Shown: positions 1 through 64,000 of the stretch, piece by piece | How the letters are laid out: each line of letters starts with the position of its first letter | Numbering within the stretch: position 1 is the stretch's first letter | Source of the DNA: an uncultured Planctomycetia bacterium | Lineage (GTDB): Bacteria; Omnitrophota; Gorgyraeia; CAYWPX01 | Length of the DNA stretch: 64,000 bases | Assembly: GCA_964460615.1 (NCBI GenBank) | Contig: CAYWPX010000001.1 | Coordinates: 120,073-184,072, forward strand | Direction of reading: 5' to 3' | Position numbers and translations under genes: made by a program | The notes under the pieces: generated by a model | Seen by the model: only the letters and a program-made list of their open reading frames with translations | Database searches by the model: none | Told to the model about the DNA's origin: nothing

Positions 1-566
1 TTGGTTTTTGCATGGTTTTTAAAAGAAATCTGACAAAGTTGATCGGGCTTTTTGACGAAGTTTACGGGATGGGTAATTTTGAGGACACCGATTATTCTAG
101 ACGGGTCCAGTCGTACGGTTTTAAGTGCGCCATGGCCAAAGGGTCATACGTATGGCACAAACAGAATACATCGTTCAATCTCATAAAAAGTTTCAACAGT
201 TCTTTTAACAAGAACAAAAAGATATTTGAGAGCCGTTGGGGTAAGATAGAGAGGATCTTATTTATTTATTCTAGCCCAAATAGTGCTGTTCAAAAAGAAA
301 TGCAGAACCTGGCGGAAGATTATTTGAGTAAAGGCCACTGGGTGACAATATTTAAGTCCAAGAGCATCATTTTAAGCACCTTCAAAGATCATTCAGGCCT
401 CAAGATCAAGAATTTTTCACCGGGGGGAATTTTTGTCAGATCAGCTTTAACCGTACTTTTTAAGAAAAAGAAATTTACCAGTATATATGTAGACAGCGTT
501 CCAAAATTTAAGTTGCTGAGTATTCTTAAACCGATTCACAAAGGAAATGTTGAACGGTTAACCTAA
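1..566 (+). CDS. glycosyltransferase family 2-like protein, 3' portion (5' end upstream of window)
   Basis: Reading frame is open to the window edge with no start seen; DEVYGMGNFEDTDYSRR resembles the acidic EDxD...R region of GT2 enzymes; long C-terminal tail of unknown function. Confidence 0.45.
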   Translation, partial: GFCMVFKRNLTKLIGLFDEVYGMGNFEDTDYSRRVQSYGFKCAMAKGSYVWHKQNTSFNLIKSFNSSFNKNKKIFESRWGKIERILFIYSSPNSAVQKEMQNLAEDYLSKGHWVTIFKSKSIILSTFKDHSGLKIKNFSPGGIFVRSALTVLFKKKKFTSIYVDSVPKFKLLSILKPIHKGNVERLT

Positions 567-577
567 AAAGGATTATC

Positions 578-1342
578 ATGGAAAAGATCTCATTAAGTGT
601 TGTAGTGCTTACCAGAAACGAGGAGGACAATATAGCAAGATGCCTCAAAAGCGCGTCTTTTGCCGATGAGGTGATAGTGGTGGATGACGGTAGCACAGAC
701 AAGACTATCGAAATTGCCTCCAAGCTTGCCACAAAAATAGTAGAGAGAAAAATGGATGTCGAAGGTACTCACAGAAATTATGCTTATTCATTAGCCAAGA
801 ATAAATGGGTGCTCAGCCTTGACGCTGATGAAGAGATCAGTGTTGATCTAAAAAATGAAATAATCGAGACTCTTTCCAAGGAAACACCGCATGTTGTTTT
901 TTCCATGCCTATTAAAACTTATATTGGAAAGAGATGGATACAGCATGGCGGGTGGTATCCGGCAGGCAAAGACAGGCTTTTTCTTAAGGGCGAATTTAAG
1001 TACGAAGATGTAGGAGTGCACCCAAGGCCGATTTATAAAGGTACCTGCGGGCATCTTACAAAAGATATAGTCCATTATTCTTACAATGATTTTCATGATT
1101 TTTTTGTAAGCCTTAATAATCAGACTACCCAGGAAGCAAAAAAATGGATCCAGGACAAGCGAAAGATCAACGGCCCTAAAATATTTTATAAAATGTTTGA
1201 AAGGTTTTTTAAGTCATTTTTTCTTAAGAAAGGCTACAAGGATGGGTTATTGGGATTTATGGTCTCGTATTCAGGCAGCCTTTATCAATTATATACCTAT
1301 GCAAAGTACTGGGAAATGAAGAGTAATATGGAGAACAAATAA
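578..1342 (+). CDS. glycosyltransferase family 2
   Basis: N-terminal LSVVVLTRNEEDNIARCL...VIVVDDGSTDKT is the classic GT2 signature; stop overlaps next start (TAATG). Confidence 0.85.
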   Translation: MEKISLSVVVLTRNEEDNIARCLKSASFADEVIVVDDGSTDKTIEIASKLATKIVERKMDVEGTHRNYAYSLAKNKWVLSLDADEEISVDLKNEIIETLSKETPHVVFSMPIKTYIGKRWIQHGGWYPAGKDRLFLKGEFKYEDVGVHPRPIYKGTCGHLTKDIVHYSYNDFHDFFVSLNNQTTQEAKKWIQDKRKINGPKIFYKMFERFFKSFFLKKGYKDGLLGFMVSYSGSLYQLYTYAKYWEMKSNMENK

Positions 1343-3051
1343 TGAAAATTCTCGGAATAGGCGCACCGTTCTTTTTGCATGATCCGGCAAGTGCCTTAAT
1401 AATAGATGGTGAGGTTGTTGCGGCTGTAGAAGAAGAGAGATTTAACCGCAAAAAACATGCTATTGGGTGTTTATCTGTTGAGTCAACCAAGTTTTGTCTG
1501 AAAAAAGCTGGTATTAAACCAAGTGATGTTGAAGTTGTTGCATTCCCTTGGTCAGCCAAAGCATACTTTATGGGGATGTGGCCGCACTTTTTTGACACAT
1601 TGAAAGATGAGCCGTCAAGAGCGTTTAAGGGAATAAAAAACTTTACTAAAAAGAAGAAGGAGATTTCAACAAAACTTAAAATGACCCTTAAGGGCGCCGG
1701 TATTGATCCTGATAAAGTTGAAATCAGGTATGTTGAACACCACTTGGCGCATGCTTCAAGCGCTTATCATCTTTCGGGATTCAAGGATTCGGCTATTATG
1801 ACCATGGATGGATCCGGTGAATTTGCTACGACTGTATTTTGGGAGGGAGTGAACGGAAAAATAAGAAAAATAAAAGAGTTCTATCTTCCCAATTCCTTGG
1901 GGAGGTTTTATTCGACAGTTACTGCATATCTGGGTTTTCAGGCAAATGACGGGGAATATAAGTTGATGGGCATGGCGCCGTACGGTGATCCATCAAAAGT
2001 AGATATATCCAAAGTTATTTCGTATGATAAGGCAGGCTACAAAACCAATCCTGATTATGTCTGGGTAACCAGATCCAGGAGATATGATGTAAATAATATT
2101 TTTTCCAAACACATGGTCAAGATGTGGGGCCCGCCAAGGACCGGTGATGGGCTTACGGAGCCGTATATCCATATTGCTGCAGCTACTCAGAAAACTCTTG
2201 AGGATGTAACACTAGGCCTTATTGATACATATCTTGGCGATATTCTTAAGAAGAATGGCGGGAATCTCTCTTTTGCAGGAGGTTGCGCTTTAAATGTAAG
2301 TCTGAACAGAAAACTCCTTGGCCATCCGCTTATAAAACATCTATACGTTCAGCCTGCTTCAAGCGATGCCGGCACTCCTCTAGGGGCGGCTACATATGTA
2401 GCAAGCGAACTCGGAGAAAAGCTTAAGCCAATGACTCATGTATACCTTGGCCCCAGCTACACAAATGATGAGATAAAAAAAGAGCTTGATAAGATAAAAG
2501 TAAAATATACCTATCACGAAGATATAGAAGAGGTAACCGCCCAGCTGCTTAGCCAGGGCCAGATAGTAGCATGGTTCCAGGGGGAGATGGAGTATGGCCC
2601 AAGAGCCCTTGGCAATCGTTCTATACTGGGGAATCCTACAACCAAAGGCGTAAGTGACAGGATCAATGAGATAATAAAGTTCCGTGAGAACTGGAGGCCT
2701 TTCTGTCCGTCAATGCTTCCTGAATACGCAAAAGAGATCCTTGATTCGGATCATCCGGCACTTCACATGACTTTAAGCTTTAAGATAAGCGATAAATGGA
2801 AATCAAAGATACCCGAAGCGGTGCATGTAGACGGCACAATAAGACCGCAGGTGGTAGACCCTAAAACAAATCCCAAATACTACAAGCTTTTAAGCATCTT
2901 CAATAAAAAAACAGGAATACCTGTATTAATAAATACATCTTTGAATAGACGCGGCGAGCCAATGGTATGCTCCCCCAAGGATGCGATCAATATGTTCTAT
3001 GGAAGCGGTTTAGAGAACCTGGTAATGGGTAATTATTTATTGAGGAAGTAG
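1342..3051 (+). CDS. carbamoyltransferase, NodU/CmcH family (paralog 1)
   Basis: 569 aa; MKILGIGAPFFLHDPASALIIDGEVVAAVEEERFNR N-terminus and HHLAHASSAYHLSGF motif typical of NodU/CmcH O-carbamoyltransferases; SD GGAGAA upstream. Confidence 0.85.
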   Translation: MKILGIGAPFFLHDPASALIIDGEVVAAVEEERFNRKKHAIGCLSVESTKFCLKKAGIKPSDVEVVAFPWSAKAYFMGMWPHFFDTLKDEPSRAFKGIKNFTKKKKEISTKLKMTLKGAGIDPDKVEIRYVEHHLAHASSAYHLSGFKDSAIMTMDGSGEFATTVFWEGVNGKIRKIKEFYLPNSLGRFYSTVTAYLGFQANDGEYKLMGMAPYGDPSKVDISKVISYDKAGYKTNPDYVWVTRSRRYDVNNIFSKHMVKMWGPPRTGDGLTEPYIHIAAATQKTLEDVTLGLIDTYLGDILKKNGGNLSFAGGCALNVSLNRKLLGHPLIKHLYVQPASSDAGTPLGAATYVASELGEKLKPMTHVYLGPSYTNDEIKKELDKIKVKYTYHEDIEEVTAQLLSQGQIVAWFQGEMEYGPRALGNRSILGNPTTKGVSDRINEIIKFRENWRPFCPSMLPEYAKEILDSDHPALHMTLSFKISDKWKSKIPEAVHVDGTIRPQVVDPKTNPKYYKLLSIFNKKTGIPVLINTSLNRRGEPMVCSPKDAINMFYGSGLENLVMGNYLLRK

Positions 3052-3094
3052 AATCTGTTAACGCGTCCCTCGTGTAAACGTTAAAAAATTCCTC

Positions 3095-3123
3095 GCCTGC
3101 CTATAGCAGGCAAGAAATTTTTA
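3095..3123 (+). terminator. possible intrinsic terminator between the carbamoyltransferase paralogs
   Basis: Hairpin GCCTGC-ctata-GCAGGC followed by aagaaattttt. Confidence 0.4.
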
Positions 3124-3202
3124 GCACACACTTCGGGATAATTCGCACCTATAACTTAGTTTCCCATCGGGTCACCTAAGTTATGTGCTCATTAAGGAAA
3201 TA

Positions 3203-4909
3203 ATGATTATATTAGGAGTTGGAACACCTTTTTCGCATGACCCAGGAGCAGCGCTTTTGATCGATGGTGAGTTGATAGCCGCGGCTGATGAAGAGCGTTT
3301 TTCCAGGAATAAACACGCCATAAACGAATTCCCTGTTAAATCCATAAAATTTTGTCTCGCCAAAGCCGGCATCAAAGCAAGCGATGTTGAGATAGTGGCA
3401 TATCCCTGGAGCTATGCTGCCTACGAAGGAAAGATGTGGGATTTTTTTAAAAGAACCTGGTTAAGCAGGCCGAGCGATGCTTTTAAGTCTATTATAAAGG
3501 CTAAATCAAGGCATAAAGATAAGATTAAAAGACTGAATAATATCCTTTCCAGTTCAGGTATAAATCCCGATAAAGTAAAAAAATATTTTGTAGAACACCA
3601 CTTGGCGCATGCTTCAAGCGCTTACCATCTTTCGGGATTCAAGGATTCGGCTATTATGACCATGGATGCTGCCGGCGAATTTACATCAACGATGTTTGCC
3701 GAGGGTAAAGAAGGAAAGATAGCTAAAATTAAAGAATTTATATATCCGGACTCATTGGGGATGTTTTATTCGGTAGTTACAGAATATCTCGGTTTTGAGA
3801 TCAATGACGGGGAATATAAAGTAATGGGTATGGCGCCTTACGGCAATCCTGAAAAAGTGGATTTCAGTGATGTTATTAAATTTGATAAATCTGCTTACCA
3901 TGTGAATGATTTATTCACCTATTCAAGAAAAAGACATCGATATGAATCCGGCAAAATGTTCTCCAAACACATGGTCAAGATGTGGGGCCCGCCAAGGACC
4001 GGTGATGGGCTTACGGAGCCGTATATCCATATTGCTGCAGCTACTCAGAAAACTCTTGAGGATGTAACACTAGGCCTTATTGATACATATCTTGGCGATA
4101 TTCTTAAGAAGAATGGCGGGAATCTCTCTTTTGCAGGAGGTTGCGCTTTAAATGTAAGTCTGAACAGAAAACTCCTTGGCCATCCGCTTATAAAACATCT
4201 ATACGTTCAGCCTGCTTCAAGCGATGCCGGCACTCCTCTAGGGGCGGCTACATATGTAGCAAGCGAACTCGGAGAAAAGCTTAAGCCAATGACTCATGTA
4301 TACCTTGGCCCCAGCTACACAAATGATGAGATAAAAAAAGAGCTTGATAAGATAAAAGTAAAATATACCTATCACGAAGATATAGAAGAGGTAACCGCCC
4401 AGCTGCTTAGCCAGGGCCAGATAGTAGCATGGTTCCAGGGGGAGATGGAGTATGGCCCAAGAGCCCTTGGCAATCGTTCTATACTGGGGAATCCTACAAC
4501 CAAAGGCGTAAGTGACAGGATCAATGAGATAATAAAGTTCCGTGAGAACTGGAGGCCTTTCTGTCCGTCAATGCTTCCTGAATACGCAAAAGAGATCCTT
4601 GATTCGGATCATCCGGCACTTCACATGACTTTAAGCTTTAAGATAAGCGATAAATGGAAATCAAAGATACCCGAAGCGGTGCATGTAGACGGCACAATAA
4701 GACCGCAGGTGGTAGACCCTAAAACAAATCCCAAATACTACAAGCTTTTAAGCATCTTCAATAAAAAAACAGGAATACCTGTATTAATAAATACATCTTT
4801 GAATAGACGCGGCGAGCCAATGGTATGCTCCCCCAAGGATGCGATCAATATGTTCTATGGAAGCGGTTTAGAGAACCTGGTAATGGGTAATTATTTATTG
4901 AGGAAATAG
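3203..4909 (+). CDS. carbamoyltransferase, NodU/CmcH family (paralog 2)
   Basis: N-terminus MIILGVGTPFSHDPGAALLIDGE aligns with paralog 1; last ~315 aa identical to paralog 1. ORF track starts at GTG 3185; ATG 3203 chosen by alignment with paralog 1. Confidence 0.85.
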   Translation: MIILGVGTPFSHDPGAALLIDGELIAAADEERFSRNKHAINEFPVKSIKFCLAKAGIKASDVEIVAYPWSYAAYEGKMWDFFKRTWLSRPSDAFKSIIKAKSRHKDKIKRLNNILSSSGINPDKVKKYFVEHHLAHASSAYHLSGFKDSAIMTMDAAGEFTSTMFAEGKEGKIAKIKEFIYPDSLGMFYSVVTEYLGFEINDGEYKVMGMAPYGNPEKVDFSDVIKFDKSAYHVNDLFTYSRKRHRYESGKMFSKHMVKMWGPPRTGDGLTEPYIHIAAATQKTLEDVTLGLIDTYLGDILKKNGGNLSFAGGCALNVSLNRKLLGHPLIKHLYVQPASSDAGTPLGAATYVASELGEKLKPMTHVYLGPSYTNDEIKKELDKIKVKYTYHEDIEEVTAQLLSQGQIVAWFQGEMEYGPRALGNRSILGNPTTKGVSDRINEIIKFRENWRPFCPSMLPEYAKEILDSDHPALHMTLSFKISDKWKSKIPEAVHVDGTIRPQVVDPKTNPKYYKLLSIFNKKTGIPVLINTSLNRRGEPMVCSPKDAINMFYGSGLENLVMGNYLLRK

Positions 4910-4934
4910 TTTTAGCATAAATATAAGGATCTAG

Positions 4935-5696
4935 ATGAATACTTGTCCGGTATGCAACAATTCGGTTTGGAAAATTATTTATAAGATTGATAAATGGGAT
5001 ATCAAGGTTTGCCCAACTTGCAAATTTTCTGTGATAGACCCTTTACCATCTGATGAAACAAGAAAAGATGATTATTCCAAAGACAAGGTCCTTGAAAGAA
5101 ATTTTAAAAAGAAAAACGTCTTCCAAAAGTTTTCTAGATTACTTAAGGGCACATTTGCTAGATTTACTAAGCGCAATAAAAGTAAAATATTTTTTGATAA
5201 TCTGGCCAAATCCCTTCCGGAGGGTTCCAAGGTGCTAGATATTGGATGCGGGGATGGAAGCTTTTTAAAGCTGGCTAGTTCAAGATTTATTTGTAGCGGC
5301 ATTGAAATATCCGAATACCTGGCTAATATTGCGAAGACTAATAAAGAGCTTAGGGTGATTACCGGAAATTTTCTTGAATTAGGGTTGGGTGAGGAAAAAT
5401 TTGACGGGATAACATTAATCTCATTGCTTGAACATATTTCCGATCCATCCGGGGCAATAACTAAATGTTTTGATTTATTGAATAATAACGGGATCCTGCT
5501 TTTAAAGACAGTCAACTTTAATTCATTAAACAGGATTATGAGGGGAAGGTCGTGGGTTGGATTTCGTCCGCCGGATCATGTGGTTTATTTTACTCCGGAA
5601 AACATCTCAATGCTATTAAAGAAAATCGGGTTTAAAAGTATCAAAGTGTCTTCATGGCCTTTAAATGACAGCATGTATATTAAAGCCATTAAGTAA
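4935..5696 (+). CDS. class I SAM-dependent methyltransferase with N-terminal CxxC...CxxC zinc-ribbon-like motif
   Basis: VLDIGCGDGSFL (motif I) plus LLLK motif; CPVCNN...CPTCKF at N-terminus. Confidence 0.75.
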   Translation: MNTCPVCNNSVWKIIYKIDKWDIKVCPTCKFSVIDPLPSDETRKDDYSKDKVLERNFKKKNVFQKFSRLLKGTFARFTKRNKSKIFFDNLAKSLPEGSKVLDIGCGDGSFLKLASSRFICSGIEISEYLANIAKTNKELRVITGNFLELGLGEEKFDGITLISLLEHISDPSGAITKCFDLLNNNGILLLKTVNFNSLNRIMRGRSWVGFRPPDHVVYFTPENISMLLKKIGFKSIKVSSWPLNDSMYIKAIK

Positions 5697-5740
5697 TGCC
5701 TATATCAATGCGCCTATAACCAAACATATTAAGGAAAATC

Positions 5741-6436
5741 ATGGAAAAAAATATTCTATCAGTTGTTATGCCGGTGTATAATGAGAAAGATACTATTCTC
5801 AAAATCGTAGACAGGGTCCTTAAGCTGGATTGCCTTAAAGAGCTTATTGTTGTTGATGACAAATCTACTGACGGGACCAGGGAGATCTTGCAGAATGCTA
5901 GATTTGATAACCGTGTTAAATTGTTACTTCATGATAAAAACACTGGTAAGGGCGGGGCATTAAGGACCGGCTTTAAAGCGGTTACAGGCTTGGTTGTAGC
6001 TATTCAGGATGCTGATCTTGAATATGATCCTAAAGAGCTGATGCTTTTGACGAGACCCATTGAAGAGGGAGTGGCAGATGTGGTTTATGGTTCAAGGTTA
6101 TCAGGGGGAATGCCTCAGAGGGTGCATCTGTTCTGGCATAAGATAGGTAACATGCTCATAACTTTCATCATGGACTTTTTGTTTAATACCACACTGACTG
6201 ATGTAGAGACATGTTATAAGGTTTTTAAGTCAGAGTATCTTAAAAATATGACAATTAAGGAGAATAGATTCGGTATCGACCCTGAGATTACAGCCAAGCT
6301 TCTTAAACAGAACCCAAGGATATATGAAGTTCCGATCTCATATTACGGAAGAAGTTTCAGTGAAGGCAAAAAGATAACCTGGCTTAACGGCTTTGAGGTT
6401 ATCTGGGCGATAATAAAGTATAGATTTATAAACTAG
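5741..6436 (+). CDS. GT2 polyprenol-phosphate sugar synthase (dolichol-phosphate mannosyltransferase-like)
   Basis: LSVVMPVYNEKDTILKIVDRV...LIVVDDKSTDGTREIL; 231 aa size and motif arrangement match DPM1/ArnC-like enzymes. Confidence 0.8.
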   Translation: MEKNILSVVMPVYNEKDTILKIVDRVLKLDCLKELIVVDDKSTDGTREILQNARFDNRVKLLLHDKNTGKGGALRTGFKAVTGLVVAIQDADLEYDPKELMLLTRPIEEGVADVVYGSRLSGGMPQRVHLFWHKIGNMLITFIMDFLFNTTLTDVETCYKVFKSEYLKNMTIKENRFGIDPEITAKLLKQNPRIYEVPISYYGRSFSEGKKITWLNGFEVIWAIIKYRFIN

Positions 6437-6448
6437 GCAGAATTACTG

Positions 6449-6862
6449 ATGAAAATAGACTTGCAGAAAATCATTAATTATAAGTTAATTCTTTTGGTTT
6501 GGATTATTATCTGGCTGCTATTTTTTGTCAGAGGATTTGTAAAAGCGGACTATAAGATTTTTAAGGCCACCATAGGTAAAAGTACCGAAGAGAAGAAAGC
6601 GTTTTCTATGACGCCGGGCCTCTATAAATTTATAGAATTCTGCGATAAAAATACGCCAAAAGATTCCAGTTTTAAATTTGAGTACAATAAGCAGCTTCTC
6701 GATCCGGTTGAAGAAGTAAGGATGATGTATTATCTTTATCCGAGAATTATTAAGGATGAACCGAGGTATATTTTTGTATTCGGGGTGCCCGGGTATAGGA
6801 TCGAAAGCTACAGGCTGGTAAATAGGCTGGATGAAAACTCGTTTATTTTAGAAAAAGAGTAG
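6449..6862 (+). CDS. hypothetical membrane-anchored protein
   Basis: 137-aa ORF with one N-terminal hydrophobic helix (LILLVWIIIWLLFFV); tightly packed between two glycosylation genes. Confidence 0.4.
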   Translation: MKIDLQKIINYKLILLVWIIIWLLFFVRGFVKADYKIFKATIGKSTEEKKAFSMTPGLYKFIEFCDKNTPKDSSFKFEYNKQLLDPVEEVRMMYYLYPRIIKDEPRYIFVFGVPGYRIESYRLVNRLDENSFILEKE

Positions 6863-6884
6863 TTCTCCAAAGGAATAAGGAATA

Positions 6885-8267
6885 ATGGATAATTTATTTT
6901 CAATAATAAGATTGATCATAGGCCTAGGCCTGACAGTATTTATTGGTTACGTCTTATTAAGCGCGATCTTCAGGAAAAACCGTGAGGGCCTTAATTATTC
7001 GGAACGAATTTTTGTTTCATTCGGCCTTGGGATAATACTGCTTACTATGGAGCAGTTTTTTTATTCAATATTAAAGATCGAGTGGTCTATTTTTAACATT
7101 ATTGTTCCATGGGTAGCCTTATTTATTGCGAATTTATTTCTCACAAGAAATGAAGTTAAGGTTTTGAAAGCTGTTCCTAAGGAAAAAATAAGATTAAGCC
7201 TTTTAGAGAAGTTTTTGATATCCATTATTGTTATGGAGGTTATTTATGTGTTCTTCAAGGCATTCAGTTTCCCGCTCAGCGACTATGATGGATTGGCAAT
7301 ATACGGGATCAAAGCAAAATCTTTCTATTTAAATGGGACGGTTTTTACCGATATGTTCACCGAGAAGATTTTCATACCGGCCCATCCGGATTATCCTCTA
7401 CTTTTACCTTTAGCTGAAAGCTGGGTCTACATATTTCTCGGGAGTCTGAATGATTATCTGGTAAAGATATTGTTCCCGGTCTATTATGTAGGGCTTCTGG
7501 TCATATTTTTCAGTGTAATGTTAAATTTTTTCAAGAGGCGCGAGGCTATCCTTTTTACTTTTTTTGTTGCAACAGTTTCCCAGCTTAGGAATTTTGGTTA
7601 TTTCTGTTATGCGGAAATGCCTCTGATATTTTATTATACAGCCAGTTTTCTTTACCTATTCATGTGGATCAAGAAGGAAAAGTTATCTTTTCTTATACTC
7701 TCAGCCTTAATGGCATTTGGCGCTCTTTGGTCAAAGAACGAAGGAAGTTTGTTATTTCTGGTAAATCTGGCCGTTCTTTTGATAGCAATATTTGATAAAA
7801 AACTGAATTTAAAAAAAGCTTTGGTCTGTTTTTTCGCTTATTTAGTCACAGTAGTGGTACTATTTACGCCTTGGGTCATCGTAAAGACTTGTTTTAACCT
7901 CACTAATGATGTTATTAATAAAGATACCTTGAAAGTTTCTTTGATAGCCAGTAATCTTGATAGGATAGGGCCGATTTTGTATGAATACCAGAAACATATC
8001 TTCGGCCCGAAAAAATGGAATATTGTCTGGATACTGATTATCATGACATTTATACTTAAATTCAAAAATCTTCTTAAGCCGGATCAAAAATATTTTACGA
8101 TCGCACTTATTTTATGTTTTTTAGGTTATACAATGACCTATTTTATTACTCCGCAAAATCTGACATGGCATTTGTCAACCAGCGCCAGCAGGATCATCCT
8201 TCATTTTTTGCCGATAGGACTTTTCTGGGTAGCATTATGTACGAGAAAGGAATTAGATGATTTCTAG
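6885..8267 (+). CDS. polytopic membrane protein, possible GT-C-type glycosyltransferase
   Basis: 460 aa with about 10-12 hydrophobic segments; adjacent to a polyprenol-P sugar synthase as in ArnC/ArnT-like pairs. Family not confirmed. Confidence 0.55.
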   Translation: MDNLFSIIRLIIGLGLTVFIGYVLLSAIFRKNREGLNYSERIFVSFGLGIILLTMEQFFYSILKIEWSIFNIIVPWVALFIANLFLTRNEVKVLKAVPKEKIRLSLLEKFLISIIVMEVIYVFFKAFSFPLSDYDGLAIYGIKAKSFYLNGTVFTDMFTEKIFIPAHPDYPLLLPLAESWVYIFLGSLNDYLVKILFPVYYVGLLVIFFSVMLNFFKRREAILFTFFVATVSQLRNFGYFCYAEMPLIFYYTASFLYLFMWIKKEKLSFLILSALMAFGALWSKNEGSLLFLVNLAVLLIAIFDKKLNLKKALVCFFAYLVTVVVLFTPWVIVKTCFNLTNDVINKDTLKVSLIASNLDRIGPILYEYQKHIFGPKKWNIVWILIIMTFILKFKNLLKPDQKYFTIALILCFLGYTMTYFITPQNLTWHLSTSASRIILHFLPIGLFWVALCTRKELDDF

Positions 8268-8835
8268 AGATAAAGTCGTTTTTATAGACAGGGACGGTGT
8301 TATTAATAAAGATCCGGAGGGCTGGGCGAAGAACGGATACGTAACCAATCCCGGAGATTTTATTTTTTTACCTGATGTAATGGATTCTTTGAAAAAGCTG
8401 ACAGAGAATGGGTACAAGATAATATTTATTTCCAATCAGGCCGGCGTCGGTAAAGGTTTATTTACCGAAGAAGAGCTTGATAAGGTAAATGATTATATGC
8501 TTAAAGAGATAGAGATGAATGGCGGCAGGATCTTCGGGACTTTTTATTGTACGCACAAAAAAGAGGATAATTGCGAATGCAGAAAACCCAAATCCGGGCT
8601 TATCCGGATGGCCATGTCTAATATAAATACCGATATTGAGAAAACATATTTTATCGGTGATACCGAAAGGGATGTCGTAGCGGCTAAAAACTTCGGTTTA
8701 AGGGCGATCATAGTTTTGTCGGGAAAGACTAAAATCGATGATATTAAAGACTGGGCTAACAAGCCAGATGAGATCATGAAAGATCTGAAGGAAGCAGTTG
8801 ACTTTATTGTCCACAAAGGAGTTTCTAATGAATAA
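8257..8835 (+). CDS. gmhB: HAD-family phosphatase, GmhB-like (D,D-heptose 1,7-bisphosphate phosphatase / histidinol-phosphatase family)
   Basis: VVFIDRDGVIN motif I, CTHKKEDNCECRKPKSGL zinc-binding loop, FIGDTERD motif. Confidence 0.7.
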   Translation: MISRDKVVFIDRDGVINKDPEGWAKNGYVTNPGDFIFLPDVMDSLKKLTENGYKIIFISNQAGVGKGLFTEEELDKVNDYMLKEIEMNGGRIFGTFYCTHKKEDNCECRKPKSGLIRMAMSNINTDIEKTYFIGDTERDVVAAKNFGLRAIIVLSGKTKIDDIKDWANKPDEIMKDLKEAVDFIVHKGVSNE

Positions 8836-9958
8836 GAAAATCTTTGTAATCCACGCTTCAGCCGGAGGCGGCCACAGGAAAGCTGCAACAAGTCTAATCA
8901 AGGCTTTTGAGGAGCTTGGCTTTAGGCATGATATCACTCTTATTGATTCGCTTGATTATACTAATAATTCTTTTAAGAAGTCCTATCAAAAAACATATCT
9001 ATTAGCCATACAGAAACTTCAGAATCTCTGGGGGTTTTTCTACTATCTCTTGGATAATGCGGTCTTTTACAAGTTTTTTGTATCATTTGCCAGGCGCATC
9101 GTTAATCAGCTGAATACCAAGCCTTTAAGGGACCTTATAATAAAAGAAAAGCCGGATCTGATCCTGTGTACGCATTTTCTTGCGCCAGAAGTTATTGGTA
9201 ATATGAAAAATAAGGGCCTGATAGACACGAAGCTTGTGACCGTGATCACGGATTTTAAGCCTCACACATTCTGGGTTCATAGCGGGATAGATTATTACAT
9301 AGTGGCCGATCAGTATACTAAAGACGAGCTGGTTAAAAGGGGCGTTTCCGGTGATAAGATCCTCGTATATGGCATACCTATCGAAAAGGCTTTTTCTATC
9401 GACTATGACAAAAATGAGCTTAGGCAAAAATTCGGGATGAAGGATATCTTTACTGTCCTTATCGGAAGCGGCGGTTGGGGCGTGGGGCCCATAGAAAAAC
9501 TGGTAGATATTTTAGGCCAAATGGACGAGGAATTACAGGTGATGGTTGTTTGCGGTGAGAATGATATTCTTTGTAATAACATATCAAGATACGCTTCAGA
9601 TTTTAAAAACTTCGTAAAGGTTTTCGGTTATGTCAATAACATGTATGAGCTTATGTCTATTGCTGATGTCATAGTGACTAAATCAGGCGGACTTACTACA
9701 TCTGAATCATTGGCCAAGGACCTTCCGATGATTATTATAGCCCCTATCCCTGGCCAGGAGACAAGGAATTGCGATTTTATATTAAATTCCAAAGCAGGTT
9801 TTAAGATCAATAATCCTGAAGACGTAAGAGATAGGATCAAAGAACTAATAAATTCCAAGGAGCTTTTGAATAAATTAAAAGATAATATTTCGAAGATAAG
9901 AAAACCCAATTCCAGCCTTGATATTGCAAGGTTCTGTTTAAAGTTAATAGGTAACTAA
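8828..9958 (+). CDS. MGDG-synthase-like glycosyltransferase (GT28-like, diacylglycerol glycosyltransferase family)
   Basis: MNKKIFVIHASAGGGHRKAATSL N-terminus typical of the MGDG synthase family; start set at second ATG 8828 with AAGGAG SD (track start 8798). Confidence 0.7.
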   Translation: MNKKIFVIHASAGGGHRKAATSLIKAFEELGFRHDITLIDSLDYTNNSFKKSYQKTYLLAIQKLQNLWGFFYYLLDNAVFYKFFVSFARRIVNQLNTKPLRDLIIKEKPDLILCTHFLAPEVIGNMKNKGLIDTKLVTVITDFKPHTFWVHSGIDYYIVADQYTKDELVKRGVSGDKILVYGIPIEKAFSIDYDKNELRQKFGMKDIFTVLIGSGGWGVGPIEKLVDILGQMDEELQVMVVCGENDILCNNISRYASDFKNFVKVFGYVNNMYELMSIADVIVTKSGGLTTSESLAKDLPMIIIAPIPGQETRNCDFILNSKAGFKINNPEDVRDRIKELINSKELLNKLKDNISKIRKPNSSLDIARFCLKLIGN

Positions 9959-10654
9959 ATGAAAAATCCTGATTCAGAATTAAAAGAAATACTAAAAAAA
10001 GTCAAAGACATCATAAGTACCGAAAAAAATTCGGGCGTTGAAGAATTTCCGTCTATAAGAAAGTTTTTAGGCGCTGTCACTTCGTCGAATAACGAAAAAG
10101 AATCGTTAATGAATGACCTTAAGGTAAAAGCCTTATCCTGCAAGAATTGTGTATTGCACAAGTCCAGGCGAAATGTTGTTTTCGGGGTTGGTAATTTGAA
10201 TACCAAGCTTATGTTTGTAGGCGAGGCGCCGGGAGCGGATGAAGACAGGGAAGGATTGCCTTTTGTAGGAAGGGCGGGAGAGCTTCTTACTAAGATCATA
10301 GAATCAATCGGTTTTAAAAGGACCGAGATCTACATAGGGAATATCCTTAAATGCCGTCCGCCGGAAAATCGCTTCCCTGACCCCGGAGAGGTGAGTAAAT
10401 GTATCCATATTATCAGAAAACAGATCGAAATAATAAGGCCTGACCTTATCTGCACGCTGGGGAAATGCGCTACTCAGAGCCTTCTAAATAGTGATCAGCC
10501 AATCTCGAGACTCAGGGGAAATTTTCAGGATTATAACGGCATAAAAGTCATGCCGACATATCACCCGGCCTATTTATTAAGAAGCCCATCTGAAAAACGG
10601 GTTGTTTGGGAAGACATGAAGAAGATCAAAAGAGAACTTTCCTTAAAATCCTAA
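9959..10654 (+). CDS. uracil-DNA glycosylase, family 4
   Basis: CKNC...GEAPGADEDREGLPFVGRAGELL...CRPP motifs of family-4 UDG. Confidence 0.85.
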   Translation: MKNPDSELKEILKKVKDIISTEKNSGVEEFPSIRKFLGAVTSSNNEKESLMNDLKVKALSCKNCVLHKSRRNVVFGVGNLNTKLMFVGEAPGADEDREGLPFVGRAGELLTKIIESIGFKRTEIYIGNILKCRPPENRFPDPGEVSKCIHIIRKQIEIIRPDLICTLGKCATQSLLNSDQPISRLRGNFQDYNGIKVMPTYHPAYLLRSPSEKRVVWEDMKKIKRELSLKS

Positions 10655-10671
10655 AGTACTAATTATAACTT

Positions 10672-12735
10672 ATGATTAATAACGCCAATTCTACCGATCC
10701 TTTGGGTCAATCGTTAAGTATTGAAAGTAATCCACTGCATTTATTTGCTGAGGTTGCGCTGGATGTTCCTATAGATAAAACCTTTGATTATATAATTCCT
10801 TCCCAATTAAAAAATGATATTTCCATCGGAAAAAGGGTAACGGTCCCATTCGGCAAGAGAGACGCCGTGGGGATAGTAATAGGGTTCAGGGATAAGACGG
10901 ATATAAGGAATCTAAAAGAGATAATAAAAGTTAATGATGCTTTCCCGTTGATCGATGAAAAAATGATCAATGTTGCCAAATGGGTATCTTGCTACTATTG
11001 CGCCTCGATAGGCCAGTCAATTTTTCTTAATATCCCATCCCGTTTAAAGAAAGATGCGATCCCCAAGAAATCAAGAAAAACCAATCAAGCTAAATTAGCT
11101 CAAGAAGAGATTTTTGTCGAAGCGCCGAAAATAGAATTAAACAGAGAGCAGAATAATGCTCTTCATAGGATCAAAAGTCATCTCGGCTCTTTCAGAGTAT
11201 TTTTGTTGCATGGTGTTACTGCCAGCGGTAAGACCGAGATATATTTGAAGGCCGCAGAGGAGGTATTAAAGAACGGCAAGGATGTTATAGTACTTGTCCC
11301 CGAGATAGCCCTTACTATACAGACCATGAATAAATTTAAGGCAAAATTCAAAGACAAAGTCGCAATTATCCACTCAGGGCTTTCGGAAGGTAAAAAATAC
11401 CAGGAATGGCTGAATTGTTTGGAAGGAAGATCAAAGCTTGTTATTGGCGCAAGATCTGCTCTTTTTGCTCCGTTTAAGAATGTCGGTCTTATCATCATAG
11501 ATGAGGAACATGAGCCTTCTTATAAAGAGATGACAAGTCCCAAGTATAATACCCGTGATGTTGCTATTAAAAGGGCCGAGGCGGAAGAGTGCCCTGTCAT
11601 TTTAGGTAGCGCTACGCCATCATTAGAATCATTTTATAAGACGAGTCTCAATGAATATGAATTGATCGAGTTAAAAGAGCGTTTTGAAAAACGGCTGCTG
11701 CCGGAAGTAAAGATTGTCGACATGGCCGATGAATATCAGTTTAGAAGAATGTCCATATTTTTTTCAAGGATCCTTTTGAAGGAATTGGAAAAAATTTTGG
11801 CCAAGAAAGAGCAGGCGATACTTTTTTTGAACAGGCGCGGTTTTGCAACGATCGTCTCCTGCAAGTCATGCGGCCAGATAACTAGATGTTCGAGGTGCGA
11901 TTCGGTAATGGTTTATCACTCAGGTAAAGGAAGCTTAGTCTGTCATTACTGCAACCTTACGCAAAGGCCCCCTGTGAGGTGTCCTAAATGTGAGTCAGCG
12001 CAATTTAAGTTTTTGGGTATAGGGACTGAGAAGGTTGAGTCTGAGATAAACCGTCTTTTCCCGAAAGCAAGGGTTGCCAGGCTTGATACTGATGTGACCA
12101 AGAAAAAGGGCGTACAGGAAAAGATACTGGATGGTTTTAGAAGGCATGAGGTCGATATTCTAGTAGGTACACAGATGGTTGCTAAAGGGCTTGATTTTCC
12201 CGATGTCACTCTTATAGGTGTTATCTCAAGCGATATTAATCTGAATATTCCTGATTTCAGGGCTTCTGAAAGGACATTTAATCTTCTTACGCAGGTAGCG
12301 GGCAGGTCCGGAAGGGGTAAAAAAGAGGGACTGGTCATTATACAGACCTATAATCCAAAGCATTATTCGATAATAGAGAGCTCAAAGCATAGCTATGAAA
12401 ATTTTTATAAGGCAGAATCATCCTTTAGGAAAGAGCTTAATCTGCCTCCTTATGTTAATCTTGTCAAGGTTACTTTTTTGGCTTCAAAGAGCGAAATAAG
12501 CCAGAGTGCTGCGCTTAGCCTAAAAGGGTTGTTAATTAAAGAGTATGGTTTTTTGGAAGATGGATTTCAGGGGCCGGTCCCCGGAGTTATTTTTAAGATA
12601 AAAAACAGGTTTATCTGGAATTTATTTCTAAAGACGGGGGAAGTTCTGAAAGTCTCAAGGGCTCTAAAAAATATTTTGGGGGACTCCAGGTCTTTTAATA
12701 AGGCCTATGTCAATATTGATGTAGACCCGGTATAG
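10672..12735 (+). CDS. priA: primosomal protein N' (replication restart helicase PriA)
   Basis: Walker A GVTASGKTEIY, DEEHE box, Cys-rich zinc-binding region CKSCG...CSRCD...CHYC...CPKC; 687 aa. Confidence 0.9.
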   Translation: MINNANSTDPLGQSLSIESNPLHLFAEVALDVPIDKTFDYIIPSQLKNDISIGKRVTVPFGKRDAVGIVIGFRDKTDIRNLKEIIKVNDAFPLIDEKMINVAKWVSCYYCASIGQSIFLNIPSRLKKDAIPKKSRKTNQAKLAQEEIFVEAPKIELNREQNNALHRIKSHLGSFRVFLLHGVTASGKTEIYLKAAEEVLKNGKDVIVLVPEIALTIQTMNKFKAKFKDKVAIIHSGLSEGKKYQEWLNCLEGRSKLVIGARSALFAPFKNVGLIIIDEEHEPSYKEMTSPKYNTRDVAIKRAEAEECPVILGSATPSLESFYKTSLNEYELIELKERFEKRLLPEVKIVDMADEYQFRRMSIFFSRILLKELEKILAKKEQAILFLNRRGFATIVSCKSCGQITRCSRCDSVMVYHSGKGSLVCHYCNLTQRPPVRCPKCESAQFKFLGIGTEKVESEINRLFPKARVARLDTDVTKKKGVQEKILDGFRRHEVDILVGTQMVAKGLDFPDVTLIGVISSDINLNIPDFRASERTFNLLTQVAGRSGRGKKEGLVIIQTYNPKHYSIIESSKHSYENFYKAESSFRKELNLPPYVNLVKVTFLASKSEISQSAALSLKGLLIKEYGFLEDGFQGPVPGVIFKIKNRFIWNLFLKTGEVLKVSRALKNILGDSRSFNKAYVNIDVDPV

Positions 12736-12738
12736 GTA

Positions 12739-13362
12739 TTAGATCTCAATCTTAAAATCGTTAGGTGTTTGAGTTTCGCTATAGTTTTTCTTGATAGCTC
12801 CGAGTGCATCAAGATTTCTCAGGCCTTTTTCCGCATCATGGTCGTGAGGGTGGACCTCCATCAGCTTCTTGTAGGATGCTCTCGCCCTGTCGTAATCGCC
12901 TTTATCTATATATAGCTTGCCCAGATTCTTTAATGCGGTCATATTGTTCTGCTCAACGGCATATATCTCTTCGAAGCAGTATATCGCCGAATCCCTTAAT
13001 TCCATATATAAAAATGTTTTCCCTTGTTCCAACAGCGCCCAGATGCTGAACGGGTTATTGGCAAGTATCTTTTCGTATTCGAGAATAGCAAGACTCGGTT
13101 CATTCCTGAGTTTGAATATCAATGCTTTTATGAAATAGCCGATAGATATGATATTCGAAATCGCCTCCGATAATTTACTCGGAGGTGCCCCGATATATTT
13201 TTTTCGTTGAGCAACCCTTAAAAAGTGTCTTGCCTCAGCAAATTCCTGATTTATGGCAATAATACCCGTAAGGAGCTCAATAGCATAGTCGTAGTTGTCC
13301 CTCTTTAATGAATTAAGGGCTTTTTCGTAATTTTCTCTCATTTCCCTTGGTATTTGTTCCAT
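12739..13362 (-). CDS. tetratricopeptide-repeat protein
   Basis: Only substantial minus-strand gene; TPR-like helical repeats; start set at MEQIPREM with AGAGGA SD (track ORF extends to 13548). Confidence 0.55.
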   Translation of the reverse strand: MEQIPREMRENYEKALNSLKRDNYDYAIELLTGIIAINQEFAEARHFLRVAQRKKYIGAPPSKLSEAISNIISIGYFIKALIFKLRNEPSLAILEYEKILANNPFSIWALLEQGKTFLYMELRDSAIYCFEEIYAVEQNNMTALKNLGKLYIDKGDYDRARASYKKLMEVHPHDHDAEKGLRNLDALGAIKKNYSETQTPNDFKIEI

Positions 13363-13523
13363 GTCATATCCTCTTTTTATATATTTTATTATAGGGCTGT
13401 CTAATTTTAATGTCAATATAATAATAACTAAAATTTGTTTGAAGAATTGCATTAATATGCTAAAATTATCCCTGGCCGGATGATCGTGCAGACATTTTTT
13501 TGATTGATTACTAAGGAGTAATA

Positions 13524-14450
13524 GTGAGAATAGTATTTTTCGGTACATCGGGGTTTAGTGTAAGGGCGCTCAAAGAACTTCTGAAAAGTTCTCATGAGAT
13601 AGTAGCCGTTGTTACCAGGCCCGACATAAAAAGCGGCAGGTTTTTGAAAGTCTCTGAAAATCCCGTCAAGATCTTTTCCAAAAATAACAACCTTAAAATA
13701 TTCCAATTTGCGAAGCTTGATGATGACGCGGCGGCCAAACTTAATGAGCTTAGGCCCGACCTATTTGTAGTAGTCTCTTACGGTAGAATACTTACAAAGG
13801 ATTTTTTGTCTATCCCTAGGTTGTATTCAGTGAACCTCCATGCTTCGCTTTTGCCAAAATACCGGGGTGCCGGGCCTATCAACTGGGCCATTATAAACGG
13901 GGAGAAGACGACTGGGGCTACGGTTATGAAGATGAATGAACTGATGGATGAAGGGGATATTATTTCCAGTGTGGAAGTTCCTATCGATGAAAAAGATAAT
14001 TCTATTACCCTGTCGGATAAAATTGCCGAGGCGGGCAGCATGCTATTGGTTGATACTTGTGATAAGATAGCCGGTAACGCTGATATCAAATTTGTTTCGC
14101 AGGATCAAGTACTTGCTACGATCGCGCCCAAACTGAAAAAGAGCGACGGGTTTATTGACTGGAATAAGGATGCGTATGAGATAAGCAATCTGGTAAGGGG
14201 GCTATTACCATGGCCATGCGCTTATACTCATTATAAAGGAAAGCTTTTAAAGGTATTCGACGCTGTGCCGGTACCTATAGGTACTGAATTCAAGAATGGA
14301 GAAGTTGTCGAATCAGGCCCCAAAGGGATTTTAATAAAATGCGCCAAAGACGGTTTATTGATAAGAGAGTTACAGCTTGAAGGAAAAAAAAGGATGTCAT
14401 CAAAAGACTTTTTAATAGGTAACAAGGTGGCTCCCGGTGATATGTTTTGA
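13524..14450 (+). CDS. fmt: methionyl-tRNA formyltransferase
   Basis: MRIVFFGTSGFSV..., SYGRIL, NLHASLLPKYRGAGPINWAII motifs; GTG start with AAGGAG SD. Confidence 0.9.
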   Translation: MRIVFFGTSGFSVRALKELLKSSHEIVAVVTRPDIKSGRFLKVSENPVKIFSKNNNLKIFQFAKLDDDAAAKLNELRPDLFVVVSYGRILTKDFLSIPRLYSVNLHASLLPKYRGAGPINWAIINGEKTTGATVMKMNELMDEGDIISSVEVPIDEKDNSITLSDKIAEAGSMLLVDTCDKIAGNADIKFVSQDQVLATIAPKLKKSDGFIDWNKDAYEISNLVRGLLPWPCAYTHYKGKLLKVFDAVPVPIGTEFKNGEVVESGPKGILIKCAKDGLLIRELQLEGKKRMSSKDFLIGNKVAPGDMF

Positions 14451-14504
14451 TGGTAAATTCAATTTCTCTTGCATAAAAAGTCAGATATGTTATAATTTAA
14501 AAAT

Positions 14505-15809
14505 ATGATTAAAAATGTTGCTCCGAGAGAACTTATACAAAGCGATTTCCAAATCCTAAAATCCGCAGAAAGGCTCAATACAACTCCTGAAATTGAAGAT
14601 ATAATCTTCATGCAATCTCTGGAGGGCCGTGCCCATAATGGTGCGGGTGCTTTTCATAAGAGGTCCTATGTCAACACCTCTATAGATGATATAGTAAAGG
14701 CATTAGGCAGAAACCCCGCTTTGATCAAGTCGAAGCGCCAAGCGCTCATTGACGATATAGTCGATTATGCGAAAGCGATTATTAATGGAGAGCGCCGTGA
14801 CATGCTTATTAATGATAAAGGCTCCCCTTTTCTCGGTATCCCTGACTTTAAGACTCGTAAGGTTAATCCGCATGATATTCTTAAGGGCCTTTTTATGGGT
14901 GGCCTGAGGGATGATGCTGAGATACGTAAAACTACCGAATATAAATATAATGTCAAAGTCGGTTGCGGAAAATGCTATTTAGTCAACGCCAGGATCATGG
15001 AAAGCTTGGGCCTTGACGGTGAAATTTTAGCGCATCAGGCGCATGAGGATGATATAGAGACTTATGTGGCCAATGGTTTGATAATCAATCCCGAAAGGCT
15101 TTACGAAGCCCATGAGGATGAGATAAAATATTTTTATATAAGGCACAGAATCGGGCCCGGTCAATCTGATGATGCGGCTGTTGTGGCTAGCGGGATGATA
15201 TATAATTCCGATGTTGCTATCGGCGTATTTCTGGCTGACGCGATCGATACCCTGGAAAAGTATGCACCGAATTATTCAGACCAGGATAATGACCTTGCTT
15301 GTTATATTAAAGAAAATTATGATGCTCTTGATATCTCTTATGATGAGGTTTATGAGCTGGCTTATTTAGCGGCTATACCCGAAGGAAGAGAGGAAGAGGT
15401 TCCGGATAGTTCTATGAGGTATCTATTAACAGTCGATCCGGTAACTGGACAATCGACCATTGAAAGCCATCTGAATTTTGTAGAAGGCAGGCCGTATTAT
15501 CCTATGGCGATCAGCTATAAGAGGATCCTGATAACAGATTTTTATGATTATATAAAAGACAAGGTAAGGCGTTCCAAGGTCCCTTCCGAGAGTGAGCCAA
15601 AGGAACTTTTGATCGAGGGTTTGAATAAATCCGTAAAAGAATTAATGAAAAAGAATGTGGTAGTTGTTTCCCCGAACGTGACTCTGGAGGAAGCGCTAAG
15701 CAAGGTAAGGGATACAAGAGTTGAGATAATTGTTGTGCAGGATGCTAATAAAAAAGTTATCGGAGTTATTAATCCGGATGATTTTTTATATTTACTTAGG
15801 AGAACCTGA
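14505..15809 (+). CDS. hypothetical protein with C-terminal CBS domain
   Basis: 434 aa; N-terminal ~370 aa unrecognised; C-terminus VVVVSPNVTLEEALSKVRDTRVEIIVVQDANKKVIGVINPDDFL is CBS-like. Confidence 0.6.
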   Translation: MIKNVAPRELIQSDFQILKSAERLNTTPEIEDIIFMQSLEGRAHNGAGAFHKRSYVNTSIDDIVKALGRNPALIKSKRQALIDDIVDYAKAIINGERRDMLINDKGSPFLGIPDFKTRKVNPHDILKGLFMGGLRDDAEIRKTTEYKYNVKVGCGKCYLVNARIMESLGLDGEILAHQAHEDDIETYVANGLIINPERLYEAHEDEIKYFYIRHRIGPGQSDDAAVVASGMIYNSDVAIGVFLADAIDTLEKYAPNYSDQDNDLACYIKENYDALDISYDEVYELAYLAAIPEGREEEVPDSSMRYLLTVDPVTGQSTIESHLNFVEGRPYYPMAISYKRILITDFYDYIKDKVRRSKVPSESEPKELLIEGLNKSVKELMKKNVVVVSPNVTLEEALSKVRDTRVEIIVVQDANKKVIGVINPDDFLYLLRRT

Positions 15810-15812
15810 TTT

Positions 15813-16829
15813 ATGCCCGAGTTAAGAAAAGATCCTGTGGTAGGCAGATGGGTTATTATAGCAACCGAGCGCGCCAAAAGGCCTCAGGATTTTTCAAAAG
15901 AAGATTCAAATATTGACGATTCAGCATGTCCTTTCTGCGAGGGGAAAGAGGCATTGACCCCGCATGAGATTTTTTCATTAAGGAGCCAAGGAAATACGCC
16001 CGGATGGGATGTAAGGGTAGTTCCCAGCATCAATCCGCTTTTAGTTATTGAAGGTAAACTCAATAGGCGGCCAAAAGGCATGTATGATCTTATGGATGCT
16101 ATTGGCGCACATGAAATAGTGGTAGAAACCCCTAAACATATACACAACATGGCTGATCTTGAAGAGTCACAGATAGTAAAGGTATTTGATGTTTACCTTA
16201 ATAGGTTATCGGACTTGGAGAAAGACCATAGGTTTAAGTATGTTCTGATTTTCAAGAATTACGGGGTTGCCGCAGGGGCCGGGCCGATAAAACATTCCAG
16301 AAGCCAGCTTATTGCTACCCCGGTTAACCCAAAAAGAGTAAAAGAAGAGCTGATGGGTTCAAGGCGCTATTTTGAATATAAAGAGAGATGTGTATTCTGC
16401 GATATTATCAGGCAGGAGATAGCGGATGAGAGCAGGGTTGTTTTGGAGTCGGAAGAGTTCGTTGTGATCGCGCCGTTCGCTTCGAGATTTCCCTTTGAGC
16501 TTAATATCCTTCCTAAGAAACATTCGGCTGATTTTACAAAGATCAGCCACTCAGAGAAACTGGATCTTGCCAGGGTGCTTAAAAATACTCTGATGAAACT
16601 CAAGATCGCTCTCAATGACCCTCCTTATAATTTTGTACTTCATTCTGCTCCTTTCAGGGGATCAAGAAAACAGGGCTATTGGAAGACGGTTGACAGCGAT
16701 TATCATTGGCATATCGAAATAATGCCCAGACTTACAAGCGTAGCTGGGTTTGAATGGGGATCGGGGGTTTATATTAACCCGACTCCTCCTGAAGAAGCTG
16801 CTAAATACCTTAAGGAATTGGGGATTTAA
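15813..16829 (+). CDS. GalT-like HIT-superfamily nucleotidyltransferase/phosphorylase paralog 1 (active-site variant HSRSQ)
   Basis: CPFCEG zinc motif, second CVFCDII motif, YHWHIEI; canonical H-P-H-x-Q replaced by H-S-R-S-Q. Confidence 0.8.
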   Translation: MPELRKDPVVGRWVIIATERAKRPQDFSKEDSNIDDSACPFCEGKEALTPHEIFSLRSQGNTPGWDVRVVPSINPLLVIEGKLNRRPKGMYDLMDAIGAHEIVVETPKHIHNMADLEESQIVKVFDVYLNRLSDLEKDHRFKYVLIFKNYGVAAGAGPIKHSRSQLIATPVNPKRVKEELMGSRRYFEYKERCVFCDIIRQEIADESRVVLESEEFVVIAPFASRFPFELNILPKKHSADFTKISHSEKLDLARVLKNTLMKLKIALNDPPYNFVLHSAPFRGSRKQGYWKTVDSDYHWHIEIMPRLTSVAGFEWGSGVYINPTPPEEAAKYLKELGI

Positions 16830-16951
16830 ATGTCTTAGGGGATGAATCCCGTAAGACTATTATTGCAGGATCATAGGTTTTTTTGGATTAAATCAGCATA
16901 AGGGATATAAACAGTTTTATAAAAGCTATAATTTTATAGGAGTCTTACGGG

Positions 16952-17968
16952 ATGAATCAGTTAAGACGTGACGTTGTTACCGGCAGATGGATAATAATAA
17001 ATGTTGATGAAGATCAGACTCATTTTGATTTCTTGACTGAGCAGAGAGAGAAAAAAGGCGGGACATGCCCCTTTTGTCCCGGCAATGAAAGAATGACCTC
17101 GCATGAAATAACTGCATACGGAAGAAAAGCATATGTCCCAAATTCAGCAGATTGGACCTTGAGGGTGGTCCCAAATAAATTCCCGGCGCTAAAAATTGAA
17201 GGCGAGATAGGTAAGATCGGCGTAGGGCTTTATGATATGTCTAACGGCATAGGTGCGCATGAAGTTATAGTTGAATCTCCGGATCATAATAAGGAATTAT
17301 CAGATCTTGACATAGAAAGAGTTGAGGATGTTATCTGGTCTTATAGTGACAGATCTTTGGATCTTAGGAAAGACCCCAGATTTAAATATATACTGATCTT
17401 CAAAAATTACGGAGAACCGGCGGGGGCATCCTTAGAGCATCCGCATTCACAGGTTATCGCGCTTCCAATAGTCCCCAGCCGCGTAACTGACGAGCTGGAG
17501 GGTGCAAAAAAATATTTCGATTATAAAGAGAGATGTATCTTTTGCGATATTATTCATCAGGATATGCAGGATAAAGAACTCATTGTTACCGACAATGAGC
17601 ATTTTTTGTCATTCTGCCCTTTTGTTCCGAGATTCCCATATGAGACATGGATAATACCAAAACAGCATTCACCTGATTTTGGCTACATAACAAAAACCGA
17701 AGTCGAGAGTTTAGCCAAGATACTTAAAGAGACGCTTCAAAGAATAAAAAATCTGTTGCAAGATCCTTCATATAACTTTATAATCCATACTGAGCCTCTT
17801 AATGGCGAGGGTTCTATGTATAAGGAAAGTTACCATTGGCACATTGAAATAATCCCAAGGCTGACCAAAACAGCGGGGTTTGAATGGGGAAGCGGGTTTT
17901 ATATAAACCCGATCTCTCCTGAATATGCGGCTAAGACGTTGAGAGATGTTAAGCTGCTGAAAGAATAA
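16952..17968 (+). CDS. GalT-like HIT-superfamily nucleotidyltransferase (galactose-1-phosphate uridylyltransferase family) paralog 2
   Basis: CPFCPG, canonical EHPHSQ active-site motif, CIFCDII, YHWHIEI. Confidence 0.8.
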   Translation: MNQLRRDVVTGRWIIINVDEDQTHFDFLTEQREKKGGTCPFCPGNERMTSHEITAYGRKAYVPNSADWTLRVVPNKFPALKIEGEIGKIGVGLYDMSNGIGAHEVIVESPDHNKELSDLDIERVEDVIWSYSDRSLDLRKDPRFKYILIFKNYGEPAGASLEHPHSQVIALPIVPSRVTDELEGAKKYFDYKERCIFCDIIHQDMQDKELIVTDNEHFLSFCPFVPRFPYETWIIPKQHSPDFGYITKTEVESLAKILKETLQRIKNLLQDPSYNFIIHTEPLNGEGSMYKESYHWHIEIIPRLTKTAGFEWGSGFYINPISPEYAAKTLRDVKLLKE

Positions 17969-18048
17969 TATTTAGCGTCAATTAGCTTCAGAAAAAAAAC
18001 TTTAATGATTTCTGGATGACTGGGCGTGGGAACAGACTTTTTGTGTAG

Positions 18049-19083
<1,035 letters not shown>

Positions 19084-19090
19084 TCGGTTT

Positions 19091-19124
19091 GTACTTATTC
19101 TAAGCAAAAGCTTAGAATAAGTAC
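19091..19124 (+). other. perfect 15-bp stem hairpin just downstream of gap
   Basis: GTACTTATTCTAAGC-aaaa-GCTTAGAATAAGTAC; no T-tract follows. Confidence 0.5.
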
Positions 19125-19313
19125 TGATTACCCCGTGAGCATTGGAAAAATATTACCACCTGGAAATCCGAAGGATTACCGGGGTAGATTTTTCCAATGG
19201 GTAGCGAAACGGGGCGTTTAAGCTTCTGATTTATAAATATAGATTACTGCGAATCGACTACCCCTATATAACTAGTAGGGGTAATCAAGAGAAGGCTTAA
19301 CTATGAAAGACAA

Positions 19314-19360
19314 ATAGGGGAACTCATTTAGATATATGAATTCCCCTATTTTTTACTTTT
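19314..19360 (+). terminator. terminator-like hairpin immediately upstream of the histidine kinase gene
   Basis: ATAGGGGAA-17 nt-TTCCCCTAT followed by TTTTTTACTTTT. Confidence 0.45.
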
Positions 19361-20347
19361 ATGAAAAAAGAAGAAAAAAAGATCATGAATGAAGAGAGCC
19401 AGCTTTTTTCAGAGCTAGGCGAAAGCCCATATCAGAGGTTTAAAGAGGCATTTGCGCTGATGTCTATTATACCGCTTCTTGGGTTTTTCTACATTCTGGT
19501 AGGGAAGCTTTTTTCGCTCTCCATACTTGAAGGTGAGATAGGCTTTATACTGTTCATTATAATTATTTTAACCGTATTTGGGTTTCTTTTTTCGTATTCA
19601 GTGATCAAGAAACTCCTGAGGCATTTAGTTAAATATTCCATTAAGCTTAAAAAATATGACAGCGCTAAATCTGAATTTGTGGCAAAATTTTCTCACGAAG
19701 TATTATCTCCGCTTGCTATAATAAAGATAAATATGTCCAATATAATGGACGGCATTATGGGGCCGGTCAATGACCCGACAAATAAATCTTTGGGAGAATG
19801 CCAGAAGTGCGTTGTTAGGATTGAGAAACTTGTTACCAATATGTTGGATCTCTCCAAAATAGAATCCGGCCGACTTGAGCTATCAAGATCTCTCGTTGAT
19901 CTTACCAAGCTTGTGAATGAAGAGGTCACCACTGCGAAGGCGCTTGCCTTAAAAAAGAATATCGCGCTTAATTCCGATCTTGCCGGTAAGGCAATTTTTA
20001 TCTGGGGGGACATAGATAGGCTTAGAGAGGTATTATTGAACCTTATAGATAACGCTATTAAATATACTCCTGAAAATGGAACAATTAAGATCAAGCTGTT
20101 TGAGGAAGACTCTAAGGTGATCCTTGAAGTCAGCGATACAGGTCCCGGTATTGAGGCAGACAAGCTAGATAAGGTATTTGATAAATTTTCTAATGTATCC
20201 TCAAAAGAAGGCCATGGGCTTGGTTTATCCATTACAAGAGACATAATAGATCTTCATCGCGGCAGGATATGGGTGGAGAGTGTAGTAGGGAAAGGGACCA
20301 ATTTTTTTGTATTGTTCCCCAAGGATCTTAGAGTTGTGCGCAGATAG
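19361..20347 (+). CDS. sensor histidine kinase (two TM helices, HisKA, HATPase_c)
   Basis: H-box FSHEVLSPL, N-box LLNLIDNAIKYT, G-box DTGPGI...GLGLSI; no response regulator nearby; alternative start at 19385. Confidence 0.8.
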   Translation: MKKEEKKIMNEESQLFSELGESPYQRFKEAFALMSIIPLLGFFYILVGKLFSLSILEGEIGFILFIIIILTVFGFLFSYSVIKKLLRHLVKYSIKLKKYDSAKSEFVAKFSHEVLSPLAIIKINMSNIMDGIMGPVNDPTNKSLGECQKCVVRIEKLVTNMLDLSKIESGRLELSRSLVDLTKLVNEEVTTAKALALKKNIALNSDLAGKAIFIWGDIDRLREVLLNLIDNAIKYTPENGTIKIKLFEEDSKVILEVSDTGPGIEADKLDKVFDKFSNVSSKEGHGLGLSITRDIIDLHRGRIWVESVVGKGTNFFVLFPKDLRVVRR

Positions 20348-20389
20348 ATCTGCTTCGTTTAATTCTATTTGATCAGATCAAAACCCAGC

Positions 20390-20418
20390 TTGACAAGAAA
20401 ATTCGAGGTGGTATAATA
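20390..20418 (+). promoter_or_regulatory. sigma70-type promoter for pgk-tpiA-secG
   Basis: TTGACA-17 nt-TATAAT; the -10 is flanked by inverted repeat AGGTG...CACCT. Confidence 0.6.
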
Positions 20419-20446
20419 ATCACCTTAAATATAGCGAGGTTATTAA

Positions 20447-21634
20447 ATGAACAAGAAAACCATAAAAGATATCGATATTAAAGGTAAAAGGGTCCTTATC
20501 AGGGTTGATTTCAACGTTCCGTTTGAAAAAGGGACTACCAAGATCAGCGATGACACAAGGATCGTAGGGGCTTTGCCTACCATCAAATATGCCATAGAAA
20601 AAGGTGCGAAGGTTGTCCTCATGAGCCATTTAGGCAGGCCTGACGGCATGGTAAAGGAGGAATTGAGATTGGCGCCTGTAGCTAAAAGGCTTTCTGAATT
20701 ACTTGAAAGGCCTGTAATAGCCGCCAAAGATTGCATCGGTGAAGAAGTCAAAAAACAGGTTGCATCCATGAAAAATGGAGATGTGATCCTTCTTGAAAAT
20801 TTAAGATTCCATAAGGAAGAAGAGGAGAATGACCCGAATTTTGCAAAAGAATTATCATTGCTCGGTGATGTTTATGTGAATGACGCTTTTGGCACTGCTC
20901 ATAGGGCGCATGCTTCTACAGAAGGTGTTACAAAATATTTACCCGGTGTTGCCGGTTTTTTAATAGAAAAAGAGATTGAGTACCTTGGGAATGCCCTTAA
21001 TAATCCCAAAAGGCCGTTTGTAGCGATACTCGGCGGAGCAAAGGTATCGGATAAGATAGGCGTTATAAAAAATCTTTGGGGAAAAGTCGACAAGATAATT
21101 GTCGGCGGTGCAATGGCATATACCTTTATGAAGGCTACCGGCCAAAATGTCGGAGCCTCAAAAGTTGAAGCAGATAAACTTGATATTGCAAAAAACATCC
21201 TTGAGGAAGCCAAAAAAAGAAACGTCGAGCTGCTATTGCCGGTAGATCATATTATGGCTGATAAGTTTGACAAAAACGCCAATACGGAAATTTCAAGCGG
21301 TGTTAATATCAAAGACGGCTGGCTTGGTTTAGATATAGGCCCAAAGACCGTAAAGCTTTTTTCTGATGCGTTAGTCGGGGCAAAAACAGTTGTGTGGAAC
21401 GGGCCTATGGGCGTATTTGAGATGGATAAGTTTGATAAAGGGTCCCTTGGAGTTGCCCAGGCGGTAGTAAATTCTAAAGCAGTATCAATAATAGGCGGCG
21501 GCGATACGGCTTCATGTATAGCCAAATTTGGTTTAACAGATAAGATGTCGCATATATCCACTGGCGGAGGCGCAAGCCTTGAGTATATGGAAGGAAGAGT
21601 ACTTCCTGGTATAGCGGCATTACAGGATAAATAA
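20447..21634 (+). CDS. pgk: phosphoglycerate kinase
   Basis: RVDFNVP, MSHLGRP, GGGASLE motifs; 395 aa. Confidence 0.95.
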
Positions 21635-21652
21635 TTATTAGAAAGGTATTTA

Positions 21653-22429
21653 TTGATAATGAAAAGACGTCCGATAATTGCTGGTAATTGGAAGATGAAT
21701 AAGATCATTGTTGAAGCGATTGAGCTTGCCAATGGTCTAAAAAGAAATTTGTATAAGATCGAGAATGTAGATATAGTTATCTGCCCGACATTTACCGCTC
21801 TGGCGGAGGTCGGGGAGATCGTGCTGGATTCTAATATACAACTCGGCGGGCAGAATATGTACTTTGCCGATACGGGTGCTTTTACCGGAGAGATCTCTCC
21901 TATCATGCTCAAAGATGCCGGGTGTGAATATGTGATAATAGGCCATTCCGAAAGAAGGGCATATTTTGGCGAAACGAACGAAATGGTTAACAAAAAAGTC
22001 ATGTATGCCATAGAAAGAGGCCTTAAGCCTATTATGTGTGTCGGAGAGAAGCTTGAGGAAAGAGAGTCAGGAAAAACTTTTGATGTTGTCGGTGAACATG
22101 TCAGGGAAGGTTTAAAAGGCATATCGAATGAGGATATATTGGAAGTTACAATTGCATATGAACCTGTCTGGGCGATAGGGACGGGTAAGACCGCAACGCC
22201 CCAGCAAGCCGAGGAAGTACATGTTTTTATAAGAAATATTTTAGCTGAGCTTTACGGTAAGGAGATCGGGGATTCAATTCGTATTCAATACGGCGGTAGC
22301 GTTACAGCCGAAAATATAAAGGAGCTCATAAGCCAGCCTAATATAGACGGCGCATTGGTTGGAGGCGCCAGCTTGAAGGTGGATACTTTTACGACAATCG
22401 TTGAAGCAGCTTCACAAGTGAAAGGATAG
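21653..22429 (+). CDS. tpiA: triosephosphate isomerase
   Basis: IIAGNWKMN, IIGHSERR, AYEPVWAIGTG, QYGGS motifs; TTG 21653 or ATG 21659 start. Confidence 0.95.
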   Translation: MIMKRRPIIAGNWKMNKIIVEAIELANGLKRNLYKIENVDIVICPTFTALAEVGEIVLDSNIQLGGQNMYFADTGAFTGEISPIMLKDAGCEYVIIGHSERRAYFGETNEMVNKKVMYAIERGLKPIMCVGEKLEERESGKTFDVVGEHVREGLKGISNEDILEVTIAYEPVWAIGTGKTATPQQAEEVHVFIRNILAELYGKEIGDSIRIQYGGSVTAENIKELISQPNIDGALVGGASLKVDTFTTIVEAASQVKG

Positions 22430-22435
22430 TAAAAG

Positions 22436-22948
22436 ATGTTTTTATACGGTTTTATAATTGCAATACATGTTTTTGTAAGTATAGTTTTAATACTGGTAAT
22501 TTTGTTACAAGCCGGTAAAGGCGGCGGTTTAAGCGAGGCGTTCGGAGGTTCGTCCACTCAGACGATATTTGGCCAATCTGCCCCGACATTTCTTACTAAG
22601 GCTACATCAGTGTGTGCCGTAATATTCATATTCACATGCCTAACATTGGCGGTCATGTCCAGCAAAAAATCCCATTCTATCATGAAAAATGAATCGCTGA
22701 AAGGAAGCATGATGGCCCCCGTAAAGGCGGATGAAAAGAACCTTAAGCCTGTTACTAATGACGCAAAAGAAGCTACTAAGGCGGCTAATGGGACAAAAGA
22801 TATCTCTGGGACTGGGCAGGCTGCCGATACAGCAAAAAAAGTAGCTCCGGCGGCGAATGAAGTTACCGATAAAGTCAACCCTGTGCCTAGCCCTGTAGCT
22901 GGGCAAGGCCAAACTGCACCATCTACACAAAATAGTGAGAAAAAATAA
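22436..22948 (+). CDS. secG: preprotein translocase subunit SecG with extended low-complexity C-terminus
   Basis: N-terminal VLILVILLQAGKGGGLSEAFGG SecG signature; ~90-aa Ala/Lys/Thr/Pro-rich tail. Confidence 0.8.
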   Translation: MFLYGFIIAIHVFVSIVLILVILLQAGKGGGLSEAFGGSSTQTIFGQSAPTFLTKATSVCAVIFIFTCLTLAVMSSKKSHSIMKNESLKGSMMAPVKADEKNLKPVTNDAKEATKAANGTKDISGTGQAADTAKKVAPAANEVTDKVNPVPSPVAGQGQTAPSTQNSEKK

Positions 22949-24557
22949 TTCTCTTTTGATATCAATTAGACTACTTCAAGCAATACTTGGAGTAGTCTTT
23001 TTGTTTTTTATGCTGCCTTTGGCCGATTGTGATGAGCCGGTGACCGGCGATTACTTTGTAATGGGATCAATAGCCGATGCCAGGAACCTTGTCCCGATAC
23101 TGGCGTCCGATGCCTCATCCAGCGAGATCGTCGGGTTTGTATTTAACGGCCTTGTCAAATATGATAAGGACCTTAATCTTATAGGGGATCTCGCGAAAAG
23201 CTGGGAAGTATTGGAAGGGGGGTTAGTAATAGTATTTCATTTAAGGGATGATGTCAGATGGCATGACGGAGCCAAATTTACAGCAAGAGACGTCGAATTT
23301 ACCTACAAGAAACTGACAGACCCTAACGTAAAGACTCCATATGGCGGGGATTTCGAGAGAGTAAAAAACCTGGAAGTTATTGATGATCATACTATCAAGA
23401 TCACCTATAAGGAAGCTTTCTCTCCCGGGCTTGCCAGCTGGGGGATGCCAGTAATGCCCAGGCATATCCTTGAGAAGGAGGACCTTAACAAGACCAAATT
23501 TTCCAGGCACCCCATAGGTACCGGCCCGTATAAATTCAAAGAATGGAAAACTGCCCAAAAGATCGTATTGGAATACAATCCTGATTATTTTGAGGGGAGG
23601 CCTTATATAGACAAATATATTTACAAGATCGTCCCGGATGAATCTACGATGTTCCTTGAACTCAGGACAAAAGATATTGATTGTATGGGGCTTAGCCCGC
23701 TTCAATATAAAAAACTCACAAATACCCAATTTTTTGATACCAATTACGAGAAATACAAATATCCCGGTTTTACTTATGTCTATATGGGCTTCAATCTGAC
23801 AAACGAGAAATTTAAGGATAAAAGGGTCCGGCAGGCCATAAACTATGCCATAAATAAAAGCGAACTTATAGATATTGTTTTACTGGGGCTTGGTAGAGTT
23901 TCCTCTGGGCCATTTTTGCCTGAGTCGTGGGCATATAATAAAGATGTTTTACCGTATGAGTATAGCCCTGATAAAGCAAAAGAATTACTCAAAGATGCCG
24001 GCTGGGTGGAAATAGATAATGACGGGATATTGGAAAAGGACGGCAAAAAATTTGAATTTACCGTAGTTACCAATCAAGGGAATGAGCTAAGGATGCAGAC
24101 TGCCGTGATCATACAGGAACGGCTAAAGAAAATAGGCATAAAAATAAATATCAGAGTTATTGAATGGGCAGTATTTGTCTCCGAGTTTATTGATAAGAGA
24201 AGATTTGAAGCGGTAATATTGGGTTGGAGTTTATCCAAAGACCCGGATTGTTATGATATTTTCCATTCTTCAAAGACCAAAGAAGGTGAATTTAATTTTG
24301 TAAGCTACGCCAATAGCGAAGTTGATGATCTTTTGCTGGAGGCACGACGCGAGTTTGATGAAAAAAAGCGGGCCGGTTACTACCATAGGGTCCAGGAGAT
24401 ACTTTATGATGATGCCCCGTACATTTTTTTGTATGTTCCTTATAGTCTTCCTGTGGTAAGTTCAAGATTTAAAGGAATTGAAGTAGCTCCGGCCGGAATC
24501 GAGTATAATTTCATTAAGTGGTATGTTCCAAAACCGATGCAGAGGTATGCAAAGTGA
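22935..24557 (+). CDS. ABC transporter substrate-binding protein, peptide/nickel (family 5) type
   Basis: 540 aa, N-terminal signal/anchor, family-5 SBP architecture; followed by two permeases and two ATPases. Confidence 0.85.
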
Positions 24558-25528
24558 TAGGTTATATTTTTAAAAGAATAGTTTATCTGGTTCCTCTACT
24601 GATAGGGATTACTTTAATTTCTTTTTTTATTATCCATCTTGCCCCAGGCAAACCCGGCCCTATGCAGGACTTTAATCCCAAGGTATCCTTGGAGGTAAGG
24701 GAACGTCTGGCGCGCCTAAGCGGTTTTGATAAACCGCTTTATATACAGTATTTTGATTGGGTAAAAAAGATTGCGAGATTTGACTTCGGGAGGTCTTTTG
24801 TTGACGATAGATTAGTCTCTGAAAAGATACTCGAAAGGCTTCCTATAACATTATTAATAGAGTTTCTTTCTTTGGTTTTGATACTTTTGATATCGATACC
24901 TTTAGGCGTGATAAGCGCCGTAAAGAAAGATTCTTTTTTTGATAAGTTTACGACGGTATTTGTGTATATAGGTTTTGCCATGCCGACATTCTGGCTTGGT
25001 TTGATCCTGATGCTAATTTTCGGAGTTAAACTCGGGATCTTGCCCATATCAGGTATTGTTTCGCTTCAATTTGAAGATCTGGATTTATTAGGTAAGATCA
25101 TGGATGTCTTGAGGCATCTGATCCTGCCGGTATTCATTCTTTCATTTACGTCTTTGGCCGGTATGTCCAGGTATATGAGAGGGAATATGCTCGAGGTCAT
25201 ACACCAGGATTATATAAGGACCGCAAGAGCCAAAGGGTTGAGCGAGAGATCAGTTATTTATAAGCATGCCTTAAAGAATGCGTTATTGCCTGTGGTGACA
25301 ATATTGGGATTGTCAATTCCGGCATTAATCGGCGGCAGCGTAATCACAGAGACTATATTTGCGATACCCGGAATGGGGAGATTATTTTTCGAGTCTGTTA
25401 TGGCAAGGGACTATTCTGTCGTTATGGGGCTTCTTGTTATAGGAGCGATACTTACTCTGATCGGCAATTTTATTCCAGATATACCCTATTCATATGTTGA
25501 CCCAAGGATCAGGCTGAAGAACCGATAG
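24554..25528 (+). CDS. ABC transporter permease (DppB/OppB-like)
   Basis: Multi-TM protein; GTG 24554 start with GAGGT SD, overlapping upstream stop (GTGA); track ORF begins at 24518. Confidence 0.85.
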
Positions 25529-25541
25529 TTGAGGGATAAAA

Positions 25542-26366
25542 ATGAAAAAAATATTACGGCATAAACAGATTATTTTCGGGCTACTGATAGTCTCTATGTT
25601 TGCGTTATTGGCAATTATGGCGGCAGTGATATCCCCGTATGATCCCAATGATATTAATGTTGAAAATTCATTTTTAGCTCCGTCTTTGAAGCATCTTTTC
25701 GGGACGGACCAACTGGGGAGGGATATTTTTTCCAGGATAATTTTCGGGGGGAGGATATCGCTTACTATCGGTTTTGTAGCTGTTGGTATAGCGGTACTTA
25801 TCGGCTCGTTATTAGGTGCAGTAGCCGGGTATTATGGCGGGAAAGTAGATTCATTTATTATGCGGATAGTTGATATGATGCTCTGTTTCCCGACGTTCTT
25901 TCTGATCCTTTCTGTTATAGCTATCCTGGGCCCTAATATATATAACATTATGATCATCATAGGCCTTACCAGCTGGATGGGAGTGGCTAGGCTCATAAGA
26001 GCAGAGATTTTAAGTTTAAAGGAGAGGGACTTTGTTCAGGCGGCAAAAGTGATCGGAGCAAGCGACCTCAGGATAATAACAAAGCATCTAATTCCGAATG
26101 CGCTTACGCCCGTATTGGTAAGCGCGACTTTAGGAATAGGAGGAGCAATACTTACAGAGTCGGGGCTAAGCTTTTTGGGCCTTGGCGTTCAGCCTCCTAC
26201 GCCGAGTTGGGGGAATATACTTATGGATGGAAAAGCGACAATGGATGTTGCCTGGTGGATAACAATTTTCCCTGGGTTGGTGATCCTTGTTACTGTACTG
26301 GGTTATAATTTACTTGGAGAGGGCCTGAGGGATATGTTTAACCCAAGGCTTAAGACCACAAAGTAA
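25542..26366 (+). CDS. ABC transporter permease (DppC/OppC-like)
   Basis: Multi-TM protein with EAA-like loop region. Confidence 0.85.
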   Translation: MKKILRHKQIIFGLLIVSMFALLAIMAAVISPYDPNDINVENSFLAPSLKHLFGTDQLGRDIFSRIIFGGRISLTIGFVAVGIAVLIGSLLGAVAGYYGGKVDSFIMRIVDMMLCFPTFFLILSVIAILGPNIYNIMIIIGLTSWMGVARLIRAEILSLKERDFVQAAKVIGASDLRIITKHLIPNALTPVLVSATLGIGGAILTESGLSFLGLGVQPPTPSWGNILMDGKATMDVAWWITIFPGLVILVTVLGYNLLGEGLRDMFNPRLKTTK

Positions 26367-26368
26367 TC

Positions 26369-27337
26369 ATGAAAAATATCCTGGAAGTCAAAGATCTGAC
26401 TGTAAAAATTGATTCCATTGATAAGTCTTTTAATGTCATCAATGATGTAAACCTTTCAATTGAAGATAATGCCACACTCGGGGTAGTGGGCGAATCCGGC
26501 TGCGGCAAGACAATGACTGCTCTTAGTATCATGGGGCTATTAGCCGCTCAGGCAAAACCGGTTAAAGGTGAAATTGTTTTTGATGGAGTAGACCTATTAA
26601 AAAAAGATAAGGGCTATATGAGGAATATCCGCGGAAAGGATATCTCAATTGTTTTTCAGGAGCCTGCTACTGCCCTTAATCCTGTTTTTACTATTGGCGA
26701 GCAGGTATCCGAAGCAATACTGGCGCACAAAGATCTGCCTAAGAAAGAGGTAAAAGATATTTTATTTGATCTATTTAAAAGGGTCAAATTAAATAACCCC
26801 TATTTTATCTACAATTCATATCCGCATTCTTTAAGCGGAGGGATGAAGCAGAGGGTGATGATAGCCATGGCTATAGCGCTGAGGCCTAAATTATTAATTC
26901 TCGATGAGCCTACAACAGCTCTTGATGTTACGGTGCAGGCGCACATACTATCGCTAATAGAAGATCTGAAAAGAGATTTCAAAATGGCGATCATATTCAT
27001 AACGCATAATCTCGGGATAGTTGCCAGGATTTCGGATAAGATCGCAGTTATGTATTCCGGCAGGGTTATGGAACTGGCTACTAAAGAAGAGATTTTCCAT
27101 AATACAAAAAACCCGTATACTAAAGGGCTTTTAGAATCAATTCCGCCGGTCGGGAATCCCGCTAAAAGGCTCAAGGCCATAAAAGGCGAGGCGCCTAGTA
27201 TGCTAGCTATTCCCCAAGGCTGTCCGTTTCATCCAAGATGTCCTATGGCAATTGATATCTGTAAAACCATTGTTCCTGAATATAGAGAAATCGTTAAGGG
27301 CCATTTTTCAAAATGCCATCTGGCGGAGAAAGTTTAA
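26369..27337 (+). CDS. ABC transporter ATP-binding protein (DppD/OppD-like)
   Basis: Walker A GESGCGKT, signature LSGGMKQR, Walker B LLILDEPTTALD, C-terminal Cys cluster. Confidence 0.9.
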   Translation: MKNILEVKDLTVKIDSIDKSFNVINDVNLSIEDNATLGVVGESGCGKTMTALSIMGLLAAQAKPVKGEIVFDGVDLLKKDKGYMRNIRGKDISIVFQEPATALNPVFTIGEQVSEAILAHKDLPKKEVKDILFDLFKRVKLNNPYFIYNSYPHSLSGGMKQRVMIAMAIALRPKLLILDEPTTALDVTVQAHILSLIEDLKRDFKMAIIFITHNLGIVARISDKIAVMYSGRVMELATKEEIFHNTKNPYTKGLLESIPPVGNPAKRLKAIKGEAPSMLAIPQGCPFHPRCPMAIDICKTIVPEYREIVKGHFSKCHLAEKV

Positions 27338-27348
27338 TAAATTGGTAT

Positions 27349-27377
27349 AGGGTCAAGGGTTAAGGGATAAGCGGATA
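27349..27377 (+). repeat. heptad array (GGGTYAA-type) between the two ABC ATPase genes
   Basis: AGGGTCA AGGGTTA AGGGATA AGCGGATA; related TAGGGATAAGGGTTAG at about 61700. Confidence 0.6.
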
Positions 27378-27402
27378 AAATCTTTTAGAAAAAACAAATA
27401 TT

Positions 27403-28281
27403 ATGATTAAGATAAAAGATATAAAAAAATATTATAAGATTGAAAAGGGATTCTTCAAAAGGGAGACAGGCCTTATTAAGGCTGTTGACGGGGTGAGCCT
27501 GGATATTAAAAAGGGCAAAACCCTCGGGCTTGTCGGCGAGTCAGGTTGCGGGAAAACCACGCTTGGAAAGATCATCGTAGGGTTAATAAAACCTGACGAA
27601 GGAAGTATAAAAATAAGTAATAGAGATCTGACGCTATCAGGAAAGAGCGGCAATAGATCTGTCAGTAAAATTGTCCAATTTATTTTTCAGGATCCGTATT
27701 CATCGCTAAATCCGCGGATGACCTTAAAGGAGATCGTTACCGAGCCCCTACTGATCCATGAAAAATTGACCAAGTCTGACATAGATAATAGATTCCTTAA
27801 ATTATTAGACCTTGTTAGGCTGCCAAAAGAAGGCCGGAATAAGTATCCTCATCAATTTAGCGGCGGAGAGAGGCAGAGGATAGGCATTGCAAGAGCGCTG
27901 GCCCTTACTCCTGAGTTTATAGTATGCGATGAGCCGGTATCGAGCCTGGATGTTTCTATTCAGGCGCAGATTTTAAACCTTTTAAAGGAATTGCAGGAAG
28001 AGTTGAATCTTACGTACCTTTTTATTTCGCATGATCTAAGCGTTGTGGAGTTTATAAGCGATGTTGTAGCGGTCATGTATAGCGGTAAGATCGTTGAGAT
28101 AGCAGATAAGAGAGAGTTATACAAGAACCCATTGCATGGCTATACAAGGGTCCTGCTTAATAGCATCCCTGTTCCGGACCCAAGAAGAACATTAAAGGTT
28201 GTGCTTACAGAAGATTTTTCGGATCAACTCAAGATTAAAGACCTAAGAGAGATCACTCAGGGCCATTTTGCGGCTATTTAG
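27403..28281 (+). CDS. ABC transporter ATP-binding protein (DppF/OppF-like)
   Basis: Walker A GESGCGKTT, signature FSGGERQR, Walker B CDEPVSSLD. Confidence 0.9.
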   Translation: MIKIKDIKKYYKIEKGFFKRETGLIKAVDGVSLDIKKGKTLGLVGESGCGKTTLGKIIVGLIKPDEGSIKISNRDLTLSGKSGNRSVSKIVQFIFQDPYSSLNPRMTLKEIVTEPLLIHEKLTKSDIDNRFLKLLDLVRLPKEGRNKYPHQFSGGERQRIGIARALALTPEFIVCDEPVSSLDVSIQAQILNLLKELQEELNLTYLFISHDLSVVEFISDVVAVMYSGKIVEIADKRELYKNPLHGYTRVLLNSIPVPDPRRTLKVVLTEDFSDQLKIKDLREITQGHFAAI

Positions 28282-28368
28282 AGTAAAATCAGCTTAAAAT
28301 AACTGATATGGCATAATAAACCTCAAATTAACTCTGGTTTTTCCTTTAATTTCTTTATAAAAAAATAT

Positions 28369-28397
28369 TTGCAAAAGCCGCGTTTTTATAATATAAT
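28369..28397 (+). promoter_or_regulatory. sigma70-type promoter upstream of glgC
   Basis: TTGCAA-17 nt-TATAAT, followed by ~110-nt leader with nested hairpin CTGCCA...AAACCCAtaatGGGTTT...TGGCAG. Confidence 0.5.
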
Positions 28398-28508
28398 ATT
28401 TTACTCATTTCAACCCAGATTAAATTTCAGTTATTATAATGTAATTTGGGTTCACTGCCAACAACCTGAAACCCATAATGGGTTTTTCGTGGCAGCCTTT
28501 TGAAGTTT

Positions 28509-29735
28509 ATGAAAAATCTACTGACTTTTATAATGGCAGGCGGTAAAGGCGAAAGGCTTTATCCTTTAACTAAGGATAGGGCGAAGCCTGCTGTGCCGTT
28601 TGGCGGAGTATATAGGATAATAGATTTTACTCTTTCCAATTGCATCAATTCAGGGATCAGGAAGATCCATATACTTACTCAGTATAAATCGATCTCTTTA
28701 GAGCGTCATATTAGATCAGGATGGATGATCTTTGAGTCGGAATTGGGAGAATTTGTTGATATTATTCCCGCACAGCAGAGAGTTGATGATCACTGGTATC
28801 AGGGAACGGCAGATTCAATATATCAGAATATTTATTCGATAGAGATGGAAAAACCCGATCATGTGTTAATACTGGCAGGCGACCATGTCTATAAGATGGA
28901 CTACTCTAAGATGCTAGAGTTCCATATGAATAAGGGTGCCGATATAACTTTAGGCGTTGTTGAGATGCCTATTGAAAGAGTCAAGGATTTCGGTATCGTT
29001 GAGGTCGATCCCAATTTTAAAGTCCACGGTTTTGAGGAGAAACCCAATACACCTAAGACAATACCTGATGACTCCAAAAAAGCCTATGTTTCAATGGGGA
29101 TATATATATTTTCGAAAGAATTTCTGATAACCTCGCTTATAGAGGATGCTAAAGACAAGTCTTCAAACCATGATTTCGGGAGAAATATTGTACCTCTAGC
29201 CATTAAAAATGGCGCAAAGGTTTATGCTTATAATTTTAAAGATGAGAACAAAAAAGAGGCAAAGTACTGGAGGGATATAGGCAGTATAGATGCCTATTTT
29301 GAGGCAAATATTGACCTTATATCGGTTTCTCCGATTTTTAATTTATATGATAAGGATTGGCCGATCAGGACATACCAGGAACAGTATCCGCCTGCAAAAT
29401 TTGTTTTTGCTCAGACCGACAAAGAGGGTGGTAGGCGCGGTATAGCATTGGATTCGTTGATATCGCATGGTTCTATACTTTCTGGAGGCAGGGTTTATAG
29501 GTCTGTGCTTTCTCCGAACGTAAGGACAAACAGTTTTTCTGTAGTTGAGGACTCGGTATTACTGGAAGGCGTTGAGGTTGGCAGGCACGCCAAAATAAGG
29601 CGCGCCATTATTGATAAAGACGTCATAATACCTCCGAAGACGGAGATTGGTTATAACTTAGAAGAGGATAGGAAAAGATTTCACGTTACGGAATCCGGGA
29701 TCGTTGTCGTAGCAAAGGGGACAGAGATAAAATAG
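28509..29735 (+). CDS. glgC: glucose-1-phosphate adenylyltransferase
   Basis: MAGGKGERLYPLTKDRAKPAVPFGG N-terminal motif; start set at ATG 28509 (track begins at TTG 28500). Confidence 0.9.
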   Translation: MKNLLTFIMAGGKGERLYPLTKDRAKPAVPFGGVYRIIDFTLSNCINSGIRKIHILTQYKSISLERHIRSGWMIFESELGEFVDIIPAQQRVDDHWYQGTADSIYQNIYSIEMEKPDHVLILAGDHVYKMDYSKMLEFHMNKGADITLGVVEMPIERVKDFGIVEVDPNFKVHGFEEKPNTPKTIPDDSKKAYVSMGIYIFSKEFLITSLIEDAKDKSSNHDFGRNIVPLAIKNGAKVYAYNFKDENKKEAKYWRDIGSIDAYFEANIDLISVSPIFNLYDKDWPIRTYQEQYPPAKFVFAQTDKEGGRRGIALDSLISHGSILSGGRVYRSVLSPNVRTNSFSVVEDSVLLEGVEVGRHAKIRRAIIDKDVIIPPKTEIGYNLEEDRKRFHVTESGIVVVAKGTEIK

Positions 29736-30185
29736 ATGATTAGAAAAGCGAATATGTCAGATGTAAAGAAGATCCAGAAGTTGGTTAAGTTCTATGCCGA
29801 CAAAGATGAGATGCTTCCAAGGTCTTTAAGCGAGCTATATGAAAATATTAGGGATTTTTTTGTATATAGTGACGGTAATAAGATCTATGGATGCGCGGCG
29901 CTTCACATAAATTGGGAAGACCTTGCTGAGATTAAAGCTGTTGCAGTAGCAAAATCCAAAGCAAGACAGGGCGTCGGAACAAAACTTATTAATGCCTGTC
30001 TTGATGAAGCCAAAAAAATGAAGATCAAAGAGGTTTTTGTCCTCACCTATAAGCCGGAATTTTTTAAGAAATTCGGGTTTTCCTTGATCGATAAATCGAA
30101 GCTTCCTCATAAGATCTGGACAGAATGCATAAAATGCGTTAACTTTCCAAATTGCAATGAAATAGCGCTAAAAAAAGAAATGTAA
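29736..30185 (+). CDS. GNAT-family N-acetyltransferase (short ArgA-like form possible)
   Basis: 149 aa; acetyl-CoA motif ARQGVGTKL; C-terminal CIKC...FPNC. Confidence 0.65.
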   Translation: MIRKANMSDVKKIQKLVKFYADKDEMLPRSLSELYENIRDFFVYSDGNKIYGCAALHINWEDLAEIKAVAVAKSKARQGVGTKLINACLDEAKKMKIKEVFVLTYKPEFFKKFGFSLIDKSKLPHKIWTECIKCVNFPNCNEIALKKEM

Positions 30186-30191
30186 TATAAT

Positions 30192-30256
30192 AGCTCATGG
30201 CTCGCAAGCTCATAGCTCATAGGTAAATTCCTAGAGCCCTGAACCTAGAGCCTGGG
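30192..30256 (+). repeat. heptad array (GCTCAT-type) plus duplicated CCTAGAGCC motif between the GNAT gene and leuC
   Basis: AGCTCATG GCTCGCA AGCTCATA GCTCATA; CCTAGAGCC-ctgaa-CCTAGAGCC. Confidence 0.7.
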
Positions 30257-30279
30257 GCAGTATTTAAGAGGGAATTAAA

Positions 30280-31545
30280 ATGGGATTTACGATAACAGAA
30301 AAAATACTTTTGAAGCATTCGGGTGTTAAAACGGTTACTCCCGGAGAGTTTATTTTAGCGGATGTTGATCTGGCACTTGGTAACGATATCACGGCACCCC
30401 TGGCTATAAAAGAATTTGAAGGGATGGGGTTAGGAAAGGTATTTGATAAAAATAAAATCGCATTAATACCCGACCATTTTACTCCCGCAAAGGATATGAA
30501 AAGCGCCAATCAGGCAAAGATCCTCAAGAATTTTGCCGATAGGTTTAAGATAAAGCACTACTATGAAGTGGGCAGGGTCGGCATAGAACATGCTTTTTTA
30601 CCCGAACAGGGAATAGTAATGCCCGGGGATCTCGTAATAGGGGCTGATTCACACACATGTACGTACGGTGCGCTCGGAGCTTTTTCTACCGGCGTGGGGT
30701 CTACGGACCTTGCGGCGGCAATGGCCACCGGCAAAGTCTGGTTTAAGGTCCCTGAGAGCATCAAATTTGTTTATACTGGAAAACTCAATAAATGGGTCGG
30801 AGGAAAAGACCTGATACTTTTTACGATAGGACAGATCGGCGTAGACGGAGCATTATATAAGGCGATGGAATTTACCGGGAACGCGATAAAAAAGCTTCCT
30901 ATGGACGATAGATTTGCCATGTGCAATATGGCGATTGAGGCCGGCGGGAAAAGCGGGATTATTGAGCCGGATGATATTACAGAAAACTATGTTTCGGCTA
31001 CATCAAAGATATCGAAAAGAAAATTTAAATTTTACTCCAGTGATAAAGATGCAAAGTATACCAAGGTTTATGAATACGATGTAAATAAGATGGAACCGCA
31101 GGTATCCTTGCCTCATTTACCTAGTAACGCGGTGCCGGTAAGCAAGGTAAAGAAATCGGTTGACCAGGTAGTGATAGGGTCTTGTACAAATGGCAGGATC
31201 TCAGATATACGGCTGGCTGCCAAAGTCCTTAAAGGAAAAAAGATTAACTCAAGAGTACGCCTTATTGTTATCCCTGCAACCCAGGCAGTATTCCAGCAGG
31301 CGATCAAAGAGGGGTTAGTCGATATATTTATCAATGCCGGCGGAGTATTCTCTACTCCGACTTGCGGGCCTTGTTTAGGCGGCCATATGGGAATATTGGC
31401 TGAAGGCGAAGTAGCCATAGCTACTACTAACAGGAACTTTGTTGGCAGAATGGGTAGTCTTAAAAGCGAAGTTATGCTCTCAAATCCGGCAGTCGCGGCT
31501 GCGTCTGCAATAACCGGAAAAGTTACACATCCTGATGAGATCTAA
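30280..31545 (+). CDS. leuC: 3-isopropylmalate dehydratase large subunit (short aconitase-X type)
   Basis: 421 aa; Cys ligands for 4Fe-4S ([15 protein letters not shown]); followed by LeuD-like small subunit. Confidence 0.85.
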
Positions 31546-31606
31546 TGGCAGAAGACAGAAAACAGAATTCAGAAGTTAGAAAAAACTAAAAAAATAAGAG
31601 ATAAAA

Positions 31607-32098
31607 ATGATTATAAAAGGGAAGATACATAAATTCAGGGACGACATAAATACGGACGAGATAATACCGGCAAAGTATTTGAATACTACAGATGCCAAGG
31701 AGTTGGCTAGTCATGTAATGACCGGTATTGATGAGAGTTTTCCGTCCAAAGTTAAGGAAGGCGATATTATTGTCGGCGGTAAAAATTTCGGTTGCGGGTC
31801 ATCAAGGGAACACGCCCCTCTGGCTATCAAATCAGCAGGGATCCAGTGTGTAATAGCCGAGAGTTTTGCCAGGATCTTTTTAAGGAATAGTATTAATATA
31901 GGCTTGCCGATTTTTGAAAGCGCTCTTGCTTCAAAAGAGGTCAATGACGGCGATGTTGTCGAGATAGATACCGAAAAGGGGATTATCAGGAATTTATCGA
32001 CGGATGAAGAATATATTTCAAAGCCTTTCCCGAAATTTATGGAAGATATTATAGTATCGGGCGGGCTTTTAAACTGGATAAGGAAAATAGCCGGGTAA
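31607..32098 (+). CDS. leuD: 3-isopropylmalate dehydratase small subunit
   Basis: 163 aa; [14 protein letters not shown] motif. Confidence 0.85.
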
Positions 32099-32346
32099 TG
32101 GCAAAGATAGAGAAGGAGACAAAAAGGATCATCGCTTTTACCTCTAACTTTAAGGTTGAAGGCGATATCCATGTGCATATAGGCGCAAGGTTATCTGATT
32201 ATATAGAGACCTTGACCAAAAGCTTTATTCCGCTTACTAGAGTAATTATCTATAAGATCGGCGAAGATAAGCCGATCCACCATACGAATTTTTTAGAATT
32301 GAACAAAGACGAAGTTGTAATAATATCACCAAAAGAGGAGATCTAA
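32098..32346 (+). CDS. hypothetical small protein encoded between leuD and leuB
   Basis: 82-aa ORF; start overlaps leuD stop (TAATG); fills the leuD-leuB gap. Confidence 0.45.
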   Translation: MAKIEKETKRIIAFTSNFKVEGDIHVHIGARLSDYIETLTKSFIPLTRVIIYKIGEDKPIHHTNFLELNKDEVVIISPKEEI

Positions 32347-32353
32347 TTCTGCC

Positions 32354-33418
32354 ATGAAAGGAACGCATAATTACAAGATTGCAGTGATTCCCGGCGATGG
32401 AACCGGCCCGGAAGTTGTGAACGAGGGATTAAAAGTTTTAGAAGCGGTTTCTAAATTAGAAAATTTTAAATATAGCCTTACAAATTATGATTTTGGAGGC
32501 GCAAGATATTTAAAAAAAGGAGAGACCCTGCCTGATAGCGCCATAGCCGAACTTAAAAAGGCAGATGCTATATTTTTGGGTGCAATTGGGCATCCTGATG
32601 TGAAGCCGGGGATCCTTGAGCAGGGGATTCTTTTGAAATTAAGATTCAGCCTCGATCAGTATATTAACCTTAGGCCCGTTAAACTTTATGATGAGCGATT
32701 CTGTCCCTTGAAGGATAAAGGCTCAAAGGATATTGATTTTGTTGTTATAAGGGAAAACTCCGAAGGGCTTTATAAAGGAATGGGAGAGTTCCGTGATAAG
32801 GGTACGCCCAATGAAGTGGCTATTCAGTTATCGTACAATACTAGAGCCGGAGTTGAAAGATGCATTAGATATGCCTTTGAATTTACAAGAAAGAGAAATA
32901 GAGCCAAAAAACTTACTCTTTGCGGGAAGACTAATGTTTTGACATTTGCATGGGATCTTTGGCAGAGGACGTTTAATGAGGTTGCAAAGGAGTATCCCGA
33001 CATTAAGACAGATTATGCCCATGTAGATGCGACAACTATGTGGTTTGTCAAAAACCCTGAGTGGTTTGACGTAATTGTTACCGATAATATGTTCGGCGAT
33101 ATTATTACTGACCTAGGGGCAATGATCCAAGGAGGCATGGGGATAGCTGCCGGTGGGAATCTTAACCCTGAGGGTGTTTCTATGTTTGAACCCATCGGAG
33201 GAAGCGCGCCTAAATATACAGGTTTAAATGTGATAAATCCTCTAGCAGCAATTTGTGCTGCCGGAATGATGCTTAACGAGCTTGGAGAAACCAAGGCAGC
33301 CGACAGAATAGAGCAGTCAGTAATAAAAATTGCTACCACAAAACTTAAGACATTAGCTGCCGGAAAAATGGGATATTCAACGACTGAAGTAGGAGATCTG
33401 GTAGTAAAGAATTTATAA
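32354..33418 (+). CDS. leuB: 3-isopropylmalate dehydrogenase (isocitrate/isopropylmalate dehydrogenase family)
   Basis: KIAVIPGDGTGPEV N-terminus, NMFGDIITD motif. Confidence 0.85.
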   Translation: MKGTHNYKIAVIPGDGTGPEVVNEGLKVLEAVSKLENFKYSLTNYDFGGARYLKKGETLPDSAIAELKKADAIFLGAIGHPDVKPGILEQGILLKLRFSLDQYINLRPVKLYDERFCPLKDKGSKDIDFVVIRENSEGLYKGMGEFRDKGTPNEVAIQLSYNTRAGVERCIRYAFEFTRKRNRAKKLTLCGKTNVLTFAWDLWQRTFNEVAKEYPDIKTDYAHVDATTMWFVKNPEWFDVIVTDNMFGDIITDLGAMIQGGMGIAAGGNLNPEGVSMFEPIGGSAPKYTGLNVINPLAAICAAGMMLNELGETKAADRIEQSVIKIATTKLKTLAAGKMGYSTTEVGDLVVKNL

Positions 33419-33421
33419 ATT

Positions 33422-33450
33422 GTACGGCGTACGGAGTAAGGAGTACGGCG
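33422..33450 (+). repeat. heptad array (GTACGGC)x4 between leuB and asd
   Basis: GTACGGC GTACGGA GTAAGGA GTACGGC. Confidence 0.7.
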
Positions 33451-33479
33451 TTAATAGCTATTAATAAATTGGGTGAAAG

Positions 33480-34490
33480 ATGAAAAAATCTAAATATAAT
33501 GTTGCGGTAGTCGGAGTCGGCGCAGTTGGCGAAGAGATGCTGCGCGTTCTAAAACAGAGAAAATTTCCGATCAACGAGCTTAAAGTTTTAGCTCGTTCTT
33601 CAAGGGATATAAATGTTGACGGGGTCAAGTATTCCGTCAGAGAGATAAAACCGGAAGAGTTTAGCGGAGTTGACATAGCTTTGTTCGCAGGGACCGAAGG
33701 CGACAAGGGTGCGGCCGTTACTTATGCGCCGGTAGCCATTAAGGCTGGGGCAGTTGTTATTGATAACGGAGCTGATTTCAGGATGGATAAGGATGTGCCT
33801 TTGATTGTCCCCGAAGTAAATCCTGAAGATGCCTCTAAGCATAAAGGTATTATAGCAAACCCCAATTGTTCTACCATTCAGATGGTTGTAGCTTTAAAAC
33901 CGATATATGACCTCTCCAGGATTAATAGGGTGATTGTCTCTACCTATCAGGCGGTTTCCGGAGCAGGCAGAAAAGGTATAGAAGAGTTAAAGGCTCAGTC
34001 TAAATGTATTTCCAATAAGGAGGGTAATTGCGAGTGCAGTGCTTTCCCAAGGCAGATCGCTTTTAATGTTATCCCTCATATAAGCAAATTTGAAGATTAT
34101 GATTATACGACTGAAGAATGGAAGATGATCCGCGAGACCCATAAGATCATGCATGATGATAAGATCAAAATTTCCGCTACAACTGTCCGAGTACCTGTTT
34201 TAAACGGACATTCTGAATCCGTTTATCTGGAAACTGAAAAGCCTCTTCCTATCGAAAAGGTAAGAGAGGCTCTTAAAAAGGCAAAAGGGATCGTTGTAAT
34301 TGATGAGAAGGTCGGGGACGGCCTTAGATCGTATCCTATGCCCATAGATGCTGACGGCAAGGATGATGTTTTTGTCGGAAGGATCAGAAAAGACCCGTAT
34401 GTAGAAAACGGCTTGTGGTTATGGGTAGTAGCTGACAACCTGAGAAAAGGCGCGGCATCAAACGCGGTTCAGATAGCTGAATTGTTGTAA
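33480..34490 (+). CDS. asd: aspartate-semialdehyde dehydrogenase
   Basis: VAVVGVGAVG NAD(P) motif; active-site NPNCSTIQ. Confidence 0.9.
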   Translation: MKKSKYNVAVVGVGAVGEEMLRVLKQRKFPINELKVLARSSRDINVDGVKYSVREIKPEEFSGVDIALFAGTEGDKGAAVTYAPVAIKAGAVVIDNGADFRMDKDVPLIVPEVNPEDASKHKGIIANPNCSTIQMVVALKPIYDLSRINRVIVSTYQAVSGAGRKGIEELKAQSKCISNKEGNCECSAFPRQIAFNVIPHISKFEDYDYTTEEWKMIRETHKIMHDDKIKISATTVRVPVLNGHSESVYLETEKPLPIEKVREALKKAKGIVVIDEKVGDGLRSYPMPIDADGKDDVFVGRIRKDPYVENGLWLWVVADNLRKGAASNAVQIAELL

Positions 34491-34496
34491 TAATTT

Positions 34497-35264
34497 ATGC
34501 ATAATATCAGGTTAACTATTGAGTATGATGGTACAGATTATTCTGGCTGGCAAGCTCAAAGAAGCGCAAATAGCAAATCGCAAATAGCAAATAAAGAAAT
34601 AAGAACCATACAGGGTACTATAGAAGAAGCTCTTTTAAAGATTCTGCAGGAAAAGGTAAATATTGTTGCCGCGGGAAGGACAGATAGCGGCGTTCACGCT
34701 GTTGGACAGGTGTGCAATTTTAGAACCAGTTCTAAAATTGCGCCTTTAAGCATAAAGAAGGCTCTTAATAGTGCCCTCCCTAAGGACATTTCAATTAAAA
34801 GCGCAGAGTATGTAGAACTTAAATTCAATTCCCAGATTGACGCCAAAAGTAAAATCTATAGATATAGGATACTCGCTCGTGATCACGGAGCTCCCTTATT
34901 AAGGAAGCAGACCTACAATTACAAGTTTCCTCTTGACCTTAAGCTGATGAAGAGTGAAGCCAAGGCGCTTCTGGGGAGGCACAATTTTAAATCTTTTCAG
35001 GCAAAAGATATAGTAGAAAGATTCCCAAGATGCAATGTAAAAAGCATTGTTATCACTAAGGAAGGGGATCTGATTAATATTGACATTGAGGCTGACAGGT
35101 TTCTCTACAATATGGTCAGGAATATTGTAGGTACCTTGCTGGAAGTGGGCAGGGGCTACTTTAAAAAAGGCTCTATGCATATCATTCTTAATAAGCTTGA
35201 TAGATCTTTAGCAGGGCCAACTGCACCCAGCCATGGATTAACGCTACTAAAAGTTAAATATTAA
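34497..35264 (+). CDS. truA: tRNA pseudouridine(38-40) synthase
   Basis: IEYDGTDYSGWQ, AAGRTDSGVHAVGQV catalytic Asp motif. Confidence 0.85.
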   Translation: MHNIRLTIEYDGTDYSGWQAQRSANSKSQIANKEIRTIQGTIEEALLKILQEKVNIVAAGRTDSGVHAVGQVCNFRTSSKIAPLSIKKALNSALPKDISIKSAEYVELKFNSQIDAKSKIYRYRILARDHGAPLLRKQTYNYKFPLDLKLMKSEAKALLGRHNFKSFQAKDIVERFPRCNVKSIVITKEGDLINIDIEADRFLYNMVRNIVGTLLEVGRGYFKKGSMHIILNKLDRSLAGPTAPSHGLTLLKVKY

Positions 35265-35310
35265 AACTTTGCTTTTGTGAGCAAAAAATAGATAATAATA
35301 CAAAAAGTTG

Positions 35311-35339
35311 TTGACATAATCTGACGCTTATGTTATATT
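35311..35339 (+). promoter_or_regulatory. sigma70-type promoter for rplM-rpsI
   Basis: TTGACA-17 nt-TATATT with TG extension. Confidence 0.6.
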
Positions 35340-35362
35340 CAAACTTTCAATAAGAGGTAAAT

Positions 35363-35791
35363 ATGAAGACATTTATGATTAAAAAGGGTGAAGCAAAGCA
35401 CGATTGGTACATAATTGATGCTAAGGATAAGGTTCTTGGTAGAGTTGCTACAAGGATCGCAACACTTTTGCTTGGCAAAAATAAGGTTACCTATACTCCG
35501 CATGTTGATACCGGAGAAGGTGTCATAGTAATTAATGCAGATAAGATCAAGGTTACCGGAAAAAAACTTGAGGATAAAGAATATCAGAGATATTCTGGTT
35601 TTCCTGGCGGCAAAAGAGTTGTCACATTAGGGACATTGCTCAGCAAAAAACCGGAAAAAGCTTTGATCCTTGCTGTTAGGCGCATGCTACCAAAGACCAG
35701 GCTCGGAGATGACATGATTAAACGTCTGAAGGTTTATCCTGGGGACAAGCATCCTCACGAAGCGCAAGGACCGAAGGTTGTGTCGCTTTAA
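35363..35791 (+). CDS. rplM: 50S ribosomal protein L13
   Basis: WYIIDAKDKVLGRVATRIA signature; 142 aa. Confidence 0.9.
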   Translation: MKTFMIKKGEAKHDWYIIDAKDKVLGRVATRIATLLLGKNKVTYTPHVDTGEGVIVINADKIKVTGKKLEDKEYQRYSGFPGGKRVVTLGTLLSKKPEKALILAVRRMLPKTRLGDDMIKRLKVYPGDKHPHEAQGPKVVSL

Positions 35792-35820
35792 TATAACACT
35801 AATCACAAGGAGAAGTTTAA

Positions 35821-36216
35821 TTGGTTACAATTAATAATGTTTTTGCTACTGGGCGTCGTAAAGAGGCAATTGCCAGAGTGAGATTATTGGCAGGAGATGG
35901 GAAGATTATTATTAATGATAAGCCTGTTGAGGTATATTTTTTAAGAGAAACCGACAGGATCATGATAAATACTCCATTTACAGTCACTGGCTTAGGCGGC
36001 AGATTTGATGTTAAGGCAATTGCAAATGGCGGGGGAGTCAGCGGACAGGCGTCGGCGATCATGCTAGGGATAGCAAGGGCGCTTGTAAAAGCCGATGAAA
36101 CTCTAAAGCCGGCTCTTAGAAAAGCAGGGCTCTTAACCAGGGATCCTCGCATGAAAGAGCGTAAAAAGTACGGCCAAAAGAGAGCAAGAAAAAGATTCCA
36201 GTATTCTAAGAGGTAA
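35821..36216 (+). CDS. rpsI: 30S ribosomal protein S9
   Basis: [12 protein letters not shown] and C-terminal KRFQYSKR; TTG start. Confidence 0.9.
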
Positions 36217-36244
36217 TCAGTAATTTTAGAAGCCTTACAAAAAG

Positions 36245-36296
36245 ACCTATTTTGTCAATACTCCGTCGAAAAAGAGTTGACAAAATAGGTTTTTTA
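36245..36296 (+). terminator. intrinsic terminator after rplM-rpsI
   Basis: Perfect 14-bp inverted repeat ACCTATTTTGTCAA...TTGACAAAATAGGT with 18-nt loop, followed by TTTTTT. Confidence 0.75.
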
Positions 36297-36355
36297 ATTT
36301 AAAATTAGTGTCTATGCTGTAGTGTAAATGGCAGATTATTTTATAGGAGAATAAA

Positions 36356-37378
36356 ATGTTAAAGGTTGGAGTTATAGGAGCAACTGGTTACACAGGAGAA
36401 GAATTAGTTAGGATCTTGGCAAATCATCCAAAAGTAAATGTTACTTTTTTAACAGCAAAAATTGAAAAGGATGAATTGATTTCAGATATCTATCCGGCCA
36501 TAAAGGGCAGGTGCGACCTAGTCTGCAAAAGCGAGGTTACCGACGATCTTTATGGTAAAGCTGAGTTAGTTTTTTTGGCGCTTCCCCATAAGGTCTCTAT
36601 GGATTTTGTGCCGAAGCTTATTAAATCCAATGTTAAGGTAATTGATCTTAGCGCTGATTACAGGCTACCGGCCGATGCCTATAAAATTTGGTATGGCATG
36701 GATCATAAAGATACTCTTAATATTAGTAAGGCTGTTTATGGCCTTCCTGAACTGTATAGGGACAAAATTAAAAATGCCCAGCTTATTGCAAACCCCGGCT
36801 GTTATCCGACTAGTATTATTCTCGGCCTTGCGCCAATTATTAAAGGCGGGCTTATTGATTTAAAGGAGACCATTATAGCCGATTCAAAAAGCGGCGTCAC
36901 CGGAGCGGGTCGAAAGGCTGATCTATCGATCAGTTTTTCTGAGGTTAATGAGTCGATGAAGGCGTATAGGATCAATGAACATCAGCACATGCCTGAGATA
37001 ATTCAGGAGATATCCAATATTGCCGGTTCTAAGCTTGAACTTATGTTTGTACCTCACTTAGTGCCTATGAATAGGGGGATATTATCCAGTATATATGTTA
37101 AGTTAAATAAGCACATTACTAATGATGAATTCCTGAATGTTTATACTAAGTTCTATGCTGATTCTAAATTTGTAAGAGTAATGCCAAAGGGCGTATTCCC
37201 GCAGATCAAGGATGTGAGAAATACAAATTTGTGTGCTATCGGCGTAAAAGTTGACGAAAAAAAGAAGATAGCTGTTATAATTTCCTGCATTGATAATCTT
37301 CTTAAGGGTGCAACAGGGCAGGCAGTTCAAAATATGAATATTATGAGCGGTTTTGATGAAGCCCTGGGGCTTTATTAA
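36356..37378 (+). CDS. argC: N-acetyl-gamma-glutamyl-phosphate reductase
   Basis: VGVIGATGYTGEEL, active-site Cys in NPGCYPT. Confidence 0.9.
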   Translation: MLKVGVIGATGYTGEELVRILANHPKVNVTFLTAKIEKDELISDIYPAIKGRCDLVCKSEVTDDLYGKAELVFLALPHKVSMDFVPKLIKSNVKVIDLSADYRLPADAYKIWYGMDHKDTLNISKAVYGLPELYRDKIKNAQLIANPGCYPTSIILGLAPIIKGGLIDLKETIIADSKSGVTGAGRKADLSISFSEVNESMKAYRINEHQHMPEIIQEISNIAGSKLELMFVPHLVPMNRGILSSIYVKLNKHITNDEFLNVYTKFYADSKFVRVMPKGVFPQIKDVRNTNLCAIGVKVDEKKKIAVIISCIDNLLKGATGQAVQNMNIMSGFDEALGLY

Positions 37379-37396
37379 TATAGAAAGTCGGAGGTT

Positions 37397-38596
37397 TTGG
37401 TGAAAGTAATTCAAGGCGGAGTTTGTGCGGCGAAAGGTTTTTTTGCTACAGGTATTAGCTCCGGTATCAAAAAAAGCGGTTTGGATTTGGCCTTAGTCTT
37501 TACTAAGTCTCCCGCCATTGCCGCTGGGACCTTTACCAAGAATATTGTTAAAGCAGCTCCTGTAGTTATATCCCAAAAAAGAATTAATAACACTGTTCAC
37601 GCTATTATTTCAAATAGCGGTAATGCCAATTGTTGTTCAGGGAAAAGCGGGATGGATTCGGTAATTAAGGAATCCGAAGCAATAGCCAAAGCTTTAGGTA
37701 TAAGCAAGGATTCGATTTTAGTATGCTCTACAGGGATCATCGGTAAACCTCTCCCGGTTGAAAAAATTGTAAATGCCGTACCTGAACTTGTTTCAAGCCT
37801 GGCTATTGATGGGAATGAGCTTGCCAAAAAGGCCATAATGACCACAGATACTTTTCCTAAAGAGGTTGCAGTTGAGATAAATATAGGCGGAAACGTTGTC
37901 AGGATCGGAGGCATGGCAAAGGGCGCTGGGATGATACACCCTGATATGGCTACAATGCTTTCTTTTGTGACTACCGACGCATTGATTGAAAAGACCGCTC
38001 TAAAAAAGGCGCTGAAGCTTGCGGTAGATAATTCATTTAATTCAATAACGGTTGATGGCGACACCAGTACCAATGATACGGTGTTGTTATTGGCCAATGG
38101 GCAGGCTGATAACAAAATAATTAAAATTGGCTCACCTCAATTCAAGGAATTTTTTAAAGCCTTGAATTTTGTAGCCGTTGAACTAGCGAAATTAATAGCA
38201 AAAGACGGTGAAGGAGCAACGAAGTTTGTAACAATAAATGTCTCTGGCGCCAAAACTGATGCTGAGGCCAGACGCATAGGCAGGTTCGTTTCGATATCAA
38301 ATCTTCTTAAGTGCGCCATTTACGGCCAGGACCCAAACTGGGGAAGGGTGGCGGCAAAAGCAGGTTCCAGCGGAGTTAAATTTGATATCAATAAACTTGA
38401 TATTTATATTGGCAGAGAATTGGTCCTTAGTAAGGGTACTTCCAATGATAAGGCCGATAAGTCCAGGCTAGAAGAGATATTTAGACAAAAAAATATAGAT
38501 ATTTCTATCAAGATCGGTAACGGCAAGGGCAAGGCGACATGTTACACATGCGATCTTACTGAAGAATATATCAAGATCAATGCGGCGTATGAATAA
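37397..38596 (+). CDS. argJ: bifunctional glutamate N-acetyltransferase / amino-acid acetyltransferase
   Basis: Autoprocessing site ATMLSF; 399 aa; TTG/GTG start after GGAGG. Confidence 0.9.
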   Translation: MVKVIQGGVCAAKGFFATGISSGIKKSGLDLALVFTKSPAIAAGTFTKNIVKAAPVVISQKRINNTVHAIISNSGNANCCSGKSGMDSVIKESEAIAKALGISKDSILVCSTGIIGKPLPVEKIVNAVPELVSSLAIDGNELAKKAIMTTDTFPKEVAVEINIGGNVVRIGGMAKGAGMIHPDMATMLSFVTTDALIEKTALKKALKLAVDNSFNSITVDGDTSTNDTVLLLANGQADNKIIKIGSPQFKEFFKALNFVAVELAKLIAKDGEGATKFVTINVSGAKTDAEARRIGRFVSISNLLKCAIYGQDPNWGRVAAKAGSSGVKFDINKLDIYIGRELVLSKGTSNDKADKSRLEEIFRQKNIDISIKIGNGKGKATCYTCDLTEEYIKINAAYE

Positions 38597-38602
38597 AAAC
38601 TA

Positions 38603-38676
38603 GCGATTAGGCGATTAAGTGATTAGGTAATTAGGTAAAACCCAATCACATAATCGCATAATTACCAAATCGCTAT
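38603..38676 (+). repeat. octad-periodic imperfect inverted repeat between argJ and argB
   Basis: GCGATTAG GCGATTAA GTGATTAG GTAATTAG ...loop... CAATCACA TAATCGCA TAATTACC AAATCGC (arms reverse-complementary at about 26 of 33 positions). Confidence 0.75.
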
Positions 38677-38693
38677 ATTATTAAAGGAAAAAA

Positions 38694-39530
38694 ATGGAAG
38701 AAGCGATAAAGAAGGCAGAGATACTTATTGAAGCTCTGCAATATATCAAAAAATTTCAGGACAAGATCGTAGTTATCAAATACGGCGGGTCAGCTATAGG
38801 CGACAGGGAAAAGCGTTTAAGTGTACTTGAAGATATAATTTTCATGAATCTCGCCGGAATGAAACCGGTTTTAGTACATGGCGGAGGCCCTGCTATCAAC
38901 AAAGAGATGGAAAAACTCGGCAAAAAACCTGAGTTTGTAAAAGGTTTTCGTGTTACTAAAAAAGAGAATATTGATATTATCGATAAGGTTCTCTCTAAGG
39001 TCAATGCTCAGGTGGTCCGCGATATAAATGGTTTAGGTGGTTCGGCCAAAGGGATGCTCGGAAGAAATGATATCGTAAGAGTTAAGAAGTTTAACAAATT
39101 CGGCGATATAGGTTTTGTAGGAGATATTACATCCATAAATATCCATAAGATCCTTAAGGAATTGGAAAAAGATAATATCCCCGTCATTACACCTCTGGGT
39201 CTGGGTAAGGATGGCAACTATTATAATGTAAACGCTGATCAGGTAGCGGCTAGCATAGCTGTTGCTTTACAGGCTGAAAAGCTTGCGCTTCTGACAAATG
39301 TCCCGGGTGTGTTAAAGAATAATGAGCTTGTACATACTCTCACAGTACCTCAGGCAAAAACTTTCATTAAAAAAGGCATTATTTACGGCGGAATGATCCC
39401 AAAGATCAAGGCTTGTATCACCGCAGTAAGCGGTGGCGCCAACAAGGCGCATATAATCAACGGAAACCTGAAGCATGCGTTGCTTCTGGAAATTTTTACC
39501 GATAAAGGTATCGGAACGGAGCTTGTATAA
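38694..39530 (+). CDS. argB: acetylglutamate kinase
   Basis: IVVIKYGGSA, VLVHGGGP motifs. Confidence 0.9.
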   Translation: MEEAIKKAEILIEALQYIKKFQDKIVVIKYGGSAIGDREKRLSVLEDIIFMNLAGMKPVLVHGGGPAINKEMEKLGKKPEFVKGFRVTKKENIDIIDKVLSKVNAQVVRDINGLGGSAKGMLGRNDIVRVKKFNKFGDIGFVGDITSINIHKILKELEKDNIPVITPLGLGKDGNYYNVNADQVAASIAVALQAEKLALLTNVPGVLKNNELVHTLTVPQAKTFIKKGIIYGGMIPKIKACITAVSGGANKAHIINGNLKHALLLEIFTDKGIGTELV

Positions 39531-39534
39531 TAAA

Positions 39535-40728
39535 ATGCAGACTATAGAAAAAGATGTTGTGTTGGCGTATTACAAAGAATATGTTATGCCCACATATTTT
39601 CAGACTCCCCTAATATTAGTAAAGGGCAAGGGGATAAAGGTTTATGATATCAACGAAAAGGAATATCTGGATTTCTTTCCGGGTTGGGCGGTAAGCGGCA
39701 TAGGCCACTGCCATAAAAAGGTTGTGGATGCTATCAGGAAGCAGTCAAAAAAACTGCTCCATGTGTCTAATAACTACATGTCCGTTCCCCAGGCATTACT
39801 AGCAAAAAAAATTATTGAGCATTCATTTGAAGGGAAAGTATTTTTTGCCAATAGCGGCGCCGAAGCGAACGAGGGCGCAGTAAAGCTGGCAAGAAAATAC
39901 GGAAATCAAAAAGGCAAGTTCGAGATTATTACTATGCTGAATTCTTTCCATGGGAGAACTCTTGCCATGATCACCGCTACCGGACAGGAAAAAGTAAAGA
40001 TAGGCTTTGAGCCGCTTCCCGAAGGATTTAAATATGTCCCTTTCAATGATTTTGAGGCCCTTAAAGCCAGTGTTACAGATAAGACAGCAGCTATAATGAT
40101 GGAACCGATCCAGGGTGAGGGCGGTATCAATATTCCAAGTTTAGAATATCTCCAAAATGTCCGAAACCTGTGTGACGAAAAAGATATTCTTCTTATTTTT
40201 GATGAAGTCCAAACCGGAATGGGCAGGACAGGAAAGATGTTCGGTTTTCAGAATTTTAATGTTAAGCCTGATGTGATGACTCTTGCCAAGGCTCTTGGCG
40301 GCGGAGTGCCTATAGGTGCATTCGTAGCCAAAAAAGAGTTTGCGGATATTCTCGGGCCCGGTACGCATGCGACTACATTTGGCGGAAGCCCTATTGTCTC
40401 GGCAGCTTCTTTAGGAGTGTTTGAGGCAATTGAAAAAGGAAAGCTTTTGAAGAACGCCGAGAAGATGGGCAAGTACTTAGTGGCAAAATTAGAGAATCTC
40501 AAAAAACGATATTCTATTATTAAAGAGGTCAGGGGCATAGGGCTTATGATAGGAGTAGAGTTAAATATTGAAGGGGATATTATTTATAAGGAATGTCTGG
40601 AGAAGGGGTTACTTATAAACTGCACCCAGAAAAAGATCCTTAGGATCATGCCTCCCATGACAGTAAAGAAGGGCGACATAAACAAGGCAATTACCATTTT
40701 AAACGAAGTACTAAAAAATAAAAGGTAA
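39535..40728 (+). CDS. argD: acetylornithine aminotransferase
   Basis: Class-III aminotransferase motifs (FDEVQTGMGRTGK, PLP-Lys in LAKALGGG); start at ATG 39535 (track 39475). Confidence 0.9.
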   Translation: MQTIEKDVVLAYYKEYVMPTYFQTPLILVKGKGIKVYDINEKEYLDFFPGWAVSGIGHCHKKVVDAIRKQSKKLLHVSNNYMSVPQALLAKKIIEHSFEGKVFFANSGAEANEGAVKLARKYGNQKGKFEIITMLNSFHGRTLAMITATGQEKVKIGFEPLPEGFKYVPFNDFEALKASVTDKTAAIMMEPIQGEGGINIPSLEYLQNVRNLCDEKDILLIFDEVQTGMGRTGKMFGFQNFNVKPDVMTLAKALGGGVPIGAFVAKKEFADILGPGTHATTFGGSPIVSAASLGVFEAIEKGKLLKNAEKMGKYLVAKLENLKKRYSIIKEVRGIGLMIGVELNIEGDIIYKECLEKGLLINCTQKKILRIMPPMTVKKGDINKAITILNEVLKNKR

Positions 40729-40732
40729 TCTT

Positions 40733-41668
40733 ATGTGGAAGGATAAGCCAAAGAAAGACCTTATAAGGCTATTAGATCTTAGTAGCGATGATATTAACTA
40801 TATTTTCGATGTCACAGAGAAATTAAAGTGCAAAAAGATCGGCCTTGATGAGCCTTTAAAGAATAAAAACCTGGCGCTTATTTTTCAGAAACCTTCCAAC
40901 AGGACCAGGGTCTCCTTCGAAGTCGGTATGCATCAGCTTGGCGGTGATACGATATATCTGGGGCCGGAAGATATTAAGCTCGGCGTCAGGGAATCAAGCA
41001 AGGATATCGCAAAAGTTTTATCCAGGTACGTCGATGTTATTGTTGTAAGGACATTTTCCAATAAAGTTGTCGAAGAAATTGCCGAGTATTCTTCAATGCC
41101 GGTCATTAACGGCCTTAGCGATCTTTATCATCCCTGCCAGGGACTTGCTGATATATTTACGATAAAAGAAAAGTTCGGGTCATTTAAAAATATTCAAATT
41201 AGTTATGTTGGCGACGGGAATAATGTATTAAATTCTCTTATGGTTGGGGCAAGTATTCTAGGCCTAAATTTAAATATTGCTACACCAAAAAAATACGAAC
41301 CCAACAAGAACATTGTTAGTGATGCTATGGCAATAGCCAAAAAGACGGGAGCAAGTATTAAATTTTCCAATGACCCGGTTGAAGCGGTTAAAAATTCTGT
41401 AGTTATTTATACGGATGTCTGGACCAGCATGGGCCAGGAAAAGGAAGCCGCAAAAAGAAGGAAGGCGTTTAAGAGTTTTCAGATCAATGAGAAGCTTTTA
41501 AGCTGTGCCAAAAAGGAATGCTTGGTCATGCATTGTCTTCCGGCTCATAGGGGCGAAGAGATCACTGATGAGGTCATGGACGGGCCAAGTTCGATAGTTT
41601 TGGACCAGGCTGAAAACAGGCTCCATATACAGAAGGCGTTACTTTTAATATTACTTGGGAAAATATAG
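40733..41668 (+). CDS. argF: ornithine carbamoyltransferase
   Basis: STRTRVSFE carbamoyl-phosphate motif, HCLPA motif. Confidence 0.9.
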   Translation: MWKDKPKKDLIRLLDLSSDDINYIFDVTEKLKCKKIGLDEPLKNKNLALIFQKPSNRTRVSFEVGMHQLGGDTIYLGPEDIKLGVRESSKDIAKVLSRYVDVIVVRTFSNKVVEEIAEYSSMPVINGLSDLYHPCQGLADIFTIKEKFGSFKNIQISYVGDGNNVLNSLMVGASILGLNLNIATPKKYEPNKNIVSDAMAIAKKTGASIKFSNDPVEAVKNSVVIYTDVWTSMGQEKEAAKRRKAFKSFQINEKLLSCAKKECLVMHCLPAHRGEEITDEVMDGPSSIVLDQAENRLHIQKALLLILLGKI

Positions 41669-41737
41669 CTGTAAGCTATAAGTTGTAAGCCGTAAGAAGA
41701 TCCAAAGATTTAAAAGCTTATTGCTTAAAGCTTATAA
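41668..41737 (+). repeat. heptad-periodic imperfect inverted repeat between argF and argG
   Basis: GCTGTAA GCTATAA GTTGTAA GCCGTAA ... AAGCTTAT TGCTTAA AGCTTATA. Confidence 0.7.
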
Positions 41738-41759
41738 CATACTGCTTGAGAGGGGAAAA

Positions 41760-42929
41760 ATGAAAAAAGTTGTTCTAGCATATTCAGGGGGCCTTGATAC
41801 TTCCTGTGCGGTAAAATGGCTGAAGGATAGAGATTATTTCGTTATCTGCTATATGGCTGATGTCGGTCAGGGCGGTAATTTTAATGAGATAAAAAAACGT
41901 GCTTTTGCCGCGGGCGCTGATAAGGTAGTGATAGAGAGTTTGCAAAAAGAGTTTGTAGAGGATTTTGCGTTCGTTTCTTTAAAAGCTGGGGCAGTATATG
42001 AATCCAAGTATTTTTTGGCGACTGCGCTTTCGAGGCCTCTTATAGGTAAAGGCTTAGTGAATGTTGCCAGAAAAGAAAAAGCTCAGGCGGTATCTCATGG
42101 ATGCACCGGGAAAGGTAATGACCAGGTAAGGATCGAGACGTCCGTCATGTCTTTGGGCGGGGACCTTGAGATAATTGCTCCCGTACGAGTGTGGGAATTT
42201 AAGACCAGAAATGAAGAGATAGATTATGCGAAAAAACAGAATATCCCGATAGATGTGACCAAAAAAAGCCCATATAGTTTAGATAAGAACCTATGGGGAG
42301 TCAGTATCGAGTGCGGTATCTTAGAAGACCCTATGGTGGAACCTCCTAAGGATGCCTATCAATGGACAAATGACCCCAAAGACGCTCCCAATAAAGAGAC
42401 TTATATTGAAGTTACTTTTGAAAAAGGCATACCTATTAAGGTCAATGGTAAATCGCTTGAACCGGTCCAGTTGGTTGAAAAGCTTAATGAGATCGGCGGG
42501 CTTAATGGTGTAGGCAGATGTGACCTCGTAGAGAACAGGCTTGTAGGAATAAAATCCAGAGAGATCTATGAAGCCCCGGCTGCATATATTCTTCACACGG
42601 CATACGAAGCATTGGAGAATCTGGTTTTAGACAGAGAGACTTTTCATTTTAAAAAGAGTTTATCTTTAAAATATGCCGAGATGGTTTATTTTGGCCTGTG
42701 GTTTACACCGCTAAAAAGCGCCTTGGACAAATTTTTTGATGAAGTTGCTAAAAAGATTAGCGGAACTACAAGGCTCAAGCTGTATAAAGGAACGTGTGCT
42801 ATCGTAGGCAGGACTTCACCGAATTCACTTTATAAAAAAGATCTTGCTACTTATGACGAAGGCGATAAGTTTGACCAGTCATTTGCCGAAGGTTTTATAA
42901 GGATATGGGGATTGCCGTATAAGAAATAG
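41760..42929 (+). CDS. argG: argininosuccinate synthase
   Basis: AYSGGLDTS PP-loop; start at ATG 41760 (track 41721). Confidence 0.9.
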   Translation: MKKVVLAYSGGLDTSCAVKWLKDRDYFVICYMADVGQGGNFNEIKKRAFAAGADKVVIESLQKEFVEDFAFVSLKAGAVYESKYFLATALSRPLIGKGLVNVARKEKAQAVSHGCTGKGNDQVRIETSVMSLGGDLEIIAPVRVWEFKTRNEEIDYAKKQNIPIDVTKKSPYSLDKNLWGVSIECGILEDPMVEPPKDAYQWTNDPKDAPNKETYIEVTFEKGIPIKVNGKSLEPVQLVEKLNEIGGLNGVGRCDLVENRLVGIKSREIYEAPAAYILHTAYEALENLVLDRETFHFKKSLSLKYAEMVYFGLWFTPLKSALDKFFDEVAKKISGTTRLKLYKGTCAIVGRTSPNSLYKKDLATYDEGDKFDQSFAEGFIRIWGLPYKK

Positions 42930-42957
42930 TTCATGGTTCATGGCTCATAGTTCATAG
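42928..42957 (+). repeat. heptad array (GTTCATG-type) overlapping the argG stop codon
   Basis: GTTCATG GTTCATG GCTCATA GTTCATA. Confidence 0.7.
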
Positions 42958-43009
42958 TTTAAAAGAACTGTGGCCAAGCGCCTGGAGCAAAACGCGGGAG
43001 AAAAAATTT

Positions 43010-44368
43010 ATGGCAAAAAAATTATGGGGTGGTAGATTCACCAAGCTTACAAGCCCTCTGGTAGAGGATTTTACCAGGTCTATCCAATTTGACAAGAAAC
43101 TTGCCCTGTATGACTGCGCCGGGTCTTTATTTTATATCGATGTCCTTAAAAAAGCCGGTGTCTTGACGGCTAAAGAACATAGAGCGCTATACCGCGGGCT
43201 TAATGATATTTTAACTGATATAAAATTTAATAAATTTAATGTTGACGAATCTTTTGAAGATATACACAGCTATATCCAGTATTTATTGGAAAAAAATGTA
43301 GGCAAGGTAGCGCTTAAGCTTCATACTGCCAGATCACGAAATGATCAGGTGCTTTTTGATGTAAAGCTTTATACGCTGGAGAATCTGGCTTTAACCAATA
43401 AACTGATCGTTAAACTCGGCAAGGCGGTAGTAAATCTTGCCATTAAAAATAAATCTGTTATCTGCCCCGGCTATACGCATATGCAGCATGCCATGCCGGT
43501 ATACCTTAGCGACCACCTGATGGCTTATAGTGAAATGCTTAAAAGGGATTTTGGCAGGCTAGACGCTATTTACAAAAATATCGTGCTTACAATGGGTTCG
43601 GGAGCCGTAGCGGGATCTTTTATAGAGGCCAAAAATTATGAAGGGGTTGTTGAGCTTTTTTTTGATGAGAAAGAATTCTCCGTCAAACCGTCAGTCAATT
43701 CTTTGGATACTGTAAGTGACAGGGATTTTGTCATAGAAGCGCTGAGTTCGCTTTCGATCTTAGGAATGCATCTATCCAGGTTGTCGGAAGATTTTATTTT
43801 ATGGTCGACAAAAGAGTTTGATTATATAGACATAGATGAGTCTTTCTGTACCGGCAGTTCTTTAATGCCTCATAAGAAGAATCCAGACGTGCTTGAACTA
43901 ACAAGGGGGTATGCCGGAAAATTGTACGGGAATCTGATGAGCGTGCTTACAATGATGAAGGGGCTTCCTCTAAGCTATAACCGCGATATGCAGCACGATA
44001 AAGAGCCGCTTTTTAGTTCGTTTGAGATAGTTCAGTCGGAATTGGGGGTATTCAGCGAGTTAATGGAAAACATAGAATTTAAAAAAGAGAATCTGAAAAA
44101 AGCACTGAATAACGAATTTTTATATGCTACTGACTTAGTCGATTATCTGGTAAAAAAAGACGTCGCCTTTAAGGATGCGCATGATATTATTGGAAAGCTT
44201 ATAAGTTTTGTGGCGGGTAAGAAGTTTTCCATAAAAGACCTCAGCGATGCAAAACTTAAAGAATTTTCCAAAAAATTGGAAAAAAAGGAAGTGGTTAAAT
44301 TGCTCGATCCCGAAGTTTCCATCGAGTCAAAAAGATCCGTAAGAAGAAAGACATTGACGGTTAAATAG
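43010..44368 (+). CDS. argH: argininosuccinate lyase
   Basis: GSSLMPHKKNPD fumarate-lyase signature; 452 aa. Confidence 0.9.
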   Translation: MAKKLWGGRFTKLTSPLVEDFTRSIQFDKKLALYDCAGSLFYIDVLKKAGVLTAKEHRALYRGLNDILTDIKFNKFNVDESFEDIHSYIQYLLEKNVGKVALKLHTARSRNDQVLFDVKLYTLENLALTNKLIVKLGKAVVNLAIKNKSVICPGYTHMQHAMPVYLSDHLMAYSEMLKRDFGRLDAIYKNIVLTMGSGAVAGSFIEAKNYEGVVELFFDEKEFSVKPSVNSLDTVSDRDFVIEALSSLSILGMHLSRLSEDFILWSTKEFDYIDIDESFCTGSSLMPHKKNPDVLELTRGYAGKLYGNLMSVLTMMKGLPLSYNRDMQHDKEPLFSSFEIVQSELGVFSELMENIEFKKENLKKALNNEFLYATDLVDYLVKKDVAFKDAHDIIGKLISFVAGKKFSIKDLSDAKLKEFSKKLEKKEVVKLLDPEVSIESKRSVRRKTLTVK

Positions 44369-44369
44369 T

Positions 44370-45638
44370 ATGCACCAATTTCAATACAAAAACGGCGAGT
44401 TTTATGCTGAAGACGTAAGGATACAGGATGTAGCCAAGAAGGTCGGCACGCCTTTTTATCTCTATAGCTATAACACTCTGATCGATCACTACAAAAAACT
44501 TGAGAAGGCATTCGCTTCAGTTAAGCCTCTTATCTGTTATTCTGCCAAAGCAAATTCCAGCCTTGCTATCTTAAGCGCATTGGTTAAGGCCGGTTCAGGT
44601 ATTGACATAGTTTCCGGAGGTGAGCTGGAAGCCAGCCGTATGGTAGGTGTAGACCCGAAAAAAGTTGTATATGCCAGTGTCGGTAAAAGAAAAGACGAGA
44701 TAAAAGAAGCTATTAAGATGGGAATACTTCTTTTTAATGTTGAGTCGCTGCCTGAACTTGAGGTTATCAATAGTATTGCGGAGAGCTTAAGAGTAAAACA
44801 AAAAGTTTCGATAAGGATCAATCCCGATATTAAGGTTAATACTCATAAATATATCACTACAGGGGAAGCTATATATAAATTCGGGATCGATCTTGAAACT
44901 GCCAAAAATATTATCCATGACTCCGGACGCCTTAAGAATATTACTATCGCAGGGCTTCATATCCATATAGGTTCGCAATTAGTTGAATCTAAGCCATTTG
45001 TTGATGCTATTGCTAAGATCCTCGATTTTATCAAAAGTGAAAATTTGAAACTCGAGTATCTTAATATCGGCGGCGGATTAGGTATTATTTATGACAAGGA
45101 AAAACCCCAGACAGCAGATGAATTCGCAAAGAATGTTTTACCGCTTCTTAAATCATCTAAATTAAAGATCATCCTTGAGCCCGGGAGATTTATTGTAGGG
45201 AACAGCGGTGTTTTGGTTACAAAGATCCTCTACATTAAAGAAACGCCTCTAAAAAAATTTATTATTGTTGATGCCGGAATGAATGATCTGGCCAGGCCAA
45301 GCCTTTACGGAGCCCATCACAGCATAGTTACTGCCATAGAGAAGAATAACGCAGAGCAAACATCCGTAGATATCGTCGGGCCTATATGTGAAAGCGGTGA
45401 TTTCCTTGCCAAGGCGAGGCCTATGCCGCCTTTGGCGATGGGTGAATTATTGGTAGTTATGGGAGCAGGGGCATACGGATTTTCAATGTCCAGTAATTAT
45501 AATATGCGTCCAAAAGTGGCTGAGGTTATGGTAAATAAGGATGAATTCTTTTTAATAAGAAAAAGAGAGTCTGTCAGGGACCTCTTTAAAAACCAGATCA
45601 TTCCTGGCGGGTTCAAGCTAATCAAAGGTTTAATATGA
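44370..45638 (+). CDS. lysA: diaminopimelate decarboxylase
   Basis: Fold-III PLP decarboxylase motifs (YSAKAN, GGGLGI, CESGD). Confidence 0.9.
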   Translation: MHQFQYKNGEFYAEDVRIQDVAKKVGTPFYLYSYNTLIDHYKKLEKAFASVKPLICYSAKANSSLAILSALVKAGSGIDIVSGGELEASRMVGVDPKKVVYASVGKRKDEIKEAIKMGILLFNVESLPELEVINSIAESLRVKQKVSIRINPDIKVNTHKYITTGEAIYKFGIDLETAKNIIHDSGRLKNITIAGLHIHIGSQLVESKPFVDAIAKILDFIKSENLKLEYLNIGGGLGIIYDKEKPQTADEFAKNVLPLLKSSKLKIILEPGRFIVGNSGVLVTKILYIKETPLKKFIIVDAGMNDLARPSLYGAHHSIVTAIEKNNAEQTSVDIVGPICESGDFLAKARPMPPLAMGELLVVMGAGAYGFSMSSNYNMRPKVAEVMVNKDEFFLIRKRESVRDLFKNQIIPGGFKLIKGLI

Positions 45639-46471
45639 AAAAAACAAAAAGATGTTTTATGCTGGAGTTCACAAAGGCCGTAGCCAGCGGCAATGACTTT
45701 ATTGTTATTGACAATAGGTCAAAAAAAATCAGGCAGTCATTAACGCTTATAGCCAAGCGTCTCACAAAAGTAAAAGATTCTATCGGGGCGGACGGGATAC
45801 TTGTTTTAGAAAGATCTAAAACTAAGAATGTGGATTTTAAAATGAGGATCTTTAACCCGGATGGGTCTGAGGCCGATATGTGCGGGAACGGCCTCAGGTG
45901 CATAGCCATGTATGCTTTCAGAAATAAGATCGCTAAAGCTGATATGGTTATTGAGACTAAAGCAGGTATATTAAACGCAAATGTATTAAAGAATGGTTTT
46001 GTAAGGATCGGCATCTCCGAACCGAAATCTTTGAGAGTAAACTTCAACATCTCTATAGACGGTATCATCCATAAAGTAAGCTTCGTTAATACCGGCGTTC
46101 CGCATGCTGTGTATTTTGTTGAGGATATAGATTCTACAGACGTAAAGCATTTGGGCCAGAAGACGCGCTTTCATGAAGAGTTCAGGCCTTATGGTACAAA
46201 TGTTAACTTTATTGAAATAATCGATTCCAAAAATATTCTGGTTCGCACCTACGAAAGGGGCGTTGAGGACGAGACGCTTTCCTGCGGGACCGGATCCGTG
46301 GCTAGCAGTTTAGTAAGCGGGTTATTAAAAAACTGCATTTCCCCGATCTCTGTCCATACAAGGTCCAGGGAGATCTTAAAAGTTTATTTTAAAAAATCCG
46401 AAGGGATTGTTAGCGAAGTTTACCTTGAGGGAAAAGCTAATTTAGTGTATGACGGGAGGATATTTATATGA
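45635..46471 (+). CDS. dapF: diaminopimelate epimerase
   Basis: GNDFIVID, NPDGSEADMCGNG, CGTGS catalytic Cys motifs. Confidence 0.85.
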   Translation: MKKTKRCFMLEFTKAVASGNDFIVIDNRSKKIRQSLTLIAKRLTKVKDSIGADGILVLERSKTKNVDFKMRIFNPDGSEADMCGNGLRCIAMYAFRNKIAKADMVIETKAGILNANVLKNGFVRIGISEPKSLRVNFNISIDGIIHKVSFVNTGVPHAVYFVEDIDSTDVKHLGQKTRFHEEFRPYGTNVNFIEIIDSKNILVRTYERGVEDETLSCGTGSVASSLVSGLLKNCISPISVHTRSREILKVYFKKSEGIVSEVYLEGKANLVYDGRIFI

Positions 46472-47340
46472 ATTTGAAAGGGTCATTTGTCGCTCTGGCT
46501 ACGCCTTTTAATAAAGACGGGAAGCTGGACGAAAAAAAATATATTGAGCTGATAGAGTTTCAGATAAAAAACGGTACAGACGGTATTGTCCCATGCGGAT
46601 GCACAGGAGAGGCCGCTACTCTTAATCACGAAGAGCAGAAGCATATCATAAAGCTCGCTGTAGAGGTAATTAATAAAAGAGTCCATGTTATGGCAGGTAC
46701 CGGATCCAATAGTACGGAAGAAGCGATGGAGTTGACTGCTTACGCAAAAAAAGCCGGGGCAGACAGCGCTCTTTTGATAACACCGTATTACAATAAGCCA
46801 ACGCCTGAAGGGCAATTCAGGCACTATGAAAAAATTGCAAAAGGAGTGAATATTCCCATCGTCCTTTACAATGTTCCTTCGAGGACCGGAATCTCTATAC
46901 TTCCAGATACTGTAGCAAGGCTCAATAAAATTGATAATATTGTTGCGATCAAAGAAGCCAGCGGCAGCCTGGACCAGGTAAGCCAGATACTCTCATTATG
47001 CGATATTACTGTTTTAAGCGGGGATGATTCCCTTACGCTTCCGATGATGTCTGTAGGTGCAAAAGGAGTTGTATCTGTTGTGGCGAATATTGTCCCAAAG
47101 GATGTAGCGGACATGGTGGCCAAATTTTTAAAAGGAGACTTAGAGGGAGCTAAATCGCTTCACTATAAGCTTCTGCCTCTGGTAAAAGCCATGTTCATAG
47201 AGACAAATCCCATTTGCGTCAAGACGGCTATGGGTATGATGAACCTGATCGAACCTAATCTTAGGCTTCCATTATGCGAAATGCAGCCATCGAATGCCGC
47301 TAAGCTTAAGGAAGTAATGAAAAGCTATAAATTGATCTAA
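46468..47340 (+). CDS. dapA: 4-hydroxy-tetrahydrodipicolinate synthase
   Basis: ALATPF, GTTGE-like CGCTGE, YNVPSRTG, Schiff-base Lys in VAIKEASG. Confidence 0.9.
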   Translation: MNLKGSFVALATPFNKDGKLDEKKYIELIEFQIKNGTDGIVPCGCTGEAATLNHEEQKHIIKLAVEVINKRVHVMAGTGSNSTEEAMELTAYAKKAGADSALLITPYYNKPTPEGQFRHYEKIAKGVNIPIVLYNVPSRTGISILPDTVARLNKIDNIVAIKEASGSLDQVSQILSLCDITVLSGDDSLTLPMMSVGAKGVVSVVANIVPKDVADMVAKFLKGDLEGAKSLHYKLLPLVKAMFIETNPICVKTAMGMMNLIEPNLRLPLCEMQPSNAAKLKEVMKSYKLI

Positions 47341-47437
47341 GTTCATATATATTTTATGGATGGGGTCCTTCGCCCGGGATGTGTACTAGCCCGGGACATT
47401 AGGACTAAATATGCAGGTAAATTTGGAGGAATTAGAT

Positions 47438-48241
47438 ATGCTTAATATCGTGGTAACCGGATGTATGGGCAGGATGGGAAAGCGTATAATATCACTTGCC
47501 AATTTTGATAAAGAAGTTGAAATAGTTGGTGCCATCGAAGCTCCTAAGCATACCTTTTTGGGTAAAGATATAGGTGAAGTTCTTGGTTTGGGAGTTTTAG
47601 ACATTAATGTTACCGATAAGCTTGAAAAATCCCTAAAAAAAGCCGATGTAATAATTGAATTTACTAATCCTCAGACTACTCTCAATGATCTTGAAATAGC
47701 TAAGAAAAACCGTGTTGGTATTGTTATCGGAACAACTGGTATGAAAGAGGATGAGATTACAAAGATTAAAGACGCCGCCAAGAAGATCCCAATAGTATTT
47801 TCTCCGAATATGAGCCTTGGGGTTAATCTTTTGTTCGAATTGGTAGAAGAGTGCGTAAAAAGGTTGGGCAAAGATTATGATATAGAGATCATTGAGTCTC
47901 ATCATAGATTTAAAAAAGACGCACCAAGCGGAACTGCCAAAGAATTTGCTCAGATAATTGCTAATACCATGAAAAAAGATTTATCTAAAGTAGCAACGTA
48001 CGGAAGAAGCGGTATTGTTGGCGAAAGGCCTGAAAATGAGATCGGTATCCATGCGATCCGAGGCGGAGATATTGTCGGTGAGCACAATATAATGTTCTGT
48101 GGGATGGGCGAGAGGATAGAGCTTATTCATAGAGCGCATTCAAGGGATTCATTTGCCCAGGGCGCAATAAGGGCTGCAAAGTTTTTACAGAATAAGAAAT
48201 CAGGGCTTTTTACAATGAAGGATGTTTTAAAAGCGAGCTAG
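47438..48241 (+). CDS. dapB: 4-hydroxy-tetrahydrodipicolinate reductase
   Basis: VVTGCMGRMG NAD(P) motif, ESHHRFKKDAPSGTA; start at ATG 47438 after GGAGGA (track 47411). Confidence 0.85.
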   Translation: MLNIVVTGCMGRMGKRIISLANFDKEVEIVGAIEAPKHTFLGKDIGEVLGLGVLDINVTDKLEKSLKKADVIIEFTNPQTTLNDLEIAKKNRVGIVIGTTGMKEDEITKIKDAAKKIPIVFSPNMSLGVNLLFELVEECVKRLGKDYDIEIIESHHRFKKDAPSGTAKEFAQIIANTMKKDLSKVATYGRSGIVGERPENEIGIHAIRGGDIVGEHNIMFCGMGERIELIHRAHSRDSFAQGAIRAAKFLQNKKSGLFTMKDVLKAS

Positions 48242-48245
48242 ATTT

Positions 48246-48292
48246 AGCTCATAGTTCATAGCTCATAGCTGATGGCTGCGAGCTGAAAGCTT
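48246..48292 (+). repeat. heptad array pair between dapB and dapL
   Basis: AGCTCAT AGTTCAT AGCTCAT AGCTGAT GGCTGCG AGCTGAA AGCTT, ending 11 nt before ATG 48304. Confidence 0.7.
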
Positions 48293-48303
48293 AAGGGAAA
48301 AAC

Positions 48304-49470
48304 ATGTTCGAAAAATCAGATAGACTAAAGAAGCTACCACCTTATCTATTTGTTGAAATAGACAGGATGAAAAATAAGGCAAAGGCAGAAGGCAGGGATA
48401 TTATTGATCTCGGTATCGGAGACCCGGACCTTCCCACACCTGATTTTGTTATTGATGAATTGAATAAAGAATCCAAAGATCCAAGAAACCATAAATACGC
48501 TCTTGACGCGGGGCTTTTGGACCTGAGGGTTGCGATAAAGGACTGGTATAAGAAGCGATTCGAGGTTAAACTTAACGAAGCCAATGAGATCCTTCCCTTG
48601 ATAGGCTCTAAGGAAGGTATTGCGCATTTTCCTTTGGCTTTTATTAATCCGGGGGATGTATCTTTGGTTCCGGATCCATGTTATCCGCCTTATAAGGGCG
48701 GTACGATATTCGCCGGAGGGGAATTGCATATTATGCCTTTATTGGAAAAGAACGGTTTTTTGCCGGATCTTGGCGCAATAGATAAGGCAGTATTAAAAAA
48801 AGCTAAATTGATCTATGTAAACTATCCGAATAATCCTACCACGGCATGCGCTCCGGATAATTTTTATAAAGACCTTATTAAATTTGCAAAATCAAATAAC
48901 CTCATAGTGTTAAGCGATGCTGCGTATACTGAGATAAATTTCGACGGATATAAGCCGAAGAGTTTTCTGGAGTTTGACGGTGCTAAGGACGTGGGAATAG
49001 AGTTTCATTCGCTTTCGAAGACATGTAACATGACCGGGTGGAGGATCGGGTTTGCCTGCGGTAACGCAAGCCTTGTGGAGGGATTAGCGAAGGTAAAGTC
49101 CAATATCGATTCCGGAATTTTCACTGCGATACAGCGCGCAGGAATTGTTGCTTTAGTAAAATCTGAAGAGCATTTAAAGAAAGTAAATCCTATTTATCAG
49201 GGCAGGCGCGATGTTCTGGTAGATGGGTTAAATAGCATTACGGGGTGGAAAGTAAATAAGCCGAAATCAACTTTCTATGTATGGATGAAGGTTCCGAATG
49301 GTCATACATCTACAAGCCTTGCCAAATTTCTTTTAGAAAAGGTTGATATTATTGTTACTCCCGGCAATGGTTTCGGTGACAGCGGTGAAGGGTTTATCAG
49401 GTTCGCTCTTACGGTTTCTGAAGATAGGCTAAAAGAGGCAGTAGCAAGAATAAAAAAGGTCATAGGATAA
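48304..49470 (+). CDS. dapL: LL-diaminopimelate aminotransferase (DapL-type) or closely related class-I aminotransferase
   Basis: KLPPYLFVEI N-terminal motif, PLP-Lys in SLSKTCNMTGWR; context directly after dapB with no dapD/dapC/dapE in cluster. Confidence 0.7.
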   Translation: MFEKSDRLKKLPPYLFVEIDRMKNKAKAEGRDIIDLGIGDPDLPTPDFVIDELNKESKDPRNHKYALDAGLLDLRVAIKDWYKKRFEVKLNEANEILPLIGSKEGIAHFPLAFINPGDVSLVPDPCYPPYKGGTIFAGGELHIMPLLEKNGFLPDLGAIDKAVLKKAKLIYVNYPNNPTTACAPDNFYKDLIKFAKSNNLIVLSDAAYTEINFDGYKPKSFLEFDGAKDVGIEFHSLSKTCNMTGWRIGFACGNASLVEGLAKVKSNIDSGIFTAIQRAGIVALVKSEEHLKKVNPIYQGRRDVLVDGLNSITGWKVNKPKSTFYVWMKVPNGHTSTSLAKFLLEKVDIIVTPGNGFGDSGEGFIRFALTVSEDRLKEAVARIKKVIG

Positions 49471-49471
49471 T

Positions 49472-49939
49472 TTGACAATAGCATATTTAGGAATAGGTTC
49501 AAATCTCGGCGATAGAAAAAAGTTTATCGATAGCGCTATTACAAGGCTTTCTGAAACGCCTAAATTGACCGTATTAAGGGTCTCCAGTATATACGAGACA
49601 GAACCGGTAGGCGGTCCTAAAGGCCAGGAAAAATTTCTGAACGGCGTCATTGAGATAGATACTAGTCTTAAACCCAAAGAACTCTTTGATATTTGTAAGG
49701 TGATTGAAAAGGACCTTGGCAGGGTAAAAACTGAGATAGACGGACCGAGGACAGTGGATCTGGATATACTCATATTCAATAAACTGATCCTGAATGATCC
49801 AGATCTCGTGATCCCTCATCCGAGGATGCATCATAGGGAGTTTGTGCTGAAGGGCTTTGCAGAATTAAATGAACAATTAGTTCATCCGGTGCTAAATAGA
49901 AAGATTGTGGATTTGTATACTGATTTGGTTAAGTTCTGA
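49472..49939 (+). CDS. folK: 2-amino-4-hydroxy-6-hydroxymethyldihydropteridine diphosphokinase
   Basis: IAYLGIGSNLGDR, GPRTVDLDILIF, HPRMHHREFVL motifs; TTG start. Confidence 0.85.
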   Translation: MTIAYLGIGSNLGDRKKFIDSAITRLSETPKLTVLRVSSIYETEPVGGPKGQEKFLNGVIEIDTSLKPKELFDICKVIEKDLGRVKTEIDGPRTVDLDILIFNKLILNDPDLVIPHPRMHHREFVLKGFAELNEQLVHPVLNRKIVDLYTDLVKF

Positions 49940-49952
49940 ATTGGATTAAGAT

Positions 49953-50801
49953 ATGATAGTTGCAAAAAGCCCTAAATTAATGGCAAAACTTGCCAGCTCT
50001 TTTAAAAAAAAGAACCTCGTGGTCGGCTTAGTTCCGACGATGGGCGCTCTTCACTTGGGCCATATCAGTCTAATAAAAAAGGCTAAAAGCGAATGCGACA
50101 AGGTAGTGGTTAGTATATTTGTAAACCCTGTTCAGTTTGGCCCAAAAGAAGATTTTAATAAATACCCGAGAGTATTTGCCGGGGACAAAAAGTTATTGGA
50201 AGATAATGATGTGGACGTGGTTTTTTATCCGACACCCGGAAATATGTATCCGGATGGATATCTGACATATACTTATGTAGATAAGATGTCAAAAGCTCTC
50301 TGCGGAAAGACAAGGCCGATACATTTTAGGGGAGTAACAACCGTTGTTTTGAAATTATTCAATATCGTTAAGCCCGATATCGCATATTTCGGCCAGAAGG
50401 ATGCCCAGCAGCTTTTGATAGTTAAGAAAATGGTAAAGGACCTTGATCTCGATGTTATTGTCAGGGGATTGCCGACTGTCAGGGAAAAAGACGGCCTGGC
50501 TATGAGCTCCAGAAACAGATATTTAACCCAGAATGAACATATGGACGCTCTGGCAATAAACAGATCCTTAAAATTAGCAAAAGTCCTGGTTAAAAAGAAT
50601 ATCCGGGATGCTAAGTCGATAATCAATACACTTCGCCGTTATATTTTAAAAGAGGCGAAAAGCGCCAAAATAGATTATATCAGCATAGTTAATATGGATG
50701 ATCTCGAAGAGGTGAAGCGCTTAAAAGGTAAGGCGCTTTTGGCAATGGCAGTTTATATAGGGAAGACCAGATTGATCGATAATACAGTTTTGAATGCCTA
50801 A
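49953..50801 (+). CDS. panC: pantoate--beta-alanine ligase
   Basis: VPTMGALHLGHISLI HIGH-type motif. Confidence 0.9.
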   Translation: MIVAKSPKLMAKLASSFKKKNLVVGLVPTMGALHLGHISLIKKAKSECDKVVVSIFVNPVQFGPKEDFNKYPRVFAGDKKLLEDNDVDVVFYPTPGNMYPDGYLTYTYVDKMSKALCGKTRPIHFRGVTTVVLKLFNIVKPDIAYFGQKDAQQLLIVKKMVKDLDLDVIVRGLPTVREKDGLAMSSRNRYLTQNEHMDALAINRSLKLAKVLVKKNIRDAKSIINTLRRYILKEAKSAKIDYISIVNMDDLEEVKRLKGKALLAMAVYIGKTRLIDNTVLNA

Positions 50802-50815
50802 ATTGAAAGGAAAAT

Positions 50816-51175
50816 ATGTTAAGGATCGTATGTAAATCTAAAATTCATCTATGCCGCGTGACTAAGGCAAATATCAGATATATGGGATCAATTACTATTG
50901 ATGAGGCCCTTCTTGAGGCTTCAGATATATTGCCCAATGAAAGGGTCCAGATCGTAAATCTAAATAATGGTTCCAGGATCGAGACCTACGCCTTGAAGGG
51001 CAAAAGAAATTCTGGCGTCATCTGCATGAATGGCGGGGCGGCGTTGTGGGCGGATGTAGGGGATGAGCTTATTGTAATTGCCTATGGGCTTATGAATGAC
51101 GAAGAAGCCCGAAAAGGAAAACCAAAAGTAGTTTTTGTGGACAGTAAAAATAAGATCAAAAGGATAAAAAAATAG
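50816..51175 (+). CDS. panD: aspartate 1-decarboxylase
   Basis: KSKIHLCRVTKANIRYMGSITID with the Gly-Ser self-processing site. Confidence 0.9.
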   Translation: MLRIVCKSKIHLCRVTKANIRYMGSITIDEALLEASDILPNERVQIVNLNNGSRIETYALKGKRNSGVICMNGGAALWADVGDELIVIAYGLMNDEEARKGKPKVVFVDSKNKIKRIKK

Positions 51176-52150
51176 ATGCATTATAAAGAGATCGACGATA
51201 AGGCGTATAATGAGGATCTGAAAAAGAAGATCCTTAAATTGAAGAAAGAAAAGAACGCCGTTATAATAGTGCACAATTACCAGAGAGATGAGGTTCAGGA
51301 TATCGCTGATATCAGCGGGGATTCTCTTGCGCTAAGCCAGGCAGCTGTTAGAACAAGCGCCAAACTCATAGTATTCTGCGGAGTTCATTTTATGGCGGAG
51401 AGTGCGTCAATATTAAATCCCGGAAAGACTGTTTTGTTGCCGGTTAAAGAAGCAGGGTGTCCCATGGCTGACATGGTGACAGTAGAAAAACTTAGGCAGA
51501 AAAAACTAGAGCATCCGGATGCTGCTGTTGTCTGCTATGTGAATTCATCTGCAAAGATAAAATCCGAAAGCTATATCTGCTGTACCTCCAGTAACGCAGT
51601 TGAAGTAGTGAGGTCCCTCAAAGATTTCAAAAAAATAATTTTCGTTCCGGATAAAAACCTCGGCCGTTACGTGCAGTCACAATTACCCAATAAAGAGATC
51701 ATTCTCTGGGAAGGCTTTTGTTCCACACATATAAGGGTCCAGGAAGAGGATGTAATAGAGGCTAAAAAAGCCCATCCAAAAGCCAAGTTTGTAGCTCATC
51801 CGGAATGCATGCCTGAAGTATTGGCTTTGGCCGATGAGGTGCTCAGCACCGGAGGAATGTTTGCGTATGTTAAAAAGTCTGATGCTAAAGAATTTATTAT
51901 TGGCACGGAAAGCGGCATGCTCTACAAGCTAAAGAAAGAAAATCCCGATAAGATCTTCTATCTGCCCACAGAGCATCTAATATGCCCAAGCATGAAGCTT
52001 ACTACGCTTGGCTGGGTAGCGCATTCTTTGGAAAAGAATCTTTATGAGGTAAAGGTGCCTGAGGATATCAGGCTAAAAGCCGAAATAGCCCTAAACAGAA
52101 TGCTGGAAGTTTCAAAGGAAAAGAGCGGGTCTATACTTGTTGGATACTAA
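51176..52150 (+). CDS. nadA: quinolinate synthase
   Basis: IIVHNYQ, conserved Cys residues for the 4Fe-4S cluster. Confidence 0.9.
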
Positions 52151-52967
52151 AAAAGTCATCAAAGTCGGGATTGTCGGCTGTGGCGCTATAGGTTCTTACA
52201 TAGCCCTTAAATTGCAGAATAAAGATTTTTGTAAGAGCTTTACTGTTATTGGGGTCTCTGATTCCAATAAAGTTAGCGCAGAAATACTTAGAAAAAAGCT
52301 TAAACCGATTGTTAGGGTTTACGATCTTGTGGATCTTATAAGCGAATCGGATCTGGTCATAGAAGCGGCATCAATGAAGATTTCGTTCGAGGTTGCAAAA
52401 CTTGCATGTTTAGCCGGAAAAGATGCTCTTATTATGAGCGTCGGCGGGCTGATTGATAAAATGGAAATACTTGAGGTCCTGTGCAAAAATAATAACTGTC
52501 ATATTCATATTCCGAGCGGCGCAATTTGCGGTTTGGACGGCCTTAAGGCTGCTAAAATAGGCAGGATTACCGGTGTGAGGCTTACGACGAGAAAGCCGCC
52601 CAGGGGTTTAGTCGGGGCGCCGTATTTGGCTATAAAGAAAATTGATGTGACTAAAATAAAAAAAGAAACCCTGATCTTTGAAGGTAACGCTAAAGTGGCG
52701 GTAAAATATTTTCCGCAGAATATAAATGTAGCGGCAATTCTTTCTATGTGCGGTGTAGGAAGTTCCAAGACTATTGTAAGGATCGTGACTTCGCCAATTT
52801 ATACTAAAAATACGCATGAGGTGGAAGTGGAAGGGGATTTTGGTAAATTCATGGCAACAACTATCAACGAGCCGTCTAAAGAAAATCCCAAAACAAGCGC
52901 CTTGGCAATGCTTTCAGCGATAGCTAAGTTAAAAGATATGACAAGTTTTGTTAAGATAGGAACATAA
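52137..52967 (+). CDS. nadX: L-aspartate dehydrogenase
   Basis: [11 protein letters not shown] Rossmann motif, [11 protein letters not shown]; TTG start overlapping nadA. Confidence 0.8.
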
Positions 52968-52971
52968 TAAG

Positions 52972-53178
52972 ATGGATTCGTGCAAAAATTATAAAAAGAA
53001 TTTAGAAAAGTGCGCCTGTACCTATTCTTCCTGTTCCAGAAAAGGATATTGCTGTGAATGCGTAAGCTATCACAGAAGTAACAACGAAATACCGGCATGC
53101 TTTTTTAATAGTTCATTTGAATCGACCTATGATAGATCCGTTAACAATTTTATAAAAATGGTTAAGGGCAATAAATAA
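52972..53178 (+). CDS. small cysteine-rich protein (8 Cys in 68 aa)
   Basis: CKNY...CACTYSSCSRKGYCCEC...ACFF; family name not verified. Confidence 0.5.
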   Translation: MDSCKNYKKNLEKCACTYSSCSRKGYCCECVSYHRSNNEIPACFFNSSFESTYDRSVNNFIKMVKGNK

Positions 53179-53255
53179 GGTAGTTATGGTTAGTTTTGCT
53201 TTTTGAGCAAAACTACCTTAAACATGACACCTAAAATAAAGGAGGTGATTCATAA

Positions 53256-53501
53256 ATGGCAACAAAAGTAGCTAAGGTAGGAGTAAAAAGGGAGAAGGGT
53301 TTCCTTTACTTCATTGATAAGAATGGAGACGTTTCCAAGGCTAAGATGGCAAGAGGCAAGCAGAAAGGCGGCAAACCTCAGAAAGTAGCCAAGGTTGGCG
53401 TAAAGAAAGAAAAAGGATATCTCTATTTCCTCGATAAGCAGGGTGACGTTTCCCAGGCAAAGATGGTCAGAGGCGGTAAGAAAAAATCCAAAAAAAGATA
53501 A
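53256..53501 (+). CDS. small basic protein with two internal ~35-aa repeats
   Basis: KVAKVGVK[RK]EKG[FY]LYF[IL]DK[NQ]GDVS[KQ]AKM[AV]RG occurs twice; nucleotide copies differ mainly at third codon positions; AAGGAGG SD. Confidence 0.55.
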   Translation: MATKVAKVGVKREKGFLYFIDKNGDVSKAKMARGKQKGGKPQKVAKVGVKKEKGYLYFLDKQGDVSQAKMVRGGKKKSKKR

Positions 53502-53529
53502 TATTTTATCTTTTGTAGTATAAAAAAAG

Positions 53530-53575
53530 AACAGGTTTCCAAGAGATTAATCTCATGGAAACCTGTTTTTTCTTT
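53530..53575 (+). terminator. intrinsic terminator
   Basis: AACAGGTTTCC-loop-GGAAACCTGTT followed by TTTTTTCTTT. Confidence 0.7.
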
Positions 53576-53580
53576 AAAGC

Positions 53581-53609
53581 TTGCAGTAAAACCTCCTCTA
53601 AGGTATAAT
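53581..53609 (+). promoter_or_regulatory. sigma70-type promoter, predicted leaderless transcript
   Basis: TTGCAG-17 nt-TATAAT; the -10 ends 6 nt before ATG 53616. Confidence 0.5.
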
Positions 53610-53615
53610 TTATTT

Positions 53616-53969
53616 ATGAAAATAATAATAGATTTTATAACTCTTAATGAATTAAACCAGATGGCTCAAGCGATGTTTGGGGATATGGTTAAGGCTGTTG
53701 TTGATATAGATAGAGAGATTATAGCTCTTGATGCTGAACTTCATTCGGATCTTGAGGCATTACTTATTAAGGATGGTTCGAAGCAGAAAAATCTTTGGGG
53801 AATCAATTTTTATCCAGTTGTTGAAGGGGATGATTTTGTAGAATTTGATTCTTTAATTAATATCCGCCCATCTCAAGGCAATAAAAGCCGCAGCGTAGAT
53901 GACCTATCAATCCGAAAAAAAATTCTGGAAATCGTAGCAAAAAAGGTAAAAAATGAGTCTTCAACATAA
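53616..53969 (+). CDS. DUF5674-like small protein (recalled family resemblance, unverified)
   Basis: 117 aa; VKAVVDI...ELHSD.EALL..DGSKQ..LWGINFYP...FDSLINIRP..GN.SR pattern. Confidence 0.55.
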   Translation: MKIIIDFITLNELNQMAQAMFGDMVKAVVDIDREIIALDAELHSDLEALLIKDGSKQKNLWGINFYPVVEGDDFVEFDSLINIRPSQGNKSRSVDDLSIRKKILEIVAKKVKNESST

Positions 53970-54285
53970 AGATCTTGCCGCTGGACGCTGGAAAGAAATG
54001 TCTTTTGTGGACCAGATGGCAAATATCGGTAGCGAGGTTGAAAGGGCGTTAAACTGGCGAGCAAAGAATAATGCTTCTTTAAGCCAAAAAGCTCTTGAGC
54101 GTGCATTGGAATTATTGGATCTTTCTTTGGATGCAGTCAGTGAGATGTCGCGCCTTAAAGAACTGGCTCGTATACGCGAAACTATGGTAGATTTTTTTAT
54201 CGGCACAAATGAATTTAAGTCTAGCGAAATATTATGGAAAAGGTATTTTTTGCCGTTTGCCTATGCTTCCCGCCTGAAACATTAA
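53953..54285 (+). CDS. hypothetical protein, translationally coupled to upstream gene
   Basis: 110-aa ORF overlapping the previous gene by 17 nt; predicted helical. Confidence 0.5.
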   Translation: MSLQHKDLAAGRWKEMSFVDQMANIGSEVERALNWRAKNNASLSQKALERALELLDLSLDAVSEMSRLKELARIRETMVDFFIGTNEFKSSEILWKRYFLPFAYASRLKH

Positions 54286-54323
54286 TTATTAGACCTAAGC
54301 TATCAGCCTTTAGCGCGATCACT

Positions 54324-54491
54324 AGCACAAGAACACATGAGCACAAGACACAGGAGTACAAGTACACAAGATCACTCGTCGCAAGTTTAAAGCTTTTACC
54401 GGTGCTCTTGTGACTGGTGCTCTGGTGACAGCAACGTTGGAGCCCTGGTGTCCTAATTATGCTGATAGCTGATTTCTGAAAACTGAAAGCT
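54324..54491 (+). repeat. composite intergenic array: 8-nt CACAAG-type units, partly complementary GGTGCTC units, then GCTGAWA heptads abutting the start codon
   Basis: AGCACAAG AACACATG AGCACAAG ACACAGG AGTACAAG TACACAAG; GGTGCTC TTGTGAC TGGTGCT CTGGTGA; GCTGATA GCTGATT TCTGAAA ACTGAAA GCT. Confidence 0.7.
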
Positions 54492-54496
54492 AAAAA

Positions 54497-55648
54497 ATGG
54501 ATAAAGTTAGACTTATTGCTACATCGACATTCGGGCTGGAAGCTATGGTTAAGCGTGAGCTTAGCAATCTCGGCTTTTATGACACGACCGGTGCTGATGG
54601 AAGAGTGGAATTCGACGCTAACTTAGCTGATATCCCGCGTTTAAATATAAATCTAAGAACTGCCGATAGAGTACTCTTAAAAATAGGTGAATTTAAAGCA
54701 TTTGATTTCGGCGAGCTTTTTGACGGGACAAAGGTACTTCCCTGGGAAGATTGGATACCTAAGGACGGTAAGATAAATGTCAGCGGTAAATGTGTCAAAT
54801 CTACTCTAATGAGTGTGCGCAGCTGTCAGTCGATAGTCAAAAAAGCTATTGTCGATAGATTAAAAGATAAATTAAAGACTGATTTGCTTCCTGAGTCTGG
54901 CCTGGAGTTTGGTATTCAGGTAGCAATGCTGAAGGATGCGGCTTTACTTACGCTAGATACTTCCGGAGCAGGGTTACACAAACGCGGCTATCGAACAGAA
55001 TCCGGTGAAGTTCCTATGCGAGAAAATCTTGCAGCTGCACTTGTAATGCTAAGTTCCTGGAAAAAAGATAAATTGCTCATAGATCCTATGTGCGGCTCAG
55101 GGACCATCCTCATAGAAGCCGCTATGATAGCCCGGAATATTGCTCCCGGATTAAAGCGTAAATTTGCCTCCGAGGATTGGCCTAAGATTGAAAAAAAGTA
55201 TTGGGACGAGGCGCGTAAGGCCGCTCGAGAGGCCATTAAGACCGAGGGGGTTTTAAATATTCTAGGTTTCGATATAGATCCGGATAGGATAAGGGATTGT
55301 AAGATTAACGCCAAAAATGCCGGAGTAGATAAGGACATAGTTTTTGAGGAAAAAGATATCAGAGAACTAAGGATAGATAAGCCGTCCGGCTATATTATCT
55401 CCAATCCTCCGTATGGTGTTGAGATGGGGACATTAAAAGAGTTGACGCATTTATATATCCTGATCCACAATATGTTTCGAAAGAAACTCGGCTGGGCAGT
55501 TTATATAATAACCGCAGATAAAAGATTTCCGGATTTTTTTAAACGCGCTAAACCTGACAGGGTAAGGAAGCTATTTAACGGTGGCCTGGAGGTAAATTAT
55601 TATCAGTATTTTGCAAAAGAGATAGAAAAGAAGGCAACTAGCTCATAG
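54497..55648 (+). CDS. THUMP-domain class I SAM-dependent RNA methyltransferase (RlmL/COG0116-like)
   Basis: N-terminal THUMP-like region; methyltransferase motifs IDPMCGSGT and ISNPPYG. Confidence 0.8.
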   Translation: MDKVRLIATSTFGLEAMVKRELSNLGFYDTTGADGRVEFDANLADIPRLNINLRTADRVLLKIGEFKAFDFGELFDGTKVLPWEDWIPKDGKINVSGKCVKSTLMSVRSCQSIVKKAIVDRLKDKLKTDLLPESGLEFGIQVAMLKDAALLTLDTSGAGLHKRGYRTESGEVPMRENLAAALVMLSSWKKDKLLIDPMCGSGTILIEAAMIARNIAPGLKRKFASEDWPKIEKKYWDEARKAAREAIKTEGVLNILGFDIDPDRIRDCKINAKNAGVDKDIVFEEKDIRELRIDKPSGYIISNPPYGVEMGTLKELTHLYILIHNMFRKKLGWAVYIITADKRFPDFFKRAKPDRVRKLFNGGLEVNYYQYFAKEIEKKATSS

Positions 55649-55711
55649 CTCATTGCTCATAGTTCATAGTAAAAGCAATAACTGAAAGCTGATAGCTGAT
55701 AGCTGAAAGCT
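55640..55711 (+). repeat. heptad array pair: (AGCTCAT)x4 overlapping the stop codon, spacer, (GCTGAWA)x4
   Basis: AGCTCAT AGCTCAT TGCTCAT AGTTCAT ...17 nt... ACTGAAA GCTGATA GCTGATA GCTGAAA GCT. Confidence 0.75.
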
Positions 55712-55731
55712 AATTTGATAGGAAATAAAAA

Positions 55732-55986
55732 ATGTCAAAGATTAAACTGGATATGCATGATATATTTAATAAGTCCGAAGAGATTGAGTTGGAGCTTAAT
55801 AGGGTTATTGATGAAGCAATGCGAAAAAAGATCCAGCTTGTTGAGATAATCCCGGGTAAGGGGAGCGGCCAACTCAAAAAACATGTACTAAGATTTTTAC
55901 AAAATCCGGAAATCAAAAAACTATATCATCGCATAGAAAAAGACGATAAGAATTTTGGCAGGATCTTTGTGCATTTTAAGTTTTAA
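55732..55986 (+). CDS. Smr-domain protein
   Basis: 84 aa; LDMHD...IIPGKGSGQLKKHV matches the Smr LDLHG...HGKG pattern. Confidence 0.7.
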   Translation: MSKIKLDMHDIFNKSEEIELELNRVIDEAMRKKIQLVEIIPGKGSGQLKKHVLRFLQNPEIKKLYHRIEKDDKNFGRIFVHFKF

Positions 55987-55991
55987 GAGAA

Positions 55992-56064
55992 TGGCTCATG
56001 GTTCATAGCTCATTGCTCATAGTAAAAGCAAGAACTGAAGACTGTGAGCTGAAAGCTGAAAGCT
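55992..56064 (+). repeat. heptad array pair (GCTCAT-type then GCTGAA-type)
   Basis: GGCTCAT GGTTCAT AGCTCAT TGCTCAT ... GAGCTGAA AGCTGAA AGCT, ending 8 nt before ATG 56073. Confidence 0.75.
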
Positions 56065-56072
56065 AAAAAATA

Positions 56073-56765
56073 ATGACTAAAGAAATTCTATCCAAAGATA
56101 TACCAGCACCGAAGCTTATCAGATCCCGAAGGCGAAGCATCGCCTTGGAAGTCAGGCATGACGGCACCCTTGTAGTGAGGGCGCCGCATTTTCTTCCGGA
56201 TGCCCAAATACGAGAGTTTATTAGTAAGAGGCGCGCTTGGATAGATAATGTTTATAATCGTACACGTGAGAAGTTGCAATTATTTAAACCTAAGCAATTT
56301 GTTAATGGTGAGAAATTTCTTTATCTAGGCAATGAGTATACTCTGCATATAACCCAGGATATGGACGGTAAGTTTCTTTTTGAAAACCAATTTATACTTA
56401 ATGAACGGTATATAGCTAAAGCAAAAATACTCTTTGAGCGTTGGTATAGACAAGAGGCATTTATGCTTTTTACCAAAAGATGCAAATGCTATGCTCAATA
56501 TATGAGTGTAAGCTATAAAAGTATCAGTCTATCAAATGCCAAACACCGCTGGGGTTCATGCTATCCGAATGGAGGGCTTGGATTTAATTGGCGTTTAGTG
56601 ATGGCGCCGGAATGCATTATTGATTATGTAGTTGTGCATGAATTGGCGCATCTGGTTGAGGCCAATCACTCTAAACGGTTTTGGGCGCTAGTAGAAAAAA
56701 CGTTTCCAAATTATAAAGAAGCAAAGTTATGGCTAAGGGATAATCAACATAGGCTTAAGATATAA
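56073..56765 (+). CDS. YgjP-like M48-family metallopeptidase (DUF45/SprT-like, HExxH)
   Basis: HELAHLVEANHSKRFWALVE zinc motif; 230 aa. Confidence 0.8.
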   Translation: MTKEILSKDIPAPKLIRSRRRSIALEVRHDGTLVVRAPHFLPDAQIREFISKRRAWIDNVYNRTREKLQLFKPKQFVNGEKFLYLGNEYTLHITQDMDGKFLFENQFILNERYIAKAKILFERWYRQEAFMLFTKRCKCYAQYMSVSYKSISLSNAKHRWGSCYPNGGLGFNWRLVMAPECIIDYVVVHELAHLVEANHSKRFWALVEKTFPNYKEAKLWLRDNQHRLKI

Positions 56766-56880
56766 GCTCATAGCTCATGGTTCATAGCTCATACTAGAAA
56801 TAGTACGCAGTACACTGTACAAAGTACACAGTAAAAACATTACTTGTGTTCTGGTGACTGATAGCTGAAAGCTGACGACT
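56766..56880 (+). repeat. heptad arrays: (GCTCATA)x4, (AGTACAC)x5, GCTGA-type units
   Basis: GCTCATA GCTCATG GTTCATA GCTCATA; AGTACGC AGTACAC TGTACAA AGTACAC AGTAAAA; GATAGCT GAAAGCT GACGACT. Confidence 0.75.
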
Positions 56881-56912
56881 TCCGCCACAAAGCGTTGGCG
56901 GACAAGGATAGC
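56879..56912 (+). repeat. hairpin repeat element CTTCCGCCA-N8-TGGCGGACARG, copy 1
   Basis: Same ~35-nt element recurs at 59805-59839; rearranged variant at 59144-59191. Confidence 0.7.
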
Positions 56913-57105
56913 CAATATATTTATCCTTCACAATAATCCAATCAACAAATCTCCGATTTAATTTCAAATGTAGAAAATAATCAGAAAAAAGTAGACTGAA
57001 ACTATGTCCTTCCAAAACACTCCGTTATATAATTAAATATATTGAAAAAAGGAACGATCAGAAAATTGTCTGCCGTAAGACAGTCTTAAATCGAAAGGAG
57101 ATTGT

Positions 57106-57753
57106 ATGTTCACGCATCATGGGAAAACAATGATCGACCCGAAAGATTCTGTGCTTTTACTAATTGACCATCAAAGCGGTTTATTTAATCTTGTTAAAGA
57201 TATGGAAGTTGTTGATCTGCGCAATCATGTCATAGCTCTTGCCAAGGTGGCAACTAAGCTAAATATCCCTGTTATCACTACTGCCTCAGTGCCGGAAGGG
57301 GCAAATGGGCCGGTTATTCCGGAGATTAAGGTATTTGCTCCAAACGTTAAGTACATTCCGAGGCAAGGCCAGATAAATGCGTGGGATGTGCCTCTCTTTG
57401 TAAGTGCGGTTGAAGAGACAAAGCGTAAAACCCTTATTATGACCGGCACGCTCACAAGCGTATGCCTGGCATTCCCGGCCTTATCGGCAGCGTCAGCCGG
57501 ATACAAGGTATATGCAGTTGTGGATGCATCGGGGAACTGGAGCAAGATGGCGACGGATCTCACGATAGCGCGTCTCGCTCAGGCAGGAGTTATACCTATA
57601 GATACGTTCGCTGTCATAGGCGAGCTGCAGCAGACCTGGAACCGGCCTGATGCATTGGATTATGCCGAGATATTCGGTGAAAATATAATACCAAATTACC
57701 GTTTGCTTATGGAAAGCAAAAGCAATATTCAGGAGCCTGTTTACCAAAAATAG
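57106..57753 (+). CDS. isochorismatase-family hydrolase
   Basis: LLLIDHQ motif and catalytic Cys in TGTLTSVCL; 215 aa. Confidence 0.8.
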
Positions 57754-57792
57754 TTGCGTAATTAGAAGAAATTTATTTATTAAATCATAAAA

Positions 57793-57821
57793 AGGAGCTC
57801 ATTTTTGGGCTCCTTTTTTTG
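57793..57821 (+). terminator. intrinsic terminator after the isochorismatase gene
   Basis: AGGAGC-loop-GCTCCT followed by TTTTTTT. Confidence 0.6.
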
Positions 57822-57932
57822 TTCAAATTCAGGTATTTTGCCTTGTATAGGAAATCACTAAGTGCTATAATTAATCATTATAAAAGGAAACAAGCGTGAG
57901 CGAACGTAACTATAATTAGTGTTACTAGATAA

Positions 57933-57962
57933 GCAATCCCTATGGAGGGGGTTGCTTTTTTT
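57933..57962 (+). terminator. intrinsic terminator
   Basis: GCAATCCC-tatggag-GGGGTTGC followed by TTTTTTT. Confidence 0.65.
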
Positions 57963-58042
57963 GTTGGAAGGGTGATGGGGGTAGGCTTCAGGTCGCAGGT
58001 CGCCCCTCGTTTTACCCGGGGTTTACTGTGGTTGCAAGTGAA

Positions 58043-58115
58043 GATTTAAAACCTGAGACTTGCTACCGCAATCTGCGTGTGTTTCGAGCGAAGCAGAGGG
58101 ATAACCTGTGACATG
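58043..58115 (+). repeat. ~70-nt direct repeat, copy A (upstream of the DUF1559 gene)
   Basis: TTTAAA..AGACTTGCTA.C...AATC.GCG.GTGT..CGAGCGAAGCAGAGGGAT shared with 58906-58978. Confidence 0.7.
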
Positions 58116-58179
58116 TAACATAATAACTGATGGCTAATGACTGATAGGAAAATTATCAGAGTAAATTTAAAAGAATATT

Positions 58180-58878
58180 ATGAATAAAAACAATTCTTTA
58201 AAAGGATTTACTTTATTAGAACTTTTGGTTGTTATTGTTGTTATTGGTGTCTTGGCAGGGCTTCTTCTCCCCGTTATGAGCGGAGTCAGGGAGCAGGGTA
58301 GGCGTATTACTTGTCTCAACAATCTTCGCCAGCAAGGTATTGCATGGTATATGTATCTTGATGAGCATAATGATTGTTTTCCTGCATATAGTGATCCTCC
58401 AAATGATACGCAATGTATGGAAACCACTTTTGGGGGCAAAGCCGGTGATAGTGGGTTCGCAGCTACGTCGAGACCTCTTAATCGATATCTCGGGATAAAC
58501 AATACAACTCCTGCGGACGTTTTTCATTGTCCCGACGATATAAAAGCAGCTCAAGGCCAGAGCAGAACAGTCTTCGATGTTTTTGGGAACTCATATTATA
58601 TTAACCCATGCATTTTACTTTATGGGGTGACGGATAGAAGGCCCTTGGCTTCAATCACCAATCCACGTAATAAGGTGTGGTTTGAGATGTGTTCTTTGGA
58701 TATGGTCCCGGGACATAGTGGAAAAGGATTTCAAGGTAATTTCACGCCAGTAATGGTGCTTTTTGTAGATGGGCATGTAAAGGGGCCGTATCTTTCTGAC
58801 AGTGAATTTGACTGGTTTGATAATCCATCAAAATCCGTATGCTGGTATCCTAATGCTACAGAGGATCCTCTTGATTAG
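58180..58878 (+). CDS. prepilin-type N-terminal cleavage/methylation domain protein, DUF1559 (H-X9-DG) family
   Basis: KGFTLLELLVVIVVIG prepilin leader, conserved CxNNLRQ region, C-terminal LFVDGHV. Confidence 0.85.
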   Translation: MNKNNSLKGFTLLELLVVIVVIGVLAGLLLPVMSGVREQGRRITCLNNLRQQGIAWYMYLDEHNDCFPAYSDPPNDTQCMETTFGGKAGDSGFAATSRPLNRYLGINNTTPADVFHCPDDIKAAQGQSRTVFDVFGNSYYINPCILLYGVTDRRPLASITNPRNKVWFEMCSLDMVPGHSGKGFQGNFTPVMVLFVDGHVKGPYLSDSEFDWFDNPSKSVCWYPNATEDPLD

Positions 58879-58905
58879 GAGAGTAGGGTTTTATATTGCT
58901 AGTAA

Positions 58906-58978
58906 AATTTAAACTTAAGACTTGCTATCTGTAATCAGCGGGTGTCCCGAGCGAAGCAGAGGGATGGCATGGAACAGG
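58906..58978 (+). repeat. ~70-nt direct repeat, copy B (downstream of the DUF1559 gene)
   Basis: About 80% identical to 58043-58115 in the same orientation. Confidence 0.7.
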
Positions 58979-59034
58979 AGTTTTGAAAGCTGATTTTAAA
59001 AATAGTTATCTATCCTGTCAAATTCGTAAAATTT

Positions 59035-59082
59035 AGATATAACTTATTTTAAATCAAATATTATACAGTGGTGCCAGGCACC
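59035..59082 (+). repeat. conserved upstream element ending in palindrome GGTGCC-A-GGCACC, copy 1
   Basis: AGATATAACTTATTTTAAATCAAATA..TTATA..GTGGTGCCAGGCACC; near-identical at 61088-61136, partial at 63202-63239. Confidence 0.75.
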
Positions 59083-59143
59083 AGAAAAAGTACTGGAGCT
59101 CGTGATCGTACTGATAACTCCAGCTACAAAGCTTCGACATAAA

Positions 59144-59191
59144 CCATTGGCGGATAAAGTTGGCGGGCAAGGATAGCTGATCGCTGATAGG
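59144..59191 (+). repeat. variant of the CCGCCA/TGGCGG element fused to GCTGATA heptads, ending at the SD
   Basis: ACCATTGGCGGATAAAGTTGGCGGGCAAGGATAGCTGATCGCTGATAGG; left arm inverted relative to the copies at 56879 and 59805. Confidence 0.6.
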
Positions 59192-59200
59192 AGGAAAACC

Positions 59201-59788
59201 ATGAAAGTAATAGCATTTAACGGCAGCTCGCGAAAAGAAGGTAATACTGCAATTCTAATTAAGCTTGTGCTTAAGGAATTAGAGAAAGATGGTATCAAGA
59301 CTGAACTAGTGGAATTGGCCGGTGAAAAAATTCAAGGTTGCATTGCCTGTTACAAATGTGTTGCCAACAAAGATAAAAAATGCGCCATAAATGACGACAT
59401 AGTTAACGAGTGTATAGATAAAATGGATAAGGCGGATGGTATTATCATAGGTTCCCCTACATATTTTGCTGATTGCACTTCACAGACAAAGGCGCTTATT
59501 GAACGGGCTGGGTTTGTATCGAGAGCAAATGGAGGTATGTTTAAGCGTAAAATAGGTGCCGCAGTTGTATCTGTGAGGCGAGCTGGGGCGATACATGCTT
59601 TTAATAGTATAAATCACTTTTTTACAATAGGTGAGATGATAATAGTCGGGTCTAGCTACTGGAATATAGGTATAGGTAGAGAAATCGGCGATGTGGAAAA
59701 AGACGAAGAAGGTTTAAAGGTAATGAGTACACTTGGGAAGAATATGGCGTGGTTACTTAAGAAGATAGCTCCAGGCTCTGGGCTCTAG
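59201..59788 (+). CDS. flavodoxin-like NADPH-dependent FMN reductase / iron-sulfur flavoprotein family
   Basis: MKVIAFNGSSRKEGNT, GSPTYF flavin-binding motifs; Cys cluster CIACYKC...C; GGAGGA SD. Confidence 0.8.
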   Translation: MKVIAFNGSSRKEGNTAILIKLVLKELEKDGIKTELVELAGEKIQGCIACYKCVANKDKKCAINDDIVNECIDKMDKADGIIIGSPTYFADCTSQTKALIERAGFVSRANGGMFKRKIGAAVVSVRRAGAIHAFNSINHFFTIGEMIIVGSSYWNIGIGREIGDVEKDEEGLKVMSTLGKNMAWLLKKIAPGSGL

Positions 59789-59804
59789 GGAAAAAGCTCA
59801 TGGC

Positions 59805-59839
59805 TTCCGCCACAAAGCGTTGGCGGACAGGCATGGCGC
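59805..59839 (+). repeat. hairpin repeat element CTTCCGCCA-N8-TGGCGGACAGG, copy 2
   Basis: Same element as 56879-56912. Confidence 0.7.
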
Positions 59840-59978
59840 ATAGTAAAAATGAAGGACGATAGGCGAGGGATGAGAGGATAGTTTGGAGTTGGGAGCGAAA
59901 TCTATCTAAAGATAGATTTCAGGAGTTGGGAGTAAAAAAGTAAAAGAAAAAATGGGCGCCGTCCATATATATATCTAA

Positions 59979-60518
59979 ATGAAAAACTTCATAAATTTTA
60001 TCGTAAAGTACCTAGTATTTGTTTTTTTAGTTGTATTTACATTTATATCTAGCAGTTGTTGTGAGTTTGCTACTTCTGTTGCCCTAACGCACAAAATATC
60101 AAGTATTAGAGTTATTTCCGAAATTGATACAGGAGAAGCAGGAATTATTCAGATAAACGAAATTGATATTACTAAAGTTGCCGAGGATGTTTTTTTAAAG
60201 GGTGGGATAAGGGTGCTAAACAATAAAACATATGAAACGGAAAAATATCCCGGCACATTAAAAGTAATTATTAAATGGATTAAAATTAATGAGGAAAAAC
60301 ACTGCTGTAATTATACAATAAATTATGAATTATCGCAGTTCGATTCTATTGTGCAAGAAAATAACCCATATATTATTTATTCATCAGTTAGTGGGTCGGC
60401 TGGGCTAAAGGATATTAAAGAGAATATTTTAGGTTCTATAAGAAATTGGGTAAAAGATAGTATTAAAAAATCCCAAATATTTATTAAATATGAAAAAAAA
60501 GTCGATGCTTCTATTTAA
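59979..60518 (+). CDS. hypothetical exported or lipid-anchored protein
   Basis: 179 aa; N-terminal hydrophobic segment then Cys (FISSSCC); AT-rich coding region. Confidence 0.5.
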   Translation: MKNFINFIVKYLVFVFLVVFTFISSSCCEFATSVALTHKISSIRVISEIDTGEAGIIQINEIDITKVAEDVFLKGGIRVLNNKTYETEKYPGTLKVIIKWIKINEEKHCCNYTINYELSQFDSIVQENNPYIIYSSVSGSAGLKDIKENILGSIRNWVKDSIKKSQIFIKYEKKVDASI

Positions 60519-60560
60519 TAAAAAATAGGTGTGTCCCTATTTAAAATGGAAGATTAATAA

Positions 60561-61046
60561 ATGATTAAAATCAGATTTATTAATATATTTCTGACGCTAA
60601 TATTAGTAGTTTTAATGAAAACTTCCGGCATTTTTGCCGAAGGAATGCTTAATATCGAAGCAATTGATCTTCTTGATGAGTACAAAATAGTTTGTACCAA
60701 AACCGATCCTTCCTTTGAAGCTACCACTAGCGGTAAATTTATCTTTGATCCGGAAAAAAATAGCAATTACCCAATAGCATTTGTGGTTATGCTCACCCAG
60801 GATAGATCCGAAGGAGAGAATGAAGACGATCTCGATACAGTTATTAAGATGGTCATTTTAAAGGACCCTGTTTACAAAGACCTGATAAATAGCGAAAAAT
60901 CCGCAGACTCCGCCATTATACACATACCCAAGGCGAATGTCAGAAAGTCAGAAACCGAAAAGCATAATCTATCGATCAGTAAATATGAGGATGAACTAAA
61001 AAATTCAGGTGAATATAAAAATATAATATTTCCAGATAAGAAATAG
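60561..61046 (+). CDS. hypothetical secreted protein
   Basis: 161 aa; signal peptide ending SGIFA-EG; AT-rich. Confidence 0.5.
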   Translation: MIKIRFINIFLTLILVVLMKTSGIFAEGMLNIEAIDLLDEYKIVCTKTDPSFEATTSGKFIFDPEKNSNYPIAFVVMLTQDRSEGENEDDLDTVIKMVILKDPVYKDLINSEKSADSAIIHIPKANVRKSETEKHNLSISKYEDELKNSGEYKNIIFPDKK

Positions 61047-61087
61047 CAGGAGAGAGAGTGTAGTTCCTATTAAATTCTTGAAAATTA

Positions 61088-61136
61088 AGATATAACTTAT
61101 TTTAAATCAAATAGTTATAACGTGGTGCCTGGCACC
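61088..61136 (+). repeat. conserved upstream element ending in palindrome GGTGCC-T-GGCACC, copy 2
   Basis: About 45/49 identical to 59035-59082; its 3' end runs into the LamG reading frame. Confidence 0.75.
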
Positions 61137-61639
61137 GTAAAGGCACAGGAGAGACGGTAGGAAGATTTTATACTAGCTCTGGAGTCTCGTTAGTTGAAGG
61201 AGAGTGGTATAATCTTGCTTTTACTAGAAATTACAATACTTCCTCTATCTTAATTGACGGGGTTTCACTGCCCACAATTCAGCCCATAGATTGGGCCAGT
61301 AATATGGAAATTCTAACATCGCCAGTTTATTTGGGCAGTGCCGCAACAGCACCAGGATATGGATTAAGAGGATACTTAGACAATTTACAGATTTGGAATT
61401 ATGCGCGAACTGAGCAGCAATTAAAGGATTCCATTACTAATTTACCGAATGGTAACGAGGAAGGCTTAATGGGGTATTGGAATTTTGATAATATTCAAAA
61501 TGGTGTTGTGCCTGACTTAACTGAATATGGTAATAATGGTTTTATTAATCCGCCTATTTCTACGCCAGAGCCTGTATCAATGCTTTTATTTGGTATCGGT
61601 GGATGGGTGTTGGCGCTATTAAGAAAAAAACGCTCATAA
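61121..61639 (+). pseudogene. LamG-like (concanavalin-type) PEP-CTERM protein, 5'-truncated fragment
   Basis: Frame open from 61121 encodes a LamG C-terminal half (EGEWYNLAFTRNYNTSSILIDGV, DNLQIWNYARTEQQL) and a PEP-CTERM tail (TPEPVSMLLFGIGGWVLALLRKKRS); no N-terminal half or signal peptide; first in-frame ATG at 61304. Confidence 0.6.
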
Positions 61640-61764
61640 TATTGGATTGACTAAATTCTACCTACGCAGTATTATTTAGGAGTAGGAGTAAGGAAAAGGG
61701 TTCCTTACTGAATAGGGATAAGGGTTAGAAAATAATTAGTAGCTGTCCCTAATTAACGTACCCT

Positions 61765-61974
61765 ATGCATTCTGCAATAGATTGGATTCCCATAGAAACT
61801 GTATCATTTAGTAGAATAAAAGAATTCATGACTAATGTAACGACTAAGCTTCAAAATATGCTGCTCGAAGATGTTCTTAAAAACGTTGAAATGGATAAAA
61901 AAGAACGTGAGCTGTTTAAAGCTTTGTATAAAAGTAATGAAGCAATTCTTTGTATTAAATGGCCGGTTTATTAA
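61765..61974 (+). CDS. hypothetical small protein
   Basis: 69-aa ORF; no recognisable motif or clear SD. Confidence 0.3.
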   Translation: MHSAIDWIPIETVSFSRIKEFMTNVTTKLQNMLLEDVLKNVEMDKKERELFKALYKSNEAILCIKWPVY

Positions 61975-62002
61975 AAACGTAAGTTAATTTGGAGGTGGTA
62001 AT

Positions 62003-62047
62003 ATGCAAAACCTCGCGTTAAAAGTAGCTGGATTTGTTTTTGGGTTA
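62003..62047 (+). pseudogene. truncated 5' copy of the small membrane-protein gene
   Basis: ATGCAAAACCTCGCGTTAAAAGTAGCTGGATTTGTTTTTGGGTTA with GGAGGTG SD matches the 5' end of 62111 and 63736; frame stops after 26 codons. Confidence 0.5.
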
Positions 62048-62110
62048 GAAGTAAAAAACGGGTCACACCTATTTATTTGAAATTACTATAGAAAACCGGG
62101 AGGTTCAACC

Positions 62111-62296
62111 ATGCAAGACATCGCGTTAAAAGTAGCTGGATTTGTTTTTGGGTTAGTGGCTATATTACATCTTTTGAGAGTGTTATTTAAAGTAAAGTTT
62201 ACGGCAAATAATATTGTAATTCCTCTATGGCTAAGTGTAGTTGCTTCGATAGTGGCGCTGTTGCTGGCGCTTTTTATGTTCGCGTGTTTGCAATAG
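62111..62296 (+). CDS. small membrane protein, two predicted TM helices (copy 1)
   Basis: 61 aa; paralog of 63736-63924; C-terminal 24 aa identical between copies. Confidence 0.5.
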   Translation: MQDIALKVAGFVFGLVAILHLLRVLFKVKFTANNIVIPLWLSVVASIVALLLALFMFACLQ

Positions 62297-62430
62297 GGGA
62301 AGTTTGGAGTTGGCCTAGATGCCTATACCACTCCTAGTCCTCGTGGTGCTTAACGGCATCGCGGCATGAAATCGCGCATCGCTTGATTTCAGGAGTATGC
62401 GGTAACAAGTCGCAGGCCTCAGATTACATG
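62297..62430 (+). repeat. conserved GC-richer non-coding element downstream of the small membrane-protein gene
   Basis: 62279-62370 appears identical to 63909-64000 where the window ends; contains a 16-codon hydrophobic mini-ORF (MPIPLLVLVVLNGIAA). Confidence 0.6.
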
Positions 62431-62474
62431 CTAAAAGAGAAGAAAATTTTAGTAAAAGTGAGAAAAACATTAAA

Positions 62475-62876
62475 ATGAAAAAGATAAATGTAATACTAGT
62501 AATATTATTAAGCATAAGTTGTATGGGATTTTCGTTTATGAAGAAAGAATTGTCAAAAGAAAAGATATTGGAAATCGCCATTAATAGGGCAAATGAACTT
62601 GGGTTTACTCTCAATCAGGTTACTCCTTACTTTGACGAGGGAAACAAAAGACTTAAAGAACACTCAAGAAATAGCGGCGTGTCCACCTATAACGAAAAGA
62701 AAGAAGAGTGGGTATATGACGCGCCATCTACCCCGACAAAAAAATATCCTGAATTAGAAGATCGAAATTATCAGGCGGTATATTTTGCCCCCAAAGAAAT
62801 GCAGCTTGGTGGCGATCTCTGGATCTTTATAGACAAGAACACCGGGGAAGTGATCTCGTATGTGTTTGGGAAATAA
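62475..62876 (+). CDS. hypothetical lipoprotein or secreted protein
   Basis: 133 aa; N-terminal signal-like segment with Cys (LLSISCMG). Confidence 0.5.
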   Translation: MKKINVILVILLSISCMGFSFMKKELSKEKILEIAINRANELGFTLNQVTPYFDEGNKRLKEHSRNSGVSTYNEKKEEWVYDAPSTPTKKYPELEDRNYQAVYFAPKEMQLGGDLWIFIDKNTGEVISYVFGK

Positions 62877-62880
62877 AGAT

Positions 62881-63010
62881 GCTCAAGGCTCCAGGCTCTA
62901 GGGAAAAACAAAATACCGCTCCAGGTTCGGGGGTGAGTCCCCTTCGGCGAGGCTATGCTTCGCTTTGCACGGGTGAGAGGAAAACCTAGAGCTCTGAGCC
63001 TAGAGCCAAG
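62881..63010 (+). repeat. GC-rich structured intergenic element with long-range inverted repeat
   Basis: GGCTCCAGGCTCTAGGG ...~80 nt... CCTAGAGCTCTGAGCCTAGAGCC; internal GGGG-tgagt-CCCC hairpin; related motifs at 59769-59795 and 30230-30256. Confidence 0.55.
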
Positions 63011-63201
63011 AGCGGGTTTTGTGCTATATTAAATTGATGGAACAACAAAACCCTTTGTGTTATAATAAATGGTAACAGATTCGAGTAACACGGAAAGGGA
63101 ACAAGAAGCAATGGGTCTTTTTGGTAGCAAACAAAATAAAAGTATAAAGGTGAATTAATTTAAGCCGGGGATAAAATTCTCGGTTTTTTTGTTCAAAACT
63201 C

Positions 63202-63239
63202 TTTTAAATTTAAGTATTTATAAAGCGGTGCCTGGCACC
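63202..63239 (+). repeat. partial copy 3 of the GGTGCC-T-GGCACC palindrome element
   Basis: TTTTAAAT...TATTTATAAAGCGGTGCCTGGCACC, 22 nt upstream of ATG 63262. Confidence 0.6.
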
Positions 63240-63261
63240 GAAAAATTAAAAAGGAGAAAAA

Positions 63262-63651
63262 ATGGGAAAAGCTGGAAAGCTATTGATGGTTTGTATTGTT
63301 TTGGTTTTATCTTTATCTTTAGTTGGTTGTGCAACACTTTTTAAACAGAAGTCAAGAACTGTTGGTTTTGATTCTGACCCACAAGGGGCCGATATTTATA
63401 TTAATGGAAATCGAATGGGCAAAACTCCTATGCCTATGAATTTATCTAATTTAAAAGCCGTTACAGTTACCTTTAAAAAAGATGGCTATGAAGATAAGAC
63501 ATACATTATTAATACTAAAGTTGGCGGAGGTTGGGTTGTTTTAGATTGTTTGGGAGGTTTTATACCGGTTATAATAGATGCAGTTACAGAAAATTGGTAT
63601 AACCTTGATACTGACGAAGTAAAAGTTATACTTGATGTTCAAAAGAAATAA
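63262..63651 (+). CDS. hypothetical lipoprotein
   Basis: Signal peptide with lipobox LSLVGC; AGGAGA SD. Confidence 0.55.
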   Translation: MGKAGKLLMVCIVLVLSLSLVGCATLFKQKSRTVGFDSDPQGADIYINGNRMGKTPMPMNLSNLKAVTVTFKKDGYEDKTYIINTKVGGGWVVLDCLGGFIPVIIDAVTENWYNLDTDEVKVILDVQKK

Positions 63652-63735
63652 ATTCTAAAAATTAATTAAGCAATAAAAGTGGTGAGTAATAATAAGGGAA
63701 AAGGGGACGCTTCTATTTAAGTTGAAGGCACAACC

Positions 63736-63924
63736 ATGCAAAACCTCGCACTAAAAGTAGCTGGATGTATATTTGTTATAGTGGCTATTATGCAGCTTTT
63801 GAGAGTGCTATTTAAGGTAAAGATTGTGGTTAATGATAATATTATTGTTCCTATATGGCTTAGCGTGGTGGCTTCGATAGTGGCGTTGTTACTTGCGCTT
63901 TTTATGTTCGCGTGTTTGCAATAG
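63736..63924 (+). CDS. small membrane protein, two predicted TM helices (copy 2)
   Basis: 62 aa; paralog of 62111-62296. Confidence 0.5.
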   Translation: MQNLALKVAGCIFVIVAIMQLLRVLFKVKIVVNDNIIVPIWLSVVASIVALLLALFMFACLQ

Positions 63925-64000
63925 GGGAAGTTTGGAGTTGGCCTAGATGCCTATACCACTCCTAGTCCTCGTGGTGCTTAACGGCATCGCGGCATGAAAT

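Follow-up and report, generated by a model that had tools for sequence, protein, structure and literature searches.

The spacer between argJ and argB in the arginine operon of an Omnitrophota bacterium is taken up largely by one long hairpin, in which an 8-nt unit is repeated head to tail and followed by an inverted array of the same unit. In our judgment this element is probably a repeat palindrome that was grown and reshaped by slippage and that would have, at most, a generic, REP-like effect on RNA. It belongs to a class of period-7/8 arrays concentrated in the intergenic DNA of the window (the whole stretch of 64,000 nucleotides that was analyzed), it is not conserved among related arginine operons, and terminator or promoter features are absent from it.

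The window has a G+C content of 40% and carries 67 of its 69 ORFs on the plus strand. NCBIfam models identify argJ at 37397–38596 (NF003802, E = 1.1e-148) and argB at 38694–39530 (TIGR00761, E = 4.3e-64), both on the plus strand, within the order argC-argJ-argB-argD-argF-argG-argH. The genes asd, truA, and rplM precede this operon, and in homologous loci rpsI is found directly upstream of argC. An earlier reading, made from the sequence alone (henceforth the sequence-only reading), had placed the element inside a biosynthetic operon between argJ and argB, and the NCBIfam assignments agree with it. The start of argJ was called as TTG and is uncertain. Its stop codon TAA lies at 38594–38596, and the C-terminus of the protein, which ends in AAYE, aligns with that of L081, the nearest relative in our comparison set. 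The start of argB (ATG GAA GAA GCG ATA) is kept in relatives including L081, L083, and L084. Alignment to relatives fixes the stop of argJ as well as the start of argB, so that the spacer is exactly 97 nt long (38597–38693). Using ArgJ as a query against the GTDB species representatives, nothing closer than 50% identity was retrieved. The proteins most similar to ArgB bear the name Candidatus Omnitrophica/Omnitrophota, on which the assignment of the organism to this phylum is based.

The hairpin begins 5 nt past the argJ stop and is entirely intergenic. It occupies 75 of the 97 nt of the spacer (77%), and the description of the spacer as mostly octads plus their inverted copy is thereby borne out, coordinates included. 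Its 5' arm (38601–38636, plus strand) consists of the four tandem octads GCGATTAG (38603–38610), GCGATTAA (38611–38618), GTGATTAG (38619–38626), and GTAATTAG (38627–38634), followed by GGT; with the TA that directly precedes octad 1, the first unit becomes TAGCGAT. The apical loop AAA (38637–38639, plus strand), closed by GGU/ACC, is the same in the minimum-free-energy and centroid structures. The inverted octads form the 3' arm (38640–38675, plus strand), which reads ACC C AATCACAT AATCGCAT AATTACCA AATCGCT A and whose units are, as reverse complements, GCGATTTG, GTAATTAT, GCGATTAT, and GTGATTGG. Written continuously, 38600–38680 is CTA GCGATTAG GCGATTAA GTGATTAG GTAATTAG GTAAAACC CAATCACA TAATCGCA TAATTACC AAATCGC TATATTA. 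The unit consensus is GYRATTAG in the 5' arm and the reverse complement of GYRATTAT in the 3' arm; since its units end in T where those of the 5' arm end in G, the 3' arm has a consensus of its own. Tandem Repeats Finder detected period 8 in both arms, with 4.1 copies in the 5' arm (38606–38638) and 2.4 copies in the 3' arm (38644–38662). An A/U-rich linker (38676–38693, plus strand), unpaired in the minimum-free-energy fold and aligning with the end of the L081 spacer, follows the hairpin. It includes the Shine-Dalgarno-like AAGGA of argB (38684–38688, plus strand), which lies 5 nt 5' of the ATG and is likewise unpaired in the predicted fold.

Nowhere else in the window do GYRATTAR matches follow one another directly as in these octads (n = 4, exact). 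In total, GYRATTAR was matched 13 times, against 29 times expected by chance, in the 128 kb that both strands represent. No further copy of the octad element was found in the 64-kb window nor among the 96 other loci compared.

RNA folding predicts one ungapped helix, in which 38601/2–38636 pairs with 38640–38674/5 around the 3-nt loop, comprising 29–30 pairs over about 35 positions, 2 of which are G·U. The sequence-only reading had put the complementarity of the arms at roughly 26 of 33 positions, in good agreement with our count, which gives 27 Watson-Crick and 2 G·U pairs over 35 positions. It had also named RNA structure prediction as a check, and here too the outcome is favorable: a single helix was obtained at −27.3 kcal/mol with z = −5.29 (RNA, 111 nt context) and at −25.9 kcal/mol with z = −6.20 (RNA, hairpin alone), and none of 200 dinucleotide shuffles was as stable. 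The centroid equals the minimum-free-energy structure, pointing to one dominant hairpin. Six 1x1 mismatches interrupt the helix, at 38609 (A·A), 38612 (C·A), 38618 (A·A), 38626 (G·A), 38629 (A·C), and 38633 (A·C). They fall on octad positions 7, 2, 8, 8, 3, and 7 and are thus not, as had been supposed, at the same position in each octad; what does stand is that they cluster near the unit boundary. Registers offset by one octad pair nearly equally well, a situation that favors slipped intermediates.

The minus strand folds better than the plus strand (−34.1 versus −27.3 kcal/mol, z = −8.3), owing to three A·C mismatches that turn into G·U pairs on it, and the single-stranded DNA version of the hairpin folds too (z = −6.5 and −7.9). 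Both properties would suit a feature of the minus strand or of the DNA itself, such as an antisense RNA, a cruciform, or a replication pause site. We consider such a feature extremely improbable, given that all but two ORFs of the window are on the plus strand and that no good minus-strand promoter was found upstream of the hairpin, where a promoter-like site is reached only after about 300 nt, with a score of 10/12. Moreover, the mismatches make cruciform extrusion unlikely, and G·U pairs over 11 hairpins of the class number 28 in the sense and 23 in the antisense direction, so that the class has no consistent strand preference. Selection for a sense-strand RNA was evaluated through the same asymmetry of G·U and A·C and was rejected, as it left no signal and the argJ-argB hairpin itself favors the antisense.

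In this layout of the spacer, the helix is flanked by the stop codon of argJ and the ribosome-binding site of argB. The sequence-only reading had proposed that the element acts there as a processing or attenuation site uncoupling argCJ from argBDFGH expression. A dedicated arg control element, that is an RNase III/E processing site or a leaky attenuator setting the argCJ : argBDFGH ratio, could draw on several features. The predicted helix of about 30 bp is stable, sits exactly between stop codon and ribosome-binding site and, with 1x1 mismatches only, attains the length of an RNase III substrate (about two turns, at least 20 bp of coaxial dsRNA). An A/U-rich single-stranded linker follows it, and its tail, ATATTATT, holds 5 T in 8 nt. 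These T, however, form no contiguous run, and the tail, scored as AUAUUAUU, does not qualify as a terminator U-tract. The terminator scan called no terminator at 38600–38690, while the genome's own terminators combine a perfect stem with T6–7 (36237–36300, 53519–53578, and 57790–57825). On these three counts, the lack of a contiguous T-run, the absence of a scan hit, and the canonical terminators elsewhere, we rejected an intrinsic terminator. Neither an antiterminator or other alternative structure nor a leader peptide was found, no ORF of at least 60 aa starting in the spacer. An internal argB promoter was rejected as well, there being no promoter-like site in the argJ-argB spacer. Rfam yielded no match in the whole window at gathering thresholds and only chance-level matches in 38500–38800 at E values up to 10, and the tRNA/tmRNA scan returned no match. 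The better fold of the antisense strand also speaks against a dedicated arg element, on which the comparison with related operons, given below, bears further.

The argJ-argB hairpin is one of many periodic elements in the window. We found 20 period-7/8 arrays in 5.9 kb of intergenic DNA versus 7 in 58 kb of coding DNA, which corresponds to 3.4 versus 0.12 arrays per kb and to a 28-fold difference in density; shuffled spacers contained 0.45 arrays, with a maximum of 3. The intergenic period spectrum peaks at 7 (15 arrays), followed by 8 (3 arrays). When stricter array criteria were applied, 11 period-7 arrays were detected in the 64-kb window versus 9 in the 851 kb of controls, which comprised 78 non-Omnitrophota loci. 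Many window arrays have a second array behind them, inverted or partly complementary, resulting in periodic hairpins at 30190–30262, 41664–41745 (argF-argG spacer, AGCTGTA units), 42926–42992 (argG-argH spacer), 48235–48297, 55639–55713 (a heptamer hairpin with strictly periodic internal loops), and 55991–56068. The sequence-only reading had counted the argJ-argB hairpin among a class of periodic inverted repeats and had called it the clearest example. The former is confirmed by the 20 intergenic arrays, many of which fold into hairpins, and the latter by the z-score of the hairpin, the best of the window's periodic hairpins tested, albeit in an atypical member with period 8 (not 7) and a single copy.

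The commonest array unit in the window is TAGCTCA or a variant of it, and one and the same genome holds units as diverse as GCGATTAG, TAGCTCA, AGCTGTA, GTACGGC, AGGGTTA, CAGAAGA, and AGCACAAG. Hairpins of this class also separate unrelated genes, encoding an RlmL-like methyltransferase, a stand-alone Smr protein, and a YgjP-like peptidase, a distribution at odds with a role dedicated to arg. The hairpins at 55639 and 55991 are 87% identical, loop included, and 21 of 23 positions agree between the 3' arms of 30190 and 62881, indicating that part of the class is a dispersed multi-copy family. Dispersed copies that share their loops, such as 55639/55991 at 87%, are left unaccounted for by slippage alone. 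Small hairpin elements are nested inside arrays. A common apical-loop motif (TAGGTAAAA / ATAGTAAAA) was considered and discarded, with 2 occurrences against 3.2 expected and 5 against 1.7, the excess stemming only from the copies of one family. By eye, individual units recall known sites: AGGTGAT a Shine-Dalgarno sequence, TTATCCAC of L127 a DnaA box, and TGAATA of L081 an ARG box. These likenesses do not extend to the units in general.

To place the hairpin in an evolutionary frame, the arg operon of the window was compared with those of nine other Omnitrophota lineages (L081, L083, L084, L086, L088, L210, L211, L213, and L215). The core order argB-argD-argF-argG is common to all of them, and the longer contigs read rplM-rpsI-argCJBDFGH-lysA-dapF-dapA-dapB. 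In a neighbor-joining tree of concatenated ArgB, ArgD, ArgF, and ArgG, the window and L081 form clade I (81% identity), L210, L084, and L083 clade II (about 75%), and L086, L088, L211, and L213 clade III (77–81%), with L215 grouping alone and identity between clades at about 62%. L081, the nearest relative, has an identical gene order, with 82% identity in ArgB and 81% over the concatenated ArgBDFG.

The argJ-argB spacer differs widely among these operons. Next to the 97 nt with the octad hairpin in the window, it measures 29 nt in L081, which has no hairpin, and it is reduced to 10 nt in L083, 15 nt in L084, 3 nt in L088, 7 nt in L211, and 4 nt in L213, again with none. In L215, the spacer of 66 nt contains a GC-rich, non-periodic hairpin. 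The 76 nt of L086 contain a period-7 hairpin (TAGCGNN / CTATACG), and L210 has at least 194 nt with TTAGCGN heptads and GAGCACAG octads. A different picture emerges in the rpsI-argC spacer, where a perfect-stem terminator with a T-run carries, in the 3' arm of its stem, the TTGACA of the argC promoter. This terminator/promoter hairpin is kept in position in six of six loci and in sequence in four of six (window, L081, L215, and L084), which implies that a functional structure at argJ-argB would have been detectable at such distances. The argJ-argB hairpin is missing from L081 and five other Omnitrophota arg operons even though the hairpin upstream of argC is kept. That a hairpin occurs at argJ-argB in the L086 lineage, too, is a point in favor of a dedicated arg element. 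Taking this together with the spacer features described above, we judge such an element to be decidedly unlikely: an arg-specific switch is unsupported in view of its absence from relatives, the retention of the argC hairpin, the missing T-run, the occurrence of the class between unrelated genes, and the better antisense fold. Of the proposed uncoupling of argCJ from argBDFGH, the dedicated arg-specific site accordingly falls away, and a weak, generic uncoupling is plausible on the predicted fold.

Aligning the spacers of the window and L081 reveals conserved flanks and about 68 nt that are extra in the window. This apparent "empty site" in L081 could suggest that a non-autonomous mobile element (MITE- or REP-like) was inserted in the argJ-argB spacer, as could the occurrence of other window hairpins as dispersed copies with common loops and the small hairpin elements nested in arrays. 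A clear target-site duplication was, however, not seen in this alignment, and the first unit TAGCGATTAGG of the window aligns to TAGCTTATAGG in the L081 spacer and so resembles native sequence. There is no second octad copy in the window or in any Omnitrophota locus compared, no transposase-type domain was found among the ten ORFs at 53–60.5 kb, the most repeat-rich part of the window, and the internal tandem structure of the element points to local amplification. Hence, an insertion of this kind appears very improbable; an origin in situ is compatible with the alignment.

Slippage is, in our reading, the most likely mechanism behind such arrays, and a change by exactly one unit was observed in a sister element. 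L086 and L087, derived from two samples, are 99.7% identical over 14.3 kb, with 29 substitutions and one internal indel. This indel amounts to precisely one heptamer, TAGCGTA, and falls within the 5' arm of the hairpin at argF-argG; the copy-number difference is one between short-read assemblies and concerns an element other than the argJ-argB hairpin. A unit-step difference was seen only in this sister element, the closest relative of the window organism having a protein identity of 81%. Units at a given junction are moreover replaced between lineages, as illustrated by the argF-argG spacer, with AGCTGTA in the window, GTGAATA in L081, and TAGCGTA in L086. The heptamer indel, the replacement of units at junctions, the separate consensuses of the two arms, and the nearly equal pairing of shifted registers together fit growth and turnover by slippage in unit steps.

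Some distributions may go beyond slippage. In addition to its period-7 TAGCGNN hairpin at argJ-argB, L086 carries hairpins at argF-argG and argG-argH, and the window and L086 thus have hairpins at the identical three junctions (J-B, F-G, and G-H). L086 and L210 share the unit families TTAGCGN at J-B and G[TA]CACCAN at G-H, belong to different clades (ArgB 61% identical), and each have nearer relatives with compact junctions. The occupation of the same three junctions in the window and L086 and the unit families of L086 and L210 count against slippage alone, and selection or dedicated spreading could explain them.

GYRATTAR arrays extend well beyond the Omnitrophota loci. At least 120 metagenome stretches with three or more tandem GYRATTAR units were found. 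The contigs range from 17 to 69% G+C, and nearly all arrays are intergenic among the matches listed. In about one-third of the listed stretches, an inverted partner array lies no more than 140 nt away. Long periodic hairpins result from many of the listed pairs; the stems of some are perfect over 30 bp, and others contain inner inserts. Among the matches listed, 35 partner arrays lie on the 3' side of the GYRATTAR array and 7 on its 5' side; away from contig ends, (GYRATTAR)n comes first in 30 versus 5, again among the matches listed. The favored order on both strands is therefore 5'-(GYRATTAR)n-loop-(YTAATYRC)n-3'. As each arrangement is its own reverse complement, the strand of replication or transcription cannot cause this polarity. 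Self-pairing of a single G/T-rich arm was dismissed as its cause, each arm alone giving 0 kcal/mol as DNA. The slippage model leaves the polarity of octad hairpins in metagenomes (35 versus 7 among the matches listed) unaccounted for.

These observations raise the question of sequence-specific function. A unit such as GYRATTAR or TAGCNNN, among others, might bind a trans-acting RNA- or DNA-binding protein or the ribosome, with the hairpin of fixed polarity being functional, for example as an insulator that hides a C-rich arm from Rho or sequesters repeated motifs. The recurrence of AT-rich GYRATTAR arrays and hairpins in contigs of 19–65% GC, the polarity of 30 versus 5 among the matches listed, and the unit families common to different Omnitrophota clades at the same junctions would all agree with such a role. 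On the other hand, units differ so widely within one genome that no single binder explains them, and the octad is present as a single copy in 64 kb and missing from 96 other loci. The abundance of GYRATTAR arrays, scored for this unit alone, need not be special, and no candidate binding protein was found. Overall, recognition of the unit seems quite unlikely to us. A more general version, in which periodic repeat hairpins are a selected, polarity-constrained class of intercistronic elements and not slippage debris, we consider unlikely; the points in its favor are the cross-clade units at the same junctions, the spread of GYRATTAR over a wide GC range, and the polarity of 30 versus 5. If true, it would imply a trans-acting partner, a dedicated generating or spreading mechanism (templated or mobile), or a C-rich arm hidden from Rho.

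Several repeat families described in other bacteria resemble the argJ-argB element. Long repeats of 5–11 nt units, mainly heptamers, are over-represented in some bacterial genomes, for which slippage has been blamed (Mrazek 2007, as cited in PMC4679880 and PMC4692102). With a unit of 8 nt, the element is a long simple sequence repeat by this definition. As those citing papers present them, such repeats have a lineage-specific abundance, as seen here, and a length that varies between close relatives, ascribed to polymerase slippage, to which the heptamer indel of L086 and L087 is the counterpart in the class described here. Like the argJ-argB octads, the cyanobacterial STRR heptamers, the GGGAATC-type repeats of Xanthomonas and Nostoc, and the TAACTGA repeats of Beggiatoaceae are head-to-tail units of 7–8 nt that are strongly intergenic. 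In contrast to the known long simple sequence repeats, an array and an inverted array jointly make one long hairpin at argJ-argB, and many different units coexist in this one Omnitrophota genome. Additionally, the unit of 8 nt puts the element outside the strict heptanucleotide definition of STRRs.

Inverted arrays that pair have structural precedents as well. The nearest is the P6b stem of the group I intron in the Nostoc tRNA-Leu(UAA) gene, both arms of which are composed of degenerate 7-nt repeats (TDNGATT or NNTGAGT; PMC4476775). In P6b, whole units have been gained and lost, sometimes on both sides of the stem, repeat classes have been replaced repeatedly, and side stem-loops have been inserted (PMC4476775). 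The GATT core of these repeats resembles GYRATTAR; the differences are that P6b is part of a self-splicing intron and has period 7, whereas the argJ-argB element is intercistronic. Another precedent is provided by Xanthomonas, where some GGGAATC arrays are inverted pairs able to form stem-loops (PMC4692102).

With intrinsic terminators and attenuators, the argJ-argB element has in common a stem-loop in the transcript and a GC-rich stem base (GCG/CGC), and it differs from them in a long stem punctuated by mismatches and lacking a contiguous U-tract. The REP at malE-malF is the paradigm of an mRNA stabilizer. REP/BIME sequences of enterobacteria and pseudomonads are, similarly to the argJ-argB element, imperfect palindromes that separate co-transcribed genes or lie downstream of genes; they are dispensable, lack conservation from one relative to the next, and have generic effects on mRNA stability (PMC2817692). 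REPs differ in their length of 20–40 nt, the lack of internal periodicity, a copy number above 100 with near-identical copies, and a link to RAYT transposases (PMC2817692). The argJ-argB element, by comparison, is 75 nt long, internally tandem, and a single copy in 64 kb and 96 other loci. Our literature searches retrieved no account of such arrays in Omnitrophota, nor of GTGATTAR octad arrays or hairpins.

Returning to slippage as the preferred explanation, we propose that the 8-nt unit was amplified head to tail beside an inverted array of that unit, which would give the helix of about 35 positions with single mismatches. A seed native to the spacer, still visible as TAGCTTATAGG in L081 versus TAGCGATTAGG in the window, was possibly amplified in situ. 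Replication slippage in unit steps would generate and remodel the period-7/8 arrays, which would be gained and lost fast relative to the surrounding genes. The class fills spacers between co-directional genes in this Omnitrophota lineage and is patchy in related ones. A hairpin may be tolerated where, as with the AAGGA of argB, the downstream gene has its own ribosome-binding site.

Any effect on RNA would, most likely, be of a general kind. Transcribed in the argCJBDFGH mRNA, the element would form its helix past the argJ stop and leave the ribosome-binding site of argB free. In a REP/BIME-like manner, it might be a barrier to RNases or an entry site for them, such that the stability of argCJ and argB-H could differ: the upstream mRNA segment might be shielded from 3' exonucleases after cleavage of the linker, and RNase III might enter the helix of about 30 bp. 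The hairpin would also end the coupling of argJ and argB by termination and reinitiation that relatives with spacers of 3–15 nt must have. On the strength of the predicted structure, a stem-loop of such stability between two cistrons could plausibly alter how the mRNA decays or is processed and interrupt the translational coupling of argJ and argB.

For annotation, it follows that the hairpin should be labeled neither an attenuator nor a processing signal specific to arginine, since close and distant relatives run the operon with a junction of 3–29 nt. In metagenome-assembled genomes, elements of this kind can mislead the search for structured RNAs and terminators, and such arrays are hotspots of assembly error and strain variation. 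The puzzles lie at the level of the class, with its one dominant polarity, its unit families across clades, and its nested elements; as a feature of the arg operon, the element is ordinary. More broadly, some Omnitrophota fill their intercistronic spacers with arrays of 7–8 nt units, as heterocystous cyanobacteria, Xanthomonas, and Beggiatoaceae do, and in these Omnitrophota the arrays often pair into long hairpins.

Tandem arrays of GYRATTAR, the octad of the argJ-argB hairpin, are common in metagenome contigs spanning 17-69% G+C, among the matches listed (L090-L209). Where these arrays have an inverted partner array, the latter lies on the 3' side in 35 of the matches listed and on the 5' side in 7, a polarity that cannot be a strand effect. 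In the metagenome stretch L127, two hairpins (L127 8051-8120 and 9858-9935) have arms of unequal period, 8 on the 5' side (GTGATTAA) and 7 on the 3' side (TAACCAC), resulting in one bulge per unit, and their loop, GTAAAACC, is similar to that of the argJ-argB hairpin. As each of them is followed by a T7-8 run, the L127 hairpins look like terminators.

A second octad family is present in the window, where a 211-nt spacer (54286-54496) holds AGCACAAG/AACACATG arrays and their partner GGTGCTCTTGTGAC. Similar octads, GAGCACAG, are found in the argJ-argB spacer of another Omnitrophota lineage (L210 1-194), and GTCACCAA/TTGGTGAC octads occur between argG and argH both in this lineage and in L086 (7703-7802), a further arg-operon locus. 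Comparison of L086 with L087, its 99.7% identical counterpart from another sample, revealed a sole internal indel, consisting of exactly one heptamer (TAGCGTA, L086 6430-6436) and falling in a hairpin arm.

Of the 69 ORFs called in the 64-kb window, 67 are on the plus strand, and neither tRNA genes nor Rfam families were found in it. At 62881-63013, periodic heptamer stems (GCTCAAG GCTCCAG GCTCTAG ... CCTAGAGCTCTGAGCCTAGAGCC) do not close on a short loop but surround some 70 nt of inserted sequence (62915-62985) that is GC-rich and structured. The insert may represent a small RNA or else a nested element, and no Rfam family matched here at the gathering threshold. Nested arrays are seen at 56764-56905 and 59768-59850, where TAGCTCA units are followed by an AGTACAC array and then by AGCTGAA units. 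Two copies of a 25-nt hairpin, CTTCCGCCACAAAGCGTTGGCGGAC, are embedded in heptamer arrays (~56879-56903 and ~59806-59830), recalling the Nostoc small dispersed repeats inserted in such arrays. Moreover, the hairpins at 55639-55713 and 55991-56068, located on either side of a stand-alone Smr-domain ORF (84 aa, 55732-55986), are two copies of one element with 87% identity, loop included.

Four heptamer arrays have no inverted partner: AGGGTTA (27344-27373), CAGAAGA (31545-31576), GTACGGC (33421-33451) and GCAAATA (34562-34595). The last lies within the truA ORF as called, so that either the array is translated or the real truA start is located further downstream.

Spacers of relatives also hold non-periodic, REP-like hairpin families, 'ATTAATTCG + stem' and 'GGACGTGCCAAAGTGG...'. 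Members were located in the arg-operon locus of the nearest relative, L081 (4149-4364, 4794-4899 and 5296-5544), in the window (~3130-3187) and in the related locus L083 (8470-8526 and 13920-13975), some of them at arg-operon junctions (argC-argJ and argG-argH of L083).

At 36237-36305, the rpsI terminator, a perfect stem with a T-run, overlaps the argC promoter: TTGACA is situated on the 3' arm of the stem and TAAAAT follows 17 nt later. This composite recurs in L081 (~5325-5400) and in the arg-operon loci L215 (~7490-7560) and L084, and is conserved across Omnitrophota clades, whereas the periodic hairpins are not.

Follow-up and report, generated by a model that had tools for sequence, protein, structure and literature searches.

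We wondered what two small, overlapping genes in a 64,000-nucleotide stretch of uncultured Omnitrophota DNA (hereafter the window) encode together, and whether they make up a module of a known kind. A previous sequence-only reading had assigned the 117-aa product of the first gene to DUF5674; a profile search bore this out, the protein aligning to Pfam PF18924 over profile positions 3-108 of 109 at 125.5 bits (E=1.1e-36), against a gathering cut-off of 27 bits. To our knowledge, the Pfam entry records neither a function nor a partner. A literature search found no paper mentioning DUF5674 or PF18924, and the obligate downstream partner and predicted leaderless design of the family appear to be undescribed.

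DUF5674 proteins of the Omnitrophota type are numerous (at least 8000 sequence clusters), a search at E≤1e-3 giving no fewer than 7996 relatives. Residues invariant in a 27-sequence alignment of this type include H43, G54-S55, W61-G62 and R84-P85-S86-Q87, and an HMM built from the same alignment still detects distant members. The predicted fold is alpha/beta (pLDDT 79.5); it has no significant match among solved structures (Foldseek against the PDB, none at E≤0.001), and a profile search of PDB sequences with DUF5674 found nothing. That DUF5674 could be a remote phosphohistidine (P-N bond) phosphatase of the PHPT1/Janus type, with the partner as its substrate or regulator, is highly improbable. 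The modelled protein would share with PHPT1 a strand-strand-helix-strand-strand-helix order and an invariant His at a helix N-terminus, and hhalign aligns AELHSDLEALL with the catalytic AEYHADIYDKV of PHPT1; that alignment, however, has a probability of 0.3%, PHPT1 was retrieved neither by Foldseek against the PDB nor by the PDB-sequence profile search, the cyanobacterial DUF5674 examined has EKHAF and lacks Asp45 of the motif, and the confidence of the DUF5674 model is only 79.5. No significant profile or structural similarity that takes in the catalytic His was found.

The 110-aa product of the second gene had been read as helical, and its predicted structure is a five-helix bundle (pLDDT 90). 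It has no match in Pfam, NCBIfam, PADLOC, PHROG or the PDB, and searches of NCBIfam, PADLOC, PHROGs and PDB sequences and profiles with both proteins returned nothing beyond DUF5674, in keeping with the earlier impression that neither resembles a known toxin or antitoxin. The partners form an uncatalogued family, for which we found 3101 relatives at 65-75% identity and 1607 clusters at the 50% level; some of their Arg, Glu and Trp residues are almost invariant. No HTH, RHH or AbrB domain was found in 95 partner members, and no DNA-binding domain in either protein. In Omnitrophota the upstream protein is acidic (pI 4.8) and the downstream protein basic (pI 9.0). Among the closest known systems are FliS-type and other small helical-bundle chaperones and adaptors. 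MNT-HEPN modules share the layout, in which the gene of an alpha/beta protein of ~110 aa overlaps by 4 nt the downstream gene of a similarly sized helical bundle (~110 aa); we rejected this assignment because the required motifs, G[GS]/DxD in the first protein and Rx4-6H in the helical one, are missing and the fold matches speak against it. A MazG-like reading was ruled out by motifs and fold matches.

Table 1 Features of the two-gene cassette, in window positions
Feature	Position	Strand	Details
Intrinsic terminator hairpin	53521-53576	+	A-tract, ~20-bp stem, U-tract; closes the upstream 81-aa gene
-35-like hexamer TTGCAG	53581-53586	+	Read directly
-10 hexamer TATAAT	53604-53609	+	17 nt past the -35; 6 nt (TTATTT) ahead of the ATG at 53616
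DUF5674 gene	53616-53969	+	117 aa, pI 4.8; ORF table
Shine-Dalgarno-like AAGG	53943-53946	+	Within the 3' end of the DUF5674 gene; 6 nt ahead of the partner ATG
Overlap of the two reading frames	53953-53969	+	17 nt; putative translational coupling zone
Partner gene	53953-54285	+	110 aa, pI 9.0; ORF table

The locus is a self-contained, insulated two-gene cassette (Table 1), in which the conserved entity is the pair and not its surroundings. A promoter ending 6 nt ahead of the first ATG, a 17-nt overlap of the two genes and an intrinsic terminator upstream had all been proposed, and all three are present, though an overlap of this size is atypical of the family. The description of the promoter as near-consensus stands for its -10, which is perfect, but not for TTGCAG, which matches Escherichia coli TTGACA at 3/6 positions; for this reason a generic sigma-70 scan made no promoter call. 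The upstream hairpin has a dG of -27.8 kcal/mol (z=-8.2; 0/200 shuffles fold equally well) and runs into UUUUUU, combining the stable GC-containing stem and U run of an intrinsic terminator; a generic terminator scan missed it on account of its loop and mismatch rules. So strong a terminator just upstream would insulate the cassette.

The gene that this terminator closes (53256-53501) has a strong Shine-Dalgarno sequence and encodes a very basic 81-aa protein without a Pfam family, containing two repeats of ~37 aa (KVAKVGVKxEKGxLYFxDKxGDVSxAKMxRG). At one other locus (L044), a relative with 41% identity is likewise encoded immediately upstream of the pair.

We surveyed expression signals in 137 non-redundant modules. 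The leaderless-type promoter arrangement noted in the window recurs in about a third of them: a -10-like box ends 6-7 nt before the start codon in 45/137, with at most five modules at any other spacing, and in 22 of these 45 the hexamer 17 nt upstream of the start-abutting -10 is TTGCAG. An upstream consensus common to many modules reads CTTGCAG-AGGGCTTTTTGTTGAGG-TATAAT, followed by 6-7 nt and the start codon. With the exact pattern TTGCAG-N17-TATAAT occurring once in the 64 kb, it is this comparative conservation that argues for the reality of the window promoter. The -35 of the consensus modules lies inside a hairpin of ≤18 bp with A-tract and U-tract flanks (z about -5), in which 5/12 stem pairs show compensatory changes, indicating that it works as an RNA terminator and not just as a DNA palindrome; the terminator of the window, ending 4 nt upstream of its -35, follows the same logic. 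Other modules have a Shine-Dalgarno sequence or overlap the preceding gene, and the leaderless design was not seen in the cyanobacterial members examined.

Within the window, a -10 box abuts the start codon in 4/65 ORFs. The cassette has the sequence hallmark of a leaderless mRNA, TATAAT-6 nt-ATG with no Shine-Dalgarno sequence, and to judge from this spacing its mRNA is probably leaderless: the sigma-70-type promoter TTGCAG-17-TATAAT would start the transcript at or beside the first ATG and so yield a leaderless bicistronic mRNA, on which ribosomes finishing DUF5674 could reinitiate on the overlapping partner gene. The family thus resembles leaderless genes in its 6-7-nt spacing and in having no Shine-Dalgarno sequence there; it differs from them in that the design, as predicted from sequence, is confined to about a third of modules and is absent from cyanobacterial members. 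Toxin-antitoxin (TA) transcripts are predominantly leaderless in Mycobacterium tuberculosis (PMC3898074, PMC8485053), a precedent that counts towards a TA-like reading of the cassette. A second candidate leaderless or very-short-leader gene in the window is the 434-aa ORF at 14505-15809, preceded by TTGCAT-16-TATAAT-8 nt-ATG (14468-14507); this TTGCAT promoter suggests that TTGCAx is the usual -35 of this genome.

Elsewhere the two genes are essentially always paired, and the proposal of a two-gene module held up to that extent. DUF5674 lies directly upstream on the same strand in 84/89 partner-anchored matches (80 loci in species-representative genomes, chiefly of Omnitrophota but including a few other phyla, together with the earlier loci), and the partner lies directly downstream in 80/80 DUF5674-anchored metagenome loci with enough room; pairing is kept in distant members (a high-GC contig, a 37%-identity member). 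The junction is ATGA, a 4-nt overlap, in 56/74 cases, a 1-nt overlap in 10/74 and a 17-nt overlap in 2/74, including the window, and AAAAGGAT, the equivalent of the AAGG of the window, is kept in most related junctions. The pairwise identities of DUF5674 and of the partner are correlated (r=0.71).

The adjacency and operon organization of a type II TA system are thus present, and the cassette resembles toxin-first systems (higBA, hicAB, mqsRA) in its small co-directional overlapping genes and strict co-occurrence; mycobacterial TA transcripts are also often leaderless (PMC3898074). We consider it possible, from these comparative data, that the pair is a TA-like effector/neutraliser module with the toxin-like gene first, and its obligate pairing, distant members included, favours this. 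The TA-type form that had been proposed therefore survives in the pairing and overlap, but the proteins show neither sequence nor fold homology to any known toxin or antitoxin, nor to a known defence family, and the DNA-binding antitoxin that autoregulates its own promoter in type II systems has no counterpart here, to judge from the 95 partner members, the promoterless copies described below and the -35 palindrome, which acts as an RNA hairpin. The charges also run against the comparison: an acidic first and a basic second protein are the reverse of the usual toxin/antitoxin pattern.

Genomic context cuts both ways. The immediate neighbours fall into 90 Pfam families downstream (n=75) and 81 upstream (n=72), none of them at more than three loci, so that we rejected a conserved gene neighbourhood; modules ~80% identical to each other can have unrelated neighbours. 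Such independence of context is a feature of toxin-first TA systems, as are plasmid and multiple copies, and the cassette also occurs as two divergent copies, 68-85% identical, within one MAG (seen in two MAGs). These divergent paralogues, and plasmid copies with a diverged partner, fit a TA-like module, and one locus (L088) lies among PIN/RHH and Xre-type TA genes. Many copies, by contrast with an autoregulated type II TA system, have no promoter of their own and sit inside housekeeping or tRNA operons, for example in the order FTHFS-pair-FTCD_C-FolD-MTHFR or directly before dnaJ. Sampled at one genome per species, matches number at least 556 and are almost all from Omnitrophota, which suggests a near-core pair and not a patchy addiction module. 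Measured against orthologous neighbours, both proteins evolve at a housekeeping rate (91/86% for the pair against 90% for DnaJ; 82/82% against 86% for 3-dehydroquinate synthase), with mean pairwise identities over the 137 modules of 67% and 63%. The distribution therefore combines variable context, paralogues and cyanobacterial plasmids with signs of the opposite kind: the pair is inherited vertically, changes at a housekeeping rate and is highly prevalent in Omnitrophota.

In the relevant stretch of L088 (547-2975), a high-GC metagenome contig, the pair is flanked on one side by a gene matching Xre_MbcA_ParS_C weakly and on the other by a FitA-like RHH plus PIN (VapBC-type) pair. An extra 180-aa gene without a Pfam family overlaps the end of the partner there.

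The slow evolution, the prevalence in Omnitrophota and the copies embedded in housekeeping operons are what would be expected if the pair were a non-toxic, lineage-specific housekeeping heterodimer tied to RNA or translation, a reading that we rate only slightly below the TA-like one. The basic helical partner, perhaps a protein that binds RNA or tRNA, would be its working core, and the acidic DUF5674 a dispensable regulatory or catalytic accessory acting on the partner or through it; the pI of 9 and the nearly invariant Arg, Glu and Trp of the partner, the charge pattern of the pair, the missing DNA-binding domain and the strong, conserved promoter are consistent with this. The divergent paralogues within a single MAG speak against it, as does the finding that no functional neighbourhood besides tRNAs is conserved.

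Mobile and viral records bear on both readings, and on a third, that the pair is a two-gene phage-defence or abortive-infection system whose effector is restrained until infection. IMG/VR (2.9 million viral contigs) yielded a single match, and the partner has no match in phage or plasmid records, which weighs against a TA-like module. Phage defence itself is very unlikely. A small autonomous cassette with paralogous copies, found on conjugative plasmids and, at some cyanobacterial loci, near nuclease, NERD and XRE genes, would suit it, but PADLOC returns no match, defence genes are not enriched among the 147 immediate neighbours, the proteins evolve slowly, unlike arms-race genes, and their near absence from viral contigs gives no sign of counter-defence relatives.

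The one neighbourhood signal is the linkage to stable RNA genes. Within 400 nt of a module, tRNA and tmRNA genes reach 12 times the density seen at greater distances (20 in 100 kb, compared with 8 in 499 kb; p=2e-10), and all 20 of the nearby genes, representing at least eight tRNA identities, are co-directional with the module. At one locus (L129), 9 nt separate the end of a tRNA-Lys gene from the DUF5674 ATG, and a tRNA-Ser starts 1 nt past the partner stop at another (L017); spacers of 1-9 nt indicate that some copies are co-transcribed with tRNAs and their mRNA freed by tRNA processing, and a tRNA 3' end 9 nt before the ATG likens these relatives to tRNA-punctuated transcripts. The window itself was found to contain no tRNA gene. 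A tmRNA lies 63 nt upstream of the cassette at a further locus (L132). This significant linkage to tRNA operons is the basis for guessing at an RNA- or translation-related target, and it favours the housekeeping heterodimer, in which leaderless or tRNA-punctuated expression would couple synthesis to stable-RNA transcription.

The two genes are not lost alike. DUF5674 is deleted, excised, cut down or frameshifted in 8/83 partner-anchored loci, whereas the partner is intact in 80/80 DUF5674-anchored loci (Fisher test, 8/83 against 0/80, p=0.0066); one locus with an assembly gap (L081) was left out of the decay count. Three loci carry in-frame internal DUF5674 deletions whose leftover mini-ORF ends at the usual overlap (L013, L043, L085), two retain a C-terminal remnant or short ORF (L003, L033), one locus is 5'-truncated (L001/L010) and one frameshifted (L023). 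In L036 (3950-4003) DUF5674 has been excised exactly, so that TTGCGA-17-TATAAT-6 nt now abuts the partner ATG and the partner has become the first gene, at leaderless spacing; there and in L013, L043, L085 and L033, the mini-ORF or promoter stays in register with the partner after the deletion. Repeated loss of the first gene with retention of the second is the pattern of toxin-first TA systems, and the decay of DUF5674 while its partner stays argues for a TA-like module. The same retention, with expression signals preserved, would also be expected of a heterodimer whose core is the partner. Orphan partners score on a par with paired ones, which suggests that the partner may have a function of its own and counts against the TA-like reading.

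Four chimeric ORFs in the representative library (P0255, P0293, P0325, P0352) fuse DUF5674 and partner parts in one frame. They look like the outcome of internal deletions or recombination, whether as additional products of decay or as artefacts of assembly; we did not accept them as natural fusions or use them as evidence.

Cyanobacteria offered a distant comparison. Their DUF5674 subfamily comprises 2889 clusters, both chromosomal and plasmid-borne, and DUF5674 at 37-44% identity is found on 33 cyanobacterial plasmids, several of them with more than one match. At 11/11 plasmid loci and one chromosomal locus, a protein of 118-124 aa without a Pfam family overlaps the 3' end of DUF5674. This cyanobacterial partner is acidic (pI 4.5) where that of Omnitrophota is basic (pI 9.0); a tblastn search of cyanobacterial plasmids for the Omnitrophota-type partner gave no match, and a profile comparison of the two partners was marginal (hhalign, P=0.006-0.007), making homology between them only suggestive. 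DUF5674 is split, truncated or unannotated in 4/11 plasmid loci and the downstream gene is intact in 11/11; pooled with the loci above, DUF5674 is disrupted in 12/94 and the partner in 0/91 (p=0.0003). A constant DUF5674 beside a variable partner of opposite charge supports the TA-like reading. It sits poorly with the housekeeping heterodimer, whose supposedly dispensable subunit would be conserved across phyla and whose core would be unrecognizable and oppositely charged in cyanobacteria; multiple plasmid copies and frequent pseudogenes in cyanobacteria point the same way.

Three Nostocales plasmid loci (L181-L183, about 550-1450) have a co-directional gene for a hypothetical protein of ~250-300 aa directly upstream of DUF5674, with ~45 nt separating the two; this protein may represent a third conserved component of the cyanobacterial version.

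Weighing the TA-like module against the non-toxic heterodimer, we slightly favour the former. DUF5674 would then be the constant, enzyme-like component and, with its His and RPSQ motifs, the candidate effector or catalytic subunit; the partner would be a lineage-specific binder or neutraliser, needed whenever DUF5674 is intact. We also entertain a more specific, and unlikely, version: that DUF5674 is a new-fold enzyme acting on tRNA or the translation machinery and checked by a fast-diverging helical partner, a domesticated TA-like regulator nearly universal in Omnitrophota that is co-transcribed with tRNAs, or leaderless, to stay translated when canonical initiation fails.

Among the loci examined, an intact DUF5674 is always accompanied by a small, uncatalogued adjacent partner, in an autonomous cassette subject to asymmetric loss. 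About a third of the cassettes have a conserved start-abutting promoter, often with its -35 in a terminator, that should yield a leaderless mRNA. Should the pair prove TA-like, it would be a new family of a known kind, bringing a toxin fold not seen before and an example that spans a phylum; should it not, the data would point to an undescribed tRNA-linked function. The Omnitrophota are uncultured, and homologous pairs are present in tractable cyanobacteria (Nostoc punctiforme, where the pair on pNPUN01 is NPUN_RS34590/RS34595, and relatives of Anabaena/Nostoc PCC 7120).

On the 3' side, a composite array had been taken as the downstream boundary of the cassette. A repeat region is indeed present at 54286-54482, in the form of a long hairpin of about 190 nt (z=-2.8) built of 8-nt CACAAGA-type repeats, their complements and a GCTATCAGC/GCTGATAGC clamp, but the same motifs recur at 55640-55712 and 56765-56875, and the array thus belongs to a genome-specific intergenic repeat family that lies outside the cassette and is unrelated to it. 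We therefore rejected the array as a third component (an RNA antitoxin, for example): it recurs in two nearby intergenic regions, is not conserved across modules and has no Rfam match, a search of 53000-55000, which spans the first copy, having returned none. The units of this family are AGCTCATAG / GCTATCAGC, 8-nt CACAAGA or GTACA repeats, their complements and GCTGATAGCTGAAAGCT, and they lie 3' of three consecutive genes, encoding the partner, an RlmL-like methyltransferase and a YgjP-like peptidase. A similar GGTACAAGAACAAGGGTGCAAG run follows the partner gene at two other loci (L064, L081).

A different 3' block, though a real conserved feature, was also discarded as a general part of the module: it is present in only ~10/127 modules, matches no Rfam family and has a long-range pairing of just 7 bp. 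A subclade (L018, L021, L058, L062, L066, L069, L073) shares it over the first ~130 nt past the partner stop, where AATCTYACTTATAAATTTATCTCT is followed by ~60 variable nt and AGAGATAyAGTTATT..ACACCAACACGGGGAG. At L018, L021 and L069 the conserved 3' region is followed by a hairpin of the terminator/promoter type.

Follow-up and report, generated by a model that had tools for sequence, protein, structure and literature searches.

The window, i.e. the whole 64-kb stretch of DNA that was analysed, contains between 54.3 and 57.1 kb a block of genes that a first-pass annotation had identified as encoding a THUMP methyltransferase, an Smr protein, a YgjP-like protein and an isochorismatase, and these identities were confirmed by profile evidence (Pfam). 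The spacers of this block carry tandem arrays of 7-nt, occasionally 8-nt units, AGCTCAT and AGCTGAW being the commonest families (Table 1). In the block, TRF places period-7 repeats at 55639-55669, 55682-55711, 55991-56020, 56047-56068 and 56765-56793.

Each spacer had been described as opening with a GCTCAT-type array at or inside the stop codon and closing with a GCTGAW-type array 8-25 nt before the next ATG. The first array is present at the THUMP and YgjP stops and, 5 nt away, near the Smr stop, but no GCTCAT array opens spacer 54286-54496 at its upstream stop. Instead, it contains one inverted copy, AAGCTATCAGC, which is the exact complement of the downstream GCTGATAGCT (54461-54470), and an inner hairpin of other 7-8-nt units, in which 54324-54375 pairs with 54401-54429 (segment 54300-54449 folds at -44.5 kcal/mol). 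The spacing of the second array does not hold in spacer 56766-57105, where the GCTGAW array ends 230 nt before the ATG. The arrays at 54460-54494 and 56035-56067 end 2 and 5 nt 5' of the THUMP and YgjP ATGs (54497 and 56073), respectively, and neither gene has a Shine-Dalgarno sequence. A 73-nt composite (repeat D4) occurs at 55641-55713 and 55994-56066, where the copies are 85% identical and have the loop sequence in common; a third copy at 56802-56857 matches at 67%, in register.

The element is not specific to the genes of the block, since the window holds 23 arrays in total and the block is not special in this respect. Spacers of equivalent design but with different units, 7 or 8 bases long, occur in core operons: oppD-oppF, leuC-leuD, leuB-asd, argJ-argB, argF-argG-argH and dapB-dapL. 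The recurrence noted between dapB and dapL is a period-7 array that starts 3 nt 3' of the stop, whereas the one noted at 59144-59191 is mostly another palindromic element followed by just 2.7 heptads.

Table 1. Genes, heptad arrays and associated elements of the window, in order of position.
Feature	Position	Strand	Basis
oppD-oppF-like spacer: AGGGTTA/AGGGATA array, start 7 nt 3' of stop; no inverted partner	27344-27378	+	TRF
GNAT-leuC spacer: AGCTCAT-type array x4.6 and inverted CTAGAGC/CCTGAAC array	30190-30262	+	TRF; fold -29.2 kcal/mol
leuC-leuD spacer: CAGAAAA-type array at stop; no inverted partner	31549-31576	+	TRF
leuB-asd spacer: GTACGGM array x3.9, start 3 nt 3' of stop; no inverted partner	33422-33448	+	TRF
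GCAAATA x4 array within truA ORF, in frame, encoding insert SANSKSQIANKE	34562-34595	+	
argJ-argB spacer: period-8 GCGATTAG x4 and inverted AATCGCAT x4, 1 mismatch per period	38603-38677	+	TRF; fold -27.3 kcal/mol, z = -6.9
argF-argG spacer: AGCTGTA-type array x4.3, start inside argF stop	41667-41696	+	TRF
argG-argH spacer: AGTTCAT/GGCTCAT array x4.9 spanning argG stop; diverged inverted partner 42966-42990	42926-42990	+	TRF; fold -26.2 kcal/mol, z = -4.1
dapB-dapL spacer: single in-phase array, AGCTCAT units then AGCTGAT/GGCTGCG/AGCTGAA units	48245-48296	+	TRF
AAGCTATCAGC, 5' arm of outer stem, DUF5674-operon/THUMP spacer	54297-54307	+	Sequence; paired in MFE fold
Inner array, 7-8-nt units AGCACAAG, AACACAT, GAGCACAAG, ACACAGG, AGTACAAG, TACACAAG	54324-54375	+	TRF periods 8, 15
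GGTGCTCTTGTGACT x1.9, inverted partner of inner array	54401-54429	+	TRF
AGCTGAW-type array TGCTGAT AGCTGAT TTCTGAA AACTGAA AGCTAAA	54460-54494	+	
THUMP/RlmL-type methyltransferase gene, stop TAG 55646-55648	54497-55648	+	
AGCTCAT-type array x4.4, spanning THUMP stop TAG	55639-55669	+	TRF, doublet scan
AGCTGAW-type array x5, end 17 nt 5' of Smr ATG	55680-55714	+	TRF
Smr gene, stop 55984-55986	55732-55986	+	
GCTCAT-type array x4.3, 3' of Smr stop	55991-56022	+	TRF
Array CTGAAGA CTGTGAG CTGAAAG CTGAAAG CTAAA	56035-56067	+	TRF; fold -23.5 kcal/mol, z = -2.3
YgjP-like gene, stop TAA 56763-56765	56073-56765	+	
AGCTCAT-type array x4.1, start at last base of YgjP stop TAA	56765-56793	+	TRF
Nested second element: AGTACAC-type array x4.6 (56802-56837) and partial inverted partner CATTACTTGTGTTCTGGTGA	56802-56857	+	TRF, fold
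Array GACTGAT AGCTGAA AGCTGAC, closing outer hairpin	56856-56876	+	
Small palindromic dispersed element CTTCCGCCACAAAGCGTTGGCGGACAAGG, adjoining array	56879-56911	+	Repeat family D13
Isochorismatase gene	57106-57753	+	
GCTCAAG GCTCCAG GCTCTAG array at stop of ORF 62475-62876; inverted partner CCTAGAGCTCTGAGCCTAGAGCCAAGAGC 62985-63013	62878-63013	+	TRF, fold

Periodicity, strand and folding

The AGCTCAT-type doublet AGCTCATAGCTCAT (at most 2 mismatches) has 14 matches in the 64-kb window where 0.50 are expected, and the AGCTGAW-type doublet AGCTGAWAGCTGAW has 18 where 2.05 are expected; neither count was reached by any shuffle. Across the 6.1 kb of noncoding DNA, 59 positions are self-similar at lag 7 and none at lags 2-6 or 9-13, and the spacers contain 18 lag-7 arrays, compared to a shuffle mean of 2.3. 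The arrays occupy spacers from the stop codon onward, and for 12 of the 23 the start falls at -20 to +7 nt relative to a stop. The period-7 scan, with counts far above shuffles, supports a non-random sequence class that is strongly biased to gene boundaries. Further unit families across the spacers are GGGTTAA, CAGAAAA, GTACGGA, AGCTGTA, GCGATTAG, CTAGAGC, AGTACAC and GCACAAG, and at least 10 unrelated unit sequences are found in the 64 kb.

All 32 doublet matches lie on the + strand, and all arrays of the window are on the coding strand. Such strict polarity is not predicted by simple slippage. Because 66 of the 67 genes share one strand, it cannot be assigned to either transcription or replication.

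The proposal that the arrays pair as periodically bulged hairpins was borne out by folding, which gives a ladder in which each heptad has 4-5 bases paired and 2 unpaired (e.g. 55680-55714 with 55639-55669). About three quarters of this hairpin potential is automatic from the self-complementary AGCT core. Synthetic folds reach -16.1 kcal/mol with identical arms (AGCUCAU/AGCUCAU) and -20.6 with native-like arms, compared to -47.6 for a true complement and -4.2 for a non-palindromic core. The inverted partners of non-palindromic units (GCGATTAG with AATCGCAT, GCACAAG with CTTGTGA and, in the relative L161, TGAATAG with CTATTCA) cannot be automatic, because they are true complements. Relative to shuffles, several elements have modest folding z-scores, and 4-5 arrays had no inverted partner in the fold scan. 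Over 14 spacers there is no consistent strand asymmetry, the results being mixed and the transcribed strand folding no better than its complement. The arrays have no U-tract and no match in Rfam, and they are not terminators, promoters or known RNAs.

Relatives and metagenome contigs

Two close relatives (L034 and L161, 83-85% protein identity) were compared with the window. They keep arrays at dapB-dapL and upstream of THUMP; in L034 the orthologous dapB-dapL spacer holds only GGCTCAT AGCTGAT AGCTCAT, and the equivalent position upstream of THUMP is taken by an AGCTGAC AGCTGAA array, though the genes 5' of THUMP differ (VF530 in L034, DUF5674 and a 110-aa ORF in the window). Units differ at argF-argG, after THUMP and inside truA. 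In L161 the argF-argG site has TGAATAG x4 with its inverted CTATTCA partner, and the truA site has GTCCATA x4, encoding TVHSRQSIVHRE, so that site and length of the in-frame truA array are equal in two species. The same genome has no array at leuB-asd or argJ-argB, nor at argG-argH in the 73 nt after the argG stop, where the contig ends. In the more distant Omnitrophota, relatives at 66-71% identity, no arrays were found in 59 kb, and array copy number is unchanged in the near-identical strains L001 (100%) and L163 (99%). At orthologous sites the arrays are thus kept, lost or replaced by other units, i.e. they are evolutionarily labile and evolve in concert.

It had been asked whether the bracketed genes vary as units between relatives. 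The block is variable, 55649-62474 being missing from the closest relative L034, where THUMP is followed directly by a homologue of ORF 62475-62876; the arrays themselves are absent from some orthologous spacers. YgjP and Smr are adjacent without arrays in L157 to L159, and arrays are absent from comparable strings of small, unrelated genes, such as YgjP-SUI1-Smr, in L157 and L160.

GCTCATN x4 arrays are also found on metagenome contigs, at least 120 of them, ranging in G+C from 25 to 73%. Other heptad arrays at these loci number 1.96 per 10 kb, close to the 1.88 of the window, compared to 0.21 in unrelated genomes (429 kb), and inverted partners accompany 15 of 68 arrays but only 5 of 1539 background windows (approximately 70-fold). 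Heptad arrays are a genome-wide trait in these other genomes too. Their spacers are co-directional in 21 cases, divergent in 7 and convergent in 5, roughly the proportions of any intergenic DNA (based on crude ORF calls).

Classification among known repeats

The arrays had been reported as unmatched to known systems. They are shown here to be lineage-specific intergenic heptanucleotide repeats of the LSSR/STRR-like kind in an Omnitrophota chromosome, a known repeat class that is now seen in an Omnitrophota genome. Cyanobacterial STRR heptamers (CCCCAGT, TTGGTCA, CAACAGT) were reportedly described by Mazel et al. in 1990, and Elhai is said to have found, in 2008, small dispersed elements in or beside cyanobacterial arrays, an arrangement that can be likened to the one here. 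Cyanobacterial heptamers resemble the present arrays in being intergenic, including within one operon and by start codons, and in forming some inverted pairs; their units are different, and their arrays can be much longer. Nostoc arrays include GGGGAYT, TTTTGAA and GACYAAT (PMC4692102; bioRxiv 10.1101/2022.06.06.494920).

In the accounts of Mrazek, Guo and Shah (2007) given by PMC4679880 and PMC4692102, heptanucleotides are the most abundant class of LSSR and are ascribed to polymerase slippage. As far as these accounts go, LSSRs share with our arrays the tandem 7-nt units, the strong excess of one period, the intergenic location, the sporadic and lineage-specific spread and the presence of several unit families per genome, whereas our arrays are degenerate, have a short length of 3-5 units and in most cases form inverted pairs starting at stops. 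No earlier description from Omnitrophota was found in the literature searched.

Heptamer arrays adjoin start codons in Nostoc (bioRxiv 10.1101/2022.06.06.494920) and in marine Beggiatoaceae, which are sulfur bacteria and in which TAACTGA occurs in 2-6 forward copies a few nt 5' of starts, often without a Shine-Dalgarno sequence (MacGregor 2015, PMC4679880). TAACTGA also has stop codons in its units, a CTGA core as in AGCTGAW and flanked genes without a common function; it is, however, a single dominant unit with almost no inverted copies, and start-proximal, in contrast to the many families and paired arrays here. Intergenic heptamers are known from cyanobacteria and from Xanthomonas, where GGGAATC forms some inverted pairs that could fold into stem-loops, and array length varies between close species (Rehm et al. 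2015, PMC4692102). Units in Xanthomonas are rich in G and form quadruplexes, whereas those of the window are built on palindromic AGCT or CTAG cores and have no G-quadruplex potential, since the arrays are not G-rich.

The original judgement that the architecture is not that of REP, attC or CRISPR was upheld by the searches. REP/BIME and REPIN sequences are likewise imperfect palindromes in transcribed spacers, at gene 3' ends, with hairpin doublets (PMC3333891, PMC3116915), and by analogy REP/BIME are likely the functional counterpart as mRNA 3' hairpins. Each REP family consists of one conserved sequence of 20-40 nt and is linked to a RAYT transposase, whereas here the tandem heptads of the arms have many sequences and no RAYT was seen. 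The attC sites resemble the arrays as imperfect inverted repeats that contain unpaired bases and lie at the 3' ends of co-oriented small genes, but neither R''/R' core sites nor, among the ORFs scanned, an integrase are found here, and arrays are also present inside core operons.

Origin and possible role

On balance we lean towards reading the arrays as LSSR/STRR-like repeats of slippage origin with a REP-like influence on mRNA. Slippage is probably their source: replication slippage, known to favour heptamers, would make, expand and homogenise an array until it meets selected sequence, an ORF on one side and a ribosome-binding region on the other, and growth halted in this way would place the start of an array at a stop codon or within it. 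Inverted partners could arise automatically, since any two AGCT-NNN arrays pair via their palindromic AGCT, or from template switching over a nascent hairpin, and composites of about 75 nt might sometimes be copied into another spacer (55641 versus 55994). The effect on mRNA is the weakest step. Transcribed in polycistronic mRNAs, paired arrays would form long, weak, bulged stem-loops from the stop codon up to the next start, which might act like REP/BIME by slowing 3'-5' exonucleases or offering sites to RNases, with a modulating effect on how stable adjoining cistrons are relative to each other and on their translation. They would not terminate transcription. Many units contain stop codons in several reading frames, which may also halt ribosomes that read through. 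Any such effect would be modulatory and dispensable at an individual site. The slippage origin sits less well with the unchanged copy number in L001 and L163 and with the strict polarity, and the role in RNA with the equal folding of both strands, the modest z-scores, the arrays that have no inverted partner and the divergent and convergent spacers at the metagenome loci.

The arrays could also be a neutral or selfish by-product, debris of slippage-prone replication or repair that is tolerated under weak selection and has no effect on expression, hairpins and stop adjacency being side effects. This is a possible, if doubtful, explanation, and the one offered for heptameric LSSRs generally (PMC4679880, PMC4692102). 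It accommodates the gain and loss of arrays at orthologous spacers and their absence from distant relatives, the diversity of units, the largely automatic pairing, the lack of strand asymmetry in folding and the presence of arrays in every type of intergenic region at the metagenome loci. It sits poorly with the single-strand location of all 32 matches, with the non-automatic true-complement partners (GCGATTAG/AATCGCAT, GCACAAG/CTTGTGA, TGAATAG/CTATTCA) and the enrichment of inverted partners at metagenome loci, and with the truA array kept in frame in two species.

It is unlikely that the arrays are sites for a periodic DNA- or RNA-binding protein (S1-, Csp- or CsrA-like, or an AGCT-recognising dimer) that would control the flanked genes jointly, in transcription or in translation initiation, in parallel to proposals made for Beggiatoaceae TAACTGA (PMC4679880) and Nostoc heptamers (bioRxiv 10.1101/2022.06.06.494920). 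The strict polarity, the AGCTGAW arrays ending 2-17 nt before starts, among them those of THUMP and YgjP without a Shine-Dalgarno sequence, and the array retained 5' of THUMP in L034 would fit such a role. However, no single sequence-specific binder suits at least 10 unrelated units in 64 kb, units at orthologous sites can be unrelated, the flanked genes have no common functional theme and no candidate protein was found.

Still less probable are REPIN- or MITE-like non-autonomous elements, whose mobilisation would depend on a RAYT- or IS200/IS605-type transposase acting in trans, with the 7-nt period being secondary. The dispersed D4 composite with its shared loop, nested element-in-loop composites (54286-54496, 56766-56880, 62878-63013) and the small D13 palindromes that adjoin or interrupt arrays recall an architecture described in PMC3116915, but a scan of about 50 window ORFs against Pfam revealed no transposase, target-site duplications are not evident and many arrays are single. 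Units also vary by site, where a mobile family would be near-identical, and arrays at orthologous sites diverge in place.

The arrays are not cassette boundaries: integron-like or other site-specific recombination sites delimiting mobile single-gene cassettes, the inter-cassette punctuation of the first-pass annotation, would suit a block of small, unrelated, co-oriented genes, its partial absence from L034, the different genes 5' of THUMP and the precise deletions that might arise between homologous arrays at consecutive stops, but this reading is largely refuted and extremely improbable, because equal arrays sit inside conserved biosynthetic operons, between subunits or steps of core pathways, while no RYYYAAC...GTTRRRY core sites were found on either strand of seven spacers, no integrase among the ORFs scanned, and no arrays beside YgjP and Smr in L157 to L159 or in the similar gene strings of L157 and L160.

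Two repeat families extend downstream of the block. The D13 element recurs at 59804-59835 and, as a variant, at 59146-59175. In the element at 62878-63013 the arms are kept apart by a G+C-rich insert of about 80 nt, and a related copy (family D11, 59768-59795) overlaps the FMN-reductase gene at its end.

Distribution of heptad arrays in the window

Period 7 is the sole strong short periodicity in the window: within 6.1 kb of noncoding DNA, 59 positions were counted at lag 7 and 7 at lag 8, with none at lags 2-6 or 9-13. Tandem Repeats Finder (TRF) returned 22 period-7 rows in the 64 kb, and lag-7 analysis 23 heptad arrays. Spacers carry 18 arrays, where shuffles average 2.3, and the rate of heptad arrays is 1.88 per 10 kb, compared with 0.21 in 429 kb of unrelated genomes. 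The first-pass annotation had regarded the arrays as a defined class, and their non-random nature is borne out by individual motifs, with 14 matches to AGCTCATAGCTCAT (<=2 mismatches; 0.50 expected) and 18 to AGCTGAWAGCTGAW (2.05 expected) in the window. Matches to the two motifs lie on the + strand in 32/32 cases, a polarity that is not assignable to transcription or replication where 66 of 67 genes share one strand.

Almost all arrays (21/23) are situated inside the noncoding 9.5% of the window or extend across its edge, and 12 of the 23 have their first base at -20 to +7 nt relative to a stop codon. The feature thus described consists of stop-codon-adjacent, strand-polar, labile and often paired heptad arrays, from which an ORF can draw its stop codon and final residues. 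An inverted partner array is present in about 9 of the 14 array-bearing spacers and absent from the remainder. Stops occur in at least two frames in 9 of the 12 stop-adjacent arrays; a three-frame stop barrier was nevertheless rejected as a selected function, as the repeated unit itself includes the stop codon and 6 of these 9 arrays come from one family.

The repeated unit varies by spacer (GGGTTAA, CAGAAAA, GTACGGA, AGCTGTA, GCGATTAG, CTAGAGC, AGTACAC, GCACAAG). The design is not special to the block 54286-57105: arrays occur window-wide (n=23), also in core-pathway spacers. By ORF calls and Pfam, these lie between two ABC ATPase genes and in the GNAT-leuC, leuC-leuD, leuB-asd, argJ-argB (period 8), argF-argG, argG-argH and dapB-dapL spacers.

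Within the block, ORF calls and Pfam scans confirmed the four gene identities originally proposed (THUMP, Smr, YgjP-like, isochorismatase). The supposed GCTCAT array at each stop is present at the THUMP, Smr and YgjP stops and missing from the upstream stop of spacer 54286-54496, which instead has one inverted copy of the downstream unit and an inner hairpin made of different units 7-8 nt long. AGCTGAW arrays end 2, 17 and 5 nt upstream of the ATGs of the THUMP, Smr and YgjP genes, respectively. The distance of 8-25 nt before the next ATG that had been claimed for these arrays breaks down in spacer 56766-57105, where it is 230 nt and the GCTGAW array encloses a nested second array family, AGTACAC. 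Positions 59144-59191, described as sharing the design, consist largely of a different palindromic element, with 2.7 heptads after it. The observation is therefore a real feature that had been partly mis-described.

A small palindromic dispersed element, CTTCCGCCACAAAGCGTTGGCGGACA, lies directly against or inside heptad arrays at three sites, and appears to interrupt GCTCATG-type heptads at 59793-59842. Cyanobacterial heptamer arrays with small dispersed repeats inserted in them offer a parallel.

Positions of genes, arrays and other repeats in the window
Feature	Position	Source
THUMP/RlmL-type methyltransferase	54497-55648	ORF call + Pfam
Period-7 array, THUMP stop codon inside	55639-55669	Tandem Repeats Finder
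Period-7 array	55682-55711	Tandem Repeats Finder
Smr	55732-55986	ORF call + Pfam
Period-7 array, first base 5 nt past Smr stop	55991-56020	Tandem Repeats Finder
Period-7 array	56047-56068	Tandem Repeats Finder
YgjP-like metallopeptidase	56073-56765	ORF call + Pfam
Period-7 array, first base is last base of YgjP stop	56765-56793	Tandem Repeats Finder
Isochorismatase	57106-57753	ORF call + Pfam
In-frame truA array	34562-34595	
Palindromic dispersed element	56879-56911, 59146-59175, 59804-59835	
48-nt repeat	59040-59087, 61094-61141, 63197-63244	
Element with CGAGCGAAGCAGAGGGAT	58070-58113, 58933-58976	
DUF1559/prepilin-type gene	58180-58878	
Carbamoyltransferase paralogues	1342-3051, 3185-4909	
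Near-identical 300 nt of these paralogues	2095-2394, 3953-4252	
Segment with MQNLALKVAGFVFGL	61991-62372, 63724-64000	

Array turnover in relatives and recurrence in metagenomes

Protein searches assign the window to Omnitrophota. The close relative is represented by two contig sets (L034 and L161), found by exact-protein look-ups; a scan of the genome collection with THUMP had peaked at 65% identity. Its proteins are 83-85% identical to those of the window and its genes about 72% identical in nucleotide sequence, with synteny over ~20 kb. Unit number and unit sequence differ at orthologous sites, and orthologous spacers behave like fast-turnover repeats.

Arrays at orthologous sites of the window and its close relative
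Site	Window	L034/L161
dapB-dapL	AGCTCAT/AGCTGAT array with 3' half	AGCTCAT/AGCTGAT-type, shorter, without 3' half
Upstream of THUMP	AGCTGAW	AGCTGAW retained despite different upstream gene
THUMP stop	AGCTCAT	GGAGTTA x4
argF-argG	AGCTGTA	TGAATAG x4 at stop, inverted CTATTCA partner
leuB-asd	array	none
argJ-argB	array	none
argG-argH	array	none in 73 nt read (L161; contig end)
Inside truA	GCAAATA x4	GTCCATA x4; site, length and frame unchanged

The clear exception to noncoding location is the array within truA (4 x 7 nt), which is in frame and codes for an insert of 12 residues following GWQAQR (SANSKSQIANKE). The corresponding array of the relative (L161, about 2580-2620) encodes TVHSRQSIVHRE. 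All units have changed in concert between the two genomes, although single-unit slippage would shift the frame.

Occurrence is sporadic and lineage-specific, with arrays in the window, L034 and L161 and none in 59 kb (three loci) of Omnitrophota at 66-71% protein identity. Near-identical strains showed no copy-number difference, L001 (100%) and L163 (99%) both being identical to the window across arrays, in the case of L163 including that of argG-argH. A second L034-type contig, L035, equals L034. L161 and a further contig of the relative, L162, both stop at one point, 73 nt after the argG stop in L161, where the window has an array. Repetitive spacer DNA may have broken the assembly here, but no array was seen at the break.

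Dispersed palindromic inserts are found in the relative where window spacers are short (L034 6856-6988; truA-rplM and rplM-rpsI in L161). They include repeated GGGATTAATTCG...CCGTAAATT elements and, between panC and panD, an insert of 133 nt; spacer content is therefore subject to general turnover in the lineage.

Metagenome contigs were scanned exactly for GCTCAT-N-G-N-TCAT x4, and at least 120 stretches matched. Among the matches listed, arrays adjoin gene ends, with an orientation that depends on the seventh base, and 80 loci range in G+C from 25% to 73%. That the GCTCATN unit recurs across such different G+C contents is more readily explained by a general cause, mutational or functional, than by common descent. 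Other heptad arrays, the seed family being excluded, occur in the metagenome loci at 1.96 per 10 kb, close to the rate in the window and far from the 0.21 of unrelated genomes; heptad-array richness is therefore a genome-wide trait recurring in scattered lineages. Inverted partners are enriched in these loci (15/68 vs 5/1539 background windows). Array-bearing metagenome spacers are co-directional, divergent and convergent in the ratio 21:7:5, which on crude ORF calls is about that of any intergenic DNA.

Relation to known repeats and to gene cassettes

The arrays are an instance of the known heptanucleotide kind of long simple sequence repeat (LSSR), or STRR-like repeat, in a new phylum, Omnitrophota. 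The first-pass annotation could not match the design to REP, attC or CRISPR architecture; its behaviour is that described for LSSRs: 7-nt copies stand head to tail with at least three per array (22 TRF rows, 23 lag-7 arrays), period 7 is in excess, location is mainly noncoding, and occurrence is lineage-specific. As summarised in PMC4679880 and PMC4692102, Mrazek (2007) found heptanucleotides to be the most abundant LSSR class, sporadic in occurrence, and ascribed them to polymerase slippage. Among cyanobacterial heptamers, some arrays lie inside operons and some adjoin start codons (PMC4692102; bioRxiv 10.1101/2022.06.06.494920). The GGGAATC arrays of Xanthomonas are in some cases inverted and vary between close species (PMC4692102), and the TAACTGA arrays of Beggiatoaceae lie immediately 5' of start codons without a Shine-Dalgarno sequence (PMC4679880).

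The AGCTGAW arrays, lying forward and 2, 17 and 5 nt before ATGs, resemble those of Beggiatoaceae in placement. Their units, AGCTGAA and AGCTGAT, differ from TAACTGA, which occurs once in the window, at an array edge (55678-55684). Cyanobacterial STRRs were reportedly described in 1990, with units said to be CCCCAGT, TTGGTCA and CAACAGT. No unit here equals any of these three, which excludes a strict cyanobacterial STRR, and the units match neither the cyanobacterial, the Xanthomonas nor the Beggiatoaceae families. We found no published description of such repeats for Omnitrophota, so that the window adds this phylum to the carriers of heptamer arrays. It also offers a clean example, in which the short arrays begin at stop codons, keep to a single strand, are often paired, and have unrelated units at orthologous sites of a close relative. 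To our knowledge, no function has been settled for bacterial heptamer arrays since the 1990 description.

The nearest functional analogue is provided by REP/BIME and REPIN elements (PMC3333891, PMC3116915). These consist of one conserved imperfect palindrome of 20-40 nt in many copies per genome. The window has 2-3 copies of a 73-nt composite (family D4), but most arrays have different units. A RAYT (Y1 transposase) gene was absent from the ~50 window ORFs scanned against Pfam. Distinctness from CRISPR, already asserted from the sequence, is supported by units of 7-8 nt that abut directly, as opposed to repeats of 23-50 nt with unique spacers of similar length.

The arrays had also been proposed to punctuate gene cassettes. 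They do not define cassettes, because they occur equally inside conserved operons (leu, arg, dap, opp), are lacking in relatives that have comparable runs of small unrelated genes, and are absent elsewhere where YgjP and Smr genes adjoin, and because neither an integrase nor a transposase turned up in the ~50 ORFs scanned. Occurrence within core operons and the lack of an integrase among these ORFs likewise dismiss a CALIN or intI-linked cassette array. Integron attC sites, which the original description had also set aside, were rejected by a regular-expression search of both strands of seven spacers, in which the core sites R'' RYYYAAC and R' GTTRRRY are absent.

The block is nonetheless variable. 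In the closest relative THUMP directly precedes the homologue of window ORF 62475-62876, so that the two genomes differ by an insertion or deletion of ~6.8 kb (55649-62474). Lacking at the corresponding position (L034 11132-11186) are Smr, YgjP, isochorismatase, the DUF1559 pilin-like gene, an FMN reductase and three ORFs without Pfam match. The genes upstream of THUMP also differ, being VF530 in L034 and DUF5674 with a 110-aa ORF in the window. Precise deletions could arise by recombination between similar arrays at successive stops.

The THUMP methyltransferase is up to 65% identical to Anaerolineae/Chloroflexota proteins, compared with 61-65% for other Omnitrophota in the genome collection, which suggests horizontal exchange of this gene.

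Hairpin potential, possible origin and neighbouring repeats

RNA folding reproduced the ladder originally proposed, with 4-5 bp paired and 2 unpaired per heptad. Simple spacers fold at -17 to -30 kcal/mol, with z-scores of -0.2 to -6.9 against dinucleotide shuffles. About three-quarters of the pairing between the two AGCT-type arrays is automatic, arising from the self-complementary tetranucleotide, because a synthetic hairpin with identical AGCUCAU arms reaches -16.1 kcal/mol, compared with -20.6 for native-like AGCUCAU and AGCUGAU arms, -47.6 for a true complement and -4.2 for a non-palindromic core. The pairs GCGATTAG/AATCGCAT and GCACAAG/CTTGTGA are genuine inverted copies, and their pairing is not automatic.

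In a G-U asymmetry test of 14 spacers (+ vs -), the transcribed strand folded no better than its complement, the results being mixed and without signal. No Rfam 15 covariance model matched at gathering score in the whole window. Canonical terminators do occur near arrays (e.g., 57931-57957), and a scan of 53-60 kb for terminator and promoter consensus gave no match at arrays. Intrinsic terminators, with a G+C-rich stem followed by a U-tract, were rejected, as the arrays lack a following U-tract and are never called as terminators, and the 8 terminator-like sites in 53000-60000 all fall outside them. The arrays should not be taken for cassette boundaries, attC sites or terminators.

We suggest that slippage would create and homogenise arrays, which might expand as far as the ORF on one side and the ribosome-binding region on the other allow. 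An inverted arm may derive from palindromic cores or template switching, and occasional copying could spread a composite such as D4 (85% identity). As the weakest step, bulged stem-loops of low stability in polycistronic mRNA might act in a REP-like manner, affecting mRNA decay and how accessible the next start codon is. The main rival dispenses with this last step and holds that the arrays are without any function. Our scheme leaves unexplained the complete strand polarity, the recurrence in the same spacer with unrelated units and the concerted change in truA.

The polarity, the argF-argG design recurring with unrelated units and the joint change of four truA units would fit a more far-reaching reading, which we consider improbable. 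Here, heptad-periodic bulged hairpins at stop codons would form a widespread, unrecognised class of intercistronic RNA element in many uncultivated lineages of 25-73% G+C. Recognition of the 7-nt register would fall to a dedicated RNase or RNA-binding protein, and template switching would renew the arrays, keeping the arms complementary while the unit drifts. The importance of the arrays is modest unless strand polarity and arm co-evolution prove to reflect such a dedicated RNA-level system.

Other repeats occur in the window. A 48-nt repeat, with AACTTATTTTAAATCAAATA...TATAA ahead of the palindrome GGTGCC(T/A)GGCACC, sits 20-165 nt upstream of the gene starts 59201, 61304 and 63262, and looks like a shared promoter or operator. 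Two copies of the CGAGCGAAGCAGAGGGAT element, 80% identical, flank the DUF1559/prepilin-type gene. A segment with ORFs for small putative membrane proteins (MQNLALKVAGFVFGL...) occurs twice, the copies being 74-93% identical, and a further local tandem copy is present (61991 and 62099). The tandem carbamoyltransferase paralogues share 300 nt at 99% identity within neighbouring parts at about 70%, which suggests recent gene conversion between them.

Follow-up and report, generated by a model that had tools for sequence, protein, structure and literature searches.

A private two-copy direct repeat with a palindromic core around a prepilin-type gene of an Omnitrophota genome

In the 64-kb stretch of DNA analysed here, referred to below as the window, a prepilin-type, DUF1559-like gene is bracketed by two direct copies of an intergenic repeat of 82 nt. 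This repeat is an ordinary, private case of a known kind, namely a short intergenic repeat with a palindromic core. With moderate confidence we regard the pair as the lineage-private remnant of a local duplication; it lies in a plastic accessory region and carries a REP-like hairpin. Within the ~92 kb of genome that were searched, comparison of sequences does not support the repeat as a shared leader of the DUF1559 family, nor a specific link to that family.

The repeat pair and the gene that it brackets

Copy 1 of the repeat lies upstream of the gene at positions 58032–58113, and copy 2 lies downstream of it at positions 58896–58976, both on the + strand. The copies were delimited by local alignment, MAFFT and nhmmer (E = 4e-22 for copy 1), are ~77–80% identical, and have one exact 18-mer in common. 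The best local alignment of intergenic against intergenic sequence pairs these two segments with a score of 41, as compared to 300 shuffles that averaged 11 and never exceeded 16. The window contains the 18-mer, CGAGCGAAGCAGAGGGAT, two times and no more (58085–58102 and 58948–58965, both on the + strand); 0.05 matches are expected by chance, and 0/100 shuffles reached two. The direct repeat that the preliminary description had placed around the DUF1559 gene is borne out in position and orientation, far beyond chance, and the identity of about 80% given there agrees with our measurements: over the span first described (58043–58115 and 58906–58978), 57 of 74 alignment columns are identical (77%), the differences being 10 transitions, 5 transversions and 2 one-base indels. 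Weaker similarity may reach back to 58019 in copy 1 and to 58886 in copy 2 (MAFFT alignment). Two blocks, of 10 nt and 18 nt, are exactly conserved between the copies; the 18-nt run is not significantly longer than expected from a random placement of the 17 differences (P = 0.08).

About 64–66 nt separate the end of copy 1 from the ATG at 58180, and copy 2 starts 17–28 nt after the stop at 58878, the start-to-start distance of the copies being 863–864 nt. Neither terminal inverted repeats nor target duplications were detected around either copy. No third copy and no inverted partner of the 82-nt repeat was found by nhmmer and blastn-short in the ~92 kb, which comprise the window and 28 kb of contigs from the same sequencing run. 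A partial reverse-complement match at 62398–62416 (E = 2.5) was dismissed as chance, as was a long-range stem between 58804–58823 and 59006–59025, of which ~0.2 such pairs are expected by chance according to our estimate.

The arrangement is not an assembly artefact, because the ENA contig L058 reproduces the copy-2 junction and the Logan contig L001 has both copies. L058, from an independent assembly (sample ERZ4216102), covers the end of the gene, copy 2 and the gene that follows, with a single SNP at 58979; L001 derives from run SRR12487046. All three assemblies display the same arrangement, with no excision variant and no empty site.

The gene between the copies (58180–58878, + strand) encodes a protein of 232 aa, and is described here as prepilin-type and DUF1559-like on the basis of Pfam, NCBIfam, a six-frame motif scan and the names of its homologs. 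The protein matches N_methyl (PF07963) with 30 bits (cutoff 21.2) and TIGR02532 with 27.7 bits (cutoff 16.3), and the prepilin cleavage/methylation motif GFTLLELLVV occupies residues 9–18. The match to DUF1559/SBP_bac_10 (PF07596) is marginal, with 26.5 bits versus 23.3, and covers profile positions 3–37 of 268 only, i.e. the N-terminal 35. The H-X9-DG C-terminal model TIGR04294 is missed with 12.8 bits versus a cutoff of 19, the protein having N-X9-DG (..GNFTPVMVLFVDGHV..) at this place. Homologs are named DUF1559 or H-X9-DG by NCBI and JGI; they are numerous in Omnitrophota and often lie head to tail, with 3–5 genes per array. In the six-frame motif scan, 58180–58878 is the sole open reading frame with a prepilin motif in the window.

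The surrounding accessory region

The nearest relative, represented by contig L063, carries an RlmL that is 85% identical and is syntenic with the window through the lysA-to-RlmL block, and differs directly after RlmL (window from 55649 onward, L063 from 11132 onward). Because synteny ends at this point, the segment of 55.7–64 kb is considered a flexible accessory region. The genes between 54.5 and 64 kb comprise RlmL, Smr, YgjP, an isochorismatase, an FMN reductase, a PEP-CTERM fragment, PEGA and unknowns, and a Pfam scan of this part of the window revealed no integrase, transposase or recombinase among them. A search for an orthologous empty site came to nothing, with the synteny to L063 gone right after RlmL and isochorismatase homologs placed in unrelated contexts; close homologs of the isochorismatase (about 80–86% identical) occur in several phyla.

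Upstream of copy 1, the isochorismatase gene is followed by a strong terminator; a second one, seen in the terminator scan as an intrinsic-terminator-like hairpin with a T-run at 57931–57965 (+ strand), lies 67 nt before the copy. A promoter-like box, TTGTAT-17-TGcTATAAT (57843–57871, with TGcTATAAT at 57863–57871 as read from the letters), has this terminator ~60 nt later. Box and terminator (57843–57965) would delimit a putative transcript of ~90 nt, either a small RNA or an attenuated leader. The segment 57899–57914 is 94% complementary to 57597–57612, within the isochorismatase gene. On the minus strand, a near-consensus sigma-70-like site at 59021–58993 (TTGACA-17-TAAAAT, 11/12 matches) points leftwards; a transcript started there would run antisense to copy 2 and the 3′ end of the DUF1559 gene.

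A dispersed repeat of ~60 nt, termed D10 (...TTTAGATATAACTTATTTTAAATCAAATA..GTGGTGCCWGGCACC), lies on the + strand at 59026–59085, downstream of copy 2 and ahead of the FMN-reductase gene, which starts at 59201. D10 ends in the palindrome GGTGCCWGGCACC, and further copies are located at 61080–61138, 63190–63244 and L030:912–975. It is found upstream of several genes, namely those of the FMN reductase, the LamG/PEP-CTERM fragment, the PEGA protein and a DUF1559 paralog, and the Logan contig L001 terminates within it. The LamG/PEP-CTERM frame (61139–61639) is open directly after the D10 palindrome and has no start codon until 61304; the gene looks 5′-truncated, with a break point coinciding with D10. 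A relation of the 82-nt repeat to its neighbour D10 was considered and rejected, as alignment scores lie inside the shuffle range.

Period-7 arrays occur in many intergenic regions, GCTCATA-type arrays directly after stops and GCTGAWA-type arrays directly before starts. They were located at 27349, 30190, 33422, 34566, 41667, 42926–42959, 48245–48290, 54324–54429, 55639–55711, 55991–56068, 56765–56875, 57989–58003, 58127–58149, 59172–59192 and 62881–63013, and also in L029 and in the relative L063, where they are positionally conserved. These heptamer arrays resemble cyanobacterial STRR heptamer repeats, and some pairs of them form long imperfect hairpins (62877–63010, z = -2.7). Another small hairpin, TTCCGCCACAAAGCGTTGGCGGACA, is present in two intergenic regions at 56880–56905 and 59805–59830 (a 50-nt match, 84% identical), with a similar one at 59148–59170. 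A local duplication involving small membrane-protein genes pairs 62101–62372 with 63726–64000. Far from the repeat, two adjacent genes of ~570 aa (1621–2394 versus 3479–4252) display a 300-nt stretch of 99% identity beside a stretch of 70%, and this pattern suggests, as far as sequence can tell, recent gene conversion between tandem paralogs.

Relatives of the repeat and signals within the copies

The preliminary description had proposed that DUF1559 genes might share the element as a 5′ leader or regulatory RNA. This is not what we find at the paralogs. The repeat is absent from the five DUF1559 paralog loci of the same sequencing run, 0/5 having it (three on L029, one each on L030 and L032; 28 kb; nhmmer --max, blastn-short). 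These three contigs are assigned to the genome of the window on account of the common run, a GC content of 39–41% and common repeats, an assignment that is inferred and not proven; L029 has heptamer arrays, and L030 has one D10 copy. The repeat is likewise absent from the tandem DUF1559 arrays of other Omnitrophota (L026–L028), where 8 homologs are found in two arrays, L028 repeating two genes of the L027 array. Within the ~92 kb searched the element is confined to this one pair, an outcome that had been named in advance as speaking against a leader, and the leader reading fails there.

Public collections gave the same picture. Exact matches to the 18-mer were obtained in GTDB representative genomes (24) and JGI metagenomes (25), none of them accompanied by the 5′ half of the repeat. 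A combined pattern of both halves retrieved nothing from JGI metagenomes and chance matches only from IMG/VR, so that the 5′ 45 nt of the unit have no counterpart in the collections scanned (GTDB, JGI metagenomes and IMG/VR). BLAST of plasmid and phage collections, with one copy as query in each case, returned no match. Rfam yielded no match at gathering score anywhere in the window; over the repeat, with E up to 10, the only match is to the bantam miRNA (16.6 bits versus a gathering score of 61, E = 9.1), which is at chance level.

Structure prediction, which the preliminary description had put forward as a check, gave a fold signal no better than that of shuffled controls. RNA folds of single copies do not surpass shuffles on either strand (z from -0.6 to +0.7; -1.7 and +0.3 when flanks are included). 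RNAalifold on the two copies predicts three helices with all 36 cells paired. Six substitutions fall into the predicted stems and all of them keep pairing on the + strand, one being compensatory (A-U to U-A) and four or five being wobble changes; the C/U changes opposite G allow pairing on the + strand only, and the minus-strand consensus fold is weaker. The second of these helices corresponds to a possible 5′ hairpin, with GACTTGC and GCAATC arms in copy 1 (58057–58073, + strand; not better than in shuffled alignments) and GACTTGC and GTAATC arms in copy 2 (58919–58936, + strand), where one G-C has become G-U. This modelled hairpin could be the reason why the AGACTTGCTA and AATC blocks are conserved.

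The full pairing of the three helices, the two-sided change and the strand-specific C/U changes might be read as a structured RNA of the + strand, i.e. a 5′ leader, a 3′ UTR element or a small RNA with three helices under selection. We hold this to be very unlikely, given that the consensus energy reaches only z = -0.35 with 33% of column-shuffled alignments equally good, that single folds are insignificant, and that Rfam matches beyond chance level, terminators after the copies (terminator scan) and homologs in the collections are all lacking. A pair-count test has no power with two sequences.

A further reading takes the copies as shared cis-regulatory DNA, namely an operator or alternative-sigma promoter by which one factor would control both the pseudopilin gene (copy 1) and the FMN-reductase gene (copy 2). 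Both copies do lie upstream of + strand genes (58180 and 59201), and the 10-nt and 18-nt blocks are exactly conserved. The distances from copy to start are very unequal, however (66 versus 225 nt), the FMN-reductase gene is separated from copy 2 by the promoter-like D10 module, the blocks are spaced differently in the two copies owing to the indels, and no further sites are present in the ~92 kb, all of which renders this reading quite unlikely. A sigma-70 promoter inside the copies was rejected in the scan, since no hexamer pair passes on the + strand of either copy; promoter-like sites in the region number 3 versus 4.2 expected, i.e. no excess. A sigma-54 promoter by way of the TTGCT box was rejected as well, as there is no GG at -24 and the GG-N10-GC spacing is absent. 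A small conserved peptide is contradicted by a 1-nt indel that shifts the frame, such that the peptides differ upstream of the core.

The core hairpin family and the origin of the pair

The best-conserved part of the repeat is an exact core that forms a small hairpin, TCCC-GAGCGAAGC-AGA-GGGA (= TCCC-GA-GCGAAGC-AGA-GGGA). The core hairpin of copy 1 (58080–58103, + strand) reads TGTTTC-GAGCGAAGC-AGA-GGGATA, and that of copy 2 (58943–58966, + strand) reads TGTCCC-GAGCGAAGC-AGA-GGGATG; both contain the exact 18-mer and coincide with a helix predicted by RNAalifold (columns 50–55 with 68–73). In copy 1 the stem (TTC...GGG) is kept through G-U pairs only, on the + strand.

These cores fit a wider set of hairpins, which we define as GTCAT-N3-GAGCGAAGC-N2-3-N3′-ATC, i.e. 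a loop core with complementary arms and the 3′ arm at offset 2–3. Its loci comprise the two cores of the window, L002–L057 and L065–L184. Both copies conform to the rule for loop and arms (copy 1 via G-U), copy 2 in a canonical-like form with CCC...GGG at offset 3. The GTCAT box and the 3′ ATC are the features in which they depart from the family, as the copies read GTGT(CC/TT)C...GGGAT(G/A), which is one base less than GTCATCC and has ATG or ATA for ATC. The core thus fits most features of the family.

Elsewhere, 18/49 exact 18-mer matches have a complementary 5′ arm, and 12/18 of these also carry the TCATCC box (GTCATCC in 10, ATCATCC in 2). The 12 boxed sites, from Acidobacteria, Bacteroidales, Fimbriimonadales, Patescibacteria and others, read (T)GTCATCC-CGAGCGAAGCAGAG-GGATC or the close variant with ATCATCC. 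These sites lie at the ends of stop-free stretches or close to them, as would be the case at gene boundaries; the other matches fall within long stop-free stretches and have the appearance of chance hits. In viral contigs, GTCAT-N3-GAGCGAAGC was recorded at 127 distinct sites, 74 of which have an exactly complementary arm at offset 2–3, where chance would give ~2 per offset and permutation of arms among sites gave at most 37. The covarying arms include TGC/GCA, TCT/AGA, TCC/GGA, CCT/AGG and CCC/GGG. Judged by sequence comparison, the GAGCGAAGC family is a genuine hairpin family across many phyla and viral contigs, because its arms covary and 74/127 viral-contig sites are exactly complementary.

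Members are arranged singly, in tandem arrays of 37–45 nt (L100) or as inverted doublets. In the relative L063, the GTCAT hairpin stands as such an inverted doublet in the panC–panD spacer (L063:6856–6988), which in the window measures only 16 nt (50802–50817). As the doublet is present in L063 and absent from the window, the family comes and goes in the manner of a small mobile or REP-like element, and this polymorphism suggests that the hairpin is mobile. The strand of the hairpin relative to flanking genes has a weak bias (20 same versus 13 opposite, from crude gene calls). No recurrent enzyme or transposase was seen near family hairpins, where only phage structural genes recur. The family has no Rfam entry, and the literature searched contained no paper with the motif and nothing relevant on the motif or its spurious translations.

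Classical REPs are species-specific, occur in tens to hundreds of copies and are mobilised by RAYT transposases. Like REPs and REPINs, the cores (58080–58103 and 58943–58966) are short imperfect palindromes in extragenic DNA; such hairpins often stand just after stops, occur singly, in tandem or as inverted doublets, and are gained or lost between relatives. They differ from them in being limited to two copies in ~92 kb with no inverted partner, in the lack of a counterpart of the 5′ 45 nt of the unit in the collections scanned, in the spread of the hairpin family over many phyla, and in that no RAYT gene was seen.

These likenesses bear on the possibility of a dispersed REP- or MITE-like family, with the 82-nt unit in several or many copies outside the ~92 kb searched, a trans-acting enzyme, and two independent insertions at this locus. 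The presence/absence polymorphism of the core hairpin family between relatives, its occurrence in many phyla and viral contigs, and the richness of this genome in other dispersed intergenic modules (D10, heptamer arrays) would be in line with it. Nevertheless, we consider it unlikely: the same DNA that holds four D10 copies holds no third copy of the repeat, the 5′ half of the repeat is found nowhere else in the collections scanned, and neither terminal inverted repeats or target duplications nor a transposase recurring near family hairpins were detected.

One gene bracketed by direct, hairpin-containing repeats with no inverted terminal repeats also brings a mobilisable or excisable single-gene cassette to mind, of IS200/IS605 (PATE-like) or attC-like type, by which the pseudopilin gene could be moved or looped out. 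Such a layout is known from IS200/IS605 ends and from the cassettes of chromosomal integrons. With Vibrio-type integron cassettes (VCR/attC) the pair has in common direct repeats of ~70–120 nt, ~80% identical, around one small gene; it differs in the lack of attC cores, of a long imperfect palindrome, of a nearby integrase and of a cassette array. With IS200/IS605 ends and PATEs it has in common that similar hairpins lie subterminally at both ends in direct orientation, and that neither terminal inverted repeats nor a target duplication are present; here, in contrast, tnpA/tnpB are lacking, there are no other copies and no sign of movement, and the similarity extends over 82 nt, whereas IS200/IS605 ends normally share the hairpin only. 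The attC sites R′′ RYYYAAC and R′ GTTRRRY are absent from both strands of 58000–58140 and 58870–59000, and no strong palindrome spans the copies. No integrase or transposase is found among the genes of 54.5–64 kb, nor a second cassette or array, and the three assemblies are alike with no empty site. Despite the apparent mobility of the hairpin family and the location in a flexible region, we judge the cassette highly improbable. By analogy, the copies could be functional ends of a single-gene mobile cassette whose GAGCGAAGC hairpin is recognised as ssDNA in the IS200/IS605 or attC manner, and to this more specific proposal we assign only a very slim chance.

The preliminary description had named, besides the leader, the footprint of a duplication or of cassette exchange. 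No positive sign of cassette exchange was found (attC core sites are lacking, as are a recombinase within ~5 kb and an excision variant in three assemblies), and duplication is compatible with the data and the best explanation. The two copies would be paralogous intergenic DNA from a local segmental duplication in a repeat-rich accessory region. Strong pairwise similarity combined with only two adjacent copies in the window and none in a further 28 kb argues for such an origin, as do neighbouring local duplications, several modular repeats and the variability of the region after RlmL. The differences between the copies are spread as random decay predicts (P = 0.08; 10 transitions to 5 transversions). 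As a point against duplication, the fact that all six substitutions in the modelled stems keep + strand pairing could hint at selection on RNA structure and not at neutral decay.

Two routes may be envisaged for the duplication. By the first, a unit of repeat, leader and gene would have been duplicated in tandem, followed by loss of the second gene. Because copy 2 directly follows the stop and the copies are 863–864 nt apart, repeat, leader and gene form one unit as for a tandem unit, and in the DUF1559/H-X9-DG arrays of PVC bacteria leader plus gene is a natural duplication unit, related Omnitrophota having 3–5 genes head to tail. The locus differs from these arrays in that one gene remains here and that arrays L026–L028 are devoid of the repeat. 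Downstream of copy 2 no remnant of a second gene copy is left, which leaves this route hypothetical. By the second route, a duplication of ~82–95 bp would have accompanied a rearrangement. If the copies have any activity, they would most plausibly, by analogy with REP hairpins, function as stem-loops at either boundary of the pseudopilin mRNA (5′ and 3′) and influence its stability or processing.

For the biology of such loci, this case illustrates that a repeat on both sides of a single member of a multi-copy gene family is not necessarily a leader specific to that family; it also assigns the locus to a plastic accessory region. If the cassette reading were true, the GTCAT-GAGCGAAGC family would mark an undescribed cross-phylum system shuffling accessory genes such as pseudopilins. 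Two by-products of this work are possibly worth more than the repeat itself: the covarying GAGCGAAGC hairpin family of many phyla and viral contigs, not found in Rfam or in the literature searched, and the dense heptamer arrays and modular repeats at gene boundaries in this Omnitrophota lineage.
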